NCBI GenBank assembly: GCA_007125585.1
Contig: SLCY01000023.1
Location: 1 to 60,739 of the forward strand
From: Bacteroidales bacterium
GTDB taxonomy: Bacteria; Bacteroidota; Bacteroidia; Bacteroidales; UBA7960
Length of the DNA stretch: 60,739 nucleotides
Reading direction: 5' to 3'
Shown here: one piece after another, positions 1 through 60,739 of the stretch
Position numbering within the stretch: position 1 is the stretch's first letter
How the letters are laid out: every line of letters starts with the position of its first letter
Translations under genes and position numbers: made by a program
Notes under the pieces: generated by a model
The model's database searches: none
Seen by the model: only the letters and a program-made list of their open reading frames with translations
What the model was told of the DNA's origin: nothing

Positions 1-783
1 GGCACCAATGTGGTGGGTGGTGTAACGCCAGGCAAGGGTGGACAGCAGCATCTGGACAGGCCGGTGTTCAACAGCGTGGAGGAAGCGGTAAAACAGGCCG
101 GAGCCAATGTAAGTGTTATTTTTGTCCCCCCTGCATTTGCGACAGATGCTATCATTGAAGCGGCCGAGGCCGGCATTGAAGTGATCGTGTGTATCACTGA
201 AGGCATTCCTGTGCAAGACATGCTCATGATCAAGGAATACCTGAAAGGCAGGTCAGTACGCTTAATTGGTCCGAATTGTCCGGGTGTGATCACGCCGGAA
301 GAGGCCAAGGTGGGTATCATGCCGGGCTTTATTCACAAAAAAGGTTCAATAGGCATTGTGTCACGTTCGGGAACCCTCACATACGAGGCCGTTGACCAGG
401 TCACCAAGGTCGGTTTGGGGCAATCAACATGCATCGGCATCGGCGGTGACCCCATTCCCGGGACAACCATGAAAGAGGCGGTGGAGTTGCTGATGATGGA
501 CTCCGAAACCAAGGGCATCATCCTGATCGGTGAGATCGGTGGAGGGATGGAGGCCGAAGCTGCCCGTTACATCCGCGACCATGGCACCAAGCCGGTTGTG
601 GGCTTCATTGCAGGAGCCACTGCACCCAAGGGACGCACAATGGGTCACGCAGGAGCCATTATCGGTGGCAAGGACGACACGGCAGATGCCAAAAAAGCCA
701 TACTCAAAGAATGCGGAGTGCATGTGGTGGACTCACCAGCGGACATCGGAACACGTATTAAAGAGGTATTTAGTAATCAGTAA
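1..783 (+). CDS. sucD: Succinyl-CoA synthetase alpha subunit (5' end outside the window)
   Basis: Frame is open from base 1 ([14 protein letters not shown]). Contains [22 protein letters not shown] and the phospho-His motif MGHAGA. Confidence 0.97.
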
Positions 784-844
784 TTAGTATCGATATAACT
801 ACAGAATTATAACACTAATTACTAAATACTAAATACTAATTACT
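767..844. repeat. Inverted arrays of AT-rich heptamer repeats between convergent genes
   Basis: TATTTAG-TAATCAG-TAATTAG (767-787) faces ACTAATT-ACTAAAT-ACTAAAT-ACTAATT-ACT (814-844), its approximate reverse complement. Confidence 0.75.
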
Positions 845-2291
845 CTTCTTCCTCAATAGGCACGTACTGCAATGCACCAATATCCGTGCGTTCCGTCCGG
901 TCGTTTCCCGCCAGGTCATAGGGGATCTCCATGGCAATGTCCGGATTGCCGGCCCCGATGGCGGGCGAATCTTCCGTGAGCCGGAAGTCATGGAAGTGGG
1001 TGTCATAGAATAAAGGGTTTTGGTTAACCAGCGTGCTGATAAAGTTCGGTGAGGATGTATCCATCCCGGTACGGATCAGGCAGTGATCAAAGGTAAACTC
1101 CTCACTCGTCCCTTCATACAGGTCAAAAGCGATCTCCTCCTGATTGTTCCCATACACAATGGTGTTCCCAAAATACAGCTGTTCAAAAGGGCGTACCCGG
1201 ATGATCCCGTCAACATCCTCATAATAATTGTTGAAGAGCACGGATGCGGTGTTTCTGATGTCTGTCCTGTAGTAATTGGCAATGGTGGTATGCCTGAAAT
1301 CATAATGTCCTCCAAGTGCCAAAAGGAGTGCATGTTCACCGCAATTGGCAACAAGAAGGTTCTCTGCCACCACATGTGAACCTTGCGCAAACAGGCCCGC
1401 CAGGCTCTTGTTCCTGATCTCGCTGTTCCTGATACGCAAGGTGGGATCTGTGGCGCTGCCCAGTGTGTCAACATGCAACCCGACAGTGCCGTTTTTTATG
1501 ATGGCATGGTCTATGACATGGTCTTTACTGGTTGCCGTTAACCATATCCGGCCCCATTGTCCGGGCTGATTGCGGTAAAATGACTCGAGCCGGTCCCCCT
1601 GGAAGATCACCGGATGCTCAGCCGTCCCCTCCACCTTCAGGCTGGAGCGCTGCAAAAAGACCAGGCTGGCATTATTGTGGAAGTGTATCCTGGCGCCCTC
1701 TTCCACCCGCAAAGTCACATCAGGTGCCACCACTGCCAAACCATAAACCACGTAAGGCAATTCAGAAGTCCACTCGGTATCCTCGACAATGATGTGATAC
1801 TCCACCCCGTTGGGGTCTGTGTAGTTCGGATGGATGAAATTGGCATCCTGCCCCCATGCAACCAGTTTCACATCCTGTATGTTGCCGTTGGTGTTGAAAA
1901 CGACACTGTCAACAATTGTCAGCGGCAGTTGCTGGTTGACAGGATCCACGGTGACCTCCACAAACACATGCAGGCTGTCATTTGCTTCAATCTCAATGTC
2001 ATACAGTGCCGTTCCTGAATGTCCGTCAACGTTCATGCGGTAAAAGGACTGGCTGGCACCAGCCAGCGACACGGAAGAGAGGCGTACCCGCCTGTGGTGC
2101 GTATTGTACACCTTGAATGAGCGGGTGGCTGACCCAAGCGTGGTAAACACCGTATCGAACAATAATGAATCTTGTGAGAACGTCAGTTTTATCGATGGGT
2201 CGCTGTCAAATCCATCATCACGGCAAGACCAGAAAGTGGTAGCCGTCATCAGTAATGAGAAAAAAACGATCAAAAAACGAACATAATTCAT
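840..2291 (-). CDS. Putative lipoprotein with Ig-like N-terminal region and parallel beta-helix / choice-of-anchor-Q-like C-terminus
   Basis: Likely start MNYVRFLIVFF at 2291 with lipobox FWSC. C-terminal DFRLTEDSPAIGAG...DLAGNDR...DIGALQY is typical of beta-helix surface proteins. Confidence 0.7.
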   Translation of the reverse strand: MNYVRFLIVFFSLLMTATTFWSCRDDGFDSDPSIKLTFSQDSLLFDTVFTTLGSATRSFKVYNTHHRRVRLSSVSLAGASQSFYRMNVDGHSGTALYDIEIEANDSLHVFVEVTVDPVNQQLPLTIVDSVVFNTNGNIQDVKLVAWGQDANFIHPNYTDPNGVEYHIIVEDTEWTSELPYVVYGLAVVAPDVTLRVEEGARIHFHNNASLVFLQRSSLKVEGTAEHPVIFQGDRLESFYRNQPGQWGRIWLTATSKDHVIDHAIIKNGTVGLHVDTLGSATDPTLRIRNSEIRNKSLAGLFAQGSHVVAENLLVANCGEHALLLALGGHYDFRHTTIANYYRTDIRNTASVLFNNYYEDVDGIIRVRPFEQLYFGNTIVYGNNQEEIAFDLYEGTSEEFTFDHCLIRTGMDTSSPNFISTLVNQNPLFYDTHFHDFRLTEDSPAIGAGNPDIAMEIPYDLAGNDRTERTDIGALQYVPIEEEE

Positions 2292-2393
2292 ACGTGCAAC
2301 ATTGACATATAAAAAGAAAACGAAGTCCCCTTTGCTATGGTATGAGAGGGGTAAAAAAAACAGCAAAAACCATTGTGGCAAACAAAATTAATG

Positions 2394-2401
2394 TAATTTT
2401 G
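2394..2401 (+). promoter_or_regulatory. Bacteroidota primary-sigma -7 box
   Basis: TAATTTTG matches TAnnTTTG, about 20 nt upstream of the ATG at 2421. Confidence 0.65.
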
Positions 2402-2420
2402 CAGCCTAAAATACATTCAC

Positions 2421-3110
2421 ATGGCAAAAAAGAAAAAGAAGAAGGAAGACGACAGGAATATTGTAGCGGTAGAGACGGCCCTCAGCAAGTCGGAGCAGTT
2501 TATCGAGCGTAATCAGAACACCATTGTATATACTGTGGCCATCATTGTGATCCTCATTGCCGGCTATATCGGTTATACCCGTTTCATTTTGGAGCCCAGG
2601 GAAAAAGAAGGCCTGGCAGAGATGTTCATGGCAGAAAAATATTTTGAGCAGGGAGATTTTGAGCTGGCCCTGGAAGGCGATGGAGAATACCCTGGCTTTC
2701 TGGATATCCTTTCGGACTATCGAATGACCAAGGCCGCCAACCTCGCCCGCTACTATGCCGGTATCAGCCTCATTATGCTTGAGGAGTATGAGGAAGGCAT
2801 TGAGCACCTGGATCGTTTTCGCAAGCGTGACCAGCTTCTTGGAGCCATGGCCTATGGTGCCATGGGCGATGCATACTGGGATATGGGCGACCTGGATCGT
2901 GCTGCCAGGTATTATCGTCGCGCTTACCGCTACGAGCCCAATAACCTCACCACCCCGGTTTTTCTGCTTAAGGCCGGTCTGTTGTATGAATACACTGGCG
3001 ATTATGAAGAAGCCCTGGCACGTTACCGGAGGATCGACAGGGAATATCCTGACAGCAATGAGGGCCGTGATATAGAAAAATATATAGCACGGGCGAAAGC
3101 AAGCAAATGA
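2421..3110 (+). CDS. Membrane-anchored tetratricopeptide-repeat protein
   Basis: Basic N-terminus, one TM helix (IVYTVAIIVILIAGYIGY), TPR-like helical repeats. Position upstream of ribH is common in Bacteroidota. Confidence 0.85.
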   Translation: MAKKKKKKEDDRNIVAVETALSKSEQFIERNQNTIVYTVAIIVILIAGYIGYTRFILEPREKEGLAEMFMAEKYFEQGDFELALEGDGEYPGFLDILSDYRMTKAANLARYYAGISLIMLEEYEEGIEHLDRFRKRDQLLGAMAYGAMGDAYWDMGDLDRAARYYRRAYRYEPNNLTTPVFLLKAGLLYEYTGDYEEALARYRRIDREYPDSNEGRDIEKYIARAKASK

Positions 3111-3165
3111 CCCCTGCCGATCGTTTTTCCTTTCGATAACTGTTTATTTCCAACACTTCAGGAGT

Positions 3166-3687
3166 ATGGCGGCCAAACAAAAAAACCTTTCTTCATTGGA
3201 GGACCAGTCGTTTCCTGGTGGTCACGGCATGCGCATTGGCATTGTGGTTGCCAACTGGAACAGGGAGGTTACCGATGCTTTGCTGGAAGGGGCTGTCAAT
3301 ACACTTGTCGAACAAGGTGTTGCGGAAGAGGATATTGCTGTGCAAAGGGTGCCCGGAAGTTATGAGCTTCCCCAGGGCGCAGCCATGATGATCCATTCAA
3401 CGACATTGGATGCCGTTATCTGCCTTGGCTGTGTTATACAGGGTGAGACCCGGCATTTTGAATTCATTGCCCAGGCGGTGGCGCATGGCTGTATGAACCT
3501 GGGCCTGGAAACCCTTACGCCTGTCATATTTGGCGTGTTAACCACCGATACTTTTGAACAAGCGCGTGACCGTGCCGGCGGCAAACACGGAAACAAAGGT
3601 GTCGAAGCTGCTGCCGCAGCCATTCAAATGGCAGCTTTTCAACATCTAACAGATCTGGGAGGGGATGAGCCGGGCGATCTGCAGTAA
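3166..3687 (+). CDS. ribH: 6,7-dimethyl-8-ribityllumazine synthase
   Basis: VPGSYELP, CLGCVIQGETRHFEFI, FGVLTT and GNKGVEAA motifs. Confidence 0.96.
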   Translation: MAAKQKNLSSLEDQSFPGGHGMRIGIVVANWNREVTDALLEGAVNTLVEQGVAEEDIAVQRVPGSYELPQGAAMMIHSTTLDAVICLGCVIQGETRHFEFIAQAVAHGCMNLGLETLTPVIFGVLTTDTFEQARDRAGGKHGNKGVEAAAAAIQMAAFQHLTDLGGDEPGDLQ

Positions 3688-3786
3688 CCAAACGCCCCGC
3701 ATCATGCCAGGTGCCAAATGCCAGGCACAGTAAAGCAAAAGGGGCTGTCTTTTCGGAGATTCAACCAAATATATACTATGCCGCCA

Positions 3787-4755
3787 ATGGACATGCGCAT
3801 CGTTTTTATGGGAACACCCGGACTGGCATCCCACATGCTCCAGGCCATTAACGAAAATGGGTATAAGGTGGTAGCCGCTGTCACAGCACCTGACCGGCCT
3901 GCGGGCCGCGGGAGAAAGGTCCGGCGATCACCGGTCAAACAGTATGCCCTCGAAAACAATATCCCGGTATACCAGCCCGAAATCCTGAAAACACCCAGCT
4001 TTATCAGGGCACTTGAAGCACTCAAGCCCGATATTCAGGTGGTGGTGGCCTTCCGTATGCTGCCCGAAGCAGTCTGGTCACTGCCAGCAAAAGGCACCTT
4101 TAATCTGCATGCCTCCCTCCTGCCCGACTACCGGGGTGCAGCACCCATCAACCGGGTCATCATCAATGGTGAAAAGGAAACAGGCGTGACCACCTTCCTG
4201 ATAGACAACAAATTAGATACGGGGAATATACTTTTCAGAAAAATAATCCCGCTACAGGAATACGAAACCGCGGGCAGCCTGGAAGAAAAAGTAAAAATAG
4301 CAGGTGCGGAGCTGGTGCTCCAAACCATCGAAGCAATCGCCAAAGGTACCGTTACACCAATAAGGCAGGAAAGCATCACCGATGATCCGGAAAAGTTGCA
4401 CAAGGCACCGAAAATATACAAGGAAGATCGCCGGATCGAGTGGGACAAGCCCTGCCGGGATGTTGTCAACCATATCCACGGACTCAGTCCCCACCCGGGC
4501 GCCTTCTGTGAAGTGGAGACAACAAAAGGACAATACACCAGCATGAAGGTCTTCGAGGCCAGACCAAAAACTGCAAAGCACGACCTCCGCCCGGGAACCT
4601 TGATCACCGACAATAAAACGTTTTTGCACTTCGCCACCCCTGATGGCTTTGTGAAGGTGCTGCAACTGCAAATAGCAGGGAAAAAGCGCATGCAGACCGG
4701 CGAACTGCTCAGAGGTATGCAGTTTTATTCCCCTGCCTCCCAACACCAATCCTGA
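3787..4755 (+). CDS. fmt: Methionyl-tRNA formyltransferase
   Basis: RIVFMGTP, PDRPAGRG, NLHASLLPDYRGAAPI. Start is uncertain among ATGs at 3778, 3787 and 3793. Confidence 0.95.
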   Translation: MDMRIVFMGTPGLASHMLQAINENGYKVVAAVTAPDRPAGRGRKVRRSPVKQYALENNIPVYQPEILKTPSFIRALEALKPDIQVVVAFRMLPEAVWSLPAKGTFNLHASLLPDYRGAAPINRVIINGEKETGVTTFLIDNKLDTGNILFRKIIPLQEYETAGSLEEKVKIAGAELVLQTIEAIAKGTVTPIRQESITDDPEKLHKAPKIYKEDRRIEWDKPCRDVVNHIHGLSPHPGAFCEVETTKGQYTSMKVFEARPKTAKHDLRPGTLITDNKTFLHFATPDGFVKVLQLQIAGKKRMQTGELLRGMQFYSPASQHQS

Positions 4756-4877
4756 ATCATCATCTCAAGAAGTCAATAAAATGGGGGTTTTCGGTCGAAG
4801 TTATTAACAAAATCCTCAATTTTATCAACAATTTCACATATTTTCCGCTTTGGGCTTGCATTTTATGGGAAATGACC

Positions 4878-4885
4878 TATATTTG
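4878..4885 (+). promoter_or_regulatory. Bacteroidota -7 box for hup
   Basis: TATATTTG, with a TTG at 4857-4859 as a possible -33 element. Confidence 0.65.
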
Positions 4886-4937
4886 CATTAGTTAATGGAA
4901 GCATTTAACTCTATTTTCTAACCAAAAAATCGAAAAA

Positions 4938-5210
4938 ATGAACAAAGCAGAACTCATTGATGCCATTGCATCAGAAGCAAACTTGACAAAAGCAGATGCC
5001 AAAAGGGCCTTAGACGCATTTATTGGTGCGACAACAAAATCATTGAAAAAAGGTGACCGGGTTGCTCTCGTCGGATTCGGTTCTTTCTCTGTTTCGAAAA
5101 GGGATGCACGCAAAGGAAGAAACCCTCAGAGCGGGAAAGAGATCATGATCCCCGCCAAAAAAGTTGTTAAATTCAAAGCAGGCGCTGAACTCGCTGACAT
5201 GGTGAAGTAA
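4938..5210 (+). CDS. hup: DNA-binding protein HU
   Basis: [11 protein letters not shown]...GFGSF...RKGRNPQ...KFKAG, 90 aa. Confidence 0.97.
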
Positions 5211-5232
5211 GCGCTTCGATTTTTTTGCCTTT

Positions 5233-5261
5233 AAACCCCGGAATCAATCCGGGGTTTTTTT
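5233..5261 (+). terminator. Rho-independent terminator after hup
   Basis: AAACCCCGGA-atcaa-TCCGGGGTTT followed by a T run. Confidence 0.85.
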
Positions 5262-5323
5262 ATATTGCACCATACACTGTTATACATTCAATCAGGCCGT
5301 TAATCATCAGCAATCATTATTGT

Positions 5324-6367
5324 ATGGGTAAAACAGACAAATTGAACGATTTTGACCCCAGTGCTGTTGGCAACACTTCCAACAACATCTTTGGGCTGCC
5401 TTTCGATGTTTCTGAATCCAGGCTGGTGTTCATCCCCGTGCCGTGGGATGTCACAACATCCAATCTTTGCGGGACATCCGGAGGGCCGCATGCCATTTTT
5501 CAGAACTCTTTTCAGATTGATCTTTATGACCCTGTTGTCCCCAATGCATGGAAAAGGGGCATGGCCATGGAAAATATTGACCCTGCCATGGTCAACCGGA
5601 ACAAAGAGTTACGAAGGCAGGCCAAAAAGGTCATCCGGTTTTTGGAATCCGGCAGGATACCTGAAGAAAACCGTGATATAAAGGAACTTCTGAATATAGT
5701 AAACCAGGCTTGCAATGCCCTGATCCTTGATTTGGAGATGAGGTGCCTGCAGTACCTGGAAAACGGCCAGCTCCCTTTTTTGGTCGGGGGGGATCACAGC
5801 ATTTCTACAGGCCTGATACGGGCCCTTGCCAAACAGGATGACAACTTTGGCATCCTTCAGATCGATGCCCATGCGGACATGCGTAAAACATACCAGGGCT
5901 TCTCCCACTCCCATGCTTCTGTGATGGACCAGGCGCTGGAAACAGAAGGCATCTCACAGATCGTACAGGTCGGCATCAGGGAGTTATGCAACGAAGAGGT
6001 GAAAGCAATTTCGCATCATCATAAAAAAGTAAAGACCTTTTTTGACCACGACCTCCATCAGCGACTCTATGAAGGAGAAGTGTGGGCGGAAATATGCCAT
6101 GATATCGTCGACAAGCTTCCCGACAATATTTATATCAGCTTTGATGTGGACGGTCTCGAACCATCATATTGTCCGGGCACCGGCACACCTGTTCCCGGGG
6201 GACTTTCATTCAACATGGCCTTCTGTTTGCTGGAAACCGCCTTCAATGCCGGAAAGCGTTTTATCGGCGGCGACCTTGTGGAAACAGGCCCCACCCCTAT
6301 GGACGGGATCATCTCCTCAAGGATATTATACCGCCTGGCGGGAATGGTGATCCAAAGCAATGAATGA
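5324..6367 (+). CDS. speB: Agmatinase / ureohydrolase family protein
   Basis: Mn-binding motifs GGDHS, DAHAD, SFDVDGL and PGTGTPVPGG. Start placed at MGKTDKL because the longer ORF overlaps the hup terminator. Confidence 0.85.
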   Translation: MGKTDKLNDFDPSAVGNTSNNIFGLPFDVSESRLVFIPVPWDVTTSNLCGTSGGPHAIFQNSFQIDLYDPVVPNAWKRGMAMENIDPAMVNRNKELRRQAKKVIRFLESGRIPEENRDIKELLNIVNQACNALILDLEMRCLQYLENGQLPFLVGGDHSISTGLIRALAKQDDNFGILQIDAHADMRKTYQGFSHSHASVMDQALETEGISQIVQVGIRELCNEEVKAISHHHKKVKTFFDHDLHQRLYEGEVWAEICHDIVDKLPDNIYISFDVDGLEPSYCPGTGTPVPGGLSFNMAFCLLETAFNAGKRFIGGDLVETGPTPMDGIISSRILYRLAGMVIQSNE

Positions 6368-6403
6368 GCCTAAAAAACCTTATAACCATTAATTTGCCTG
6401 GAA

Positions 6404-7081
6404 ATGCGACCCCCCCGTAAAAAACGATTGATACAATATCTTTCGGAATATGTGACAACACAGCGGTTTGAAAAGATGCAGACAGTACTGGACAGGCGGA
6501 CACGCCATCTCTGTGTGGTGATGGAGGATATCTACCAATCGCAGAATGCCAGCGCCGTGCTTCGCTCATGCGATTGTTTCGGCATCCAGGATGTCCATAT
6601 CATCGAAAATCAAAACGTTTATGAGATCAACCCCGACGTGGCCCTGGGTTCATCAAAGTGGCTGAGCCTTTACAAGTATAACAAGCTGGCAAACAATACC
6701 ACAACATGCTTGTCCCATCTGAGAAAGAGCGGTTACCGCATCGTTGCCGCATCGCCCCACCAGGACGACTGCCTGCTGGAAGCGTTGCCCGTAAACCAAA
6801 AGACAGCGCTGGTCTTCGGTACCGAGATGAAAGGCCTGACCCCGCAAGCAAAAAGCCTTGCCGACAGCTTCATCAAGATTCCCATGGTGGGCTTCACCGA
6901 AAGCTTTAATATCTCCGTATCGGTTGCCATATGCCTTTACCATCTCACACCAAAGATCAGGGAAACAATTCGCGGGTGGGAACTCAGCAAGGGGGAAAAA
7001 ACAGAGATCTTGCTCCAGTGGCTGATGAGATCAGTAAATAATCCGGAGGCACTGATCAGGCATTTTGAACAAGAAATGTAA
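6404..7081 (+). CDS. trmH: TrmH/SpoU family RNA 2'-O-methyltransferase
   Basis: NASAVLRSCD, LVFGTE and IPMVGFTESFNISVS SPOUT motifs. Confidence 0.88.
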   Translation: MRPPRKKRLIQYLSEYVTTQRFEKMQTVLDRRTRHLCVVMEDIYQSQNASAVLRSCDCFGIQDVHIIENQNVYEINPDVALGSSKWLSLYKYNKLANNTTTCLSHLRKSGYRIVAASPHQDDCLLEALPVNQKTALVFGTEMKGLTPQAKSLADSFIKIPMVGFTESFNISVSVAICLYHLTPKIRETIRGWELSKGEKTEILLQWLMRSVNNPEALIRHFEQEM

Positions 7082-8441
7082 ACCGTTCGCCCCGTTCTTC
7101 AAAGTTTTTAAATGTATCGTAGCTGGCAGCAGCAGGCGACAGCAAACAGATCCTGCCCTCACGGGTAAGCTGTATGGCCTTTTTCACGGCCTCATCGAAA
7201 GATGCGGGACGGAAAAGGCGCTTTTTTTCAAATCCTTTGCAGGCTTTTGCAATGGAGATCATCCGGTCGCCCGCATCGCCGGTAAACAAAATGTTCATCA
7301 CTGATGACCTGGAAAGAAAGTCGATCAGCGGGATGTAGTCTACACCGCGGTCTTTACCCCCAAGAATAAGGGTTTCCGCTTCAGGGAAGGACATTATTGC
7401 TGCCATGGTGGCCTCCGGGATGGTGGCAATCGAGTCGTTGTAAAAAAGGATCCCTTTGAAAGTGCCCACATATTCCATGCGGTGCGGCAATCCCCTGAAG
7501 GTGGAAACAGCCCCGGGAATATGGTCTGCAGGGACCTGCAATACAAGGGCAGCAGCCACCGCGGCAGCGATATTCTTCAGGTTATGATGGCCGGGGATGA
7601 TGCGGTTTCTACATATCCGGGGAAACAACACCCGCTCCTGTCCATCCGAATAAACCATATCATCTCCGGAACAGCAGATGATGCCCGAACCCTGGCAAGT
7701 GCCTCCGAGCGTTATTGTCCGTGATGGCATATCAACAGAGGATACCAGCGATTGCAGGTGCGGGTTGTCCGCATCGTAAATGAAGACATCTTCTGCACCC
7801 TGCCATCTCACGATGTTCATCTTCGCCTGCTGGTATTCTCCGAAAGAGCTGTAATGGTCCAGGTGCTCTTCAAAGATGTTCAGCAGCACGGCAACTCGTG
7901 GGGAGACCTTTATGCCCTGGAGCTGGTGACTGCTCATCTCAAACACGATCACTGTATCGCTCCCAATATCATCGAGCAACTCAAAACAAGGTGTTCCGAT
8001 GTTTCCGGCAATTAACACGGGGCGTCCTGCTGTTTTGAGAATGTGATACAGCAGGCTGGCAGTGGTACTTTTTCCCTTTGTGCCGCTTATCCCAATAACC
8101 TGTTTTCTGAAAAACCCAAGGAATAGTTCTGTTTGCGAAGTGATGCGACCGGGAAGATCAAGTCCTGACAACTCTGAAAAAGGGATGCCTGGCGATTTGA
8201 TGATGATGTCGGCTTTTGTGAGTCCGCGGAGATATTCCGGCCCGAGAAACCACTGATCTCCCGGAGTTAAGCGCTCTGCAGCAATCGTTTCGCGCACCGA
8301 CCCGTTGCGATCGCAAATGATCAGGTCCTGATCCGGCAAGAATTGCTTTAAGCGACCGCAGGTTGATCGCCCTTCTTTGCCAAAGCCAAGAATCGCGACA
8401 CGTTTTCCTTTGAAAAGATCTTGAAATCGATTTTCAATCAT
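7056..8441 (-). CDS. murD: UDP-MurNAc-L-Ala:glutamate ligase, probably the MurD2 (L-Glu) type
   Basis: SPGI, SGTKGKSTT, GNIG, EMSSHQL, EHLDHY, HRME, YNDSIAT, LSPAAASYDTFKNFEERG. Start MIENRF overlaps the upstream stop (ATGA, 8438-8441). Confidence 0.9.
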   Translation of the reverse strand: MIENRFQDLFKGKRVAILGFGKEGRSTCGRLKQFLPDQDLIICDRNGSVRETIAAERLTPGDQWFLGPEYLRGLTKADIIIKSPGIPFSELSGLDLPGRITSQTELFLGFFRKQVIGISGTKGKSTTASLLYHILKTAGRPVLIAGNIGTPCFELLDDIGSDTVIVFEMSSHQLQGIKVSPRVAVLLNIFEEHLDHYSSFGEYQQAKMNIVRWQGAEDVFIYDADNPHLQSLVSSVDMPSRTITLGGTCQGSGIICCSGDDMVYSDGQERVLFPRICRNRIIPGHHNLKNIAAAVAAALVLQVPADHIPGAVSTFRGLPHRMEYVGTFKGILFYNDSIATIPEATMAAIMSFPEAETLILGGKDRGVDYIPLIDFLSRSSVMNILFTGDAGDRMISIAKACKGFEKKRLFRPASFDEAVKKAIQLTREGRICLLSPAAASYDTFKNFEERGERFTFLVQNA

Positions 8442-9892
8442 GGGTACCGTTGCTGGGGTTCGCCGGACCATCCGTTTGCAATGCCGCCGGGATCCATTAA
8501 TACACTTTTTACAAGTTTTTCAAAACCGGGTGCCAGACAGTGGTCTGCATCAAAGTTACGGATATATTCAGCCAATGGCCTGTCCTGGTATTCGGGATAC
8601 CGTTCGCTGTCTTTATAATACGACAAAAGTGGGGGCAAACCCATGTGGTTGTTTAACCTGTTCTTCACGGTATGGGCCAGGGCGATGTTCACCTCATCGA
8701 TGGTGCCGACACATTCAAATGGTTTTGCATCACTGAGCCCGCACAGGTCATTGAGCGTTTCTTTCAATGCCGTGTCAGAGAACAGATCCCTGCCAAATAT
8801 ATTCATCAGGGCTCCGGGTGAGAGGAATGGTGACAGGACCACATAGGTAAAGAGGCATTTGGCGCATTTGCCGCACCATGTGTTTTGTTTGCTGCCCACA
8901 TTGCAGCTCCTGAACCTTGAGTGGTATTTTTTCTGACGGGAAAAGAGGGCTGCTATCTGCAATTCGTTCAGGGGCCTGAGAAGGCTGAAATAGCTGTGCC
9001 GGCTGTCAACATGATCAGCCACATAACTCCTGAAGTCCCTCTCGAATTCCAGCGACTTGCTGTACTGGTGGTTTATCCTGGTACCGGGGATGGAAGGTTC
9101 ACTGGCACTCGATTCATTCGAGAGGGCTATGTGCTTGATTGCCGCATTTTTCGCTGCAAAGAAAGAAACGAATGCCAACATGGCAGAAAATGGCGTGTGT
9201 CCGTTAAGAAACCCTTGCTTGTTAAGTTCCAGCAAAAGGGGGTCCATTTTCCGGTTCAGCGTGATGACTTCAGGGGGAGAAAAGCCTGCGGTTTCAAGAA
9301 CCTCACTGGTTGCACCGCGCGGGTTTACCACAAAAGGGACAATCTTGTACCCCGAACATTTCAGCACCTCCAGGCTGACCACAGAGTCTTTGCCACCGCC
9401 AACCGGGACGAGCACGGTGCCGGCATCTCCGGTAACCGGCGAAACATCTTTATCGGGCAACGGTCCACAGGCATCGGGAAATTCAAAATCTACCATTTCC
9501 GGTCCGGGCATGGGAATGCCATTGGTATAAAAAAATTCACCCAGCCCATAACGAAACAACTTTTTCCACCAGGTCTGTTGTTCAACCGACAAGAGATAGG
9601 GCTCTATTCGGATACGCGGAGAACAGAAGGCTTTCCAGTAGCTGAGCATCTCAATCATGCCCAGATGAAACACCAACAAGCGCTCTATACCTGGTTGTTG
9701 AAACAGCAGGTTGCGGGTTTTCCCAAAGTCAAAATACAGACGGGGATTGAAGGCATAATGGTCGCCGGCTTCGAACTCAAACGCTACCTCTGTATTGTTC
9801 TGATTTTGAAGAACATGAAAGCCCTTATAAGAGAAAACAGGATATGCCTTCCTTAACTCCCGGTATCTTTGTTGATGATCCTGGATTACCAT
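8438..9892 (-). CDS. murL: UDP-MurNAc-L-Ala-L-Glu epimerase (MurL family)
   Basis: PP-loop-like VPVGGGKDS, NGHTPFSA, SNESSA, NHQYSKS, WCGKCAKC and KPFECVG. Coupled to a murD gene as in murL-murD2 loci. Confidence 0.8.
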   Translation of the reverse strand: MVIQDHQQRYRELRKAYPVFSYKGFHVLQNQNNTEVAFEFEAGDHYAFNPRLYFDFGKTRNLLFQQPGIERLLVFHLGMIEMLSYWKAFCSPRIRIEPYLLSVEQQTWWKKLFRYGLGEFFYTNGIPMPGPEMVDFEFPDACGPLPDKDVSPVTGDAGTVLVPVGGGKDSVVSLEVLKCSGYKIVPFVVNPRGATSEVLETAGFSPPEVITLNRKMDPLLLELNKQGFLNGHTPFSAMLAFVSFFAAKNAAIKHIALSNESSASEPSIPGTRINHQYSKSLEFERDFRSYVADHVDSRHSYFSLLRPLNELQIAALFSRQKKYHSRFRSCNVGSKQNTWCGKCAKCLFTYVVLSPFLSPGALMNIFGRDLFSDTALKETLNDLCGLSDAKPFECVGTIDEVNIALAHTVKNRLNNHMGLPPLLSYYKDSERYPEYQDRPLAEYIRNFDADHCLAPGFEKLVKSVLMDPGGIANGWSGEPQQRYP

Positions 9893-9992
9893 TTGAACAT
9901 TGGCAAAGTTTTTGTTGTTCTAATGGTGAACAACACATCAAAAATAAGAAATATCCCTTACAGGGGACCATCAATTTCTTGATCGGTTGGTT

Positions 9993-10559
9993 ATGGAACG
10001 TAAACAACATAAGCCCTCCAGTGGAAAGCTGCTGATCAGCGAGCCGGCATTGCGCGACTTTTATTTTGGTCGCAGTGTGGTATTGCTTGTAGAGCACAAT
10101 GCTCAAGAGGGAAGCATTGGTTTGATACTGAATAAACCCATCCACCTGAAGCTGAACCAGGTGGTGAAGGAGTTTCCCGACAATGAGTTTCCTTTGTTTC
10201 TTGGCGGTCCGGTTCATCCTGAAAGATTGTTTTATGTCCACACACTGGGCGACAAAGTACCGGGCAGCATTGAGATCATCACGGGACTATACTGGGGCGG
10301 GGAAATAAAAAAGCTCATGGAGTTAATCAGCCTGAAACTGGTGACCCCTGAAGAAGTAAGGTTTTTTATCGGATATTCCGGCTGGGAGCCCAAACAGCTG
10401 GAGCAGGAAATGGTGGAAAAGTCGTGGGTTGTGACCCAGTGCAGCCTGGAAACGGTTATGGAGCGTCATCCGGAAAAATTGTGGAGCAATATGCTCAAAG
10501 AGATGGGCAATGACTATGCTATATGGGCCAACTACCCTTCCGATCCCATATTGAACTGA
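9993..10559 (+). CDS. YqgE/AlgH family protein
   Basis: F.RSVVLLVEH, GLILNKP, GGPV, FIGYSGW and C-terminal WANYPSDP.LN. Confidence 0.9.
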   Translation: MERKQHKPSSGKLLISEPALRDFYFGRSVVLLVEHNAQEGSIGLILNKPIHLKLNQVVKEFPDNEFPLFLGGPVHPERLFYVHTLGDKVPGSIEIITGLYWGGEIKKLMELISLKLVTPEEVRFFIGYSGWEPKQLEQEMVEKSWVVTQCSLETVMERHPEKLWSNMLKEMGNDYAIWANYPSDPILN

Positions 10560-10603
10560 TTGCCCTTATAAGCCTTACCGGCTCCCCGGCCAATCCACAC
10601 TAC

Positions 10604-11107
10604 TCAAGTCCCGAAAACCAGTGAGATGATCTGATCCGGTTTGGCTGATTCCCCTTTGATGATACACTGCGAACGCATGTAGACGGGCTCACGTTCATCC
10701 AGTTTTTTACGAACCAGTTGGTACAGGTCTTTGCCTTTATGGCCTTCAATGACCGGTCTCGTCCTGCGGGAGTTTTCCAGGCGGTGGCTGAGGCTTACCG
10801 GGCTCATCTTCAGGTATACCGTCACGCCTTGCCCGTTCATAAAGTCCATATTGTCGAAATAATAAGGTGTGCCGCCACCGGTAGCGATCACCGCACGCGA
10901 AAGGTCTGTTGTTTTATGCAACACCTCCTGCTCCAGTTTGCGAAAGTATTCTTCCCCTTTCTCGGCAAAAAGTCCCGGGATGGTTCGTCCCGATTGTTTT
11001 TCCACCTCAGCATCTAGATCCAGGAAAGGGTATTCCAGTTTTTTTGCCAGGCGTCTGCCCAGGGAACTTTTCCCGCATCCCATGAATCCTACAAGGTAAA
11101 TGCGCAT
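10604..11107 (-). CDS. aroK: Shikimate kinase
   Basis: MRIYLVGFMGCGKS P-loop, DLD, GEEYFRKLE, ATGGG. True start is at 11107, inside the longer predicted ORF. TAAATTTG promoter box at 11123-11130 (minus). Confidence 0.93.
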   Translation of the reverse strand: MRIYLVGFMGCGKSSLGRRLAKKLEYPFLDLDAEVEKQSGRTIPGLFAEKGEEYFRKLEQEVLHKTTDLSRAVIATGGGTPYYFDNMDFMNGQGVTVYLKMSPVSLSHRLENSRRTRPVIEGHKGKDLYQLVRKKLDEREPVYMRSQCIIKGESAKPDQIISLVFGT

Positions 11108-11188
11108 CACATTGCTTTTCCGCAAATTTATAGCAAAATAATGAACGGTCTCCCTTCGACGTGCTAAAATCTTATATCTTTGGGGGGT

Positions 11189-12256
11189 ATGAAAAAGATC
11201 GTAACGGTGATCGGTGCTCGGCCGCAGTTCATCAAGGCGGCGCCGGTAAGCAGGGCCATAGAGGGTGAAAACAATCTTCAGGAGGTTATCCTGCATACAG
11301 GGCAGCACTTTGACGAGAACATGAGCCAGGTATTTTTCGATCAGATGGGGATCCCCCGCCCGGATCACCATCTGAACATTCACAGCCTGACGCATGGGGC
11401 CATGACAGGCCGTATGCTGGAAGGGATTGAGCGCATCCTGCTTCAGGAAGAGCCGGACTGGGTGATGGTATATGGTGATACCAACAGTACGCTTGCCGGT
11501 GCACTGGCTGCTTCCAAGCTGCATATCCCCCTGGCACACGTGGAAGCCGGATTGAGGTCATTCAACACCCGCATGCCCGAGGAGATCAACCGCATCCTTA
11601 CCGACAGGGTCAGTCAACTGCTGTTCTGTCCCACACCGGCAGCAATGAAGAACTTGTCGAAAGAAGGGTTTGATGCTTTTCCATGCCAGAAGATCAATAG
11701 CGGTGACGTCATGTACGATGCAACCCTTCTTTTCAGGGAAAAAGCAAGACGGCCCCGGCATGTGGAACTACCGGAAAAATTTGCCCTTGCCACCGTTCAC
11801 CGTGAGGAAAATACCACTCGGCACAAACAGCTGATGAACATCATCAGGGGACTGAACGATTTGGCTGATCAATGCCCGGTGGTACTTCCGATGCATCCGC
11901 GGACGCGCAAATTAACAGACGGTTCCGGCCTTCCTGCATTCTCCGGAAACATCATGGTCATCGACCCGGTGGGTTACCTGGAGGTCCTTTACCTCCTTCA
12001 GCATTGCCAGCTGGTCATAACCGACAGTGGTGGCATGCAGAAAGAAGCGTATTTTTTCAAAAAGCCGTGCATCACCCTTCGAAAAGAGACAGAATGGACA
12101 GAACTTGTAGAAGCAGGAACCAACAAGCTCTGTGGCAGTGATCCGGCACTTATCATGGAGGCTTTCCGGCAGTTCACATCCACGCCGCCCCGTTTTACCG
12201 GCGGCCTTTATGGAAAAGGAAATGCCTCAGCAATAATTGCCAGGGCATTTCTGTGA
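11189..12256 (+). CDS. wecB: UDP-N-acetylglucosamine 2-epimerase (non-hydrolysing)
   Basis: GARPQFIK, HTGQH, GDTNST, HVEAGLRS, PEEINR, TDSGG.QKEA. TATCTTTG box at 11175-11182. Confidence 0.92.
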   Translation: MKKIVTVIGARPQFIKAAPVSRAIEGENNLQEVILHTGQHFDENMSQVFFDQMGIPRPDHHLNIHSLTHGAMTGRMLEGIERILLQEEPDWVMVYGDTNSTLAGALAASKLHIPLAHVEAGLRSFNTRMPEEINRILTDRVSQLLFCPTPAAMKNLSKEGFDAFPCQKINSGDVMYDATLLFREKARRPRHVELPEKFALATVHREENTTRHKQLMNIIRGLNDLADQCPVVLPMHPRTRKLTDGSGLPAFSGNIMVIDPVGYLEVLYLLQHCQLVITDSGGMQKEAYFFKKPCITLRKETEWTELVEAGTNKLCGSDPALIMEAFRQFTSTPPRFTGGLYGKGNASAIIARAFL

Positions 12257-12305
12257 TGCGAAATGGTTGCCTTATACGCGTTGCATTTGCGTAGCAATAA
12301 GCATA

Positions 12306-13646
12306 TTATACGTAACCCTGTGCGATCATCGCATCGGCAACCTTAACGAAGCCACCTATGTTGGCCCCTCTCACATAATTGATGAAATCGCCTTCCTTTC
12401 CAAACTCTGAGCAAGTCTTATGGATATTGATCATGATGTTATGGAGGCGCTGGTCGACCTCTTCCCTTGTCCATGACATGCGCAGTGCGTTCTGGCTCAT
12501 CTCGAGGCCTGATGTGGCAACACCGCCGGCATTGGCTGCTTTGCCAGGGCCGTAAAGGATTTTATTGGCAAGGAATACCTCCACTGCTTCCGGTGTGGAA
12601 GGCATGTTGGCACCTTCCGATACGCAAATACAGCCGTTTTTCACCAGTTCTTTGGCTTCCTCTTCGTTCAGCTCATTTTCTGTGGCACAAGGTAGTGCTA
12701 TATCGCATTTTTCCATCCAGGGCCGGGCAACACCTTCAACATATTTGCATCCAAACTCATCGGCATACTCACGGATTCTTCCGCGCTTGATATTTTTCAG
12801 GTTTTTCACATAATGCAACCTTTCTGCATCTATGCCATCCTGGTCGTAAATATAGCCGTTGGAGTCAGAGAGTGTAACCACCTTGCCGCCCAGTTCGATC
12901 ACCTTCTCGGTGGCAAACTGTGCAACATTGCCGGAACCACTGATGGCGACTGTCTTGCCTTTGATCTCCTCGTTGATGGTGGCAAGCATTTCCTGGGCAA
13001 AATATACCGTACCGTAACCGGTGGCCTCCGGGCGGATCAGGCTGCCCCCGTATTCAAGTCCCTTGCCGGTAAATACACCGGTAAACTCATTTCGGATCCG
13101 TTTGTACTGACCGTACATGAACCCCACTTCCCGGCCCCCAACACCGATATCACCGGCGGGGACATCGGTATCCGGACCAATATGCCGGAAAAGCTCCGTC
13201 ATCAGGCTCTGGCAAAACCGCATCACCTCCACATCTGATTTTCCTTTGGGGTCAAAGTCACTTCCTCCTTTACCGCCGCCAAGAGGCAAAGAGGTAAGGC
13301 TGTTCTTAAACACCTGCTCGAAGGCCAGAAATTTCAATACCCCCAGGTCCACCGTTGGGTGAAACCGCATTCCGCCCTTGTAAGGCCCGATGGCACTGTT
13401 CATTTCAATACGGTAACCGCGGTTTATCTGTACCTCCCCCTGGTCATCTATCCAGGGGATTCGGAAGATCACCACCCGCTCAGGCTCTATCATCCGCTCA
13501 AAAACCTTTGCCGCTTTGTATTTGGGATTCTCTTCCAAAAAAGGAATGATGGTTTCAGCCACCTCTTTTACCGCCTGGTGAAATGCCGTTTCTGCCGGGT
13601 TTTTGGCCACTACATAATCCATAATTTTTTTCAGTTGTGCATCCAT
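12306..13646 (-). CDS. gdhA: Glutamate dehydrogenase, NADP(H)-type or dual-cofactor
   Basis: GPYKGG.RFHP, GGGKGG, DVPAGDIGVG, RPEATGYG, GSGNVA, and the SDS motif (TLSDSNG) as in NADP-dependent GdhA. Confidence 0.93.
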   Translation of the reverse strand: MDAQLKKIMDYVVAKNPAETAFHQAVKEVAETIIPFLEENPKYKAAKVFERMIEPERVVIFRIPWIDDQGEVQINRGYRIEMNSAIGPYKGGMRFHPTVDLGVLKFLAFEQVFKNSLTSLPLGGGKGGSDFDPKGKSDVEVMRFCQSLMTELFRHIGPDTDVPAGDIGVGGREVGFMYGQYKRIRNEFTGVFTGKGLEYGGSLIRPEATGYGTVYFAQEMLATINEEIKGKTVAISGSGNVAQFATEKVIELGGKVVTLSDSNGYIYDQDGIDAERLHYVKNLKNIKRGRIREYADEFGCKYVEGVARPWMEKCDIALPCATENELNEEEAKELVKNGCICVSEGANMPSTPEAVEVFLANKILYGPGKAANAGGVATSGLEMSQNALRMSWTREEVDQRLHNIMINIHKTCSEFGKEGDFINYVRGANIGGFVKVADAMIAQGYV

Positions 13647-13886
13647 TGTTGATTGTTTTATGAGTGAATAATAATGGTTGTTTCACAAAAACAATGTTAG
13701 CGTATTTTACTCTCCGCTCCATTTTTTAAAAAAAAGATATTTTTTTTCGATTTTTCTTGCATATGTCATTTTTTTTGTTATTGGAAGTTGGCCTGGGTTT
13801 GTGCGGGAACGGCATGTCGGGCGGCCAGGCTTTGCAACCATAGCGGAACAGATACAAAAGGATGTGTATAGATTGCGCATTATTTA

Positions 13887-13894
13887 TACTTTTG
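13887..13894 (+). promoter_or_regulatory. Candidate -7 box for the dikinase-like gene pair
   Basis: TACTTTTG, 43 nt upstream of the ATG at 13938. Confidence 0.45.
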
Positions 13895-13937
13895 GGTATT
13901 ATTTTGTATCTTCATGAATACGAAAATTGACCGGTAA

Positions 13938-16900
13938 ATGACTAAAGACGCACGTAGCGATTCCCGTTTAACTGAACTCAACCTGCAAAAGGTAGATATT
14001 GAGCAGCCGCTTGCCATCAGCCAGGAGGAGATAAAGAAGCTGTTGGCAGAAAAGAGAGAACGACTTAAGGAGCTGAGTGCCATTCATAAGATCACGGCCA
14101 TCCTCAAGGAAGAGAAGCCGATCCATGAGATGCTTCAAAAGATCGTCTTTATCCTTCCGTCCGCGTGGCAACATCCTGAAGATGCGATTGCCCGAATAAA
14201 ATACGGAGAAAAAACATTTGTCAGCAAGGCAGGATTAATCGAGACCAGGTGGGCACAACGCAAAACATTTGAAACCATCGACGGAACAGAAGGATGTCTG
14301 GAGATATTCTATCAGAAAGAGTTCCCTGAACAGGATGAGGGGCCGTTTTTCATCGAAGAACGCCATCTGCTCAATAATCTCAGCAGTTTGATCACAGGCC
14401 ACCTAAACACCCAGATCGGCAAAGATCTTCTCAAACAGTCTGCGAATCGTGAGGAAGAAACCGTGGAGGTTCAGCATGAGCGTTCCCATGCAGCCATGAG
14501 CCGTCAGCTGCTTCAAAAATTCCTTAACAAACATAATTCCGACCGCGACATATACCACGACCTGATGCAATACAAGGTCCGTGAGATCCTGCTGGTGGCA
14601 AACCTCTACGATGCCTATATCATTGAACAGGAGGGGCGCTTTTTTGAGCAGGTCACCGGCGAATACTATCAGCTGAATCTTTCTTCAGCACCCCGCATCA
14701 CCGGCGTTTCTACCCCTGAGGAAGCCCTTGAGAAGCTGCAGGAAAAGCATTTCGACCTGGTCATTGTTATGATGGGTGTGGAAAAGTCTACCCCCATTCA
14801 GTTGAGCCGTATCATCAAACAGATCTACCACAATATCCCCATCTTCATGCTGCTCAACAACAACTCCGACATTGCCCTGTTCGAAGATGGCACCAAACCG
14901 ATCACCTCCATCGACAAGGTGTTTGTGTGGAACGGCGACTCCAAGGTTTTCCTTGCCATGGTCAAGTATAATGAAGACAGGATGAATGTGGAAAACGACA
15001 TTCGCATCGGGATGGTACGGGTGATCCTTTTGGTGGAAGACTCGGCCAAATATTATTCACGGTACCTGCCCATTCTTTATTCCATCGTCATAGAGCAGAC
15101 ACAACATTTGATCGAGGAGGTCAACACCGACGAGCTGTACAAGCTGCTTAAGATGCGTGTACGACCCAAGGTGCTCCTTGCTTCCAATTATAATGAAGCA
15201 GTCAGTTTGTTTAACAAGTACAGGGATAACCTGCTGTGCCTTATTTCGGATGTCAAATTTGAGAAAGACAGGGTGATAGACCCTGAAGCAGGTTTGAAGC
15301 TGGTGAAATATACCAAGGAGATGGTGCCCAACCTGCCCGCCGTCCTGCAAAGCTCCGACCCGGAAAATGCAAATGAGGCCTATAAACTGCAGTGCACCTT
15401 TATCAACAAAAACTCCGAGACACTGAAACAGGACCTGCAGAGCTTCATCAATTATTACCTGGGTTTTGGTCATTTTATTTATAAGGATGAGGATGGACGG
15501 CGCGACCTTGCCGTAGCACGCTCCATGAAGGAGTTCCAGACACACCTGAGGACCATTCCTGAAAAATCACTGGTTTATCATGCCAAGAAGGATCACTTTT
15601 CTCACTGGCTGATGGCCCGCGGGGAAATACAAATCGCCAAGCGAATCAAACCCCTCAAGGTGGAAGATTTTGAGTCGCCCGGCAGTTTGCGCAATTACCT
15701 GATCAATGTTATTGAGCAGTGCATCCATGATAAACAGAAAGGCAAAGTGATCAATTATGAGGAGTCTGCCATTCTTGACGAGACCAATGTGGTAAGCATG
15801 TCGCCCGGATCACTTGGCGGCAAGGGCCGGGGCTTGTCATTCATCAACATGATCATCAACAGCTTCAACTTCAATGAGCTGGTGCCTGACATTCGCATCG
15901 GCACACCGAAAACTTCCATCATCGGCACCGAGGAATTTGAACGCTTCATCCAAAACAACAAGCTGTACGATGAGATATACAGCGAAACGGATTATGATAA
16001 GATCAAGGCACTTTTCCTTTCGGGTCATTTAACGCCAACACTGCGCAAACGACTGAAGAATTATCTGTCGGTCATAGATAAACCTCTTGCGATAAGGTCT
16101 TCCAGCCTATTTGAGGACTCGCTGATGCAGCCTTTTGCCGGGATCTTTGACACATTTTTATTGCCGAACAACCATCCCGACCTGAATGTGCGGCTTGAAC
16201 AGGTCATGAGCGCCATCAAGCTGGTCTATGCTTCTATATTCTCACCCACTGCACGATCCTATTTTAAAGCGGTCAACTACAAGATCGAAGAAGAGAAGAT
16301 GGCGGTGATTATCCAGGAGGTGGTTGGCAAGGAATACAACGGATGCTTTTATCCCCACATCAGTGGGGTGGCACAGTCATACAACTTTTACCCATACTCC
16401 TATATGAAGCCGGACGAAGGCTTCGCATCCATTGCGGTGGGCCTGGGCAAATACGTGGTTGAAGGCGAGAAGACCTACCGCTTCTCCCCCATCCATCCCC
16501 AACTGGAAATGTATACCCCGAAAGAATTGTTTAAAAACTCACAGGTCCACTTCTACGCTGTTGACCTGGCCAAAAACGATTTGAACCTTCTCGAAGGTGA
16601 AGATGCCGGACTGACCAAGCTGGAGATTGACAAGGCAGAACAACACGGTACCCTGAAACACTGTGCCTCTGTTTATGATTTTAACAGCGAACGGACCATT
16701 CCGGGCATCACCGATCCCGGGCCACGGGTGGTCAACTTTGCCAATATCCTTAAATACAACTATATCCCCCTGGCCAAAACCATAGAGGTGATCCTCGATA
16801 TCATCTCCGAATCAATGGGCACGCCAATAGAGATCGAATTTGCCATCGACCTGAACAAGGACAAGGAAGGCCGTGCCGGCTTTTACCTGTTGCAGATCAA

Positions 16901-17486
16901 GCCACTGATCAAAAATATCATTGAGACCGAGATCAACATCGACAAGATAGACAACGACCGGCTGCTTCTTTATAGTGAAAATGGGATGGGCAATGGGCGA
17001 ATCACCGATCTTTACGATTTGATCTACGTGGACCTTGACAAATTCGACAAACTCAAAACAGAAAAGGTAAAGGATGAGATTGACAAGTTAAACAGCTTGA
17101 TGGTGAAGGAGGACAGAAAGTACATCCTTGTCGGCCCGGGCAGGTGGGGCACCCGCGACCGGTTCATCGGTATTCCGGTCAACTGGTCACAGATATCCAA
17201 TGCTCGAATCATCGTGGAGATGAGCATGGAAGACTTTCCATTGGATGCCTCGCTGGGATCACATTTCTTCCATAATGTAATCTCTATGAATGTGGGCTAT
17301 TTCTCCGTGAAACACGACGACCTGATCGATTATATCAATTGGGAAAAGCTGAATGAGACCAAACTGGTCAACAAGACAAAGTTCCTGAGGCATGTACGTT
17401 TTAACCGGCCCCTGGAAGTGATCATGGACGGGAAGAAGCGCCATGCGTTGATCTATTTCTCCAACGATGGGGAAAACGAAAAATGA
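13938..17486 (+). CDS. Multidomain PPDK_N (PEP-synthase-type ATP-grasp) protein with GAF-like and receiver domains
   Basis: ATP-grasp motifs LGGKGRGL, LAIRSSSLFEDS..PFAG, MAVIIQEV, GLGKYVVEG, IEFA and LLQIKP. Receiver motifs ILLVED, ISD, LQSS and INK. N-terminal ERLKEL...WQHPE...EGPF..EE segment. Confidence 0.85.
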   Translation: MTKDARSDSRLTELNLQKVDIEQPLAISQEEIKKLLAEKRERLKELSAIHKITAILKEEKPIHEMLQKIVFILPSAWQHPEDAIARIKYGEKTFVSKAGLIETRWAQRKTFETIDGTEGCLEIFYQKEFPEQDEGPFFIEERHLLNNLSSLITGHLNTQIGKDLLKQSANREEETVEVQHERSHAAMSRQLLQKFLNKHNSDRDIYHDLMQYKVREILLVANLYDAYIIEQEGRFFEQVTGEYYQLNLSSAPRITGVSTPEEALEKLQEKHFDLVIVMMGVEKSTPIQLSRIIKQIYHNIPIFMLLNNNSDIALFEDGTKPITSIDKVFVWNGDSKVFLAMVKYNEDRMNVENDIRIGMVRVILLVEDSAKYYSRYLPILYSIVIEQTQHLIEEVNTDELYKLLKMRVRPKVLLASNYNEAVSLFNKYRDNLLCLISDVKFEKDRVIDPEAGLKLVKYTKEMVPNLPAVLQSSDPENANEAYKLQCTFINKNSETLKQDLQSFINYYLGFGHFIYKDEDGRRDLAVARSMKEFQTHLRTIPEKSLVYHAKKDHFSHWLMARGEIQIAKRIKPLKVEDFESPGSLRNYLINVIEQCIHDKQKGKVINYEESAILDETNVVSMSPGSLGGKGRGLSFINMIINSFNFNELVPDIRIGTPKTSIIGTEEFERFIQNNKLYDEIYSETDYDKIKALFLSGHLTPTLRKRLKNYLSVIDKPLAIRSSSLFEDSLMQPFAGIFDTFLLPNNHPDLNVRLEQVMSAIKLVYASIFSPTARSYFKAVNYKIEEEKMAVIIQEVVGKEYNGCFYPHISGVAQSYNFYPYSYMKPDEGFASIAVGLGKYVVEGEKTYRFSPIHPQLEMYTPKELFKNSQVHFYAVDLAKNDLNLLEGEDAGLTKLEIDKAEQHGTLKHCASVYDFNSERTIPGITDPGPRVVNFANILKYNYIPLAKTIEVILDIISESMGTPIEIEFAIDLNKDKEGRAGFYLLQIKPLIKNIIETEINIDKIDNDRLLLYSENGMGNGRITDLYDLIYVDLDKFDKLKTEKVKDEIDKLNSLMVKEDRKYILVGPGRWGTRDRFIGIPVNWSQISNARIIVEMSMEDFPLDASLGSHFFHNVISMNVGYFSVKHDDLIDYINWEKLNETKLVNKTKFLRHVRFNRPLEVIMDGKKRHALIYFSNDGENEK

Positions 17487-17583
17487 AAATGGCAGACGAC
17501 TTTCTGCTGCAGGTCCTTGAAAGAGGCATGACGCCAGACTGTCAGATGCAACTGCGGTACAACAAGAAGAAAGTGATACGGGA

Positions 17584-20562
17584 ATGAATACAATCATCAA
17601 ATACAGGTACGACGAAAAGTACGCTACCGACAGCTATGAGTTCAAGGAGATATCCTATCAGGACCTGATGCAGAAGAGGATCATCAATGTGCTTCTGATC
17701 TGCAGCAACTATGATGCTTTCATGCTGGAGGAGGATGGGCGGATCAACGAAAAGATATTTCTTGAATATACCTCCAAGAACCTGCGTTACCCACCACAGT
17801 TTACCCAGGCCAGTTCATCGGAAGAGGCTTTCAGGCTGATGGAGGCCAAACACTTCGACCTGGTGATCACCATGCTCAACGTGGGAGAGATCGATTGTTT
17901 TGAGATGGCCAAGATGGTAAAAGAACGCCACCCCAAAATCCCCATCGTGGTGCTGACCCATTTCAGCAGGGAGGTGTCGATGAAATTGCGCAATGAAGAC
18001 CTGAGTTCCATCGACTACGTTTTCAGCTGGCTCGGCAATGCCGGCCTGTTGCTTGCTATCATAAAACTCCTGGAAGACCGCATGAATGCCCAGCACGACA
18101 TTGAGGAAGTGGGGGTGCAGGCCATCCTGCTGGTCGAAGACTCTGTCCGTTACTACTCCTCCTATCTTCCCACCATCTATAAAGTCATTTTTGATCAGAC
18201 CAATGAGTTGATGACGGAAGGACTCAATGAGCACCGCAAAACCCTGAGGATGCGCGCCCGTCCGAAGATACTGCTTGCAAAAACCTATGATGAGGCCCTT
18301 TCATTATACAACAAATACAAGGACAATCTCCTGGGTATCATATCCGATATCAGTTATGCAAAGGGTGGGAAAAGGGACGACCAGGCGGGCGTAAAACTTG
18401 CCAAGTACATACGAAAAAGGAACCAGCACATTCCCATCCTCCTGCAGTCATCAGAAAAGTGGGATGCCACCATCAACAAAGAAATTGATGTCAGCTTTAT
18501 CGATAAGTATTCCAAAACCCTGCTGATAGAACTAAAACACTACATCAAAGAAAATTATGGGTTTGGAGATTTCGTATTTAAAGACCACAACACAGGAATG
18601 GAGGTGGGCAGGGCAAACAATTTGCATTCCCTTCAGGTAAAGATTGCCAAGGCCGACCCTAAAGTGCTTGAATACCATGTGACAAACAATCATTTTTCAC
18701 ATTGGCTGAAAGCCAGGGCATTGTTTTCCATTGCAAACATCTTTGCACGGAAAAGCCGGGACGACTTCGACCACATAGAGGAGGTGCGAAGCTACCTGAT
18801 CGATACCATTGCCAATTACAGGCGCACCAAAGGGCGTGGCATTATTGCCAGTCATCTTGATGAATATGCGGTATTTACAAGGCTGGGCGATGGCCAGTTG
18901 GGCGGAAAGGCACGCGGGCTGGCATTTATTGACTCGGTGATCAACAGGTACAAGATCATGAACCACTGGGAAAATGTGACGGTGACCATTCCACGGACAG
19001 TGGTATTGTGTACCGACATCTTTGATGAATTCATGGAGGATAACGACCTCTACGATTTTGCCCTGTCGGATGTGAGTGACGAGGCTGTGCTTGAACGCTT
19101 TGTGCACAGTAAAAGCCCTTCGCGTATGCGGTCATTTTTAAAGGAGATCATCGACTTCTTTAAATCCCCGCTTGCCGTAAGGTCTTCCAGTTTGCTTGAA
19201 GATAGCCATTACCAGCCCTTTGCAGGTGTGTATTCCACCTACATGATCCCCAACAACCATCATGAACGCCATGTGCGCATCCAACAGCTCGACCAGGCCA
19301 TCAAAAGTGTATATGCCTCCGTATTTTTCAGGGAGAGTAAGTCGTACATAGAGGCCACGTCGAACGTAATTGACGAAGAGAAAATGGCCGTGGTGATCCA
19401 GGAAGTATCCGGACGTTCCTACGGAAAGATGTTCTATCCCACCATTTCAGGCGTTGCCCGGTCGGTTAATTTTTATCCCATTGGACCTGAAAAATACGGT
19501 GACGGTGTGGCCAACATCGCTTTTGGCCTGGGAAAAACGATTGTTGACGGAGGCATCTCCTTCCGTTTTTCACCCAGGTATCCCGAAAAATCATTGCAGC
19601 TTTCCAACACAGATATAGCACTTCGCGACAGCCAGAAAGAGTTTTACAGCCTGGACATGGACCCGGAAAAGTTTCGGCCGGCAGTGGATGAAACCCTCAA
19701 TCTGCATAAAACCCGCATCCGGCAGCTGAAAGGAGAATCTGCGCTGAAATATGTAGTCTCTACGTTTGACTATGAAGACCAGATCATTCGCGATGGGCTC
19801 TATGAGAATGGCACCCGCATCATCACCTTTGCCAATGTCCTTCGTCACAAATCCTTTCCACTTGCAGAGATATTGCAGGACCTTTTACATATAGGCCGCA
19901 AAGAGATGAATAACCAGGTGGAGATAGAGTTCACGGTAAACCTCGACATGCTCAAAGGTGAAAAACGGCAGTTCCATTTCCTTCAGATCCGTCCCGTGGT
20001 CGAGACACAAGAGAAAAACAGCGTCAAGATAGACACCCGTAATCCCGAAAAAGCCATCATCATCAGCCATAGCGCGCTAGGCAACGGGATCATTGAAGGG
20101 ATTCATGATGTCGTTTATGTTAAGCCCGAATCATTCGATGCTGCCAGGACCAAAGAGATCGCGGTGGTCATCGACAGGATCAACAAACAGTGCAGGGAAA
20201 AAGGCCTCAACTATATTCTTGTCGGCCCCGGAAGATGGGGCTCCAACGACCCCTGGCTGGGAGTGCCGGTGAAATGGGCACAAATATCAGCAGCCAGGCT
20301 GATCGTTGAATCCGGCCTGAAGGGCTTCCAGATCGACCCCAGCCAGGGAACCCACTTTTTTCAAAACCTGACCTCCTTCCGCGTTGGATATTTCACCATC
20401 AACCCCTTCCTGAATGAAGGCCATTATGATGTGGACTTTCTGAATAAACAAAAAGCCGACTACGAAGATGAACTTGTCCGGCACGTCCGCTTTACCCACC
20501 CCGTAACCATCAAAATCGACGGCACCCAAAAAACCGGAATCGTTTTAAAACCAGAAAAATAA
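17584..20562 (+). CDS. Paralogous PPDK_N (ATP-grasp) protein with receiver domains
   Basis: Collinear with the upstream gene minus about 190 N-terminal residues: ILLVED, ISD, LGGKARGL, LAVRSSSLLEDS, GLGKTIVDG, FLQIRP, GPGRWG, GTHFFQN. Confidence 0.85.
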   Translation: MNTIIKYRYDEKYATDSYEFKEISYQDLMQKRIINVLLICSNYDAFMLEEDGRINEKIFLEYTSKNLRYPPQFTQASSSEEAFRLMEAKHFDLVITMLNVGEIDCFEMAKMVKERHPKIPIVVLTHFSREVSMKLRNEDLSSIDYVFSWLGNAGLLLAIIKLLEDRMNAQHDIEEVGVQAILLVEDSVRYYSSYLPTIYKVIFDQTNELMTEGLNEHRKTLRMRARPKILLAKTYDEALSLYNKYKDNLLGIISDISYAKGGKRDDQAGVKLAKYIRKRNQHIPILLQSSEKWDATINKEIDVSFIDKYSKTLLIELKHYIKENYGFGDFVFKDHNTGMEVGRANNLHSLQVKIAKADPKVLEYHVTNNHFSHWLKARALFSIANIFARKSRDDFDHIEEVRSYLIDTIANYRRTKGRGIIASHLDEYAVFTRLGDGQLGGKARGLAFIDSVINRYKIMNHWENVTVTIPRTVVLCTDIFDEFMEDNDLYDFALSDVSDEAVLERFVHSKSPSRMRSFLKEIIDFFKSPLAVRSSSLLEDSHYQPFAGVYSTYMIPNNHHERHVRIQQLDQAIKSVYASVFFRESKSYIEATSNVIDEEKMAVVIQEVSGRSYGKMFYPTISGVARSVNFYPIGPEKYGDGVANIAFGLGKTIVDGGISFRFSPRYPEKSLQLSNTDIALRDSQKEFYSLDMDPEKFRPAVDETLNLHKTRIRQLKGESALKYVVSTFDYEDQIIRDGLYENGTRIITFANVLRHKSFPLAEILQDLLHIGRKEMNNQVEIEFTVNLDMLKGEKRQFHFLQIRPVVETQEKNSVKIDTRNPEKAIIISHSALGNGIIEGIHDVVYVKPESFDAARTKEIAVVIDRINKQCREKGLNYILVGPGRWGSNDPWLGVPVKWAQISAARLIVESGLKGFQIDPSQGTHFFQNLTSFRVGYFTINPFLNEGHYDVDFLNKQKADYEDELVRHVRFTHPVTIKIDGTQKTGIVLKPEK

Positions 20563-20668
20563 TTTCCCTGTTTTGTTTGTTTTATTTACAAATATGGGCT
20601 AATTTCGCCCATGAATTGCTAATTAATTAACAGCACAACAAAATAACCATTTTTTAAATCCAAGCATC

Positions 20669-22006
20669 ATGAATTTAGAAAAGATAATGTCAGACCTGGA
20701 GCGAAAAAATCCGGGCGAAAAGGAGTTCTTACAGGCAGTAAGGGAAGTACTGGAAACCATCATCGATGTGGTTGCGGAAAATCCCAAATACCAGGCTGCG
20801 AACATCATTGAACGCATTACCGAACCCGACAGGGTGATATCGTTCAAGGTGGAATGGGTCGATGACAAAGGGAACGTGAATGTGAACAGGGGATACCGCG
20901 TGCAGTTTAATAACGCGATCGGTCCATACAAGGGCGGCTGCCGCTTTCACCCCAGTGTTACGCTGAGCGGACTGAAGTTTCTGGGATTTGAACAGATCTT
21001 CAAAAACAGCCTGACCACGCTCCCCATGGGCGGTGCCAAAGGGGGAAGCGACTTTGATCCCAAAGGGAAGTCACAGGCCGAGATCATGCGTTTCTGCCAG
21101 GCATTCATGAGCGAACTCTATAAATATATCGGCCCGCAAACCGACATTCCAGCAGGCGACATCGGTGTGGGTGGCCGTGAGATCGGGTATATGTACGGCA
21201 TGTACAAAAAACTTATTGGTGAGCATACCGGGACCTTCACCGGCAAGGGACGCAACTGGGGCGGAAGCCTGATCCGGCCGGAAGCCACCGGCTTCGGCGC
21301 CGTATTCTTTGCTGAAGAAATGCTGAAGACCAAAGGAGAAGCGATAAAAGGAAAAACCATTGCCGTCTCCGGCTTCGGTAATGTCTCATGGGGAGCCATC
21401 ACCAAGGCCACCCAGCTGGGGGCCAAAGTAGTGACCATCAGCGGCCCGGACGGGTACGTATACGATCCTGAAGGCGTGTCCAGCGAAAAGATCGACTACC
21501 TGCTCGAACTGCGCGCCTCCAACCAGGATATCGTAAAACCCTATACCTACGAATTCCCCAATGCCCAGTTCTTCGAAAGCAAGCGCCCATGGGAACAGAA
21601 AGTCGACATCGCCATGCCTTGTGCCATCCAAAACGAACTGGATGTGGAAGACGCCAAAAACCTGGTTAAGAACGGTGTTATCGCCATTTCCGAAGGGGCC
21701 AACATGCCCTGTACACCCGAAGCAGTGGAGATCATCCAGGAAGCCAGGATCCTTTACGGCCCCGGCAAGGCAGCCAATGCAGGCGGCGTGTCAACCAGCG
21801 GACTGGAACAGACACAGAATGCGATGATGCTTAGCTGGCCCGCCGAAGAAGTGGAAGAGAAACTGCACCAGATCATGAAAAACATTCACGAAGCGTGCAA
21901 AAAATTTGGCAAGGAAGAAGACGGCTATATCAACTACGTGAAAGGCGCCAACATTGCCGGGTTCATCAAAGTGGCCGACGCAATGATCGACCAGGGCGTA
22001 ATATAA
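20669..22006 (+). CDS. gdhB: Glutamate dehydrogenase, probably NAD(H)-specific
   Basis: GDH core motifs. Cofactor region GFGNVSWG...TISGPDG resembles the NAD-specific Clostridium symbiosum-type enzyme rather than the SDS type. Confidence 0.88.
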   Translation: MNLEKIMSDLERKNPGEKEFLQAVREVLETIIDVVAENPKYQAANIIERITEPDRVISFKVEWVDDKGNVNVNRGYRVQFNNAIGPYKGGCRFHPSVTLSGLKFLGFEQIFKNSLTTLPMGGAKGGSDFDPKGKSQAEIMRFCQAFMSELYKYIGPQTDIPAGDIGVGGREIGYMYGMYKKLIGEHTGTFTGKGRNWGGSLIRPEATGFGAVFFAEEMLKTKGEAIKGKTIAVSGFGNVSWGAITKATQLGAKVVTISGPDGYVYDPEGVSSEKIDYLLELRASNQDIVKPYTYEFPNAQFFESKRPWEQKVDIAMPCAIQNELDVEDAKNLVKNGVIAISEGANMPCTPEAVEIIQEARILYGPGKAANAGGVSTSGLEQTQNAMMLSWPAEEVEEKLHQIMKNIHEACKKFGKEEDGYINYVKGANIAGFIKVADAMIDQGVI

Positions 22007-22046
22007 CATGCCCATCCGCTATTTTTTGAACAAAACCATACAATGG

Positions 22047-22101
22047 AAAACAACCAGGCTGCAACGGGAGTGCCCCCACCCCAGCAGCCTGGTTGTTTTT
22101 T
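22047..22101 (+). terminator. Long hairpin / terminator after the second gdh
   Basis: Perfect 16-bp inverted repeat AAAACAACCAGGCTGC (22047-22062) / GCAGCCTGGTTGTTTT (22084-22099) ending in a T run. Confidence 0.75.
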
Positions 22102-22379
22102 ACACAGCACGTACCGGGTTGCATGGCAATCCTTCAACGTTTCTTCTCACAGAAAATCAATACATTACAAGGTGTAAAAACCACCAGCCCTGCCTGCCCC
22201 CAAATAACAGGCAGCACCCAAAAACCACTACCCCAAGGCCATAGATAAGGGAGATGTCTATATAATAATTTTTCATTTGACCAAATTTTTTTACAAAAAA
22301 TTTATTTTTTTCTCCCGTTGTTCCCCATCGTCTTTTTTATGTATTTTTCGATACGAAACCAACAATATGCCCTAATGCC

Positions 22380-22901
22380 ATGCGAATAAAACGAATCCAG
22401 CCACCCAAAAAGGATGCCCTTGTTGATGACAAGGTAAACCTATCCCTGCTCGACCCGTTGCTTGAAAAGTACAGGGATAAAAAAGGGAACCTTATTCCGC
22501 TGCTCCAGGGAACCCAGGATATTTTCGGTTACCTTCCAGGAGAGGCGTTTGCCAGAATCCATGAAGCCACCGGGCTCCCCCTGAACGAGATGTATGGTGT
22601 CGCCACGTTTTATGCCCAGTTCCGCCTTGTCCCCGCAGGAAAACACATCGTAAAAATGTGCCATGGCACAGCATGCCATGTCCAGAACGTAACAGCCATT
22701 ACCGATGAAATCCTCGACACACTGCAGATCAAAGACGGTGAAACCACCGGCGATGGGTTGTTTACCGTTGAAACGGTTGCCTGCCTGGGATGCTGTTCGC
22801 TCGCCCCGGTCATGATGATCGGCGAAGAGACCCACGGCAAGCTAACACCCAGGGAAGCCGTCAAGATCATACGGGAAATAAAACGCAGGGAAAACAACTA
22901 A
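22380..22901 (+). CDS. HydC/NuoE-like [2Fe-2S] subunit
   Basis: GVATFYAQF, CHGTACHV and VACLGCCSLAPV. Confidence 0.92.
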   Translation: MRIKRIQPPKKDALVDDKVNLSLLDPLLEKYRDKKGNLIPLLQGTQDIFGYLPGEAFARIHEATGLPLNEMYGVATFYAQFRLVPAGKHIVKMCHGTACHVQNVTAITDEILDTLQIKDGETTGDGLFTVETVACLGCCSLAPVMMIGEETHGKLTPREAVKIIREIKRRENN

Positions 22902-22923
22902 CACGAAAAAAGCATTGCCAACA

Positions 22924-24702
22924 ATGGGAAAAACCAAAGTGATCGTGGGACTCGGAAGCTGCGGCATCGCAGCCGGGGCCACCAAGACCTATAACGAGTT
23001 TGAACGCATACTGAAGGCCGACAAGCTAGACTACGAGTTGAAAAAGACCAGCTGCATCGGCATGTGCTACCGCGAACCCCTGGTGGAGATCATCGACGAC
23101 AGCGGCACCTATATGTACGGCGAAGTGAATGTGGTACGGGTAGATGAGATCATCGACAAGCACATCAAGAAGTTTTCGCCTATCCCCGAATATATTGTGC
23201 AATCGGACAAATACCCATCAAAAGACCAGCAGTTTTTCGACGGCCAGGTAAAGATCAGCCTGCGCAACTGCGGGCACATCGATCCCGAATCGATCGAAGA
23301 GTACGAATCGCAAGACGGGTACCAGGCGATCAGGAAAATCGCAACCCAGAACGTGCCTCCGGAACAGGTGATCCAGGATGTATTGGACTCGGGACTGCGT
23401 GGCCGGGGAGGCGGCGGGTTCCCCACCGGCATGAAATGGAAGTTTGCCCGCAATAATCCGTCCGAAAAGAAATATGTCATATGCAATGCGGATGAGGGCG
23501 ACCCCGGGGCATTCATGGACCGTTCAATCCTCGAAGGCGACCCCCACGGGGTGCTTGAAGGGATGATCATCTGCGGATATGCCATCGGCGCCAGCGAAGG
23601 ATACATCTACTGCAGGGCCGAATACCCCCTTGCCATAAAGCGGCTGAACCTGGCCATCGAACAGGCCAGGAAAAAAGGGTATCTCGGAAAAGGGATCTTC
23701 GGTATCCCGGACTTTGACTTTGACATTATCATCAAAGAGGGGGCAGGGGCATTCGTGTGCGGGGAAGAAACCGCCCTGATCGCCTCCATTGAAGGCTCCA
23801 GGGGCATGCCTCGGCGCCGCCCGCCGTTTCCCGCCGAAGCCGGCCTGTGGAAACATCCGACAAACATCAATAACGTAGAAACCTTCATCAACATTCCGTG
23901 GATCATACGGAACAGTCCGGAACAATACGCCAGCTACGGCACCGAAAAGAGCAAAGGTACCAAGGTGTTTGCACTGACTGGTAAGATCAATCACGGGGGA
24001 CTTGTGGAAGTGCCCATGGGGATCACCATCAAAGACATCATTTACAACCTGGGCGGGGGGATCACCGGCAACAAAAAATTCAAAGCAGTCCAGCTCGGCG
24101 GTCCCTCGGGCGGATGTATCCCCGAACACCTCAGCCATACACAGGTCGACTACGACTCGGTGAACGCCACCGGTGCGATCATGGGCAGCGGCGGCATGGT
24201 GGTGATGGACGAAACCACGTGCGTGGTTGATATCGCCAAATTCTTTCTCGACTTTACCCAAAAGGAGAGCTGTGGCAAATGCACCTTCTGCCGCATAGGT
24301 ACGCTGCGGATGCTTGAAACGCTCACACGTATCACCGAGGGAGAAGGGAAAGAGGGCGACATCGAAATGCTGGAGGAACTGGCTGAAATCATCAAAGACA
24401 GTTCACTGTGCGGCCTTGGCCAAACGGCGCCAAACCCCGTACTGACCACAATCCGGTACTTCCGCGATGAGTACGAGGCACATATCAACGATAAAAAATG
24501 TCCGGCGACAAGCTGCAAAAAGCTCCTCACCTACACGGTGATCGACGAAAACTGTACGGGGTGCATGGCATGTGCAAAAGCTTGTCCTGTAGATGCGATC
24601 GAAGGGGAGAAAAAGCAGGTGCACCATATCCTCCAGGATGCCTGCATCCGTTGCGGGGCATGTTTGAACAGGTGTAAATTTGATGCCATCCATATCGAAT
24701 AA
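22924..24702 (+). CDS. HydB-like FMN/NADH-binding subunit with extra Fe-S domains
   Basis: N-terminal thioredoxin-like [2Fe-2S] (SCG, CIGMC). GLRGRGGGGFPTG, NADEGDPGAFMDR, CGEETAL, ESCGKCTFCR, CGLG. C-terminal 2x[4Fe-4S]. Confidence 0.92.
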   Translation: MGKTKVIVGLGSCGIAAGATKTYNEFERILKADKLDYELKKTSCIGMCYREPLVEIIDDSGTYMYGEVNVVRVDEIIDKHIKKFSPIPEYIVQSDKYPSKDQQFFDGQVKISLRNCGHIDPESIEEYESQDGYQAIRKIATQNVPPEQVIQDVLDSGLRGRGGGGFPTGMKWKFARNNPSEKKYVICNADEGDPGAFMDRSILEGDPHGVLEGMIICGYAIGASEGYIYCRAEYPLAIKRLNLAIEQARKKGYLGKGIFGIPDFDFDIIIKEGAGAFVCGEETALIASIEGSRGMPRRRPPFPAEAGLWKHPTNINNVETFINIPWIIRNSPEQYASYGTEKSKGTKVFALTGKINHGGLVEVPMGITIKDIIYNLGGGITGNKKFKAVQLGGPSGGCIPEHLSHTQVDYDSVNATGAIMGSGGMVVMDETTCVVDIAKFFLDFTQKESCGKCTFCRIGTLRMLETLTRITEGEGKEGDIEMLEELAEIIKDSSLCGLGQTAPNPVLTTIRYFRDEYEAHINDKKCPATSCKKLLTYTVIDENCTGCMACAKACPVDAIEGEKKQVHHILQDACIRCGACLNRCKFDAIHIE

Positions 24703-24770
24703 GGTGCATCCAAAGGCAACGACGCACGCGCAAAACATATATATCACAAACAACCAACCAGTTATACCAA

Positions 24771-27700
24771 ATGAGCGCATTGAATATCATCATAAACAAA
24801 CAGATCGTTAAAGGAGAGAAAGGAGAAACCATCCTGGACCTGGCCCGCCGCCTTGACATAGAGATCCCTACGCTTTGCAACGACGAAAGGCTGGAGCCGT
24901 TTTCTTCGTGCTACCTCTGTGTGGTCGAAGTGGAGGGAATGCGCGGCCTTCAGCCCGCCTGTTCAACAAAGGTCGCCGAAGGGATGCGCATCGAGACCAA
25001 CAACGAACGGGTCGAAAAATCGCGCAAGTTCGCCCTCGAACTTTTGGTAAGCAACCATTACGCCGACTGTACCCCACCCTGCCGCGAAGAATGTCCCGCA
25101 GGCGTAGACGTACAGGGATACATCTCCATGATCAGCAAAGGGAAACACCACGAAGCGGTCGAACTCATCAAACAAACCAACCCGCTCCCGGCTATCTGCG
25201 GCAGGGTGTGTGTGCGTCCCTGCGAACTGGTTTGCCGGAGAACCCTGCTGGAGGATGCGGGTGTTGGGATCGACTACCTGAAACGGTATACCTCCGATAT
25301 CGACCTGTACTCCGACACCAGGTACATGCCCGGTGTGAAACCGCCTACCGGGAAAAAGGTGGCGATCATCGGTGCGGGTCCCGGGGGACTCACCGCGGCG
25401 TACTACCTGGCACTCGAAGGGCACCACACGGAGATCTTCGAGGCAAGCCCCCATGCAGGCGGTATGCTCCGGTACGGCATCCCCCCCTACCGGCTGCCCA
25501 ACGATGTCATCGAAAAAGAGATCGAAGGGATAACCAAACTGGGCGTCCAGATAAACTACAACAAGAAGCTGGGCGGGAACTTCACCTACGAAACGCTGCG
25601 CGACACGTTCCACGCCACCGTCCTTGCCATCGGATCCCAGAAAGGCACCGGCATCGGCTGCGAGAACGACGACGCCGGCAACATCTTCTCCGGGATCGAC
25701 TTCCTGCGAAACATGGAGATGACCGGCCAGAAATATGACTTTGCCGGCAAAAGGGTCGCCGTTATCGGCGGCGGGAATACGGCGATGGACTGCTGCAGGA
25801 CGGCCAAGCGGTGCGGGGCCGAAGAGGTCACCGTCATCTACAGACGCACCGAAAAGGAGATGCCGGCAAACCCCATCGAGATCCACGAATCAAAGATCGA
25901 AGGGATCAACTACATGTTCCTTACCGCCCCGGCAAAGGTGAACAAGGACGAAAAAGGCAACCTCCGGTCGCTGACATGCATACGGATGGAACTGGGCGAA
26001 CCCGATGCCTCCGGCAGACGGCGACCGGTAAAAATTGAAGGATCCGAGTTCGACGTTGAACTTGACTATATCCTGGCTGCCATCGGCCAAAAGACGGTCG
26101 TTGACTTTATCGACGATATCAGCAGCCACGCAGAGACCCCCCTGAAGCTAAACAAGTGGGGCGACATCGACGCCGATCCTAAAACGTTGCAAACCTCCAT
26201 TGAAAGCGTTTTTGCCTGTGGCGACGGGGTCACCGGACCGGCTACCCTCATTGAAGCGATCGCCCAGGGCAAACTGGCAGCGCAGAGCTGTAACCAGTGG
26301 CTGGGCGGCCAGAAGGTGACCCCCCCCATTCCGGAGTTCCTGAGCAAAAAGGATCATTTCGAGAAACAACAGGAAGGGGACTACCAAGGGCTGTTCCCCG
26401 AACAGCCGCGCGAAGAGATGCCCACCCTGGAAGCACAAATGCGCAGCGACTTCGACGAAGTTGAGCTGGGATACACCGACGAAGCCGCCCGCCAGGAAAC
26501 ACATCGATGCCTCGAATGCGGCTGTTCCGAGCTGCATACGTGCGACCTGAAACGGTACGCCAACGATTACCAGGCCGAGCAAAGACGTTTTGGCGGTGAT
26601 TACAAAAAACATGCGGTTGACTTTGACCACCCGTTTATTGAGATAGACAACAACAAATGCATCCTCTGTTCACGCTGTATCCGGATCTGTTCGGAGGTCA
26701 ACGGGGCCAATGCCCTGGGACTGGTCAACAGGGGTTTCGAAACCTATGTGGCACCGAGCATGGACGGACGGCTGCGTGATACCCATTGCGATGCCTGCGG
26801 ACTGTGTATAGACACCTGTCCCACCGGCGCCATCACCGAGAACGTACCGTTCAAAACCATGCCCGTCCGCATGGAGAACGTCCAGACCATCTGTACCTAT
26901 TGTTCTGTGGGATGTGCGATAAAACTGCACCACAAAGGGGGGTTTGTGGCGCGCACCACCGGATATAACGGGTTGGTAAACAAAGACGGAAGCATTTGCC
27001 GCTTTCCCAAGTTCGGCTACCATTATATGAATGACGCATCGCGGGTCACTACCCCGATGCTGAGAGAAAACGGAACGTTCAAGCCGGTTTCCTTTGACAC
27101 GGCATACGATATCCTGCGCGAAAGAATGGAGGCATGCACTCCCGAAGAAAACGGTTTTTATATCGGTGCCCGCCTTACCAACGAAGAGATGTACCTGGTA
27201 CAGAAGCTGGCCAGGGCTGGTGTAAAAACCAACAACGTGAGCAGCTTCCATTACATGGACCGGGGATCGGGATATATGGACAACGCCAAATTCAGCGTCC
27301 CTGTCGAACTCCTTCGCAAAGCCAAAACATTGTATGTGCTCGACAGTGATATCAATACGGAACATGGGGTCGCCAGCTTTTACGCCTTCAGCACTCATGT
27401 CAGGGACCAGATCCCCCTGGAGCTGATCACCACCCGGGATGACAGCAGCATGGCCCACAAGGCCGGCACGGTGACCAGGATCCAGGCGACATATCCCTTC
27501 GTTAAAGCCGCCATCCATTACATACTGCACAACAAACTGGAAAACAGGGTTTACATTGATGACCACTGCGAAGGCTTCGAAGCGTACAGGGAACATGTTC
27601 TTCAGGAAGACTTCGACTCCCTGATCCTTGCCGCCGGATGCACACCGGCACAACTGGTAAGGTTCGCCGGCCAGTTTACCAGGGAAGCACAGGCCGTGAT

Positions 27701-28463
27701 CCTGTGTTCCGAAAAACACATCTCGGCCAACACGTGCCAGGAATTGCATAACCTTTGTTTCATCACAGGCAAATCGGGAAAAAGAGCCTCAGGACTGCTG
27801 GCGCTCAAGGAAAAAAACAATGCACAGGGGTTGTACGACATGGGTGCGTGCGCCGGATTCATTCCCGGGGGATCGCCCATGGCGGATATCTCCAACGTGG
27901 AGCGCCTGCAATCTTACTGGGAATGCACCGGCATACCCGCCGAAGTGAACCAGGACCAATGGGGACTGCTGCAAAACGGCAGCATCAAAAATGCGTTCAT
28001 CTTTGGCGAAGACCCTATTGGCTGTGCCCTGAACAAGGAAGAAGTTGCAGCTGTATTACAAAAGGTTGACTTCCTGGCGGTCCAGGATCTGTTCATGAGC
28101 GAAACAGCGAAAGCCTCTGACCTGATCCTTCCCGCCTCCCTCCCGGTAGAAACAGGCGGAAGCTTTACCAATACCAACAAGTTCATTCAACAGTTCAACG
28201 CAGAGATGCCCTCCCCGGTCGAGGCTACAAGCGTGGAGCAGCTTAAGACACTGCACCGGATCGCAGGACTGCAAACCGCGTATTCGTCGCCGGCCGATGT
28301 GATGCTCGAAGTGGCAGGACTGCTGGAATCGCGCCCTAAAACCAATACCAGGCCGACACTAAGATATACCGAAAAAGATAACCCCACCCGTCGATTTGAC
28401 TACGGGTGCGACACACTGGTCAAAATGTTTGAAGAAAACTGGAAAGAAGCATTTTCCAAATAA
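24771..28463 (+). CDS. Large subunit: [2Fe-2S] + GltD/NfnL-like FAD/NADPH domain + NuoG-like Fe-S and molybdopterin-fold domain (NfnA-like)
   Basis: IPTLC/CYLCVVE/ACST, CGRVC.RPCE, GAGPGG, GGGNTAMD, YRRT, CILCSRCIRIC, CDACGLCIDTCP, TICTYCSVGC. C-terminal molybdopterin-fold motif SDLILPA. Confidence 0.85.
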   Translation: MSALNIIINKQIVKGEKGETILDLARRLDIEIPTLCNDERLEPFSSCYLCVVEVEGMRGLQPACSTKVAEGMRIETNNERVEKSRKFALELLVSNHYADCTPPCREECPAGVDVQGYISMISKGKHHEAVELIKQTNPLPAICGRVCVRPCELVCRRTLLEDAGVGIDYLKRYTSDIDLYSDTRYMPGVKPPTGKKVAIIGAGPGGLTAAYYLALEGHHTEIFEASPHAGGMLRYGIPPYRLPNDVIEKEIEGITKLGVQINYNKKLGGNFTYETLRDTFHATVLAIGSQKGTGIGCENDDAGNIFSGIDFLRNMEMTGQKYDFAGKRVAVIGGGNTAMDCCRTAKRCGAEEVTVIYRRTEKEMPANPIEIHESKIEGINYMFLTAPAKVNKDEKGNLRSLTCIRMELGEPDASGRRRPVKIEGSEFDVELDYILAAIGQKTVVDFIDDISSHAETPLKLNKWGDIDADPKTLQTSIESVFACGDGVTGPATLIEAIAQGKLAAQSCNQWLGGQKVTPPIPEFLSKKDHFEKQQEGDYQGLFPEQPREEMPTLEAQMRSDFDEVELGYTDEAARQETHRCLECGCSELHTCDLKRYANDYQAEQRRFGGDYKKHAVDFDHPFIEIDNNKCILCSRCIRICSEVNGANALGLVNRGFETYVAPSMDGRLRDTHCDACGLCIDTCPTGAITENVPFKTMPVRMENVQTICTYCSVGCAIKLHHKGGFVARTTGYNGLVNKDGSICRFPKFGYHYMNDASRVTTPMLRENGTFKPVSFDTAYDILRERMEACTPEENGFYIGARLTNEEMYLVQKLARAGVKTNNVSSFHYMDRGSGYMDNAKFSVPVELLRKAKTLYVLDSDINTEHGVASFYAFSTHVRDQIPLELITTRDDSSMAHKAGTVTRIQATYPFVKAAIHYILHNKLENRVYIDDHCEGFEAYREHVLQEDFDSLILAAGCTPAQLVRFAGQFTREAQAVILCSEKHISANTCQELHNLCFITGKSGKRASGLLALKEKNNAQGLYDMGACAGFIPGGSPMADISNVERLQSYWECTGIPAEVNQDQWGLLQNGSIKNAFIFGEDPIGCALNKEEVAAVLQKVDFLAVQDLFMSETAKASDLILPASLPVETGGSFTNTNKFIQQFNAEMPSPVEATSVEQLKTLHRIAGLQTAYSSPADVMLEVAGLLESRPKTNTRPTLRYTEKDNPTRRFDYGCDTLVKMFEENWKEAFSK

Positions 28464-28475
28464 AAAAATGATACC

Positions 28476-28931
28476 ATGGATACATTCAATTCTGTTAATG
28501 AGATCCTCGATTTTGCGATGCAATCGGAACAGGAGGCGGTTGACTTCTACACCTCCCTTGCCGAAAAAATGGAAAACGAGGAAATGAATGCCACCTTCCT
28601 GCAGTTTGCAAGGGAAGAAGTAGGCCATAAAGCACGCCTGCAAAAGATCAAGGACGAAGGGATCTTTGACATGGAGGTGGAACAGGTGCGCGATTTGAAG
28701 ATCGCTGATTATGTTGTCCGCACCAAAGCCACTGACGACATGGAATACCGCGATGCGCTGGTGCTTGCCATGAAACGCGAAAAAGCCGCTTTCAAGCTAT
28801 ATACAAAGCTGGCAGAGAGCACGGAAAACAAAGAACTGCAAAAGGTGTTTCAAGCCCTTGCGGTGGAAGAATCGAAACACAAACTGCGTTTCGAAATAGA
28901 ATACGATGACTACGTTATGCGTGAAAACTAA
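28476..28931 (+). CDS. Ferritin-like (rubrerythrin-type di-iron) protein without a rubredoxin domain
   Basis: Two E...EExxH repeats (EQEA..FY...EEVGH and EKAA..LY...EESKH). Starts 12 nt after the oxidoreductase stop. Confidence 0.88.
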   Translation: MDTFNSVNEILDFAMQSEQEAVDFYTSLAEKMENEEMNATFLQFAREEVGHKARLQKIKDEGIFDMEVEQVRDLKIADYVVRTKATDDMEYRDALVLAMKREKAAFKLYTKLAESTENKELQKVFQALAVEESKHKLRFEIEYDDYVMREN

Positions 28932-29007
28932 TAACAGCGGGGGCCACCCGTTGCACTGCATTCATCCTGTGTAACAGTTTACGGATCTTCTCCCACGAAA
29001 AGGGCTG

Positions 29008-31089
29008 TCAATAGTTTAGCAACTCCAATGCTGCATCCTTGATTTTTTCAGCCGAAGGAAGAATTGCCTGTTCCAGGTTCTTGTGGAACCCAACGGGGGT
29101 GAACGTTGACCCGACCCGTTTCACCGGTGCATCGAGATACTCAAATCCGCGTTCGGTGATCTGTGATGCCAGTTCCCCGCCAAACCCGGCGAACACCTTG
29201 TCTTCATGCACGACAAGCGCCCTGCTTGTCTTTTTAACCGATTGCAGGATGGTTTCGCTGTCGAGGGGTATCAGGGAGCGGATATCAACCACCTCCACCT
29301 CTTTGCCGGTTTCTTCTTTGATGGCCCCGGCCGCCTGGATGCTCAAATGGGTCGTATTGCCGTAGGTAATGATGGATAGGTCATTGCCCTTACGACGTAT
29401 GCGGGCTTTTCCGAAAGGCACTTCAAAATCGTCGGGTACCGGTGTTTCGGCAGCTTTGGCGTTGTAGAGTGCCTTCGGCTCCAGGAACAAGGTGGGTCCC
29501 CTTGACCGCATCGATGTGCGCAGCAGGCCTGCCGCATCGTCGGCAAACGACGGGTACACCACCCGGATACCGGGAAACGCGGTCAGGGCCCCTTCGGTGG
29601 TCTGGGAATGGTAAAGTCCCCCGCCTATGTACCCTCCCGAGGCCAGCCGGATGGTGACGTTGGGAGCGAACTTCCCGTTGCTCCGCCAGTAGTCGTGCGT
29701 CATCTCCACATATTGCTCCATGGCAGGCCAGAAATAGTCGGCAAACTCAGCCCCTTCTATCACTAACCGTATCTTCTCGTTAAACCGGCTCATCCCGTTG
29801 GCTGTACCCACAATGTAATCTTCCGCAATGGGAGCATTGAAGACACGTTCAATGCCGAACTCTTTCTGCATTCCCTTGGTAACATTGAAAATGCCGCCCT
29901 TCTCCTTGTAGGCCACGTCCTGTCCCCAGATAAACGTATCGGGATTGTGACGGAACTCCGCTTTCAACGTTTCATTCAAGGCTGTGATCAGCTTCTTCTT
30001 CTCCCCTCTCCCGTCATGGGTCCCATCAGGGTATTTTTCGGGGACATGCGGCTCAGGAATAACATGGTCGTATATGGAGGCAGGATCGGGATCCGGGGCT
30101 TTCATCACCTTTTTGTGCGCCCCGGCAATCTCTTTTGCCACCTCTTTATCGATGGCGTCGAGCTCTTCCTGCTTATAGATCTTGTTGTTCAGCAGGAGTT
30201 TCTGGATCTTGCCCATGGGGTCGTGCGCCTTCACGCAATGCAGCTCCCGCTCGTCGCGGTAGAGGTCGTGACGGTCGCTGTTGGAGTGCGACCCGATGCG
30301 TACCACGCTGGCGTGCACAATGACCGGCTCGCCGGTCTCCAGCACATGTTTCTTGGCTTCGTGCATGGCATTCATGGAACTCAGCACGTCCTTGCCGTCG
30401 CAGTGTATGATACGCAGGTTCTTGAATCCCCGGAAATTGTCGGCCGCCTTGCGGTTGGCCGTCTGGTCCTTTTTGGGAACGGAAATACCGTATCCGTTGT
30501 CCTGGAAGACAAAGATGACGGGCAGCTTCTCGTTGCTGGCCCCGTTGATGGCCTCGTAGACATAGCCCTCCGATACCGACGACTCGCCCTGGGAGCTGAT
30601 GGCAACCCCCTTGTGGCCATACCGCTTCATGGCACGGGCCACCCCGACGGCATGAAGGGTGTGGTTGCCCGTCGATGATGAAACATTGTGGATGTTCCAT
30701 TCAGGCTTGGCAAAGTGGTTCGACATATGGCGTCCCCCACTGGCCATATCGGTGGCTTTGGAAAGGCCATTGAGCAGTATCTCCTCGGCGGTGATGCCGG
30801 CCGATAAAGCAGTAAGCATATCACGGTAGTAAGGGAATAAATGGTCTGTCTGCCGGTTGAAGACCTGTCCGATGGCAAGCTGGATCCCATCATGGCCTGC
30901 ATAGGGTGCATGATAGGACCATCCCAAAGCCTGCTTGAGGTAATTCGGCGCCTTGTCGTCCAGCTTACGGCCCAGCACCATCAAGCGATACCACTCCTTA
31001 AACGTTTCCGGATCAACACTTTCAGGTGTGAAGGCTTGGGTCTCAACAAGTTCTTTGACCGCTTTCTTTTTGGTTGTGGTGGTTCCCAT
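29008..31089 (-). CDS. Fused E1 alpha/beta 2-oxoacid (probably 2-oxoisovalerate) dehydrogenase
   Basis: PYYRD, TPP motif GESSVSEG...QDNGYGIS, SHSNSD, and beta part GQDV...NAPIAE...FLEPK...VVHED. Confidence 0.9.
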   Translation of the reverse strand: MGTTTTKKKAVKELVETQAFTPESVDPETFKEWYRLMVLGRKLDDKAPNYLKQALGWSYHAPYAGHDGIQLAIGQVFNRQTDHLFPYYRDMLTALSAGITAEEILLNGLSKATDMASGGRHMSNHFAKPEWNIHNVSSSTGNHTLHAVGVARAMKRYGHKGVAISSQGESSVSEGYVYEAINGASNEKLPVIFVFQDNGYGISVPKKDQTANRKAADNFRGFKNLRIIHCDGKDVLSSMNAMHEAKKHVLETGEPVIVHASVVRIGSHSNSDRHDLYRDERELHCVKAHDPMGKIQKLLLNNKIYKQEELDAIDKEVAKEIAGAHKKVMKAPDPDPASIYDHVIPEPHVPEKYPDGTHDGRGEKKKLITALNETLKAEFRHNPDTFIWGQDVAYKEKGGIFNVTKGMQKEFGIERVFNAPIAEDYIVGTANGMSRFNEKIRLVIEGAEFADYFWPAMEQYVEMTHDYWRSNGKFAPNVTIRLASGGYIGGGLYHSQTTEGALTAFPGIRVVYPSFADDAAGLLRTSMRSRGPTLFLEPKALYNAKAAETPVPDDFEVPFGKARIRRKGNDLSIITYGNTTHLSIQAAGAIKEETGKEVEVVDIRSLIPLDSETILQSVKKTSRALVVHEDKVFAGFGGELASQITERGFEYLDAPVKRVGSTFTPVGFHKNLEQAILPSAEKIKDAALELLNY

Positions 31090-31347
31090 GGTATTGTATA
31101 TTTTCTTATGTATCTTTAATTCGCCTCTCTCTTAACACCAAAATGCCGGTTTTGTTTAGGTGCACTTTTTCATCCGGCCCTGGAATTTTTACGCAGCACC
31201 GCGTCATATTGACAAAATGGACCTTTATCACCCTGTATCATAGACACGGGGCCCGGGATGGAAGCATGTTTTTGTAACGGGTTTTCATGGATGGTGACTA
31301 ACTGCCGCATGAGCATCTGTCCCAGATCCTCTGTCGGTCAATCCAAG

Positions 31348-32862
31348 TTAATATTGCATGGTTGTTTTGATGGCTTTAGGGATCTTTTCGATGATGTCAC
31401 CGGCTGTGAGCCCTTCGTACCCCTTGGCGTTGGCAGCCAGATCTCCGGCCCGTCCATGCAGGTACACGCCGAGGATGCAGCTGTGCAATGTCGAATAGTT
31501 TTGCGACAGCCAGCCCAGGATCATGCCTGTGAGTACGTCGCCAGTTCCTCCTGTGGCCATCCCGGGATTGCCGGTGGAGTTGAAGAAGCAACGGCCATCC
31601 GGACAAACGATCGCGGTATGGGCGCCTTTCAGCACCACATAGACCTGAAAGCGGTGTGCCATCTCCAGGGCTTTATCCAGCCTGTCATGGTCATCGGTGG
31701 TTTTTCCGGCAACACGGTCAAACTCGCCCGGGTGTGGTGTGAATACAGACCCTTTTGGCAAAAAGCCGCACCAGGTGAGGTTTTCCGATAAGATATTGAG
31801 GGCATCCGCATCAAGCACCATGGGCACGGTGGAGTTCTGTATCAGCAGTTTCAGGGCACGTGCTGTTTGCTCGTGCAAGCCCAGCCCGGGACCTACCCCG
31901 ACAGCATTGAACCCCTCAAGGTCAGCCACCTCCGACACAAAGTGCGGATGTTCATCCGCCACACACATGGCTTCCGGGACAGCCGTTTGAATGACTTCGT
32001 ACCCACACTGGGGAAGCTGAACGGTCAATAATCCGGTCCCGGTGCGTATAGCCGCCCTGGCAGATAGCACTGCTGCCCCCACCTTGCCCCTGCTGCCAGC
32101 CATCAGGTATGCATGCCCGTAGTGGCCTTTATGCGAAAACTTGCGTCGCGGACGATAGATCGTCCGGATATCCGAAGCCTGCAGAAAATGATTTTTGCTC
32201 TCCTCAGACCTGACACCCTCCGGATGAAGCCCAATATCAATAAGGTACCATGACCCGAGGTACTTCTCGTTGGAAGGGAACATAAAAGCCAGTCTTGGAA
32301 ACTGAAAACTAAGGGTGTAGTCAGCACGAATAATATTTCCGGAGTCATTCTGCCGGTTGTCCTCACAAAACAGGCCTGTGGGAATGTCTATGGCAACCAC
32401 TACAGCATCCGAGGCATTGATATGGTGCACCACTTTTGCGAGGATCCCTTCCAAAGGCCTTGTCAACCCGCTCCCCAGCAAGGCATCTATCACCAGGTCC
32501 TTCCCCTCCAGCAAGGGCATATCCCTCCCGTCATTCAACTCCTCAAGATGCAGGTTCTTCAAGCCTGCCAGCCGCTTTTCATTGACCAGGAAATCATCCG
32601 AAGCGTTGTCAGCATGCAGCACCTTATATACATGCACTTTGTGTCCTGTGCCGGCAAGCATCCTCGCGATCGCCAATCCATCGCCCCCATTATTGCCCAT
32701 GCCACAAAAGACCCGGATGGTAAGCTTTTTCTTCATGTGGCGCCGTATCCACTCATAACACTTTTTTGCTGCACGCTCCATCAGGTCTATAGAAGCTATG
32801 GGCTCGTTCTCAATGGTGTAGGCGTCCACTTTCCGTATCTGTGAAGCATTCAAAATTTTCAT
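31348..32862 (-). CDS. nnr: Bifunctional NAD(P)H-hydrate epimerase/dehydratase
   Basis: LMERA, GNNGGDG, DALLGSG, DIPTG, HKGHYG, GPGLG, DADALN, TPHPGEF, MATGGTGDVLTG. Confidence 0.93.
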   Translation of the reverse strand: MKILNASQIRKVDAYTIENEPIASIDLMERAAKKCYEWIRRHMKKKLTIRVFCGMGNNGGDGLAIARMLAGTGHKVHVYKVLHADNASDDFLVNEKRLAGLKNLHLEELNDGRDMPLLEGKDLVIDALLGSGLTRPLEGILAKVVHHINASDAVVVAIDIPTGLFCEDNRQNDSGNIIRADYTLSFQFPRLAFMFPSNEKYLGSWYLIDIGLHPEGVRSEESKNHFLQASDIRTIYRPRRKFSHKGHYGHAYLMAGSRGKVGAAVLSARAAIRTGTGLLTVQLPQCGYEVIQTAVPEAMCVADEHPHFVSEVADLEGFNAVGVGPGLGLHEQTARALKLLIQNSTVPMVLDADALNILSENLTWCGFLPKGSVFTPHPGEFDRVAGKTTDDHDRLDKALEMAHRFQVYVVLKGAHTAIVCPDGRCFFNSTGNPGMATGGTGDVLTGMILGWLSQNYSTLHSCILGVYLHGRAGDLAANAKGYEGLTAGDIIEKIPKAIKTTMQY

Positions 32863-33173
32863 GGGTTTATGTTTTGGTTGAAAGGTCAAGCCCTGTCGTT
32901 ACTACTGTTTGTATTTCAGCACCTTGTGTGTTGATCCAAGGTTTTTGGTTTAAAAGACAGGATGTGTGATATCTTTTTTATTTTTATATTTCGGTCACTT
33001 GGAGCAGGCTGGTTTTTGATCAACCCGGTGTGTGGCTGGTGAACGGTCATGGTTTGGTTCATCACCTCAGACAAAGGAACCGCAGGGTAGCCAATGAACC
33101 AAGCAACTCATTTTCCGCGCTTTAAACAGCTCAAATATAGCCTGTTTTTTCCGGAATAACAACAACCTGACTG

Positions 33174-33860
33174 ATGGTCACCATTCATGCAGACAGAAAG
33201 TCCACACCTTTGATGTCGACAGCCTACCTGCCGCCTTTGGATTACATGGGATGTCTGGCCAGTGCCTCGAAAGCCATTATCGAGTTGCATGAGACATATC
33301 CAAAGCAGACGTGGCGAAACAGGTGCCGCATATTGACGGCGAACGGTCCGCTTGACCTGAGTATTCCGGTACACAGGCCTTCAGGCAGCCTTACCAGGAC
33401 CAAAGATGTGCTGATCAGCAGTCATGACGACTGGCAGGTAAGACACTGGCGGGCTATTTTTACCGCCTATGGCAATGCCCCGTTTTTTTTGTTTTACAAA
33501 GAACTGATTGCCCCATTTTTCTCCGAAAGACTTGAAGGGCCACTCTGGATTTTCAATAAAAGACTGATGGCATTGCTTCTCCGGGAGCTGAACCTGGATG
33601 TTTGTCTAACAGAGACCGCCTCATATGTAAAACAGCCTCACGGGCTCCATGATCTGCGTTCGGTGTTCAGTCCGAAGTCCCCCGCCGGTGCAGACTTCCT
33701 TGCAACCACCATGCCGCCTTATTATCAGGTCTTTTCTGATAAACATGGCTTTGTCCCCAACCTGAGCATACTTGACCTTTTGTTCCATCTCGGGCCGGAG
33801 TCCGGAGGGTATCTTGCGAAGCTCCTGAAACCTTTTCAGGATTATCCCAAAGAGGGATAA
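33174..33860 (+). CDS. WbqC family protein
   Basis: YLPP, KQTWRNRC.I, AYGNAPFF, Y.QVF...GFVPNLSILDLLF. Confidence 0.85.
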   Translation: MVTIHADRKSTPLMSTAYLPPLDYMGCLASASKAIIELHETYPKQTWRNRCRILTANGPLDLSIPVHRPSGSLTRTKDVLISSHDDWQVRHWRAIFTAYGNAPFFLFYKELIAPFFSERLEGPLWIFNKRLMALLLRELNLDVCLTETASYVKQPHGLHDLRSVFSPKSPAGADFLATTMPPYYQVFSDKHGFVPNLSILDLLFHLGPESGGYLAKLLKPFQDYPKEG

Positions 33861-35920
33861 GCCACCCGCACGTGGTATATGTTCAGCAACATTCGCTTGA
33901 ATATCCCTTTGACCGTGGTGATGTCCTTGAACGTGATGTCTGCGTTATCAAACTGTTTTTCCTGCACCTGTGTGTCAATCATGCTATCAACCAGCTGGTT
34001 GATCTTCTTCTCGTCGGGTTTGCCAAGGCTTCGCGACGCAGCCTCCACCGAGTCGGCCATCATCACCACGGCTGTTTCCTTGCTGAAAGGTCGCGGACCG
34101 GGATAGATGAAATCAGCCTTGCTCACTTCCTCATCTGTGCTTTCGTTCACCTGCATGGTATAAAAATAGCGGGCGGTGGTGGTTCCGTGATGTGTTCTGA
34201 TAAAATCGATGATATACTCCGGCAGGTTGTTCTTGCGTGCCATCTCGATACCATCGATCACATGGTCAATGATTACCCGGGCGCTTTCTTTAAAGGATAT
34301 TTCATCATGGGGGTTGAATTCAGAGGTCTGGTTCTCTGTGAAATACTGAGGGTTCTTCATCTTCCCTATGTCGTGGTAAAGGGCCCCGGTACGGGCCAGC
34401 AAGCTGTTTCCGCCGATTTCGATCAGGGCCTCTTCCGACAGGTTGGCCACCTGCAAAGAATGTTGAAAGGTCCCCGGGGCTTTCAGCCCGAGGTTACGCA
34501 ATAAGGAATTATTGGTATCTGCCAGTTCAAGCAGCGAAAAGTCGGTGGGCATCCCGAAGATACGCTCAAAAAGGAATATCACGGGATATGCAAACAATGT
34601 CAGGAATGCGCCGCCGGCGAAATAGGCAAAATCGCGCCAGTATAAATTTTCAAAAGATCCTGTATGGGCCAGTGACAATCCAAAATATACCGCACAATAG
34701 GTGGCAAAGATGAGCGTCACTGTTATAAAAAGCTGCGAGCGCCGCCGCAGGCTTGCCATACTCAGGATCGCAATAATGCCCGCCAGGAACTGGATGAACA
34801 CGAACTCGAAGCTTCGGGGGATCAGAAACCCGATGAGGATGATGGTGATGATGTGAATGTAAAGTGCCAGCCTGTTGTCAAAAAAGGCGCGAATGATCAC
34901 CGGTACAAGGCATACGGGCACAAGATAGAGGTAGTCGATGTTGAAGCGGATTACAAAGCTGGTCAAAAAGACCATCAGCAAGACAGACAGCAGGATGAGC
35001 AGGATCTTCCGGTTATCGAAAAAAACATCTTTGCGGAAGAAGTAAAGGAAAAGCAGCAATACGATCATGGAGATGCTCACCAGAACAAACTGACCCGCAT
35101 AAAGTATTGTCTGCAAGGCAGCATCGCCGATTTGCCGCTGGTATTCAACCTTGAAGGATTCCAGGATCTGATAGGTTTCCGGAGTAACCAATTCCCCTTT
35201 GGAGACGATCTTTTCTCCCTCCTGCACCATGCCCCTTGTCAGGGGAATGCTTTCAATTTCCGCTTCCATGGTGCGTTCTGTCAGTGCTTCATTGTAAAAA
35301 ACATTATGGCTCAGGGCATTTTCCAGCAATGGCTGCAAAAGATCGGCATCTATCTCTTCTGCCCTGTCTTCCAGCACAGAGATCATGTAAATATAGGCTT
35401 CCTGAATGGTATACATAGCCCCCAGCACTCTCGACCTGGCCACATTGTCTTCCAGCAACCTGATATTGAAGTTTTCCGGTTTATCCCTGAATTCTTCATC
35501 CAGAAAGATAATTCCCGCATTGTACAGATGTGCAAGGATATCCAGTCCTACCTGCCTGTTTCGTTGCTTCAGGGCATTCGCTGGTTCATCAGGGTATTTC
35601 TCTTCCCATGCGGCATCAAGGGAGCTTTCAAACGTTTCTTTCATCGACTGTGTCACCTCGGGATGGCGGGAGAAGAAGGGCTGAAATGTTTCGATCAGTT
35701 CCCCCCTCTCCTTTTCAAGTTCTTCAGTGGTTTTTAAGACAGCGAAATCAAAAGGTGCAATAAGGTCTTCAAACATCCAGGGGCGGGCTTTCTGGTATTC
35801 ATACTCAAACCCCGGCTGCTTTGGGAAAAGCTGAACCAGCAAAAAGATGCTCAGCAGCACCAAAAATCCTTTGTAGATATTTGTATACTGACGCTGAAGC
35901 CAGTGAAAGATCATTTTCAT
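33842..35920 (-). CDS. 7TM-HD (HDIG) membrane phosphohydrolase, PgpH-like cyclic dinucleotide phosphodiesterase
   Basis: Extracytoplasmic domain, about 7 TM helices, APGTFQHS, LYHDIGK, THHGT, YPGPRP, MADSVEAA. Confidence 0.88.
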   Translation of the reverse strand: MKMIFHWLQRQYTNIYKGFLVLLSIFLLVQLFPKQPGFEYEYQKARPWMFEDLIAPFDFAVLKTTEELEKERGELIETFQPFFSRHPEVTQSMKETFESSLDAAWEEKYPDEPANALKQRNRQVGLDILAHLYNAGIIFLDEEFRDKPENFNIRLLEDNVARSRVLGAMYTIQEAYIYMISVLEDRAEEIDADLLQPLLENALSHNVFYNEALTERTMEAEIESIPLTRGMVQEGEKIVSKGELVTPETYQILESFKVEYQRQIGDAALQTILYAGQFVLVSISMIVLLLFLYFFRKDVFFDNRKILLILLSVLLMVFLTSFVIRFNIDYLYLVPVCLVPVIIRAFFDNRLALYIHIITIILIGFLIPRSFEFVFIQFLAGIIAILSMASLRRRSQLFITVTLIFATYCAVYFGLSLAHTGSFENLYWRDFAYFAGGAFLTLFAYPVIFLFERIFGMPTDFSLLELADTNNSLLRNLGLKAPGTFQHSLQVANLSEEALIEIGGNSLLARTGALYHDIGKMKNPQYFTENQTSEFNPHDEISFKESARVIIDHVIDGIEMARKNNLPEYIIDFIRTHHGTTTARYFYTMQVNESTDEEVSKADFIYPGPRPFSKETAVVMMADSVEAASRSLGKPDEKKINQLVDSMIDTQVQEKQFDNADITFKDITTVKGIFKRMLLNIYHVRVAYPSLG

Positions 35921-36111
35921 GGAACGAACAAGTTATATTGGAACTTTCTAAGCGTAAACGAATTTAATCATTTCTTTGATGAAAACAAGATCAACCATTA
36001 TCCCGGAACAAAAAAAAACCCTACTTTTATTGTCCGGGCATTTACATGTCCCGAACCGACAGTTCTCATCCTGAGACTGCCAAACGTTGTTTAACTAAAT
36101 CGATGATTGAA

Positions 36112-36888
36112 ATGGATACTGGTATTTGTCTGATAACCACTGCTGCGGTGCGCATGGAACCTGACCACAAACGTGAGATGGTCACTCAGTTGTTATTTGG
36201 TGAGCGCTTTGAGATCCTGGAACAGACAGAAAAATGGCTGCATATTGATATTCTTCGTTATCATTACCATGGGTGGGTTGCCCGGAACCAGGTGGAGATG
36301 ACAGATCAAAACACTGCCAGGTCGCTGGAAAGGGCCGGCGAGCTGGTGACCGGAAGCCACCTGGAGACTGTTACCGAAGCACCATCAGGCAATCGTTTCC
36401 TGTTGAGTGCGGGCAGTTCTTATTATGCAAACCGGGATGGGAAAATGTCTGTCAACGGGAAGACATATCATTATGCCGGAGAATTATTAAAGGGCGACAA
36501 TGCAGACGGGAACAACATCTGCCGGCATGCACTTGCTTTTATTCATACCCCCTACCTCTGGGGTGGCCGTTCTGCATTTGGCATGGATTGTTCAGGCCTT
36601 GTACAGCTTGTTTGTAAAATGACAGGCATTACCATCCCCAGGGATGCGTTGGTACAGGCCAACCATGGAGAAAGCATCCATCTGATCAATGAATCACAAC
36701 CCGGCGATCTCGTATTTTTCGGTAAAGACGAGGAAGAGATCACCCATATCGGGATCATTGCCGGCGATGGCCGGGTGGTCCATGCCCATGGCCTGGTGCG
36801 CATAGACAAGATTGACCATCACGGGATCTTCAATGAAACGTTGAAAAGGTATACCCATAAGCTCCGGCTGATCAAACGCGTGGTTTAA
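36112..36888 (+). CDS. NlpC/P60 (C40) peptidase with N-terminal SH3-like domain
   Basis: EMVTQLLFGE...GWV, then PYLWGG, DCSG, PGDLVFF, HIGI. Start uncertain (36103 or 36112). Confidence 0.9.
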   Translation: MDTGICLITTAAVRMEPDHKREMVTQLLFGERFEILEQTEKWLHIDILRYHYHGWVARNQVEMTDQNTARSLERAGELVTGSHLETVTEAPSGNRFLLSAGSSYYANRDGKMSVNGKTYHYAGELLKGDNADGNNICRHALAFIHTPYLWGGRSAFGMDCSGLVQLVCKMTGITIPRDALVQANHGESIHLINESQPGDLVFFGKDEEEITHIGIIAGDGRVVHAHGLVRIDKIDHHGIFNETLKRYTHKLRLIKRVV

Positions 36889-36995
36889 TCGTTGATCTGT
36901 CAATGGCTGGTCTGGATTGTTTTTCCTGACAAACTGCGCAGCATTATTGAACCTTACCGTTGCGGTGCTGTTTTCCTGTGAATGAATATTTTCTT

Positions 36996-37003
36996 TACCT
37001 TTG
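36996..37003 (+). promoter_or_regulatory. -7 box of the thrS-infC-rpmI-rplT operon
   Basis: TACCTTTG followed by CA, 33 nt before the thrS ATG. Confidence 0.7.
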
Positions 37004-37036
37004 CAGCCTGAAAAATGGCTGAAAACCTAATCGCTG

Positions 37037-38977
37037 ATGATAAGTATTACATTACCAGACAAATCGGTCAAGGAGTTTCCGGAAGGCGTCACCGGGTTAG
37101 AGGTTGCCAGGAGCCTATCTGAGGGGTTGGCGCGTAATGTTTTGTCCGTCACTGTGAATGGTGAAGTTTGGGATTTGGACAGGCCGATCCGGGAAGATGC
37201 CGACATCAAGCTAAATACATGGGATGATAAAGAAGGGCGCGCCACGATGTGGCACTCGTCGGCCCACCTGATGGCTGCGGCCATAGAAGAGTTATATCCC
37301 GGGACCAAATTCGGGATCGGTCCGGATGTGGAGAATGGTTTCTACTATGACATCGACCTGGGTGACAAATCCATTTCCAGCAATGATTTTGACAAGATAG
37401 AGAACAAGATGCTGGAGATTGCCAGAAGGAAAGAGAATTTTGTACGGACAGAGGTTCCTAAGCAGGAAGCCTTGTCCTATTACAGCAAGAAGGGTGATGA
37501 ATACAAGGTTGATCTCATCAGTGACCTGGATGATGGCACAATAAGTTTTTATCATTCGGGCAATTTCACCGATCTGTGTCGCGGTCCGCACCTGTTGGAC
37601 ACCAGCCCCATCAAGGCGGTGAAATTGCTCAATACGGCCGGGGCCTACTGGCGTGGCGACGAAACACGCAAGCAGCTTACAAGGGTATACGGGATCTCTT
37701 TTCCGAAGCAGAAGATGCTCAAGGAGTACCTGGAGATGCTGGAGGAGGCAAAAAAGCGCGATCACCGTAAGATTGGCAGGGAGCTGGAGCTTTTCACCTT
37801 TTCTTCGACGGTTGGACAGGGGTTGCCATTATGGTTGCCAAAAGGTGCCGAGTTGCGTGAGAACCTGGAGAAATACCTGAAGAAGATCCAGCGCAAGGCA
37901 GGATATCAGCCTGTTATCTCCCCCCATATTGGCAACAAAAGCCTTTACATCACCAGTGGTCATTATGACAAATACGGTGATGACTCGTTCAGGCCAATTT
38001 CCACTCCCTCGGAAGGTGAGGAGTTTTTCCTGAAACCGATGAACTGCCCGCACCATTGCGAAATTTTCAAGAACAAACAATATTCTTACAGGGATCTCCC
38101 TGTCAGGTTTGCGGAGTTCGGCACGGTATATCGTTATGAGCAAAGTGGAGAACTGCACGGGTTGACCCGGGTACGCGGCTTCACACAGGACGATGCCCAT
38201 ATTTTTTGCCGTCCGGACCAGGTTAAAGAGGAGTTCATTGCGGTGATTGACATTGTCTTAATGATATTCAGGGCGCTGGATTTTTCGGATTACAGTGTTC
38301 AAATATCGTTGCGCGATCCCGACAAGATGGAGAAATATATCGGGACAGATGAGAACTGGGATAAAGCAGAGCAGGCCATTATTGAAGCAACGGAAGAAAA
38401 AGGGCTGAAGGCAGAGATCGTAAAAGGGGAGGCAGCTTTTTACGGGCCCAAGCTCGATTTCATGGTACAGGATGCCCTGGGCCGCAAGTGGCAGCTGGGT
38501 ACCATCCAGGTAGACTATAACCTGCCCGACCGTTTTGAGCTTGAATACATTGGCAGCGACAACCAAAAACACCGTCCGGTCATGATCCACAGGGCACCAT
38601 TTGGTTCCATGGAGCGTTTCGTCGCTGTTATGATCGAACATTGCGCCGGTAATTTCCCGCTGTGGCTTACGCCAGACCAAGCTATAATATTGCCAATCAG
38701 CGAGAAGTATGCAAAATATGCGAAAAAATTGTTATCTTTGCTGAATAATTACGAAATTCGCACGCTGATTGACGAACGCAACGAGAAAACGGGAAAGAAA
38801 ATTCGGGATGCCGAAACGCGCAAGATCCCATACATGCTTATAGTTGGCGAGAGAGAAGAAGCCGAAGGAACTTTGTCTGTGAGAAAACACGGAGAAGGAG
38901 ACCTGGGCACCCAAACCATTGAAGAATTTGTCAAACTGGTTGAGAAAGAGATACAGCGGCTCATACCTGAATCATGA
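37037..38977 (+). CDS. thrS: Threonine--tRNA ligase
   Basis: TGS domain, [49 protein letters not shown]. Confidence 0.98.
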
Positions 38978-39027
38978 ACAACAACAGGAAATTGTTTTTT
39001 ATTAACCAAACATAGGAGGGACGAAAA

Positions 39028-39594
39028 ATAGCAACACCATTCAAACCCAGAGGCAGAAGGCGTTTCGTAAAAAAAGAAGATCCACACCGTATCAACAACC
39101 GCATCAACGCCCCTGTTGTGCGTGTGGTTGGAGACAATGTAGAAGCGGATATCCACCCCATCAGGGATGCACTGAACATGGCCGACGATCTGGGCCTTGA
39201 CCTGGTGGAGATCGCACCAACAGCCAATCCGCCGGTTTGCAAGATCATGGATTACAAAAAGTTTCTCTACGAACAAAAAAAGAAACAGAAAGAGATCAAA
39301 GCAAATGCGGCAAAAGTGGTGGTGAAGGAGATTCGGCTCGGCCCAAACACCGATGACCATGACTTGAACTTCAAAATCAAGCATGCCATCAAGTTCTTGC
39401 AGGAAGGAGCGAAATTAAAGGTATACGTGTTTTTCAAGGGTCGAACCATCATCTACAAGGAGAAAGGTGAGTTGATGCTGCTACGCTTTGCCCAGGAAGT
39501 GGAAGACTATGGCAAAGTAGAACAAATGCCGAAAATGGAAGGGAAACGGATGATCATGTTTGTTTCATCCAAAAAATTTGGAAAAAAGAATTAA
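39028..39594 (+). CDS. infC: Translation initiation factor IF-3, inferred ATA start
   Basis: The conserved RIN..I motif lies upstream of the GTG at 39118. In-frame ATA at 39028 is preceded by AGGAGG (39014-39019); an in-frame TAG at 39013 limits further extension. Confidence 0.92.
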
Positions 39595-39631
39595 TGTTCA
39601 TTGTTTAATAAACCTGTAAATTGATAGTATA

Positions 39632-39826
39632 ATGCCCAAAATGAAGACCAAATCCGGGGCCAAAAAGCGGTTTTCTCTTACCGCCTCCGGTCGAATAAAA
39701 CGCAAACATGCTTACAAGAGTCATATTTTGACGAAAAAAAGCAAAAAGAGAAAGAGGAATCTGACGAAAACGACCTTTGTTCATAAAGCAGACGAAAAAA
39801 ACATCAAGGCCATGCTGGCCATGTAA
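39632..39826 (+). CDS. rpmI: 50S ribosomal protein bL35
   Basis: [14 protein letters not shown]...HILTKK. Confidence 0.98.
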
Positions 39827-39915
39827 TATAAGCAACCAGTATTCACTTTTGTTTAAGCCTGATAAGTCTTTCCCGGCAATAGAGGAAAGCGCTAAACGAA
39901 AAAAAACATCAAACC

Positions 39916-40260
39916 ATGCCACGATCGATCAATAAAGTCGCCGCGAGGCGCAAACGAAAAAAGCTTTTAAAGCTCACCAAGGGTTATTTTGGTGCAAGAA
40001 AGAATGTGTACACGGTAGCGAAGAACACCTGGGAAAAGGGGTTGACCTATGCTTACCGCGACAGGCGCAATAAAAAGAGAGAGTTCAGAAAGCTCTGGAT
40101 ACAGCGTATCAATGCCGCTGTGCGCCAATACGACATGAGTTATTCCCAATTTATAGGTAAACTGAATGCAAAAAATGTCCAGATCAACCGTAAAGTACTG
40201 GCCGATCTGGCCATGAACCATCCCGATGCTTTCAAGGCCATTGTTGATTCAGTGAAATAG
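39916..40260 (+). CDS. rplT: 50S ribosomal protein bL20
   Basis: MPRS...KGYFGAR...[23 protein letters not shown]. Confidence 0.98.
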
Positions 40261-40291
40261 ACATCAGATCAGAACAATATGGACAATCAAT

Positions 40292-40322
40292 AAAGGGGAG
40301 GCCACTGGTGGCCTCTTTTTTT
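40292..40322 (+). terminator. Probable bidirectional terminator after rplT
   Basis: GAGGCCA-ctgg-TGGCCTC flanked by AAAGGG and a T run, between convergent genes. Confidence 0.8.
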
Positions 40323-41406
40323 ATAACCATATCTCCTCTACCAGTCGACCCATTTCATCATACCTGTAAACGCGGCTCCACTCTTTGTTCCCTTCACCAT
40401 CATACCAAGACCATCCGGTTTTTAAACCCTCTTTGTTGTATGTCATCCGGTAAGACATCTCAATGCTGCCCCCAGGGTCAAGCCTTGTGTAGGCGGTCAG
40501 ATTGCCCCTGTTGTCATAGACCTTCCCTATTGACCAGGCCAGTCTGTTCCGGTCATCATAACTTTTTGTTTGTATGCGGTTGTTGTTCTGGTCATAAGTG
40601 TAAAGGAATGAATGGTACATGCGATAACGCAAGGTCCTGTTAAATAAGCGTCTGTATGCACGATACCGCCGCTGCTCAATCCTGTTGCCGGCCTCGTCGT
40701 AATGAAAAGTCCTGACCTTCTTCAGTTGGCCGTCTTCATTGTACCATTTTACAGCGATCCGCATGCCCCGCTGATCATAGTCATAAACATACCTCCACTG
40801 CAGCTTGCCATCGCCGCCGTAAACATTTTGTCCGACACAGTTGCCACGATTGTCATATTCATAAAGATACTGACGGCTCAACTTGCCAGCGGGGTCAAGC
40901 CATCTCTCCTCCATACGGTTACCTTGCCTGTTGTAACGGTAAAGACGGGTCCATTCCACTTTGTCGCCGGGCCCATGGTGTCGCCATTCTGTCCGGTTCC
41001 ATGCATTGTCGTAACGGTAATAATTACCGGACAGAATTTTGGTATCCTGATCATAGCTGATCTGTTCTGTAATATTTCCCAAAGCATCATAGGATATCTC
41101 AACCTTTTCCAGCAGATCGCCCCTGGTGTCATACTTCTTCTCCTGCACGAGCTGACCCTTGTCATCATAGTAAAAGCGATGCTCTTTTTGCAGCACACCT
41201 CCCGATCCATATTCCACTGTCCTTACCTTTTTGCCTTCGGCATCATATTCATGGATCATTTTCATGAGGTAATCATCCACAGACACTTCCGCACCCCGGG
41301 GATTCTTTTCAATGGTTTGTTCCGGCTGGTGCAGACCTCCCTTGCAATCGGCTGACAACAAAAGACATCCAAAAAAGAACAGTATGGCGGCAAAGGGCCC
41401 CATCAT
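40321..41406 (-). CDS. Exported YD-repeat protein
   Basis: Hydrophobic signal with Cys residues, then about a dozen ~24-aa repeats of the form YxYDxxGNxxExxxYxxxGxL. Confidence 0.75.
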   Translation of the reverse strand: MMGPFAAILFFFGCLLLSADCKGGLHQPEQTIEKNPRGAEVSVDDYLMKMIHEYDAEGKKVRTVEYGSGGVLQKEHRFYYDDKGQLVQEKKYDTRGDLLEKVEISYDALGNITEQISYDQDTKILSGNYYRYDNAWNRTEWRHHGPGDKVEWTRLYRYNRQGNRMEERWLDPAGKLSRQYLYEYDNRGNCVGQNVYGGDGKLQWRYVYDYDQRGMRIAVKWYNEDGQLKKVRTFHYDEAGNRIEQRRYRAYRRLFNRTLRYRMYHSFLYTYDQNNNRIQTKSYDDRNRLAWSIGKVYDNRGNLTAYTRLDPGGSIEMSYRMTYNKEGLKTGWSWYDGEGNKEWSRVYRYDEMGRLVEEIWL

Positions 41407-41445
41407 TTTACCGGTTTATGATTTTCATTCAATATAATAAAAATC

Positions 41446-42108
41446 TCAGTGCGAAGAGATCCTTCCCGACACTTCCACGAATTCGGCCATGATCATGGCT
41501 GTGGCGCCCCAGATGGTTTGTCCGTTGACCAGGTAACAGGGTGTTTTAAGGCATTGTCCGTTTGACAAAGTGATTGGGACCATTTTTACATTCTCCTTCC
41601 TCAGAAACTGTGCAATAGGCAATTCCAGAATGTATGCCACCTCTTTCCGGTCCGGTTCAAACTGGGGCTTTTCCGAAGACAGTCCGACGAAAGGGCTGAC
41701 ACGATGGTTGCTTGGTGGTATATACAGGTCCGTAAGCCGTTTGACAACCTCCACCTTTGCAGGATCAATGCCTATCTCTTCTTTTGCTTCACGCAGGGCT
41801 GTCTGTTGGAGATCCGCGTCTTGCGGTTCAAACCGGCCGCCGGGAAATGATATCTGACCACTATGGATACCCTCATAGGCAGGTCGTTGAATCAGAGCTG
41901 TCATGGTGTTTTCGTGGTCATCCGGGTACAAAAGAATGAGGACACTGCTTTTGACAGCCTTTGAGCCAGCTCCCATCCCTTTGATCTCGTCCTGCCGCAG
42001 CAGGGGGGCCATGTTGAGTTGTGCCTGCAGCCCGGGTAAAATGCCGCGGGTATCCCGGCGAAGCTTACCGGCGTAGTCGGGGAAGGGGATATGATCTTTA
42101 TGCTTCAT
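41446..42108 (-). CDS. CoA pyrophosphatase (NudL-like NUDIX hydrolase)
   Basis: HSGQISFPGG, TALREAKEEIG, IWGATA. Start overlaps the photolyase stop (ATGA). Confidence 0.9.
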   Translation of the reverse strand: MKHKDHIPFPDYAGKLRRDTRGILPGLQAQLNMAPLLRQDEIKGMGAGSKAVKSSVLILLYPDDHENTMTALIQRPAYEGIHSGQISFPGGRFEPQDADLQQTALREAKEEIGIDPAKVEVVKRLTDLYIPPSNHRVSPFVGLSSEKPQFEPDRKEVAYILELPIAQFLRKENVKMVPITLSNGQCLKTPCYLVNGQTIWGATAMIMAEFVEVSGRISSH

Positions 42109-43415
42109 CGGTTGTCAAGGGCCTTACGATATGCTTTCAGGCACCTTTCCCGGGCCCTGGCATGGTCTGTCACCGGCATCGGATAATCCAGGCTGTCCAG
42201 TTCAGGGATCCATTGCCGGATAAAGACAGTATCGGGATCAAATTTTTTTTGCTGGGACATTGGGTTAAAAATACGAAAATATGGCGCTGCATCGCATCCC
42301 GTTCCAGCGCTCCATTGCCAACCGCCGTTATTTGACGACAGCTCGTAATCAAATAACTTCTCCCCAAACCAGGCTTCCCCCCAGCGCCAATCGATCAGCA
42401 AATGTTTGCTGAGAAAGCTGGCAGTGACCATACGCAAACGATTATGCATATAACCTGTTTTGCTTAATTGACGCATTCCTGCATCCACCATGGGATAACC
42501 TGTTTGGCCCTTTTGCCACAAGCTGAACTGTCGCTCATCATTGAGCCATTCGATCCGGTCATATCGGGATTTAAAGGACTGGTCAACCACTTGTGGATAG
42601 TGCCAGAGGATCATGGCATAAAACTCCCGCCATATGAGCTCATTGAGAAAGGTCTCGTTCCACTGTATGGCATTTTTTATCAGGGTGCGTATGCTGAGGG
42701 TGCCAAAACGCAGATGTACACCCAGGCGACTCGTACCTTCTTTTGCAGGGAAATCACGGTTTTTATGATAGTCACGGATGAGGCTTTCATCAACATGCAA
42801 GGGTGGTGCCTGCAGGGTGGATTTTCTCAGCCCCAGTTCCTCCAGTGCAGGGAAAGCGGCATCCCGTTGACCGGCCAGTTGTGACAACATCTCTTCCGAA
42901 GCATGGTATGCCAGATGTTTATCTGACAGGCGCTCCTTCCACCGATGGCTGTAGGGTGTAAAGACATGGTAGGGCGACTGATCGGATTTCAGCACCTCCT
43001 CTTTCGCCATCACCAGGTGATCGAGATATTGCTGAAAGCCAACACCATGTTCTTTTAACACAATGCGCACCTGCTCGTCTCTCTCAATACCGTACGGCTC
43101 ATGATCAGCATTGCAAACGACTGTCTCTATGGTGTATTGTTTCAACAGCTGCCGGAACACTTCCGGGGGGTCCCCTTTTCTGACCAGAAGGACTTTGCCT
43201 TTTTCCTTCAACGAGGCCTGCATGGCATCCAATGTCCGGTAAATGAAATACACCCGGTGGTCATCCGCCGGCAAAGGATCCAATATGTAATCATCAAAGA
43301 TGAAAAGGGGCAGCACCTTTTTGCCGCTTCTCAGGGCATGGTACAGTCCTTTGTTCTCATTCAGGCGCAAATCGCGGCGAAACCAAAAAAGAACGTATGG
43401 GCCTTCCTTTTTCAC
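42105..43415 (-). CDS. phrB: Deoxyribodipyrimidine photolyase
   Basis: WFRRDLRL, TSRL..HL.FG, ELIWREFY, GQTGYPMVDAGMRQL..TGYMHNRLRM, NNGGWQW, PYFRIFNP. GTG start. Confidence 0.93.
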   Translation of the reverse strand: MKKEGPYVLFWFRRDLRLNENKGLYHALRSGKKVLPLFIFDDYILDPLPADDHRVYFIYRTLDAMQASLKEKGKVLLVRKGDPPEVFRQLLKQYTIETVVCNADHEPYGIERDEQVRIVLKEHGVGFQQYLDHLVMAKEEVLKSDQSPYHVFTPYSHRWKERLSDKHLAYHASEEMLSQLAGQRDAAFPALEELGLRKSTLQAPPLHVDESLIRDYHKNRDFPAKEGTSRLGVHLRFGTLSIRTLIKNAIQWNETFLNELIWREFYAMILWHYPQVVDQSFKSRYDRIEWLNDERQFSLWQKGQTGYPMVDAGMRQLSKTGYMHNRLRMVTASFLSKHLLIDWRWGEAWFGEKLFDYELSSNNGGWQWSAGTGCDAAPYFRIFNPMSQQKKFDPDTVFIRQWIPELDSLDYPMPVTDHARARERCLKAYRKALDNR

Positions 43416-43501
43416 AAAAACATCATGTGATTGTTATTTGCAATAGTAGCAAATAAATGAAATAAAACCTATTGAAGCAATGAACAATATCAAAGAAGAA
43501 T

Positions 43502-43509
43502 TAACTTTG
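43502..43509 (+). promoter_or_regulatory. -7 box for the YidE/AspT-family transporter
   Basis: TAACTTTG followed by CA. Confidence 0.65.
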
Positions 43510-43563
43510 CATCGCACTACAAGTTAACCTGCATTCTTTTGGAATGTTCAATGTTGTGTTTCA

Positions 43564-45153
43564 ATGACTGATTTGATTTACGAAGGTTATTTTGCCCTGT
43601 TTCTGATCATCACCTTGGGTATTATTCTTGGGAGTGTAAAGTTCAGGGGGTTCTCACTAGATATATCGGCCGTTGTGTTTGTGGCTTTGATCATGGGCCA
43701 TTATGGGATCATGGTTCCGGAAGCTTTTCAGACCATCGGTCTTGTTTTTTTCATTTTTACGATTGGGATACAGGCCGGGCCGGGCTTTTTTGATGCCTTT
43801 AAAAAAACGGGCAGGCAGTTTCTGGGTGTTTGCCTTCTCCTGGTCAGTGTTGCCGCTTTGCTGAGTTTCTTCCTGACCCGCTTTTTTGGCCTGGATCCCC
43901 ATTTGGGCGTTGGGATCTTCAACGGAGCCCTGACAAGCACTTCCGGACTGGCGGCTGCCATTGACATTTCGGAATCTACCCTGCCATCTGTTGGTTATGG
44001 GGTTGTCTATCCGGCCGGTGCAGTAATGGCCATACTGATCATTCATCTGTTGCCCGTCATTCTTCGTGTTGACATGAAAGATGAAGAAAAGAGGTATCTT
44101 GAAAAGGCGCAGGAGGACCACCCGGCTGTCAGTGTTCAGAATTTTGTTGTAGAGAACAAAAACATCCATGGGAAGACGATCCGTGAGCTGGGTATCGGCA
44201 CCATGACACGTGCCGTGATCAGTCGTATCAAGCATGGTGGTGATGTTTATGCACCCGGCGGAAAGACCCGGCTGTACCTTGGCGACATGGTAAAGGTCGT
44301 CGGCACCGATGAGGCACTTGACAAGGTGGAATTGATGATCGGTCCACGCACGGACAAAGAAATGCCGCAAGCCGCCGGTTATAAGATCAACTGGGTGCTT
44401 GTCACCAGCAAGGAGGTGATCAACAAGAGCCTGAATGAATTGAACCTTACGGCTTACTATAATGCGACCATTACGCGGATCCGCCGCAGCGGGGTGGAGA
44501 TCTCCCCACACGGCAACAGTACGCTTCGTTTTGGTGATAAATTATTGCTTGCCTCCGATGAAGATAATATGACCAGGGTGATGAAATTGTTGGGCAATAA
44601 TGAAAAGCGGCTCAGTGAGACCAACTTTCTGCCCATCAGCCTGGGCATAATTATTGGGGTGTTGCTGGGTGCCGTCAGTTTCCCATTCTTTGGCCTGTTT
44701 GAGTTTTCACTGGGCATCACCGGCGGGGTGCTCACTGCAGCACTGGTGCTCAGCAGGATCGGAAAGACAGGCCCGGTGATCTGGAATATGTCAGGCGGTG
44801 CCAACAACCTGCTCAGGAAGCTGGGGCTGCTGATGTTTCTGGCCACCGTGGGGACCCATGCAGGTGCGCATATTGCCGATGCCCTGATCGAGTATGGATG
44901 GACACTGTTATGGACAGGCCTGACCATCACTACCATTCCCATGGTGCTTACAACCCTCATCGGCCGATACGCACTGAAGATGAACTTTGCTACCCTGCTG
45001 GGCGTTGTGGCCGGGAGCATGACCAGCACCCCGGGACTGGCTGCTGCTGATGCCAAAACAGACTCCGATGCTGCCACCCTGGGCTACGCTACCGTGTACC
45101 CACTGGCACTGGTGCTGATGATCATTTTCTCCAAGGTCCTCAGTGTGATTTAG
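43564..45153 (+). CDS. AspT/YidE/YbjL family antiporter with two TrkA-C domains
   Basis: Duplicated membrane halves (IGIQAGPGFF, GALTSTSGL; GSMTSTPGL, YATVYP) around a soluble RCK-C pair. Confidence 0.9.
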   Translation: MTDLIYEGYFALFLIITLGIILGSVKFRGFSLDISAVVFVALIMGHYGIMVPEAFQTIGLVFFIFTIGIQAGPGFFDAFKKTGRQFLGVCLLLVSVAALLSFFLTRFFGLDPHLGVGIFNGALTSTSGLAAAIDISESTLPSVGYGVVYPAGAVMAILIIHLLPVILRVDMKDEEKRYLEKAQEDHPAVSVQNFVVENKNIHGKTIRELGIGTMTRAVISRIKHGGDVYAPGGKTRLYLGDMVKVVGTDEALDKVELMIGPRTDKEMPQAAGYKINWVLVTSKEVINKSLNELNLTAYYNATITRIRRSGVEISPHGNSTLRFGDKLLLASDEDNMTRVMKLLGNNEKRLSETNFLPISLGIIIGVLLGAVSFPFFGLFEFSLGITGGVLTAALVLSRIGKTGPVIWNMSGGANNLLRKLGLLMFLATVGTHAGAHIADALIEYGWTLLWTGLTITTIPMVLTTLIGRYALKMNFATLLGVVAGSMTSTPGLAAADAKTDSDAATLGYATVYPLALVLMIIFSKVLSVI

Positions 45154-45159
45154 CATTTG

Positions 45160-45531
45160 TTATTTTTTACTCTCTATTTCCTCTTCAATGATGCGCTTCA
45201 ACTCCTCAAGTTCCGATGCCGTCAGGCCTTTTTCATGAGAAAAAAAGGAAACCATTTGCCGGAGCGAATTGCCAAAATACTTCAATAAGATCCCTTTCAT
45301 CATTACCCGCGTATAGGTCGATTTATCAATCAGCGGGAAATATTCATGTGCTTTGCCATAGGCCCTGTATCCGACAAATCCCTTCTTCTGGAGGATACGC
45401 ACAATGGTCGATACGGTGGTGTAGGCAGGTCTGGGTTCTTTAAAACGAGAAAGGATATCCTTGACAAAACCTGACTTAATTTGCCACAAAATATGCATCA
45501 CCTGCTCTTCTGCCCTGGTCAGCTCCTTCAT
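45160..45531 (-). CDS. BlaI/MecI/CopY family repressor
   Basis: LTRAEEQVM.ILW, AYTTVSTIVRILQKKG, YFGNS, 123 aa. Confidence 0.92.
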   Translation of the reverse strand: MKELTRAEEQVMHILWQIKSGFVKDILSRFKEPRPAYTTVSTIVRILQKKGFVGYRAYGKAHEYFPLIDKSTYTRVMMKGILLKYFGNSLRQMVSFFSHEKGLTASELEELKRIIEEEIESKK

Positions 45532-45561
45532 ATATCAAAATTTTTGGTTTGTGAATGCAAA

Positions 45562-45600
45562 TATAACTATTTTTTTAGTTATACAACTAATTTATTAGTT
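45562..45600. promoter_or_regulatory. Tandem palindromic operators (AACTA-N6-TAGTT x2), probable BlaI-family sites
   Basis: AACTAttttttTAGTT (45565-45580) and AACTAatttatTAGTT (45585-45600). The first abuts the minus-strand -7 box TATATTTG (45558-45565). Confidence 0.75.
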
Positions 45601-45693
45601 TCTGAACAATAATCCTGCCAGAATCATTCAGGCGTAAACTATTTATTTTCTATTAATTTTGGGGTGATATATCCATGAGGACTAAACCCTGTG

Positions 45694-46164
45694 ATGATGG
45701 CAACAAATATGATGATCAGCAATCCCCAAAAAATCCAGGAAATTATTGATCAATGCGACACTTGTTATGTAGGCATGGTTGACCCGGAAGGCAAGCCTTA
45801 TGTGTTGCCTTTTAATTTTGGATTCGAGGAGGGTAGTATATTCTTGCACATGGCTGCCCAGGGAAAGAAAATGGAGGTTTTGAAAAACAATCCTGCTGTA
45901 TGTGTGGCATTCAGTACCGACCATGAATTGTTTCACAGGCACGACCAGGTTGCCTGCAGCTATGGGATGAGGTATCGAAGCGTACTGGCATATGGCAAGG
46001 CTGAATTTATTGATGATTATGATGAGAAAGTCCGGATCATGAATGTGACCATGCGTAAATATACCGGCAAGGATTTTACGTATAACCCGCCGGCCATTAG
46101 CAATGTATGCATCATCCGCATAAGTATAGAAAAAATTGAGGGGAAACTATCGGGATATTTCTGA
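45694..46164 (+). CDS. Pyridoxamine 5'-phosphate oxidase-like (NimA-type) flavin-binding protein
   Basis: GKPYVLPFNFG, FLHMA..GKK, NP.VC, YRSV..YG. TAATTTTG box at 45654-45661. Exact start uncertain. Confidence 0.85.
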   Translation: MMATNMMISNPQKIQEIIDQCDTCYVGMVDPEGKPYVLPFNFGFEEGSIFLHMAAQGKKMEVLKNNPAVCVAFSTDHELFHRHDQVACSYGMRYRSVLAYGKAEFIDDYDEKVRIMNVTMRKYTGKDFTYNPPAISNVCIIRISIEKIEGKLSGYF

Positions 46165-46166
46165 TG

Positions 46167-47177
46167 TCATTTATCCGGCTCATCCACCATCAATTGCCAG
46201 AGGGTATCTTTAAGCTTCTGGATCCCCAGATTAGTATGGGATGAGATAAAGACCATTTCCAGCCCTTTCAGGTCTTCTTCCAGCATCTGTTTCAGTTCAT
46301 CGAGGGTATCTTTGTCCAGCAGGTCACATTTCGTAATGGCCAGCAGCCGCTGTTTATCAAGCAATTCGGGATTATATTCGCGCAGTTCGTTGTATAAAAC
46401 ATCCACCTCTTTAGCGATATTACCGGCATCAACGGGTACCATTAGCAGCAGTATGGCATTGCGTTCAATATGTCGCAGGAAGCGGTGTCCGAGCCCTTTT
46501 CCTTTATGCGCCCCTTCGATGATGCCCGGGATGTCGGCCATCACGAATGATCGGTTGTCGCGGTAGGCCACCATTCCCAGGTTTGGGACAAGTGTGGTAA
46601 AGGGATAATCGGCGATTTCGGGTTTTGCGGCGCTGACAACGGACAGCAAGGTGGATTTTCCTGCATTCGGGAATCCGACCAGTCCGACGTCAGCGAGCAC
46701 CTTGAGCTCCAGGATAAACCATTTTTCCTGACCCGGTAGTCCGGGTTGGGCATATCTTGGGGTTTGCCTGGTGCTTGATTTAAAATGCACGTTACCCCTG
46801 CCTCCTTTACCGCCTTGAAGCAGGGTTGAGGTTTCGCCATTTTGGGTAATTTCTGTGACCACTTCCCCGGTTTCCGCATCTTTAATTACGGTACCAAGGG
46901 GGACCTCAACAATAACATCATCACCTGATGCCCCGCTGCTTCTCTGCTTGCCTCCGGGGCCTCCCGGCCTGGCTATCAGATGGCGGGTATATTTCAGATG
47001 CAGCAAAGTCCATAAATGGCTGTTGCCCCTTACAATGATGTTTCCCCCCCTGCCTCCGTCACCGCCGTCAGGCCCTCCTTTTGGGACAAACTTTTCACGT
47101 CTGAGGTGGGCGGAGCCTGCCCCACCCTTTCCTGACCGGCAACATATTTTTACATGATCAATGAAGTTGGCGTTCAT
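46167..47177 (-). CDS. obgE: GTPase ObgE/CgtA
   Basis: [34 protein letters not shown]. Confidence 0.97.
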
Positions 47178-47253
47178 GGTGATGAACTTTTTTTCAGCGA
47201 CCCCACATGGTATCCCTTTCTGACATCCGGGAAGTCACCGGGGAGGCAGCAAA

Positions 47254-47856
47254 CTATTCCACCACCGGCAACACTTCCTTGCTATGCAGGTACGTGTCGA
47301 TGGCACAGCATATTTTTTTGAAGACTTCGTTCACTGGTGCCATGCCGTTTATGGAAACAATCTTTCCCTGCGACTTATAATACGAGATGAGAGGCATTGT
47401 GAGCTCTTTGTAGATCTCCAGGCGGCGACGCGCGATCTGATCTGAGTCATCGCTTCGTCCCGAGTCTTCTCCCCTGCCCATGATGCGCTTGAACAGTTCT
47501 TCTTCTTCCACCTCCACAGAAATCACAAGGCATATAGGTATCCCGCGTTCGTTGAGAAACCGGTCCAGTGACCCGGCCTGTACGATGGTTCTGGGGATCC
47601 CGTCAAATATAAAGCCACTGGCATCCATATGATCGGATACATGGTGATACAACTCCCTCAATACAAGATCATCGGGTACCAGCAACCCCTTGTCAATGAA
47701 CTTTTTTGCTTCCTTGCCCAATGGGGTTTCCTTTTCTATCTCTTCCCTTAACAACGCTCCCGTCGACATATGGGTGAGCCGGTACTTTTCAACAATATTG
47801 GCAGACTGGGTGCCTTTGCCCGATCCTGGAGGACCAAAAATTATAAGATTCAACAT
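47254..47856 (-). CDS. adk: Adenylate kinase (short LID)
   Basis: GPPGSGKGTQ, STG.LLR, GLLVPD, DG.PR, GRSDD. Confidence 0.94.
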   Translation of the reverse strand: MLNLIIFGPPGSGKGTQSANIVEKYRLTHMSTGALLREEIEKETPLGKEAKKFIDKGLLVPDDLVLRELYHHVSDHMDASGFIFDGIPRTIVQAGSLDRFLNERGIPICLVISVEVEEEELFKRIMGRGEDSGRSDDSDQIARRRLEIYKELTMPLISYYKSQGKIVSINGMAPVNEVFKKICCAIDTYLHSKEVLPVVE

Positions 47857-47918
47857 GTCGCTACAATTTATCCCTTAATGGCATCTGCCACCATTTTTTT
47901 GTTCATGATCGTTTCCTA

Positions 47919-48458
47919 TTATGAACCGGTTATCTTATAAATGTCTTTGTAATTCCTTCCAAAACCTCTGTAATCAAGGCCATATCCCACGATGAAATCA
48001 TTGGGGATCTCCATTCCGATATAATCCGGCCTTACTTCTTTTTGTACTGCGTCAGGCTTCAGCAGCAAGGTGGCCAGCCTGATACTCTCCGGCTGATAGG
48101 TCGAGAGATCCTCCACAAGGTGTGTAACGGTGAGGCCACTATCCACAATATCCTCGAGAATGATCACATTCCTGCCTTTTATATGCTCTTCCAGGCCAAT
48201 CACTGTCTTTACCTCTCCAGTGGTCTGTGTCCCATCGTATGATGATAACTTGATAAAGCTGATTTCACAATTGCCGGGATAGCATTTAAACAGGTCCCCG
48301 GCAAACATGAAGGCGCCATTCAACACACACAGAAACAAGGGCTCACGTCCCTGGTAATCGTTGAAAATGGTTTCAGCCATCTGCTTTACCACCTTTTGAA
48401 TATGCTCAAAAGGGATGTTTTTCTCAAATTCCTTATCCAGGATCTTTATTTTTCCCAT
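47919..48458 (-). CDS. hpt: Hypoxanthine phosphoribosyltransferase
   Basis: VLNGAFMF, LSSY, ILEDIVDSGLT, FIVGYGLDY. Confidence 0.94.
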   Translation of the reverse strand: MGKIKILDKEFEKNIPFEHIQKVVKQMAETIFNDYQGREPLFLCVLNGAFMFAGDLFKCYPGNCEISFIKLSSYDGTQTTGEVKTVIGLEEHIKGRNVIILEDIVDSGLTVTHLVEDLSTYQPESIRLATLLLKPDAVQKEVRPDYIGMEIPNDFIVGYGLDYRGFGRNYKDIYKITGS

Positions 48459-48732
48459 AGAAAATTAAGAATTATCTGGCTTTTAAAATAGTTGATGCCA
48501 CAAAAATAAACCAATGCCCGGTGACCACAACCATTATTTTGAAAAAAGTATGAACAAAATGTTGATAAGATCACCCGAAATGTGCCGGGACATGGATTCT
48601 GTCTGTGCGAAAATACGAAAATAATGATAAGGCCCCTTTTTTTTTGTTTCTGCGGATTTGCCTTTAACTTTGCATTTTCCAAATGTCAAATGGCTACATG
48701 ATTTTTTTTCGTTCGAAATTACACACAGACGA

Positions 48733-48840
48733 ATGAAAAACCTCTCAAGGTCTTTCACCCGGTCGTTGCTTGTTTATTTATGTTTATCATTTTGTCAAAA
48801 GGGCGAAATGTCAAATAAGTTTAAAGGTATAATGGTTTAA
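48733..48840 (+). pseudogene. Possible 5' remnant of an exported-protein gene (35 codons)
   Basis: Downstream of a TAACTTTG box (48665-48672). MKNLSRSFTRSLLVYLCLSFC resembles a signal peptide, and the frame ends inside a tandem-repeat tract. Confidence 0.3.
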
Positions 48841-48904
48841 GGGTTTAAAGGTTTAAAAGCCAACAGTTAACAGCCAAAAACCTCGTTCCATCGTTCCATC
48901 GCTC
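48818..48904. repeat. Three adjacent short tandem-repeat tracts
   Basis: Five GGTTTAAA-like octamers (48818-48857), AGCCAAC-AGTTAAC-AGCCAAA (48858-48878), TCGTTCCA x2 plus a partial copy (48883-48904). Confidence 0.75.
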
Positions 48905-49156
48905 TTCCCTCATCTGTCAACACACAAAATGCGGGTGTTTTTTTACAGGAGAAATATTTATATTTACCGGCTACTATTCCAGCTTTTGGGATGGTGAAGA
49001 CAGTGCCGGAATGCAACGCTTTTTTTGTTCGTGCTCCCCGGCAGCCTCTTTATGCATGAAACCATCACAAGGAAGTTCATTTAAAAAGATGATCCGGCCG
49101 CAGTCGTCAAAGACCTTGGTTTCTTTTATGTTTCATTAAAATGGATCGTTTCAGGG

Positions 49157-49927
49157 ATGTTCCGATATTTTATCAGGATGGCTTATATGGGGACTGACTT
49201 CAATGGTTGGCAGGTTCAACCGGGTGCACCCACCATTCAGGAGGAGATTGAGAAATGCTTGTCCCTGTTGTTAAAAGAGCCTGTCCGGTTAACGGGTGCG
49301 GGCCGAACCGACACGGGTGTTCATGCCCATGAGTTTTATGCCCATTTTGATTGTTCCCATCGTCCGGAAATGCTAAGCCAGATACACCCGGTTTACAAGT
49401 CAAACCGCTTTCTTCCTCCGTCAATAGCGGTGCTGGATATCTTCCCTGTCGACAGCAAAGCCCATGCCCGTTTTCATGCCCTTGACAGGACCTATCATTA
49501 TTACATATGCACCAGGAAAGACCCTTTTTACACCGGCAGGGCCTGGATACAGGAAAGGCCAATGGATATGAAGGCCATGCAGGAAGCGGCCGGGCTGTTG
49601 TTGCAGCATGAGGATTTCAGCAGTTTTGCCAGGTCCAACACCCAGGTTAAAACCAATATTTGCAAGGTTTACGAAGCACATTGGGAGGAAGATGGACACA
49701 TTCTGTATTTCAGGATACGGGCCGACCGTTTTCTCAGGAACATGGTCCGTGCCATTGTAGGCACTATGGTGGACATCGGCCGTGGCAAGCTTGGCGCAAA
49801 TGACTTTCAGAAGATCATCGAAGCAAAGGACCGCCGCCGAGCGGGGTATTCAGCACCGGCTTGCGGGCTCTTCCTGGTAAAGATCCGTTATCCGGACCAT
49901 ATTTTTAACGCTTCAGCTTCTTTTTAA
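49157..49927 (+). CDS. truA: tRNA pseudouridine(38-40) synthase
   Basis: Y.GT.F.GWQ.Q, GAGRTDTGVHA, HARF, FLRNMVRAIVG. Confidence 0.96.
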   Translation: MFRYFIRMAYMGTDFNGWQVQPGAPTIQEEIEKCLSLLLKEPVRLTGAGRTDTGVHAHEFYAHFDCSHRPEMLSQIHPVYKSNRFLPPSIAVLDIFPVDSKAHARFHALDRTYHYYICTRKDPFYTGRAWIQERPMDMKAMQEAAGLLLQHEDFSSFARSNTQVKTNICKVYEAHWEEDGHILYFRIRADRFLRNMVRAIVGTMVDIGRGKLGANDFQKIIEAKDRRRAGYSAPACGLFLVKIRYPDHIFNASASF

Positions 49928-51026
49928 ATGACTTGATACGTTTTTCCAGTGGTTGGTCGGGCGTGCGATGCGATCTTGCCGCCCTCGCATCGCCAAGAAG
50001 GAACCCATATGGCCTCAAGCCATCTATCTCGTCAAAAACCACTTTCATCATGGCCATTCCGGGAATAAACAATATCATCCCTGCGAGTCCCCATATGAAG
50101 TTGCCAATCAGCAAGGCCACGATGGTCATCAGGGGGTTCATGGACACTTTGCCCCCCACGATCCGTGGAGTGAAGATGTTGCTTTCGGCAAGCTGGATCA
50201 CGTAAAACGCAAGGAATATCCCAAACGGATACCAGAGTGAATCTTTGGTGAGAAGGGCATAAACAATGGGGAGGGTTGCCCCTATAAAAGGGCCGAGAAA
50301 GGGGATCACGTTCAGAAGTGCTGCAAAAACGGCGAACAGCAGGAAGTGTTTTAGCCCGAAGCTATACAATGCGATGCTGTTCAGCACAGCCAGAATGACG
50401 ATCACGATAAACATCCCTACAATATAGTTCTGCACCACCAGTTTCACTTTGTGTATCACACTCTGTACAGTATCCTGGGTTTTGTCCGGGAATGCTTTGC
50501 GAATGAATTCAATCAGGAAGCGCCTGAAATAGAGGAACAGGAAGATATAGATGGGGACTATGAACACGATGGTCAGGGTAGTGGCCGTGGCGATCACTCC
50601 CTGGGTGAGGCTTGCGATATTGTCATAAAGGTAATTGAAAATGGCGCTTTGGATGTTTTCGAAGGAGATGGGTACGGCGCCTTCAACGTGTTGTTCGGTG
50701 AACTCGTTGATGATTTGCAGAAATTCGGTCACCCTTTTTTCCAAAAGATACAGTTCATCAGCAAAGCCTATAAGCTGGTTATAAAAGAAATAAGCCAGTC
50801 CAAACAAAAAGCCGATCAGTGCCACGAGGCTAAAAAAAGCGGCCAACAGCCTTGGAATACCTTTGTTTTCAAACCAAGAGGAGAGCGGGCTGATCAATAC
50901 GGCCAGCAGTCCGGCTATCATTAAAGGTACCAGAACGCCCTTTGCATATATCATGATGCCTACGGTGAGCGTGATGGTGAGCAGCACCATAGGAATTTTA
51001 ACATAAAGCGGTTGTTTTTGATTCAT
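49905..51026 (-). CDS. AI-2E family transporter
   Basis: Multi-TM protein with LLNVIPFLGP, ESNIFTPRIVG, NPL, WGLAGMILFIP. Confidence 0.88.
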   Translation of the reverse strand: MNQKQPLYVKIPMVLLTITLTVGIMIYAKGVLVPLMIAGLLAVLISPLSSWFENKGIPRLLAAFFSLVALIGFLFGLAYFFYNQLIGFADELYLLEKRVTEFLQIINEFTEQHVEGAVPISFENIQSAIFNYLYDNIASLTQGVIATATTLTIVFIVPIYIFLFLYFRRFLIEFIRKAFPDKTQDTVQSVIHKVKLVVQNYIVGMFIVIVILAVLNSIALYSFGLKHFLLFAVFAALLNVIPFLGPFIGATLPIVYALLTKDSLWYPFGIFLAFYVIQLAESNIFTPRIVGGKVSMNPLMTIVALLIGNFIWGLAGMILFIPGMAMMKVVFDEIDGLRPYGFLLGDARAARSHRTPDQPLEKRIKSFKKKLKR

Positions 51027-51046
51027 TGTGGATAATATTAACAGTT

Positions 51047-52732
51047 CTAATGTAAAGACGGATCAAAGAAAGGTGGACGCTGCTTGTGATGGCCCGTTTT
51101 TTTCTGCCAGGCACTTGCCAGGGCCATGATCTTATCTTCTTCAAAAAGGTTGCCGATAAAAGATATGCTCCGTGGCGTGCCTGTTTCGGTAAACCCATTG
51201 GGTACAACCAGGCAGGGGTGTCCTGTTAAGTTGGTCACCAGCAGTTGGTTGCCTCCAAAAGATGGTGTGATGATGACATCATAGCCGGCCATCAGCTGAT
51301 TGACTTCTTCCATCAGCTGGTATCTGGCCCTGTTGGCATTGATATATTCTACTGCAGGTATAAACCGTGCAGCCCTGAAAAGGTTCGGCCAGGCATTGAC
51401 AGACTGGTTCACCAGCAGAGAGTCACGGCCTGTGGTTGTCAGTTCGTCGAATGCAGCGGCGGCTTCTGCATGCAGGATGATCCGCAGGGCATTTACCGGC
51501 GAGTCAAACCGCCAATCTACATCATGAAGCTCAAGTCCCATGGCACGAAGATCTGCGAGCACCTGGTGATCCGGGTCTTTCCCGCCGGGGTCATCTTCAA
51601 AAAAGGCGGAGATATATCCCACCCGGAATTGTGATATATCCCTGTCGTGCTCATAATAGAATCCGGCATCCACAACGCTTTTATCCTTGCCATCGGGGCC
51701 GAGTATCGCGTCAAAGACCATGGCGGTTTCCTCTGCACTTCGGGCCATTGGCCCGATTTTATCCATGCTCCAGCTCAGTGTCATGGCCCCTGTCCTGCTG
51801 ACCCTTCCGAAGGTGGGCCGAAGGCCGGTGACGCCACAGCGGGTTGATGGCGAAACAATGCTTCCAAGGGTTTCTGTTCCGATGGCAAAAGGGAGCAGTC
51901 CGGCAGCCACTGTTGAGGCCGACCCGGCGGAGGACCCGCTGGAGCCTTCTTCAAGGTTCCACGGATTGCGTGTTTTGCCATCATACCAAACATCGCCCAT
52001 GGCCAGTGCACCCAGGGTCAGCTTGGCCACCAAAACAGCACCCGCCTCATCCAGCCGTTCCACAACGGTGGCAGTATGCTCCAGGTGCTGACCCTTGTAA
52101 GGCGTTGCACCCCAGCTGGTAGGATATCCTTCGACAGAAAAAAGATCCTTCACCCCGTAGGGTATCCCATGCAGGGGACCACGATATTGTCCGGCGGCGA
52201 TCTCAGCATCAGCACGACGGGCATGCGACAAGGCACGATCCCTGGTAAGGGTAACAACACATTCGAGGGTATCACCGTACTGATGGAGCCTGTTGAGAAA
52301 AAATGTGGTCAGTTGTTCGGAGGTGACCTTTCGACTGCGGAGCAAAGAAGCCAGCTGGGGGATACTGTAGAAAGCCAGTTGCCCGGTGTTCTCCGGCATT
52401 TCCACCCCATCCGGGATCATCCACCTGCTTTCAAGCCCTTTGACAGGCATTTCAATACCCGGCAGGACGGGGTCAAAAACCAATGCAGGGGGTACGGCGT
52501 TGTCAACAGATGCCTCCCTGAGGGCTTCCACACTCTGCATATGCACCCGAACCGATGGCATCATAAGTTCCAACTGATTTTGGGAAAAATGAAACCCAAA
52601 CAAGCGCCCTGCCTTTCTTACCATGTCAATGCCGATCTCCTCATCCAGGTTTGCAACAGCAAAACCGCAAAGAAAGGCCGCGACAAAGAAAAGAAGAAGC
52701 CTGGCGGGGCGAGTATTTCTTTTTTTAAACAT
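51047..52732 (-). CDS. Amidase-signature family enzyme with N-terminal signal peptide
   Basis: GPLHGIPYGVKD, SGSSAGS and GTETLGSI (Lys/cis-Ser/Ser triad). Basic then hydrophobic N-terminus. Confidence 0.9.
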   Translation of the reverse strand: MFKKRNTRPARLLLFFVAAFLCGFAVANLDEEIGIDMVRKAGRLFGFHFSQNQLELMMPSVRVHMQSVEALREASVDNAVPPALVFDPVLPGIEMPVKGLESRWMIPDGVEMPENTGQLAFYSIPQLASLLRSRKVTSEQLTTFFLNRLHQYGDTLECVVTLTRDRALSHARRADAEIAAGQYRGPLHGIPYGVKDLFSVEGYPTSWGATPYKGQHLEHTATVVERLDEAGAVLVAKLTLGALAMGDVWYDGKTRNPWNLEEGSSGSSAGSASTVAAGLLPFAIGTETLGSIVSPSTRCGVTGLRPTFGRVSRTGAMTLSWSMDKIGPMARSAEETAMVFDAILGPDGKDKSVVDAGFYYEHDRDISQFRVGYISAFFEDDPGGKDPDHQVLADLRAMGLELHDVDWRFDSPVNALRIILHAEAAAAFDELTTTGRDSLLVNQSVNAWPNLFRAARFIPAVEYINANRARYQLMEEVNQLMAGYDVIITPSFGGNQLLVTNLTGHPCLVVPNGFTETGTPRSISFIGNLFEEDKIMALASAWQKKTGHHKQRPPFFDPSLH

Positions 52733-53918
52733 AGCGGATCCTTGATTTATTGTGTTCCAACAGCTTTTTCAACACCTCTGCGGGTGAACTGAAACGATAG
52801 CATAACATCATGGCGGCAATTATATACGGCTTGTAGCCCGCTTCATGGTAGGTTTGCAAACGCGATTCTTCAAACACCTCTGCATTCACTTCCCCCTTCA
52901 GACAGGAAACGCCTGAAATATCTGCCGGCAGGCAATGCATGTACATGGCATTTTGGTCATGTGTCAATGCCTTGAACGCATGATCGTATTCCCAGTGGGT
53001 ATATTTGGCATTGCTTACCAGGCACTCCTGCTCGAGGTCCCGCAAGCCATCCCGGTCGGCTTTCTTTAACAAATCAGTGCGACGCTGCATAATATGGTAG
53101 GGGGCCCAGCTCTTGGGATATACGATATGGGCATCTTTCATTGATTCTTCCATGGAGTTGCTGACATGAAACCCGCCACCACTTTCCTTTGCCTGGGCAG
53201 AGGCCTTTTTCACAATGTCAGGGATCAGCTCATATCCCTCAGGGTATGCAAGATGGACATTCATTCCGAAGCGTGTCATCAATGCGATGATACCCTGGGG
53301 GACCGACAGGGGTTTGCCATAGCTTGGTGAGTATGCCCAGCTCATGACGATCTTTTTGTCACGAAGTTCATCTATTGAGCCAAACACCTGTTTCAGGTGC
53401 ATCAGGTCTGCCATAGACTGTGTAGGGTGGTCCATATCGCATTGCAGGTTGATGACGCCGGGGCGCACAGGCAGCACGCCGTGTGCATAGCTCTCATCCA
53501 GTGAAGCAGCCACTTCGCGCATGTAGCGGTTGCCTTCTCCCAGGAACATATCATCACGAATACCGATGAAGTCCGACAAGAAAGAGATCATGGCAGCTGT
53601 TTCCCTTACTGTTTCCCCATGCGATATCTGTGACTTCTCTTCATCCAGGTCCTGTACGCTCAATCCGAGCAGGTTGCTGGCTGAGGCAAAGGAGAAGCGG
53701 GTACGTGTGGACTTGTCCCTGAAGTTCGAAACAGCCAGTCCGGTGTCAAACACCCTCGGAGAGATGTTCAGGTCGCGCATCTGTTTCAGGACACTGGCGA
53801 CCTCAAGTATCATCAACAAGTCGTGATCACTTTTTTCCCAGGTCAACAGAAAATCTTTTGAGAACAATCCGGCCCTGATATCCTGTAAGGCTTCAATCTG
53901 TTCAATCAGTTTATTCAT
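52725..53918 (-). CDS. ygeW: Knotted carbamoyltransferase YgeW
   Basis: FRDKSTRTRFSF, SQISHGET.RET, NLQCD.DHPTQ, WAYSPSYGKPLSVPQG, VYPKSW, YMHCLPADISGVSC..GEV. Confidence 0.92.
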   Translation of the reverse strand: MNKLIEQIEALQDIRAGLFSKDFLLTWEKSDHDLLMILEVASVLKQMRDLNISPRVFDTGLAVSNFRDKSTRTRFSFASASNLLGLSVQDLDEEKSQISHGETVRETAAMISFLSDFIGIRDDMFLGEGNRYMREVAASLDESYAHGVLPVRPGVINLQCDMDHPTQSMADLMHLKQVFGSIDELRDKKIVMSWAYSPSYGKPLSVPQGIIALMTRFGMNVHLAYPEGYELIPDIVKKASAQAKESGGGFHVSNSMEESMKDAHIVYPKSWAPYHIMQRRTDLLKKADRDGLRDLEQECLVSNAKYTHWEYDHAFKALTHDQNAMYMHCLPADISGVSCLKGEVNAEVFEESRLQTYHEAGYKPYIIAAMMLCYRFSSPAEVLKKLLEHNKSRIRYV

Positions 53919-54048
53919 GCTGTGTTCATATTTGTTATTATCTTACGGTCTTGCGGAGTTCGCCATGCGATGATCATCCGCCTGTAGATCCGATTACATT
54001 CATGGTCCGGTTCATCAAACATCCTACCATATTGGTGGTTTGACTGTA

Positions 54049-55233
54049 TCAGATGGCATAAGCCAGGGCGGCATAATAGGCTGAGGCTTTTTCCAGGTGA
54101 TCTATGGGAACTTTTTCATTGGGCGCATGGGCCATCACTTCATTGCCGGGGCCGAAACCGAGCACGGGGATCCCATATAGGCCATTGATGGTCACCCCAT
54201 TGGTAGAGAAGGTCCATTTATCCACCACCGGTTGTTTATCAAACAGGTCTTGAAACACTTTTGCCCCAGCCTGGATCACCGGATGGGTTTCGGGGATCTG
54301 CCATGTGGGGTAATATTTTTCCATCCCATATGTAAGGCCTGTAAACGAACGCTCTTCGTAGTTGAGCACTTCCACCTCGGCCTTCATTCCCTTAAGCAGT
54401 TGTATGACCTCTCCCATGGCGCTATCCCTGGTCTCTCCCCAGGTGAGTCGCCTGTCAAGATGCAACCTGGCAAAATCGGCGACAGCACAAAGAGAGGGAC
54501 TTTTTGAAACAAATTGCGAGATCGTGACGGAGCCTTTTCCCAGGAAGGGATCCACCAGGAGGGTTTCATTCAGTTTTTCTATCTCCAGGGCCACCCTGGA
54601 GGCCATATAGATGGCGTTTTTTCCACGTTCAGGTGCTGACCCGTGGCAGGAAAGCCCGTAAAAGCTGACCTGCATCTCCATCCTTCCGCGTTGTCCGCGG
54701 TATATGTTCAGGTTGGTGGGCTCAGTTACCACCACCACGTCCGGCTTTATCCCCTCTTCTTCCACCAGGTATTTCCAGCACAAGCCGTCACAATCTTCTT
54801 CTATCACACTGCCGACAAAGTAAATGGTCATATCCCTGTCAAAAGCGAGCTCTTTCAAAATACGTCCGGCTGTCACAAAAGCTGCTGCGCCACCTTTTTG
54901 GTCAACGCTGCCACGTCCCATAACAAAGCCACCTTCAATGGTTCCGCTCAAAGGGTCAAAACCCCAGTCTTCCGGGTTACCCAGGTCAACAGTATCCATA
55001 TGCGCATCAAAAGCGAGGATACGCCTGCCATGCCCTATTCTGCCGATAACATTTCCCAGGCCATCCATCCGGACCTCATCAAACCCGGCCTTCTGCATCT
55101 GGCGCACCAGCTCCTGCTGGACCAGTTCTTCATGAAGGCTTAGTGATTTGCAACGGACGAGGTTCGCCAGGTTCTGCGCAGTGTAATCCCGGTACTGTGA
55201 TGACAGTTCTTTTATCGCAATGTAGTGGTCCAT
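54049..55233 (-). CDS. ygeY: YgeY family M20 metallohydrolase
   Basis: DAHMDTV, GRGSVDQKGG, EEDCDG, TEPT, RGQRGRME, LDRRLT.GET, KWTFSTNG, AHAPNE. Start placed at MDHY. Confidence 0.9.
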   Translation of the reverse strand: MDHYIAIKELSSQYRDYTAQNLANLVRCKSLSLHEELVQQELVRQMQKAGFDEVRMDGLGNVIGRIGHGRRILAFDAHMDTVDLGNPEDWGFDPLSGTIEGGFVMGRGSVDQKGGAAAFVTAGRILKELAFDRDMTIYFVGSVIEEDCDGLCWKYLVEEEGIKPDVVVVTEPTNLNIYRGQRGRMEMQVSFYGLSCHGSAPERGKNAIYMASRVALEIEKLNETLLVDPFLGKGSVTISQFVSKSPSLCAVADFARLHLDRRLTWGETRDSAMGEVIQLLKGMKAEVEVLNYEERSFTGLTYGMEKYYPTWQIPETHPVIQAGAKVFQDLFDKQPVVDKWTFSTNGVTINGLYGIPVLGFGPGNEVMAHAPNEKVPIDHLEKASAYYAALAYAI

Positions 55234-55529
55234 ATTCACTGGTTTTTGAAATGCCCTAAAGATAGGCTTTTTTGTGCAAATATCATGCAGTTCAGATGCC
55301 ACTTTGATCAATTATTGACAGCGATACCGGCGGGTAGCAACTGCATCGTATGCACTATCCACCCATCCGGCTGTTTGTCAGTATAAACAGGGTTACCTAA
55401 AAAAGCATAAAGGACATTCTCCTTCTCACAGGGGGTGTTTTTTCGGGTCGAACCAAACAACGAATTGAATATTTGCGGGGATTTGCATATATTTATCCCG
55501 AAGTAGTATAAATCACAATCCAGGACGTT

Positions 55530-56486
55530 ATGGTGAAGACATTGCCATTTATTTACGACCGGCTTTCTTCGGGGGAGCCTGTGATGCTTGTTGTGGTCAT
55601 TGAAGTACATGGCAGCAGTCCGGGCAAAAAGGGGTTTAAGATGGCAGTTGCTGCGGATGGTCAGACCGTGGGTTCCATCGGTGGGGGGGTGATGGAGTTT
55701 AACATGTCAAACCTGGCCCGTTCGGAGTTGTTGGCAGACAATCCGGTGCCATTCCTGAAAAGGCAGGTCCATTCTACAAATGCAGGGGAAGATGCTTCAG
55801 GGCTTATCTGTGCCGGTGAGCAGCAACATGCTTTTATTCCATTATTTCCGGACGACCTGGAAAATGTGCGATCCCTGATCCGGCACCTGGAGGATGGCAG
55901 GGAGGGGATCATTGAGATGTCGCCTAAAGGGCTGATATTTCATGAAACGACTGACAAACAGGCTGTTATTGATATGAGACCAGCCTCTGCCATTGAATGG
56001 CGCCATCTTGAAAAGCTGACGCCCCCTGCAACATTGTATGTTTTTGGTGGTGGCCATATCAGCATTCCGATGAGCCGTATATTTACCATGCTTGGTTTCA
56101 GGGTGGCGGTATTGGATGACAGGGAGGGGCTTGTTACCATGAGGGATAATGCATTTGCCCATCTCAAAAAACAGATTGACTACCGGGAGGCAGCCTCCCA
56201 TATCAGCTGTTGCAGGGCGGCCTATGTATGCATCATGACGGTATCGCATGCATCGGACCAGCTTATTTTGGAGCAAATGTTGCCCCTGCCCTTGAAATAC
56301 CTTGGTATGATCGGCAGCAGGAACAAGGTGCAAAAGATATTTTCAAACCTTTCCGCAAGGGGTGCTGACCCTGGGCAATTACAGCGGGTAAACTCGCCCA
56401 TGGGCCTGCCGATAAACAGTGAGACACCTGAAGAGATCGCCATCAGCATCGCGGCACAGATCATTCAGCAGAAGAATGCACAATAA
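55530..56486 (+). CDS. XdhC/CoxI family xanthine dehydrogenase maturation factor
   Basis: GSSPGK.G.KM, GSIGGG, FGGGH, YLGMIGS, SPMGL.I.SETPEEIAISIAA. Confidence 0.88.
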   Translation: MVKTLPFIYDRLSSGEPVMLVVVIEVHGSSPGKKGFKMAVAADGQTVGSIGGGVMEFNMSNLARSELLADNPVPFLKRQVHSTNAGEDASGLICAGEQQHAFIPLFPDDLENVRSLIRHLEDGREGIIEMSPKGLIFHETTDKQAVIDMRPASAIEWRHLEKLTPPATLYVFGGGHISIPMSRIFTMLGFRVAVLDDREGLVTMRDNAFAHLKKQIDYREAASHISCCRAAYVCIMTVSHASDQLILEQMLPLPLKYLGMIGSRNKVQKIFSNLSARGADPGQLQRVNSPMGLPINSETPEEIAISIAAQIIQQKNAQ

Positions 56487-56495
56487 TACAATGCA

Positions 56496-57389
56496 TTATG
56501 GCCCGCTCCGTTGTCCGCCGCCAACAATGTCCATCAACTCTTTGGTGACAGAGGCCTGACGCGCCTTGTGGTAGGAGAGTGTCAGGGCCCTGATCATCTC
56601 ATCGGCATTGTCGGTGGCCTTGTGCATGGCAGTCATCCGGCTTCCGTGTTCGGATGCGGACGCATCCAGAAGCAAGCGATAGAAATTGTAAGCAATATAT
56701 TGCCGGGTCATGTAATCGACAACCTCTTCTGTGGAAGGTTCAAGGATAACTGGTTCGTCATATAGGATATCAAGCTTATGCTCTTCTGTCAAGTACATTT
56801 CCTCTTTGGGAACAGGCAACACCTGTTCAGAGGTTAACTGGTGGACAACAGCGTTTTTAAATCGATTGTAAACCATCACCACGCGGGAAAGATTCTCTTT
56901 CAGAAACAGGTCCATAACATCCCGGGCAAACTGTGCGGCTGATTCATAGCTTACATTGTCTATGGTATTGTGATCATAAGAGATCATCTCAATATCCTTT
57001 TTAGCAAAGAACCTTTCAGGCTTTTTGCCAATCACCATCAGCTTCACCCGCTGGCCCTGCTCCTGAGCAGAGTAGATCTCTTTGAGGGTGTGTTTGATCA
57101 GGAATGCATTGTATGTTCCGCAGAGCCCTTTGTTGGATCCCATACTGATAATCAGCACGCCTCCCCCTGGCGCCCTATCTTTTGTAAAGACACTTTGGCC
57201 CGATAAAGGGACATGTTCCATCACCTCGTCAAGGATCTTTTTAAGAAACAGGGAATAATCACGCAAGTAAAGGATGTAGTTCTGCACCCTGCGCAGTTTC
57301 GATGCAGCCACCATTTTCATGGCACTGGTGATCTTCCGGGTAGACCTCACAGAAGCAATTCGCGTCCGTATTTCTTTCAGGTTTGGCAT
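56496..57389 (-). CDS. atpG: ATP synthase F1 gamma subunit
   Basis: NLKEIR.RI.SV..T.KITSAMKMVA, KGLCG.YN, SEHGSRMTAM..ATDNA, RQA.VT.EL. Confidence 0.96.
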   Translation of the reverse strand: MPNLKEIRTRIASVRSTRKITSAMKMVAASKLRRVQNYILYLRDYSLFLKKILDEVMEHVPLSGQSVFTKDRAPGGGVLIISMGSNKGLCGTYNAFLIKHTLKEIYSAQEQGQRVKLMVIGKKPERFFAKKDIEMISYDHNTIDNVSYESAAQFARDVMDLFLKENLSRVVMVYNRFKNAVVHQLTSEQVLPVPKEEMYLTEEHKLDILYDEPVILEPSTEEVVDYMTRQYIAYNFYRLLLDASASEHGSRMTAMHKATDNADEMIRALTLSYHKARQASVTKELMDIVGGGQRSGP

Positions 57390-57417
57390 ATTGCGGATAT
57401 GGCCTCAGCATTTATGT

Positions 57418-59019
57418 TCAGGAGGGTTCTTTTGTTGGGGCATGAACAGCTGCCATACATTCTTTGGCTCCCTCGCCGATGGCCTCCCCGGTTTGCTGAT
57501 CCCACCGTCCTTCTTTGATTTGTTGAAGCACGTCAGGATGCTTTTCCCGCATATACCTGACCAGCTCTTTCTCAAATTGCGATATTTTGAGGAGCGGCAG
57601 GTCCATCAGCAATCCTCTTGTGCCACAATAGAGGATGATGACCTGTTCTTCAGCGGGGAGTGGTCTGAACTGACCCTGTTTGAGGATTTCCATGTTTCTG
57701 GCTCCTTTGTCGAGGATCGCTTTCGTTTCGGGGTCGAGATCGGTGCCAAATTTTGCAAAAGCTTCCAGTTCGCGGTACTGGGCCTGATCGATCTTGAGTG
57801 TTCCGGCCACTTTTTTCATTGGAACCATCTGGGCATTTCCGCCGACGCGGCTTACGGAGATCCCCACATTGATCGCTGGCCGGACACCGGCGTTAAAGAG
57901 GCTGGTTTCGAGGAATATCTGGCCGTCAGTGATGGATATCACATTGGTCGGGATATAGGCAGACACATCGCCCGACTGGGTTTCAACGATGGGCAGTGCG
58001 GTGAGGGATCCACCTCCCCTGACCATCTCTTTTATTGAATCGGGCACGTCGTTCATCTTTTGTGCGATGTTGTCGGATGCGATGATCTTTGCGGCCCGCT
58101 CGAGCAGTCGTGAGTGGAGGTAAAACACATCGCCCGGAAAGGCTTCCCTTCCCGGGGGGCGTCGGAGCAGCAGGGACACTTCCCTGTAGGAAACGGCTTG
58201 TTTTGACAGGTCGTCGTAGATGACCAGGGCATGGCGTCCGGTATCTCTAAAAAATTCTCCTATGGCCGCTCCGGTAAAGGGGGCGAAGAACTGCATGGCT
58301 GCCGGCTCGCTGGCGGAGGATGCAACCACTACTGTATAAGGCATGGCACCATGCTTTTCGAGCTGTTCCACAATGTTGGCCACTGTAGAACCTTTTTGCC
58401 CGATTGCGACATAAACACAAAAGACCGGCTTGCCTTTCTCGTAGCATTCACGCTGGCTGATGATGGTATCTATGGCGATGGCTGTTTTACCTGTTTGCCG
58501 GTCACCAATAATGAGCTCACGCTGTCCCCTCCCTATGGGTATCATCGCATCGATGGCCTTTATCCCCGTCTGGAGAGGTTCATTGACAGGCTGGCGATAG
58601 ATGACGCCCGGGGCTTTACGTTCCAGGGGCATCTCATACAGTGGATCCTCTATGTTACCCTTTCCGTCAATCGGCTGGCCCAGCGTGTTCACCACACGCC
58701 CCAGAAGCGCCTCACCAACCTTCACAGAGACAATACGCCCGGTGCGTTTAACGATATCCCCCTCTTTCAGATTCCGGGAATCACCCAGCAAAACGACGCC
58801 GGCATTGTCTTCTTCCAGGTTCAGCACCACCCCTGTCAACCCATTGTCATTACAGGAGATCATCTCTCCCGACCAGGCATTGCTCAACCCGTAAATACGG
58901 GCAATGCCGTCACCAACCTGCAACACGGTGCCGGTCTCTTCCAGTTCCGTTTCCATATTGAAGCCGGCCATCTCCTGTCGTAAGATGGCTGAAATCTCCG
59001 ATGGTTTTATCTGGGACAT
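57418..59019 (-). CDS. atpA: ATP synthase F1 alpha subunit
   Basis: [47 protein letters not shown]. Confidence 0.98.
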
Positions 59020-59031
59020 GTCGCCAACATT

Positions 59032-59577
59032 TTAAAGGTTTTGTAAATGCTTTTTAATCTGCTGAAACCGGCGCTTAACGCTGGCATTGTATTGCTTGTC
59101 GCCCAGGTTGAGAATGAAGCCTCCGATTAGATCCGGATCCACGGCCTCTTCAAACTCTATCTCATGCATGGTGAGTTTTCGTGCTGCTTCCATTGCCCGG
59201 TCGCGCAAGCTGTCATTCAGCGGGACAGCCGTGGTGACCTTAACCTGTTCAATGCCCAGATACTGCTTATAGACGGTCAGATAGGCACCGGAAATACCTT
59301 CCAGCATGTTGCCACGCTGCTTTCTGATGATGATCATCATGAATCTCAACATCAGCGGGTGCACACCATTTTGAAAGATGTGCGACACAAGCTTCTGTTT
59401 TTTAGCGTTCCTGACAACCGGACTTATTAACACAACGGTCAGTTCTTTGTTTTGCCGGAACACCTCATGAACCATTTTCATATCTGCATACGACCGTTCC
59501 AGAATGTTGTTTTCCACGGCCAGGGAAAGCAAGGCCCTGGCATAGCGTGTATTCAGCATACGGTTGTTCTGAGGCAT
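59032..59577 (-). CDS. atpH: ATP synthase delta subunit
   Basis: RYARAL, VTTAVPL, VDPDLIGGFIL, operon position. Start 59577 or 59559. Confidence 0.92.
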   Translation of the reverse strand: MPQNNRMLNTRYARALLSLAVENNILERSYADMKMVHEVFRQNKELTVVLISPVVRNAKKQKLVSHIFQNGVHPLMLRFMMIIIRKQRGNMLEGISGAYLTVYKQYLGIEQVKVTTAVPLNDSLRDRAMEAARKLTMHEIEFEEAVDPDLIGGFILNLGDKQYNASVKRRFQQIKKHLQNL

Positions 59578-59652
59578 TCTGTAAGGATTTATGTTTGCTA
59601 AGATGAGAAAGACCACGCAAAACCCTGTGATCGATTTTCAACAAAACACATA

Positions 59653-60147
59653 CTAATTCACCGTTACCTCTTCAAGCAGTTTATTGACATATCTTGCATT
59701 GCGCTCCCTGTCACTGAACTCTTCTTTCAGCACTTTTTCAGCGATATCCAGCGAAAGGTCAGAAAGCTGGCCTTTGATTTCCTCCATGGCTTCCTTCTTG
59801 TAGGTATTGATCAGTTCATCTGTCTTTTCGGTGATGAGGCGGGCTTCTTCCCTGGCTTTCTCTTTTGCCTTCTCAATAATTTTCTCGGCATCGGCATAGG
59901 CCCTGGCCGTTATCTCTTCATAGGTCATTTCGGCTTCGGCAACTTTGGAGGCCTTCAGTGTTGCGAGCTGAGACATCTCATATTCAATTCGTTTGGCGTC
60001 ACTGAAGGATTTGGCCAAATGTTTTTCGCGCTGATTCAGCACATGGAGAATGGGCCGCCACGCATATTTCTTTAAAATGAGCAATACAAACCCGAACGAT
60101 ATTGTCATCCAGAAGATGAGGCCCAAACCGGGCATTAATAGTTCCAT
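59653..60147 (-). CDS. atpF: ATP synthase Fo subunit b
   Basis: PGLGLIFW...LKKYAW.PI...L..RE followed by a coiled coil. Confidence 0.94.
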   Translation of the reverse strand: MELLMPGLGLIFWMTISFGFVLLILKKYAWRPILHVLNQREKHLAKSFSDAKRIEYEMSQLATLKASKVAEAEMTYEEITARAYADAEKIIEKAKEKAREEARLITEKTDELINTYKKEAMEEIKGQLSDLSLDIAEKVLKEEFSDRERNARYVNKLLEEVTVN

Positions 60148-60268
60148 AGTTCAATCGTTATGAATATACAACACATTCAAAAAAAACACCACTGCAACGA
60201 TCGCAATCCATCTTTCACAGCAGGCGAAGGCATGGTCGGGGCAGTCCAGGGGACCCCCGGCCGCAGGG

Positions 60269-60532
60269 CTACACAAACAGTGTCAGCAGGATGATCACCA
60301 GCGCAAAGAAGGTGATCCCCTCTATCAGTGCTGCCGCCACAACCATTGAGGAACGCAGGTCATTGCCGGCCTCAGGCTGTCTGGCAATATTGTCAATGGC
60401 ACTCCTGGCGATGAGCGAAATACCATAGGCGGCACCAAAAACAGCAATAACTGCCGTCAGGGCAGCCCCCATCTTCATCCATTCGTGTGCAATTTCCACA
60501 CTGTTAAGCAATACAAAAGGTAAGGACATCAT
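60269..60532 (-). CDS. atpE: ATP synthase Fo subunit c
   Basis: IARQPEA loop and ion-binding Glu in AALIEG. Confidence 0.95.
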   Translation of the reverse strand: MMSLPFVLLNSVEIAHEWMKMGAALTAVIAVFGAAYGISLIARSAIDNIARQPEAGNDLRSSMVVAAALIEGITFFALVIILLTLFV

Positions 60533-60556
60533 GTTTGTCGATTTAGGTTTATAACA

Positions 60557-60739
60557 TCAATGCTCCGCTTTTGGTACGGCCATACCAAAAAAGAACGCAC
60601 TAAACAAGGTAAAGATATATGCTTGCAAAAATGCAATAAGTATTTTCAAAAAGTTCAGAAAGATTAAAAATATGACTGTCAGTGGTGATATGGCATACCC
60701 CATCAATATGCTTACCGAACCGAGCACAAACACCAGCGA
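60557..60739 (-). CDS. atpB: ATP synthase Fo subunit a, 3' end only (not in the ORF track)
   Basis: Manual translation gives SLVFVLGSVSILMGYAISPLTVIFLIFLNFLKILIAFLQAYIFTLFSAFFFGMAVPKAEH*, containing the LQAYIFT motif. Confidence 0.92.
   Translation of the reverse strand, partial: SLVFVLGSVSILMGYAISPLTVIFLIFLNFLKILIAFLQAYIFTLFSAFFFGMAVPKAEH

Follow-up and report, generated by a model that had tools for sequence, protein, structure and literature searches.

Two adjacent genes in the analysed window (60,739 nucleotides of a Bacteroidales bacterium, contig SLCY01000023.1) encode proteins in which an ATP-grasp domain is followed by an end domain of uncertain nature, and the question raised by this locus is whether that end domain could carry phosphate on a histidine, and to what acceptor. 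The two products, P0001 and P0002, are tandem paralogues sharing 37% identity across 977 aligned residues. The genes, their parts and their neighbours are the following:

12306..13646, - strand: glutamate dehydrogenase (GDH) gene, divergent from the P0001/P0002 pair.
13938..17486, + strand: P0001, paralogue 1, a real ORF of 1182 aa (N-terminal extension, pseudo-receiver, receiver, linker domain, PPDK_N ATP-grasp, C-terminal swivel-like domain, in that order).
15810..16916, + strand: ATP-grasp (PPDK_N) of P0001, residues 625-993 (PF01326, E 8.7e-41).
16962..17456, + strand: C-terminal swivel-like domain of P0001, about residues 1009-1173, with bounds transferred from P0002 by BLASTP alignment.
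17262..17264, + strand: His1109 codon CAT of P0001, candidate phospho-carrier His in S-L-G-S-H-F-F-H-N.
17584..20562, + strand: P0002, paralogue 2, a real ORF of 992 aa (pseudo-receiver, receiver, linker domain, PPDK_N ATP-grasp, C-terminal swivel-like domain, in that order).
17677..18090, + strand: receiver-like domain 1 of P0002, residues 32-169, acceptor position Met97.
18115..18558, + strand: receiver domain 2 of P0002, residues 178-325, with E185/D186, D255 (codon 18346-18348), S289 and K308.
18895..20049, + strand: ATP-grasp (PPDK_N) of P0002, residues 438-822.
20053..20547, + strand: C-terminal swivel-like domain of P0002, residues 824-988, strands/helices E824-828 through E984-988.
20224..20241, + strand: G-P-G-R-W-G loop of P0002, residues 881-886.
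20353..20355, + strand: His924 codon CAC of P0002, candidate phospho-carrier His in S-Q-G-T-H-F-F-Q-N.
20669..22006, + strand: second GDH gene, immediately downstream of the pair.

The N-terminal extension of P0001, of about 200 aa, had no family match. Members of the family are labelled 'PEP synthase', 'PEP/pyruvate-binding domain protein' or 'CheY-like' in the databases; for P0001 and P0002 the first of these is a wrong annotation.

Both C-termini read YILVGPGRWG[TS].D...G[IV]PV.W.QIS.AR.IVE...D.S.G[ST]HFF.N...VGYF, and the earlier note, which had claimed this shared motif together with the two histidine codons, was borne out on both points by reading the sequence. The same note had named poor conservation of this His in homologues as an argument against a catalytic role; the His was instead present in all 155 domain matches covering the site, taken from the top 150 of 1752 representatives (E <= 1e-3, each standing for a cluster at 50% identity), and was preceded by S, T, A or C in 151 of the 155 and by M or V in the other four. 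Twenty positions were each conserved in more than 95% of 137 near-full-length domain sequences (P0002 numbering: G833, G835, N867, L879, G881, G883, R884, W885, G886, G893, P895, V896, E909, S920, G922, H924, F925, F926, N928 and Y936). Within the GPGRWG loop R884 was invariant and the remaining positions nearly so; this loop is family-specific, with no counterpart in canonical swivel domains. The conservation of the motif and of its His is far beyond chance.

The proposed match to the canonical swivel motif stood in the order of its blocks and failed in their spacing. The four blocks of P0002 (a hairpin rich in G; ILV; [ST]H with a helix after it; and a last DG..G.[VI] strand) follow the order seen in canonical sequences, in which a strand-like block is succeeded by GG.TSH, the AAIVAR stretch and IPAVV, and the chain ends no more than about 10 residues past the last block, as it does in a C-terminal swivel domain from the comparison set (L120, parent protein unannotated). 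Counted on the sequences, however, the I of ILV lies 46 residues from the His, against 30 in the PPDK of the same genome. The motif itself, S.G[TS]HFF[QH]N, departs from the GG.TSHAAI.AR of PEP synthase and PPDK in having F-F-[QH]-N after the His, no Arg at +6 and the extra GRWG loop, which is one of two loops that are each 8 residues longer in the family.

Sequence-based comparisons with known swivel domains were uniformly non-significant. PF00391 matched none of 32 family end domains at E <= 10 and neither whole protein at E <= 1, and its only match among nine candidates across this genome was the PPDK. The family profile (hmmsearch) gave 13 matches at E <= 10 against PDB sequences, with no dikinase among them, and phmmer against the same sequences offered no route to a swivel family. 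Alignment with hhalign to 27 real swivel domains drawn from this and related genomes, and then to 26 (without L118, L122 and L126, in which the longest frame was on the wrong strand), yielded P = 0.073 and 0.1 with a probability below 1%; in the first, non-significant alignment (P = 0.073) the family His was offset by two residues from the canonical one. All that a language-model look-alike search of the ESM Atlas brought up were unrelated small families; the top one scored 0.90 with 101 shared features, a level that the tool itself places within the range of chance. Such results are what would be expected if an unrelated fold merely resembled the motif by chance, a reading that the predicted structure, described below, makes barely credible.

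The AF2 model of P0002 residues 806-992 was predicted with high confidence (pLDDT 92.7, pTM 0.89) and has a swivelling beta/beta/alpha fold whose nearest known structures are phospho-His domains. In a VIA search of this model against 48,161 chains, phospho-His-type domains made up seven of the top 11 rows, including Enzyme I (2wqd, 5.4; 5woy, 5.3; 5t12, 5.2), which argues against a chance match. Foldseek found nothing in the PDB at E <= 1e-3; MccF/LdcA headed its list (6.8e-3), and PPDK rows stood at 1.2e-2 to 4.8e-2. Of the three computational checks named in the earlier note, two favoured the proposal, one of them being the conservation of the His. The fold check suggested for the last ~170 aa came out in its favour in the model and its VIA neighbours, but not in hhalign or Foldseek. 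In the AF2 models helix 923-931, which follows strand 904-910 and precedes strand 935-940, has His924 at its N-terminal end, and the canonical swivel His is likewise found at a helix start; model confidence is lowest in the loop leading directly into the His (model residues 111-120, mean pLDDT 74). The equivalence of the two histidines is putative, drawn from the secondary-structure order and the alignment ranges.

The domain preceding this tail is a PPDK_N ATP-grasp of the kind found in PEP synthase, PPDK and RPH, with intact nucleotide-binding motifs: GGK, RSSS..ED, Q606, E780/E782 and Q801 were invariant in 43 of 43 full-length homologues, and R803 was R in 42 of the 43. In the full-length AF2 model of P0002 (pLDDT 86.8, pTM 0.78) the ATP-grasp ends near residue 804 and the C-terminal domain begins at 824, leaving a linker of about 20 residues. 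The C-terminal domain is placed on the ATP-grasp as in nucleotide-facing PPDK, PEP synthase and RPH, an arrangement that may come from AF2 memory of solved dikinases. ATP-grasp and C-terminal domain superpose as one body on several structures, and the two-domain superpositions on RPH, PEP synthase and PPDK gained ~70-100 aligned residues over the ATP-grasp alone, which also speaks against a chance match. With PPDK in PEP-facing or intermediate states, as assigned in the available part of PMC5371819, only the ATP-grasp aligned (2r82 and 5jvj_A, 228-230 residues) or the alignment was reached only at an rmsd of 11-13.5 (1vbg, 1vbh and 5jvn).

Complex prediction of the ATP-grasp with ATP and Mg against the C-terminal domain gave an ipSAE of 0.58 (runs 0.45, 0.63 and 0.58; best control 0.02), which the tool grades as weak support and which may likewise reflect memory of solved dikinases. 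The runs shared at least 90% of their contacts, with a partner pLDDT of at least 80. Of 157 solved complexes 116 attained the tool's mark, as did 2 of 215 mismatched pairs; values of 0.60 or less belonged to only 18 of those 157 complexes, plus both mismatches that passed.

We consider it probable that the last 165-170 residues are a very divergent phospho-His swivel domain of the PEP synthase/PPDK/Enzyme I/RPH type, with the invariant His as candidate phosphate carrier. The main competing explanation, which we regard as unlikely, is that the swivelling fold, perhaps of dikinase descent, no longer carries phosphate and serves as a regulatory, oligomerisation or substrate-binding lid; the ATP-grasp would then act directly as a kinase or ligase, and the invariant His, R884 and GRWG loop would form another binding or catalytic pocket. 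Against such a lid stand the absolute conservation of the His at what would be the topologically equivalent place, the docking of the domain in the nucleotide-facing position and nowhere else in the model, and the retention of a domain order (ATP-grasp, linker, C-terminal domain) like that of RPH. In addition, the characterised enzymes with an ATP-grasp of the PPDK_N type operate through a His carrier, as described in the accessible portions of PMC4844700 and PMC12167813. PMC3281104, which names PPDK_N only as a kinase-like family, has no bearing on the matter.

On the carrier reading, both proteins are probably enzymes under signal control that autophosphorylate on His. By analogy with RPH, PEP synthase and VadK, the C-terminal domain would dock onto the ATP-grasp site, where His924 (His1109 in P0001) would attack ATP at its beta-phosphate to form a phospho-His enzyme together with AMP and Pi; the domain would then swing off and pass the phosphate to an acceptor. 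This acceptor would lie outside the polypeptide's own fold set. Pfam and NCBIfam searches with the whole proteins matched no PEP/pyruvate barrel or RIF-binding-type domain. The same result upholds the architecture of a dikinase core lacking only a small-molecule acceptor domain, as the earlier note had described it, but the missing partner need not be a small molecule: it could equally be a protein or the enzyme's own receiver Asp.

The swivel domain of RPH is canonical and of the PF00391 type, unlike the end domain of P0001 and P0002. RPH (PDB 5hv1, 5hv2, 5hv3 and 5fbs, RPH-Lm) carries its catalytic His825 on that C-terminal domain, according to the available text of PMC4844700, but has a rifampin-binding domain of ~440 residues between ATP-grasp and swivel where a joint of ~20 residues is found here, and has no receivers; the alignment took in 383 of its 846 residues, with no counterpart of the RIF-binding domain in P0002. 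PEP synthase and PPDK (PDB 2ols, 1dik and 1kbl) share with P0002 the ATP-binding motifs and, in the predicted model, the relative position of ATP-grasp and His domain of the nucleotide-facing state I, but they possess a PEP/pyruvate TIM-barrel domain and lack the N-terminal receivers. In the two-component small-molecule dikinase HpeHI, the ATP-grasp and the swivel and substrate domains are on separate proteins, with a substrate-binding domain and no receivers, all unlike P0001 and P0002.

A parallel in reduced architecture is VadK (Rv1127c), compared here by its description. [quoted passage not shown] VadK is described as a truncated PPDK relative without receivers, whereas P0001 and P0002 have receivers, and their genes lie beside GDH genes.

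The receivers differ from each other. Receiver 2 has the acidic pair, acceptor Asp, Ser/Thr and Lys of a response regulator, retained across 43 homologues (E185 in 41, D186 in 38, D255 in 39, S289 in 38 and K308 in 41). Receiver 1 has M, T, F, S or L at the acceptor position (Met97 in P0002) and Asp in 0 of 43 homologues, and is therefore a pseudo-receiver. The true receiver (Asp255) most likely gates the ATP-grasp/His activity downstream of it. Response regulators with enzymatic outputs are the relevant comparison, the output here being the ATP-grasp/His module; in our literature search no paper described this module in the output role of a response regulator, and none gave an account of a receiver-fused ATP-grasp/His family.

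A special case of the carrier reading, differing from it in the acceptor alone, is that the phosphate goes to a receiver Asp, either in the same protein or in its paralogue, in a self-contained His-to-Asp relay built from dikinase parts in place of a histidine kinase. It would fit the complete acceptor set of receiver 2, the lack of an acceptor domain, the conservation of the tandem pair across the genus (two copies in most of 12 genus relatives) and the compact assembly suggested by the whole-chain pTM. We hold it to be very doubtful, given that gating by an outside histidine kinase would account for a conserved receiver just as well and that the GDH linkage suggests an external target. The broader proposal of a histidine-kinase-independent phosphorelay, in which the pair would charge itself from ATP and deliver phosphate to its own or its paralogue's receiver Asp or directly to GDH, appears distinctly unlikely.

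The family is large and mostly from Bacteroidota: at least 7998 clusters at 90% identity, and 1752 representatives at 50% identity, match the end-domain profile, and members were present in 20 of the 21 relatives' genomes searched. A GDH gene lay within 7 kb at 27 of 79 related loci, and this recurrent adjacency points to GDH or its metabolic node as the acceptor. Bacteroides GDH is reportedly subject to reversible inactivation, according to old work; our literature search found no report on such inactivation or on gdhA/gdhB inactivation. BT1971 and BT1972 were considered as the genes that lie between gdhA and gdhB in B. thetaiotaomicron, and were rejected; BT1971 is given as a catalase in the available part of PMC12596196.

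What is new here is the fold assignment of the end domain. If it is true, an 'ATP-grasp plus unknown tail' becomes an enzyme expected to autophosphorylate on one named His, yielding AMP and Pi, for which the neighbouring glutamate dehydrogenases and the receiver Asp within the protein would be the first acceptors to consider, and it would follow that a swivel domain can diverge past the reach of current profile libraries. The VadK-type reuse of dikinase cores as regulatory kinases would then extend to gut and environmental Bacteroidota and, should the phosphorelay proposal also be true, the pair would represent a new kind of signalling kinase governing nitrogen assimilation throughout the Bacteroidota.

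Two tandem genes on the plus strand encode P0001 and P0002, paralogues with 37% identity across 977 residues, and this pair is bracketed by two paralogous genes for glutamate dehydrogenase (GDH). The main features are as follows.

Features of the gene pair and its flanking genes (positions in the window)
12306-13646, minus strand: GDH paralogue, on one side of the pair
13938-17486, plus strand: P0001 gene, 1182 aa, in tandem with the P0002 gene
P0001 residues 625-993: PPDK_N ATP-grasp domain (Pfam, E 8.7e-41)
17584-20562, plus strand: P0002 gene, 992 aa, in tandem with the P0001 gene
18559-18849, P0002 residues 326-422: hairpin plus helical small domain, between receiver 2 and the ATP-grasp
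P0002 residues 438-822: PPDK_N ATP-grasp domain (Pfam, E 6e-39)
20669-22006, plus strand: GDH paralogue, on the other side of the pair

Pfam also matched the receiver domain in these proteins, while the last 170 residues of both had no Pfam match, PF00391 (the mobile phospho-His swivel domain of PEP-utilising enzymes) being absent even at E <= 1. In NCBIfam the ATP-grasp part alone produced matches, all partial and below threshold, to the PEP synthase, PigC, RedH and rifampin phosphotransferase (RPH) models, and a phmmer search of the PDB sequences reached RPH over residues 495-659 only. The ATP-grasp motifs GGK, RSSS..ED, Q606, E780/E782 and Q801 were invariant in 43/43 full-length homologues, and R803 of P0002 was an arginine in 42 of them. 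In P0002 the ATP-grasp ends at about residue 804 and the tail starts at 824, with only a lower-confidence linker between them; neither Pfam, the full-length model nor structural alignment showed anything that corresponds to the PEP/pyruvate barrel or the RPH-type rifampin-binding domain. The small domain at residues 326-422 has an invariant Trp374 and a conserved NHFS.WL.AR motif, its equivalent in P0001 is a borderline DUF5752 match (23.0 bits, cut-off 23), and its role could be regulatory or in acceptor binding. P0001 also carries an N-terminal extension of about 200 residues (residues 1-200, window 13938-14540), which P0002 lacks and which had no Pfam match at E <= 1. Elsewhere in the window, a 484-aa open reading frame on the minus strand (8438-9892), adjoining a Mur-ligase-like gene, matched no Pfam family at E <= 1e-3.

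The C-terminal motif quoted in the earlier note was present in both tails, and the candidate phospho-carrier histidines were read where it had placed them, His1109 of P0001 as CAT at 17262-17264 and His924 of P0002 as CAC at 20353-20355. With the 187-residue P0002 tail as query, 1752 representatives (one per 50%-identity cluster) were recovered at E <= 1e-3, and 390 at E <= 1e-30. Poor conservation would have spoken against the histidine; among the best 150 of the 1752 representatives it was kept in all 155 hits spanning the site, the preceding residue being S, T, A or C in 151 and M or V in four. These hits were selected on overall similarity without use of the motif, and 79 loci from named genomes were left out of the count because the search patterns for them contained it. 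In 137 near-full-length tails, conservation above 95% extended to G833, G835, N867, L879, G881, G883, R884, W885, G886, G893, P895, V896, E909, S920, G922, H924, F925, F926, N928 and Y936. The tail is a real and strongly conserved domain. A profile built from 32 tails (alignment A1) matched at least 7998 longer proteins; among the matches listed (120 of them), PF01326 (PPDK_N) was found in all, PF00072 (receiver) in most and PF00391 in none, under source names such as "PEP/pyruvate-binding domain-containing protein", "phosphoenolpyruvate synthase" and "CheY-like chemotaxis protein". The end domain is described by no Pfam or NCBIfam model, nor by any paper found in the literature searched.

Sequence comparison did not identify the tail as a swivel domain, and the canonical swivel motif is missing from its sequence. 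None of 32 family tails matched PF00391 at E <= 10, and the 13 matches of the family profile to PDB sequences at E <= 10 included no dikinase. In the whole genome the only PF00391 match was a 919-aa PPDK on a different contig. Alignments of real swivel domains were drawn from the source and related genomes, comprising PPDK, a 1370-aa PPDK-like protein, PEP synthase, Enzyme I-like proteins and the C-terminal swivel domain of an unannotated parent protein; against these the tails gave, with hhalign, P = 0.073 and P = 0.1 (probability <1%). In the low-confidence alignments the two ILV blocks fall together, the strand preceding the histidine lies on the "giVT" strand, [ST]H on TSH and the closing IDG..G.V on DG..G.V, although in one of them the histidine was two residues off register. 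The order of blocks proposed from inspection was recovered, at that low confidence, but the proposed spacing was not, since 46 residues separate ILV from the histidine in the family versus 30 in the source genome's PPDK, the extra length being spread over two loops at about eight residues apiece, of which one is the invariant GRWG loop. Separately, relatives' genomes G001-G004, G006, G011, G012 and G015 encode, at loci L020-L027, a protein distinct from PPDK, about 1370-1400 aa long, whose PF00391 domain is canonical (GG[AT]TSHAAVTA); the source genome, which is 96.5% complete, gave no second PF00391 match of this kind.

Structure prediction, by contrast with sequence comparison, argues for a swivel domain. 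The AF2 model of P0002 residues 806-992 had pLDDT 92.7 and pTM 0.89, with a weaker loop before the histidine (74). A Foldseek search with this model, among the checks suggested in the earlier note, returned weak rows only; PPDK was among the best of them, together with MccF/LdcA and chaperonin apical domains (top E 6.8e-3). All three groups are generally classed as swivelling beta/beta/alpha folds. The full-length P0002 model (pLDDT 86.8, pTM 0.78) was aligned against Foldseek's best 999 PDB chains. According to PMC5371819, PPDK entries 1DIK, 2DIK, 1GGO, 1JDE and 1KBL have the central His domain turned towards the nucleotide-binding domain; entries in PEP-facing or intermediate states, as assigned in that paper, behaved differently from these in the alignment. 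With 2R82 and 5JVJ/A the alignment was restricted to the ATP-grasp (228-230 residues), and with 1VBG, 1VBH and 5JVN it was obtained only at rmsd 11-13.5. The model thus places the tail at the position that a dikinase His domain occupies while it takes up phosphate from ATP. Complex prediction of the ATP-grasp with ATP and Mg against the tail scored 0.58 (best control 0.02), rated by the tool as "weak support", on a scale whose mark is passed by 116/157 solved complexes and 2/215 mismatches, scores of up to 0.60 above it coming from only 18 of those complexes and from both mismatches. Contacts agreed between runs by at least 90%, and partner pLDDT was at least 80. Both AF2 and the complex predictor may be drawing on memory of solved dikinases. 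Taken together, the tail is most likely a divergent dikinase-type swivel domain, and its histidine is rather likely to be a phospho-carrier.

By analogy with RPH (PMC4844700) and VadK, the tail would dock onto the ATP-grasp domain and His924 or His1109 would take the beta-phosphate of ATP, with release of AMP and Pi. VadK, as described in PMC13400623, derives from PPDK and consists of ATP-binding and His domains; it autophosphorylates on His422 and has methylcitrate-cycle enzymes as interaction partners. The charged tail would then pass its phosphate to an outside acceptor, a step that would be gated by receiver 2 (P0002 residues 178-325), which has the full acceptor set (E185, D186, D255, S289 and K308), every position being kept in 38-41 of the 43 homologues; receiver 1 has Met in the acceptor position, and Asp occurs there in 0/43.

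The family was present in 20 of 21 related genomes, mostly as the same pair (about 995 and 1180-1200 residues), with exactly two copies in the source genome. Three homologous proteins, P0010 (1639 aa), P0014 (1523 aa) and P0036 (1654 aa), carry the end domain twice per polypeptide, with GRWG loops near residue 472-479 and again near 1360-1384, and look like two-unit fusions whose first unit is without receiver domains. Among the 79 loci from named genomes, mainly Bacteroidota (Bacteroides, Lutibacter, Gillisia and many MAGs) and many of them ending at contig ends, the tandem pair was found in 18, and 27 had a GDH gene no further than 7 kb from a family member. Homologues occur in B. intestinalis and B. 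muris, among others. Downstream in the window, a redox run on the plus strand (22380-28931) encodes a NuoE-like 2Fe-2S protein, a NuoF-like FMN/4Fe-4S protein, a 1230-aa fusion (2Fe-2S domain, GltD-like pyridine-nucleotide oxidoreductase and formate-dehydrogenase-like molybdopterin oxidoreductase) and a rubrerythrin; this run may represent a glutamate-synthase-like or formate-linked NAD(P)H/ferredoxin module of the same metabolic node. Because of the GDH linkage, GDH or its node would be the first candidate acceptor of the phosphate, and Asp255 of the same protein the boldest.
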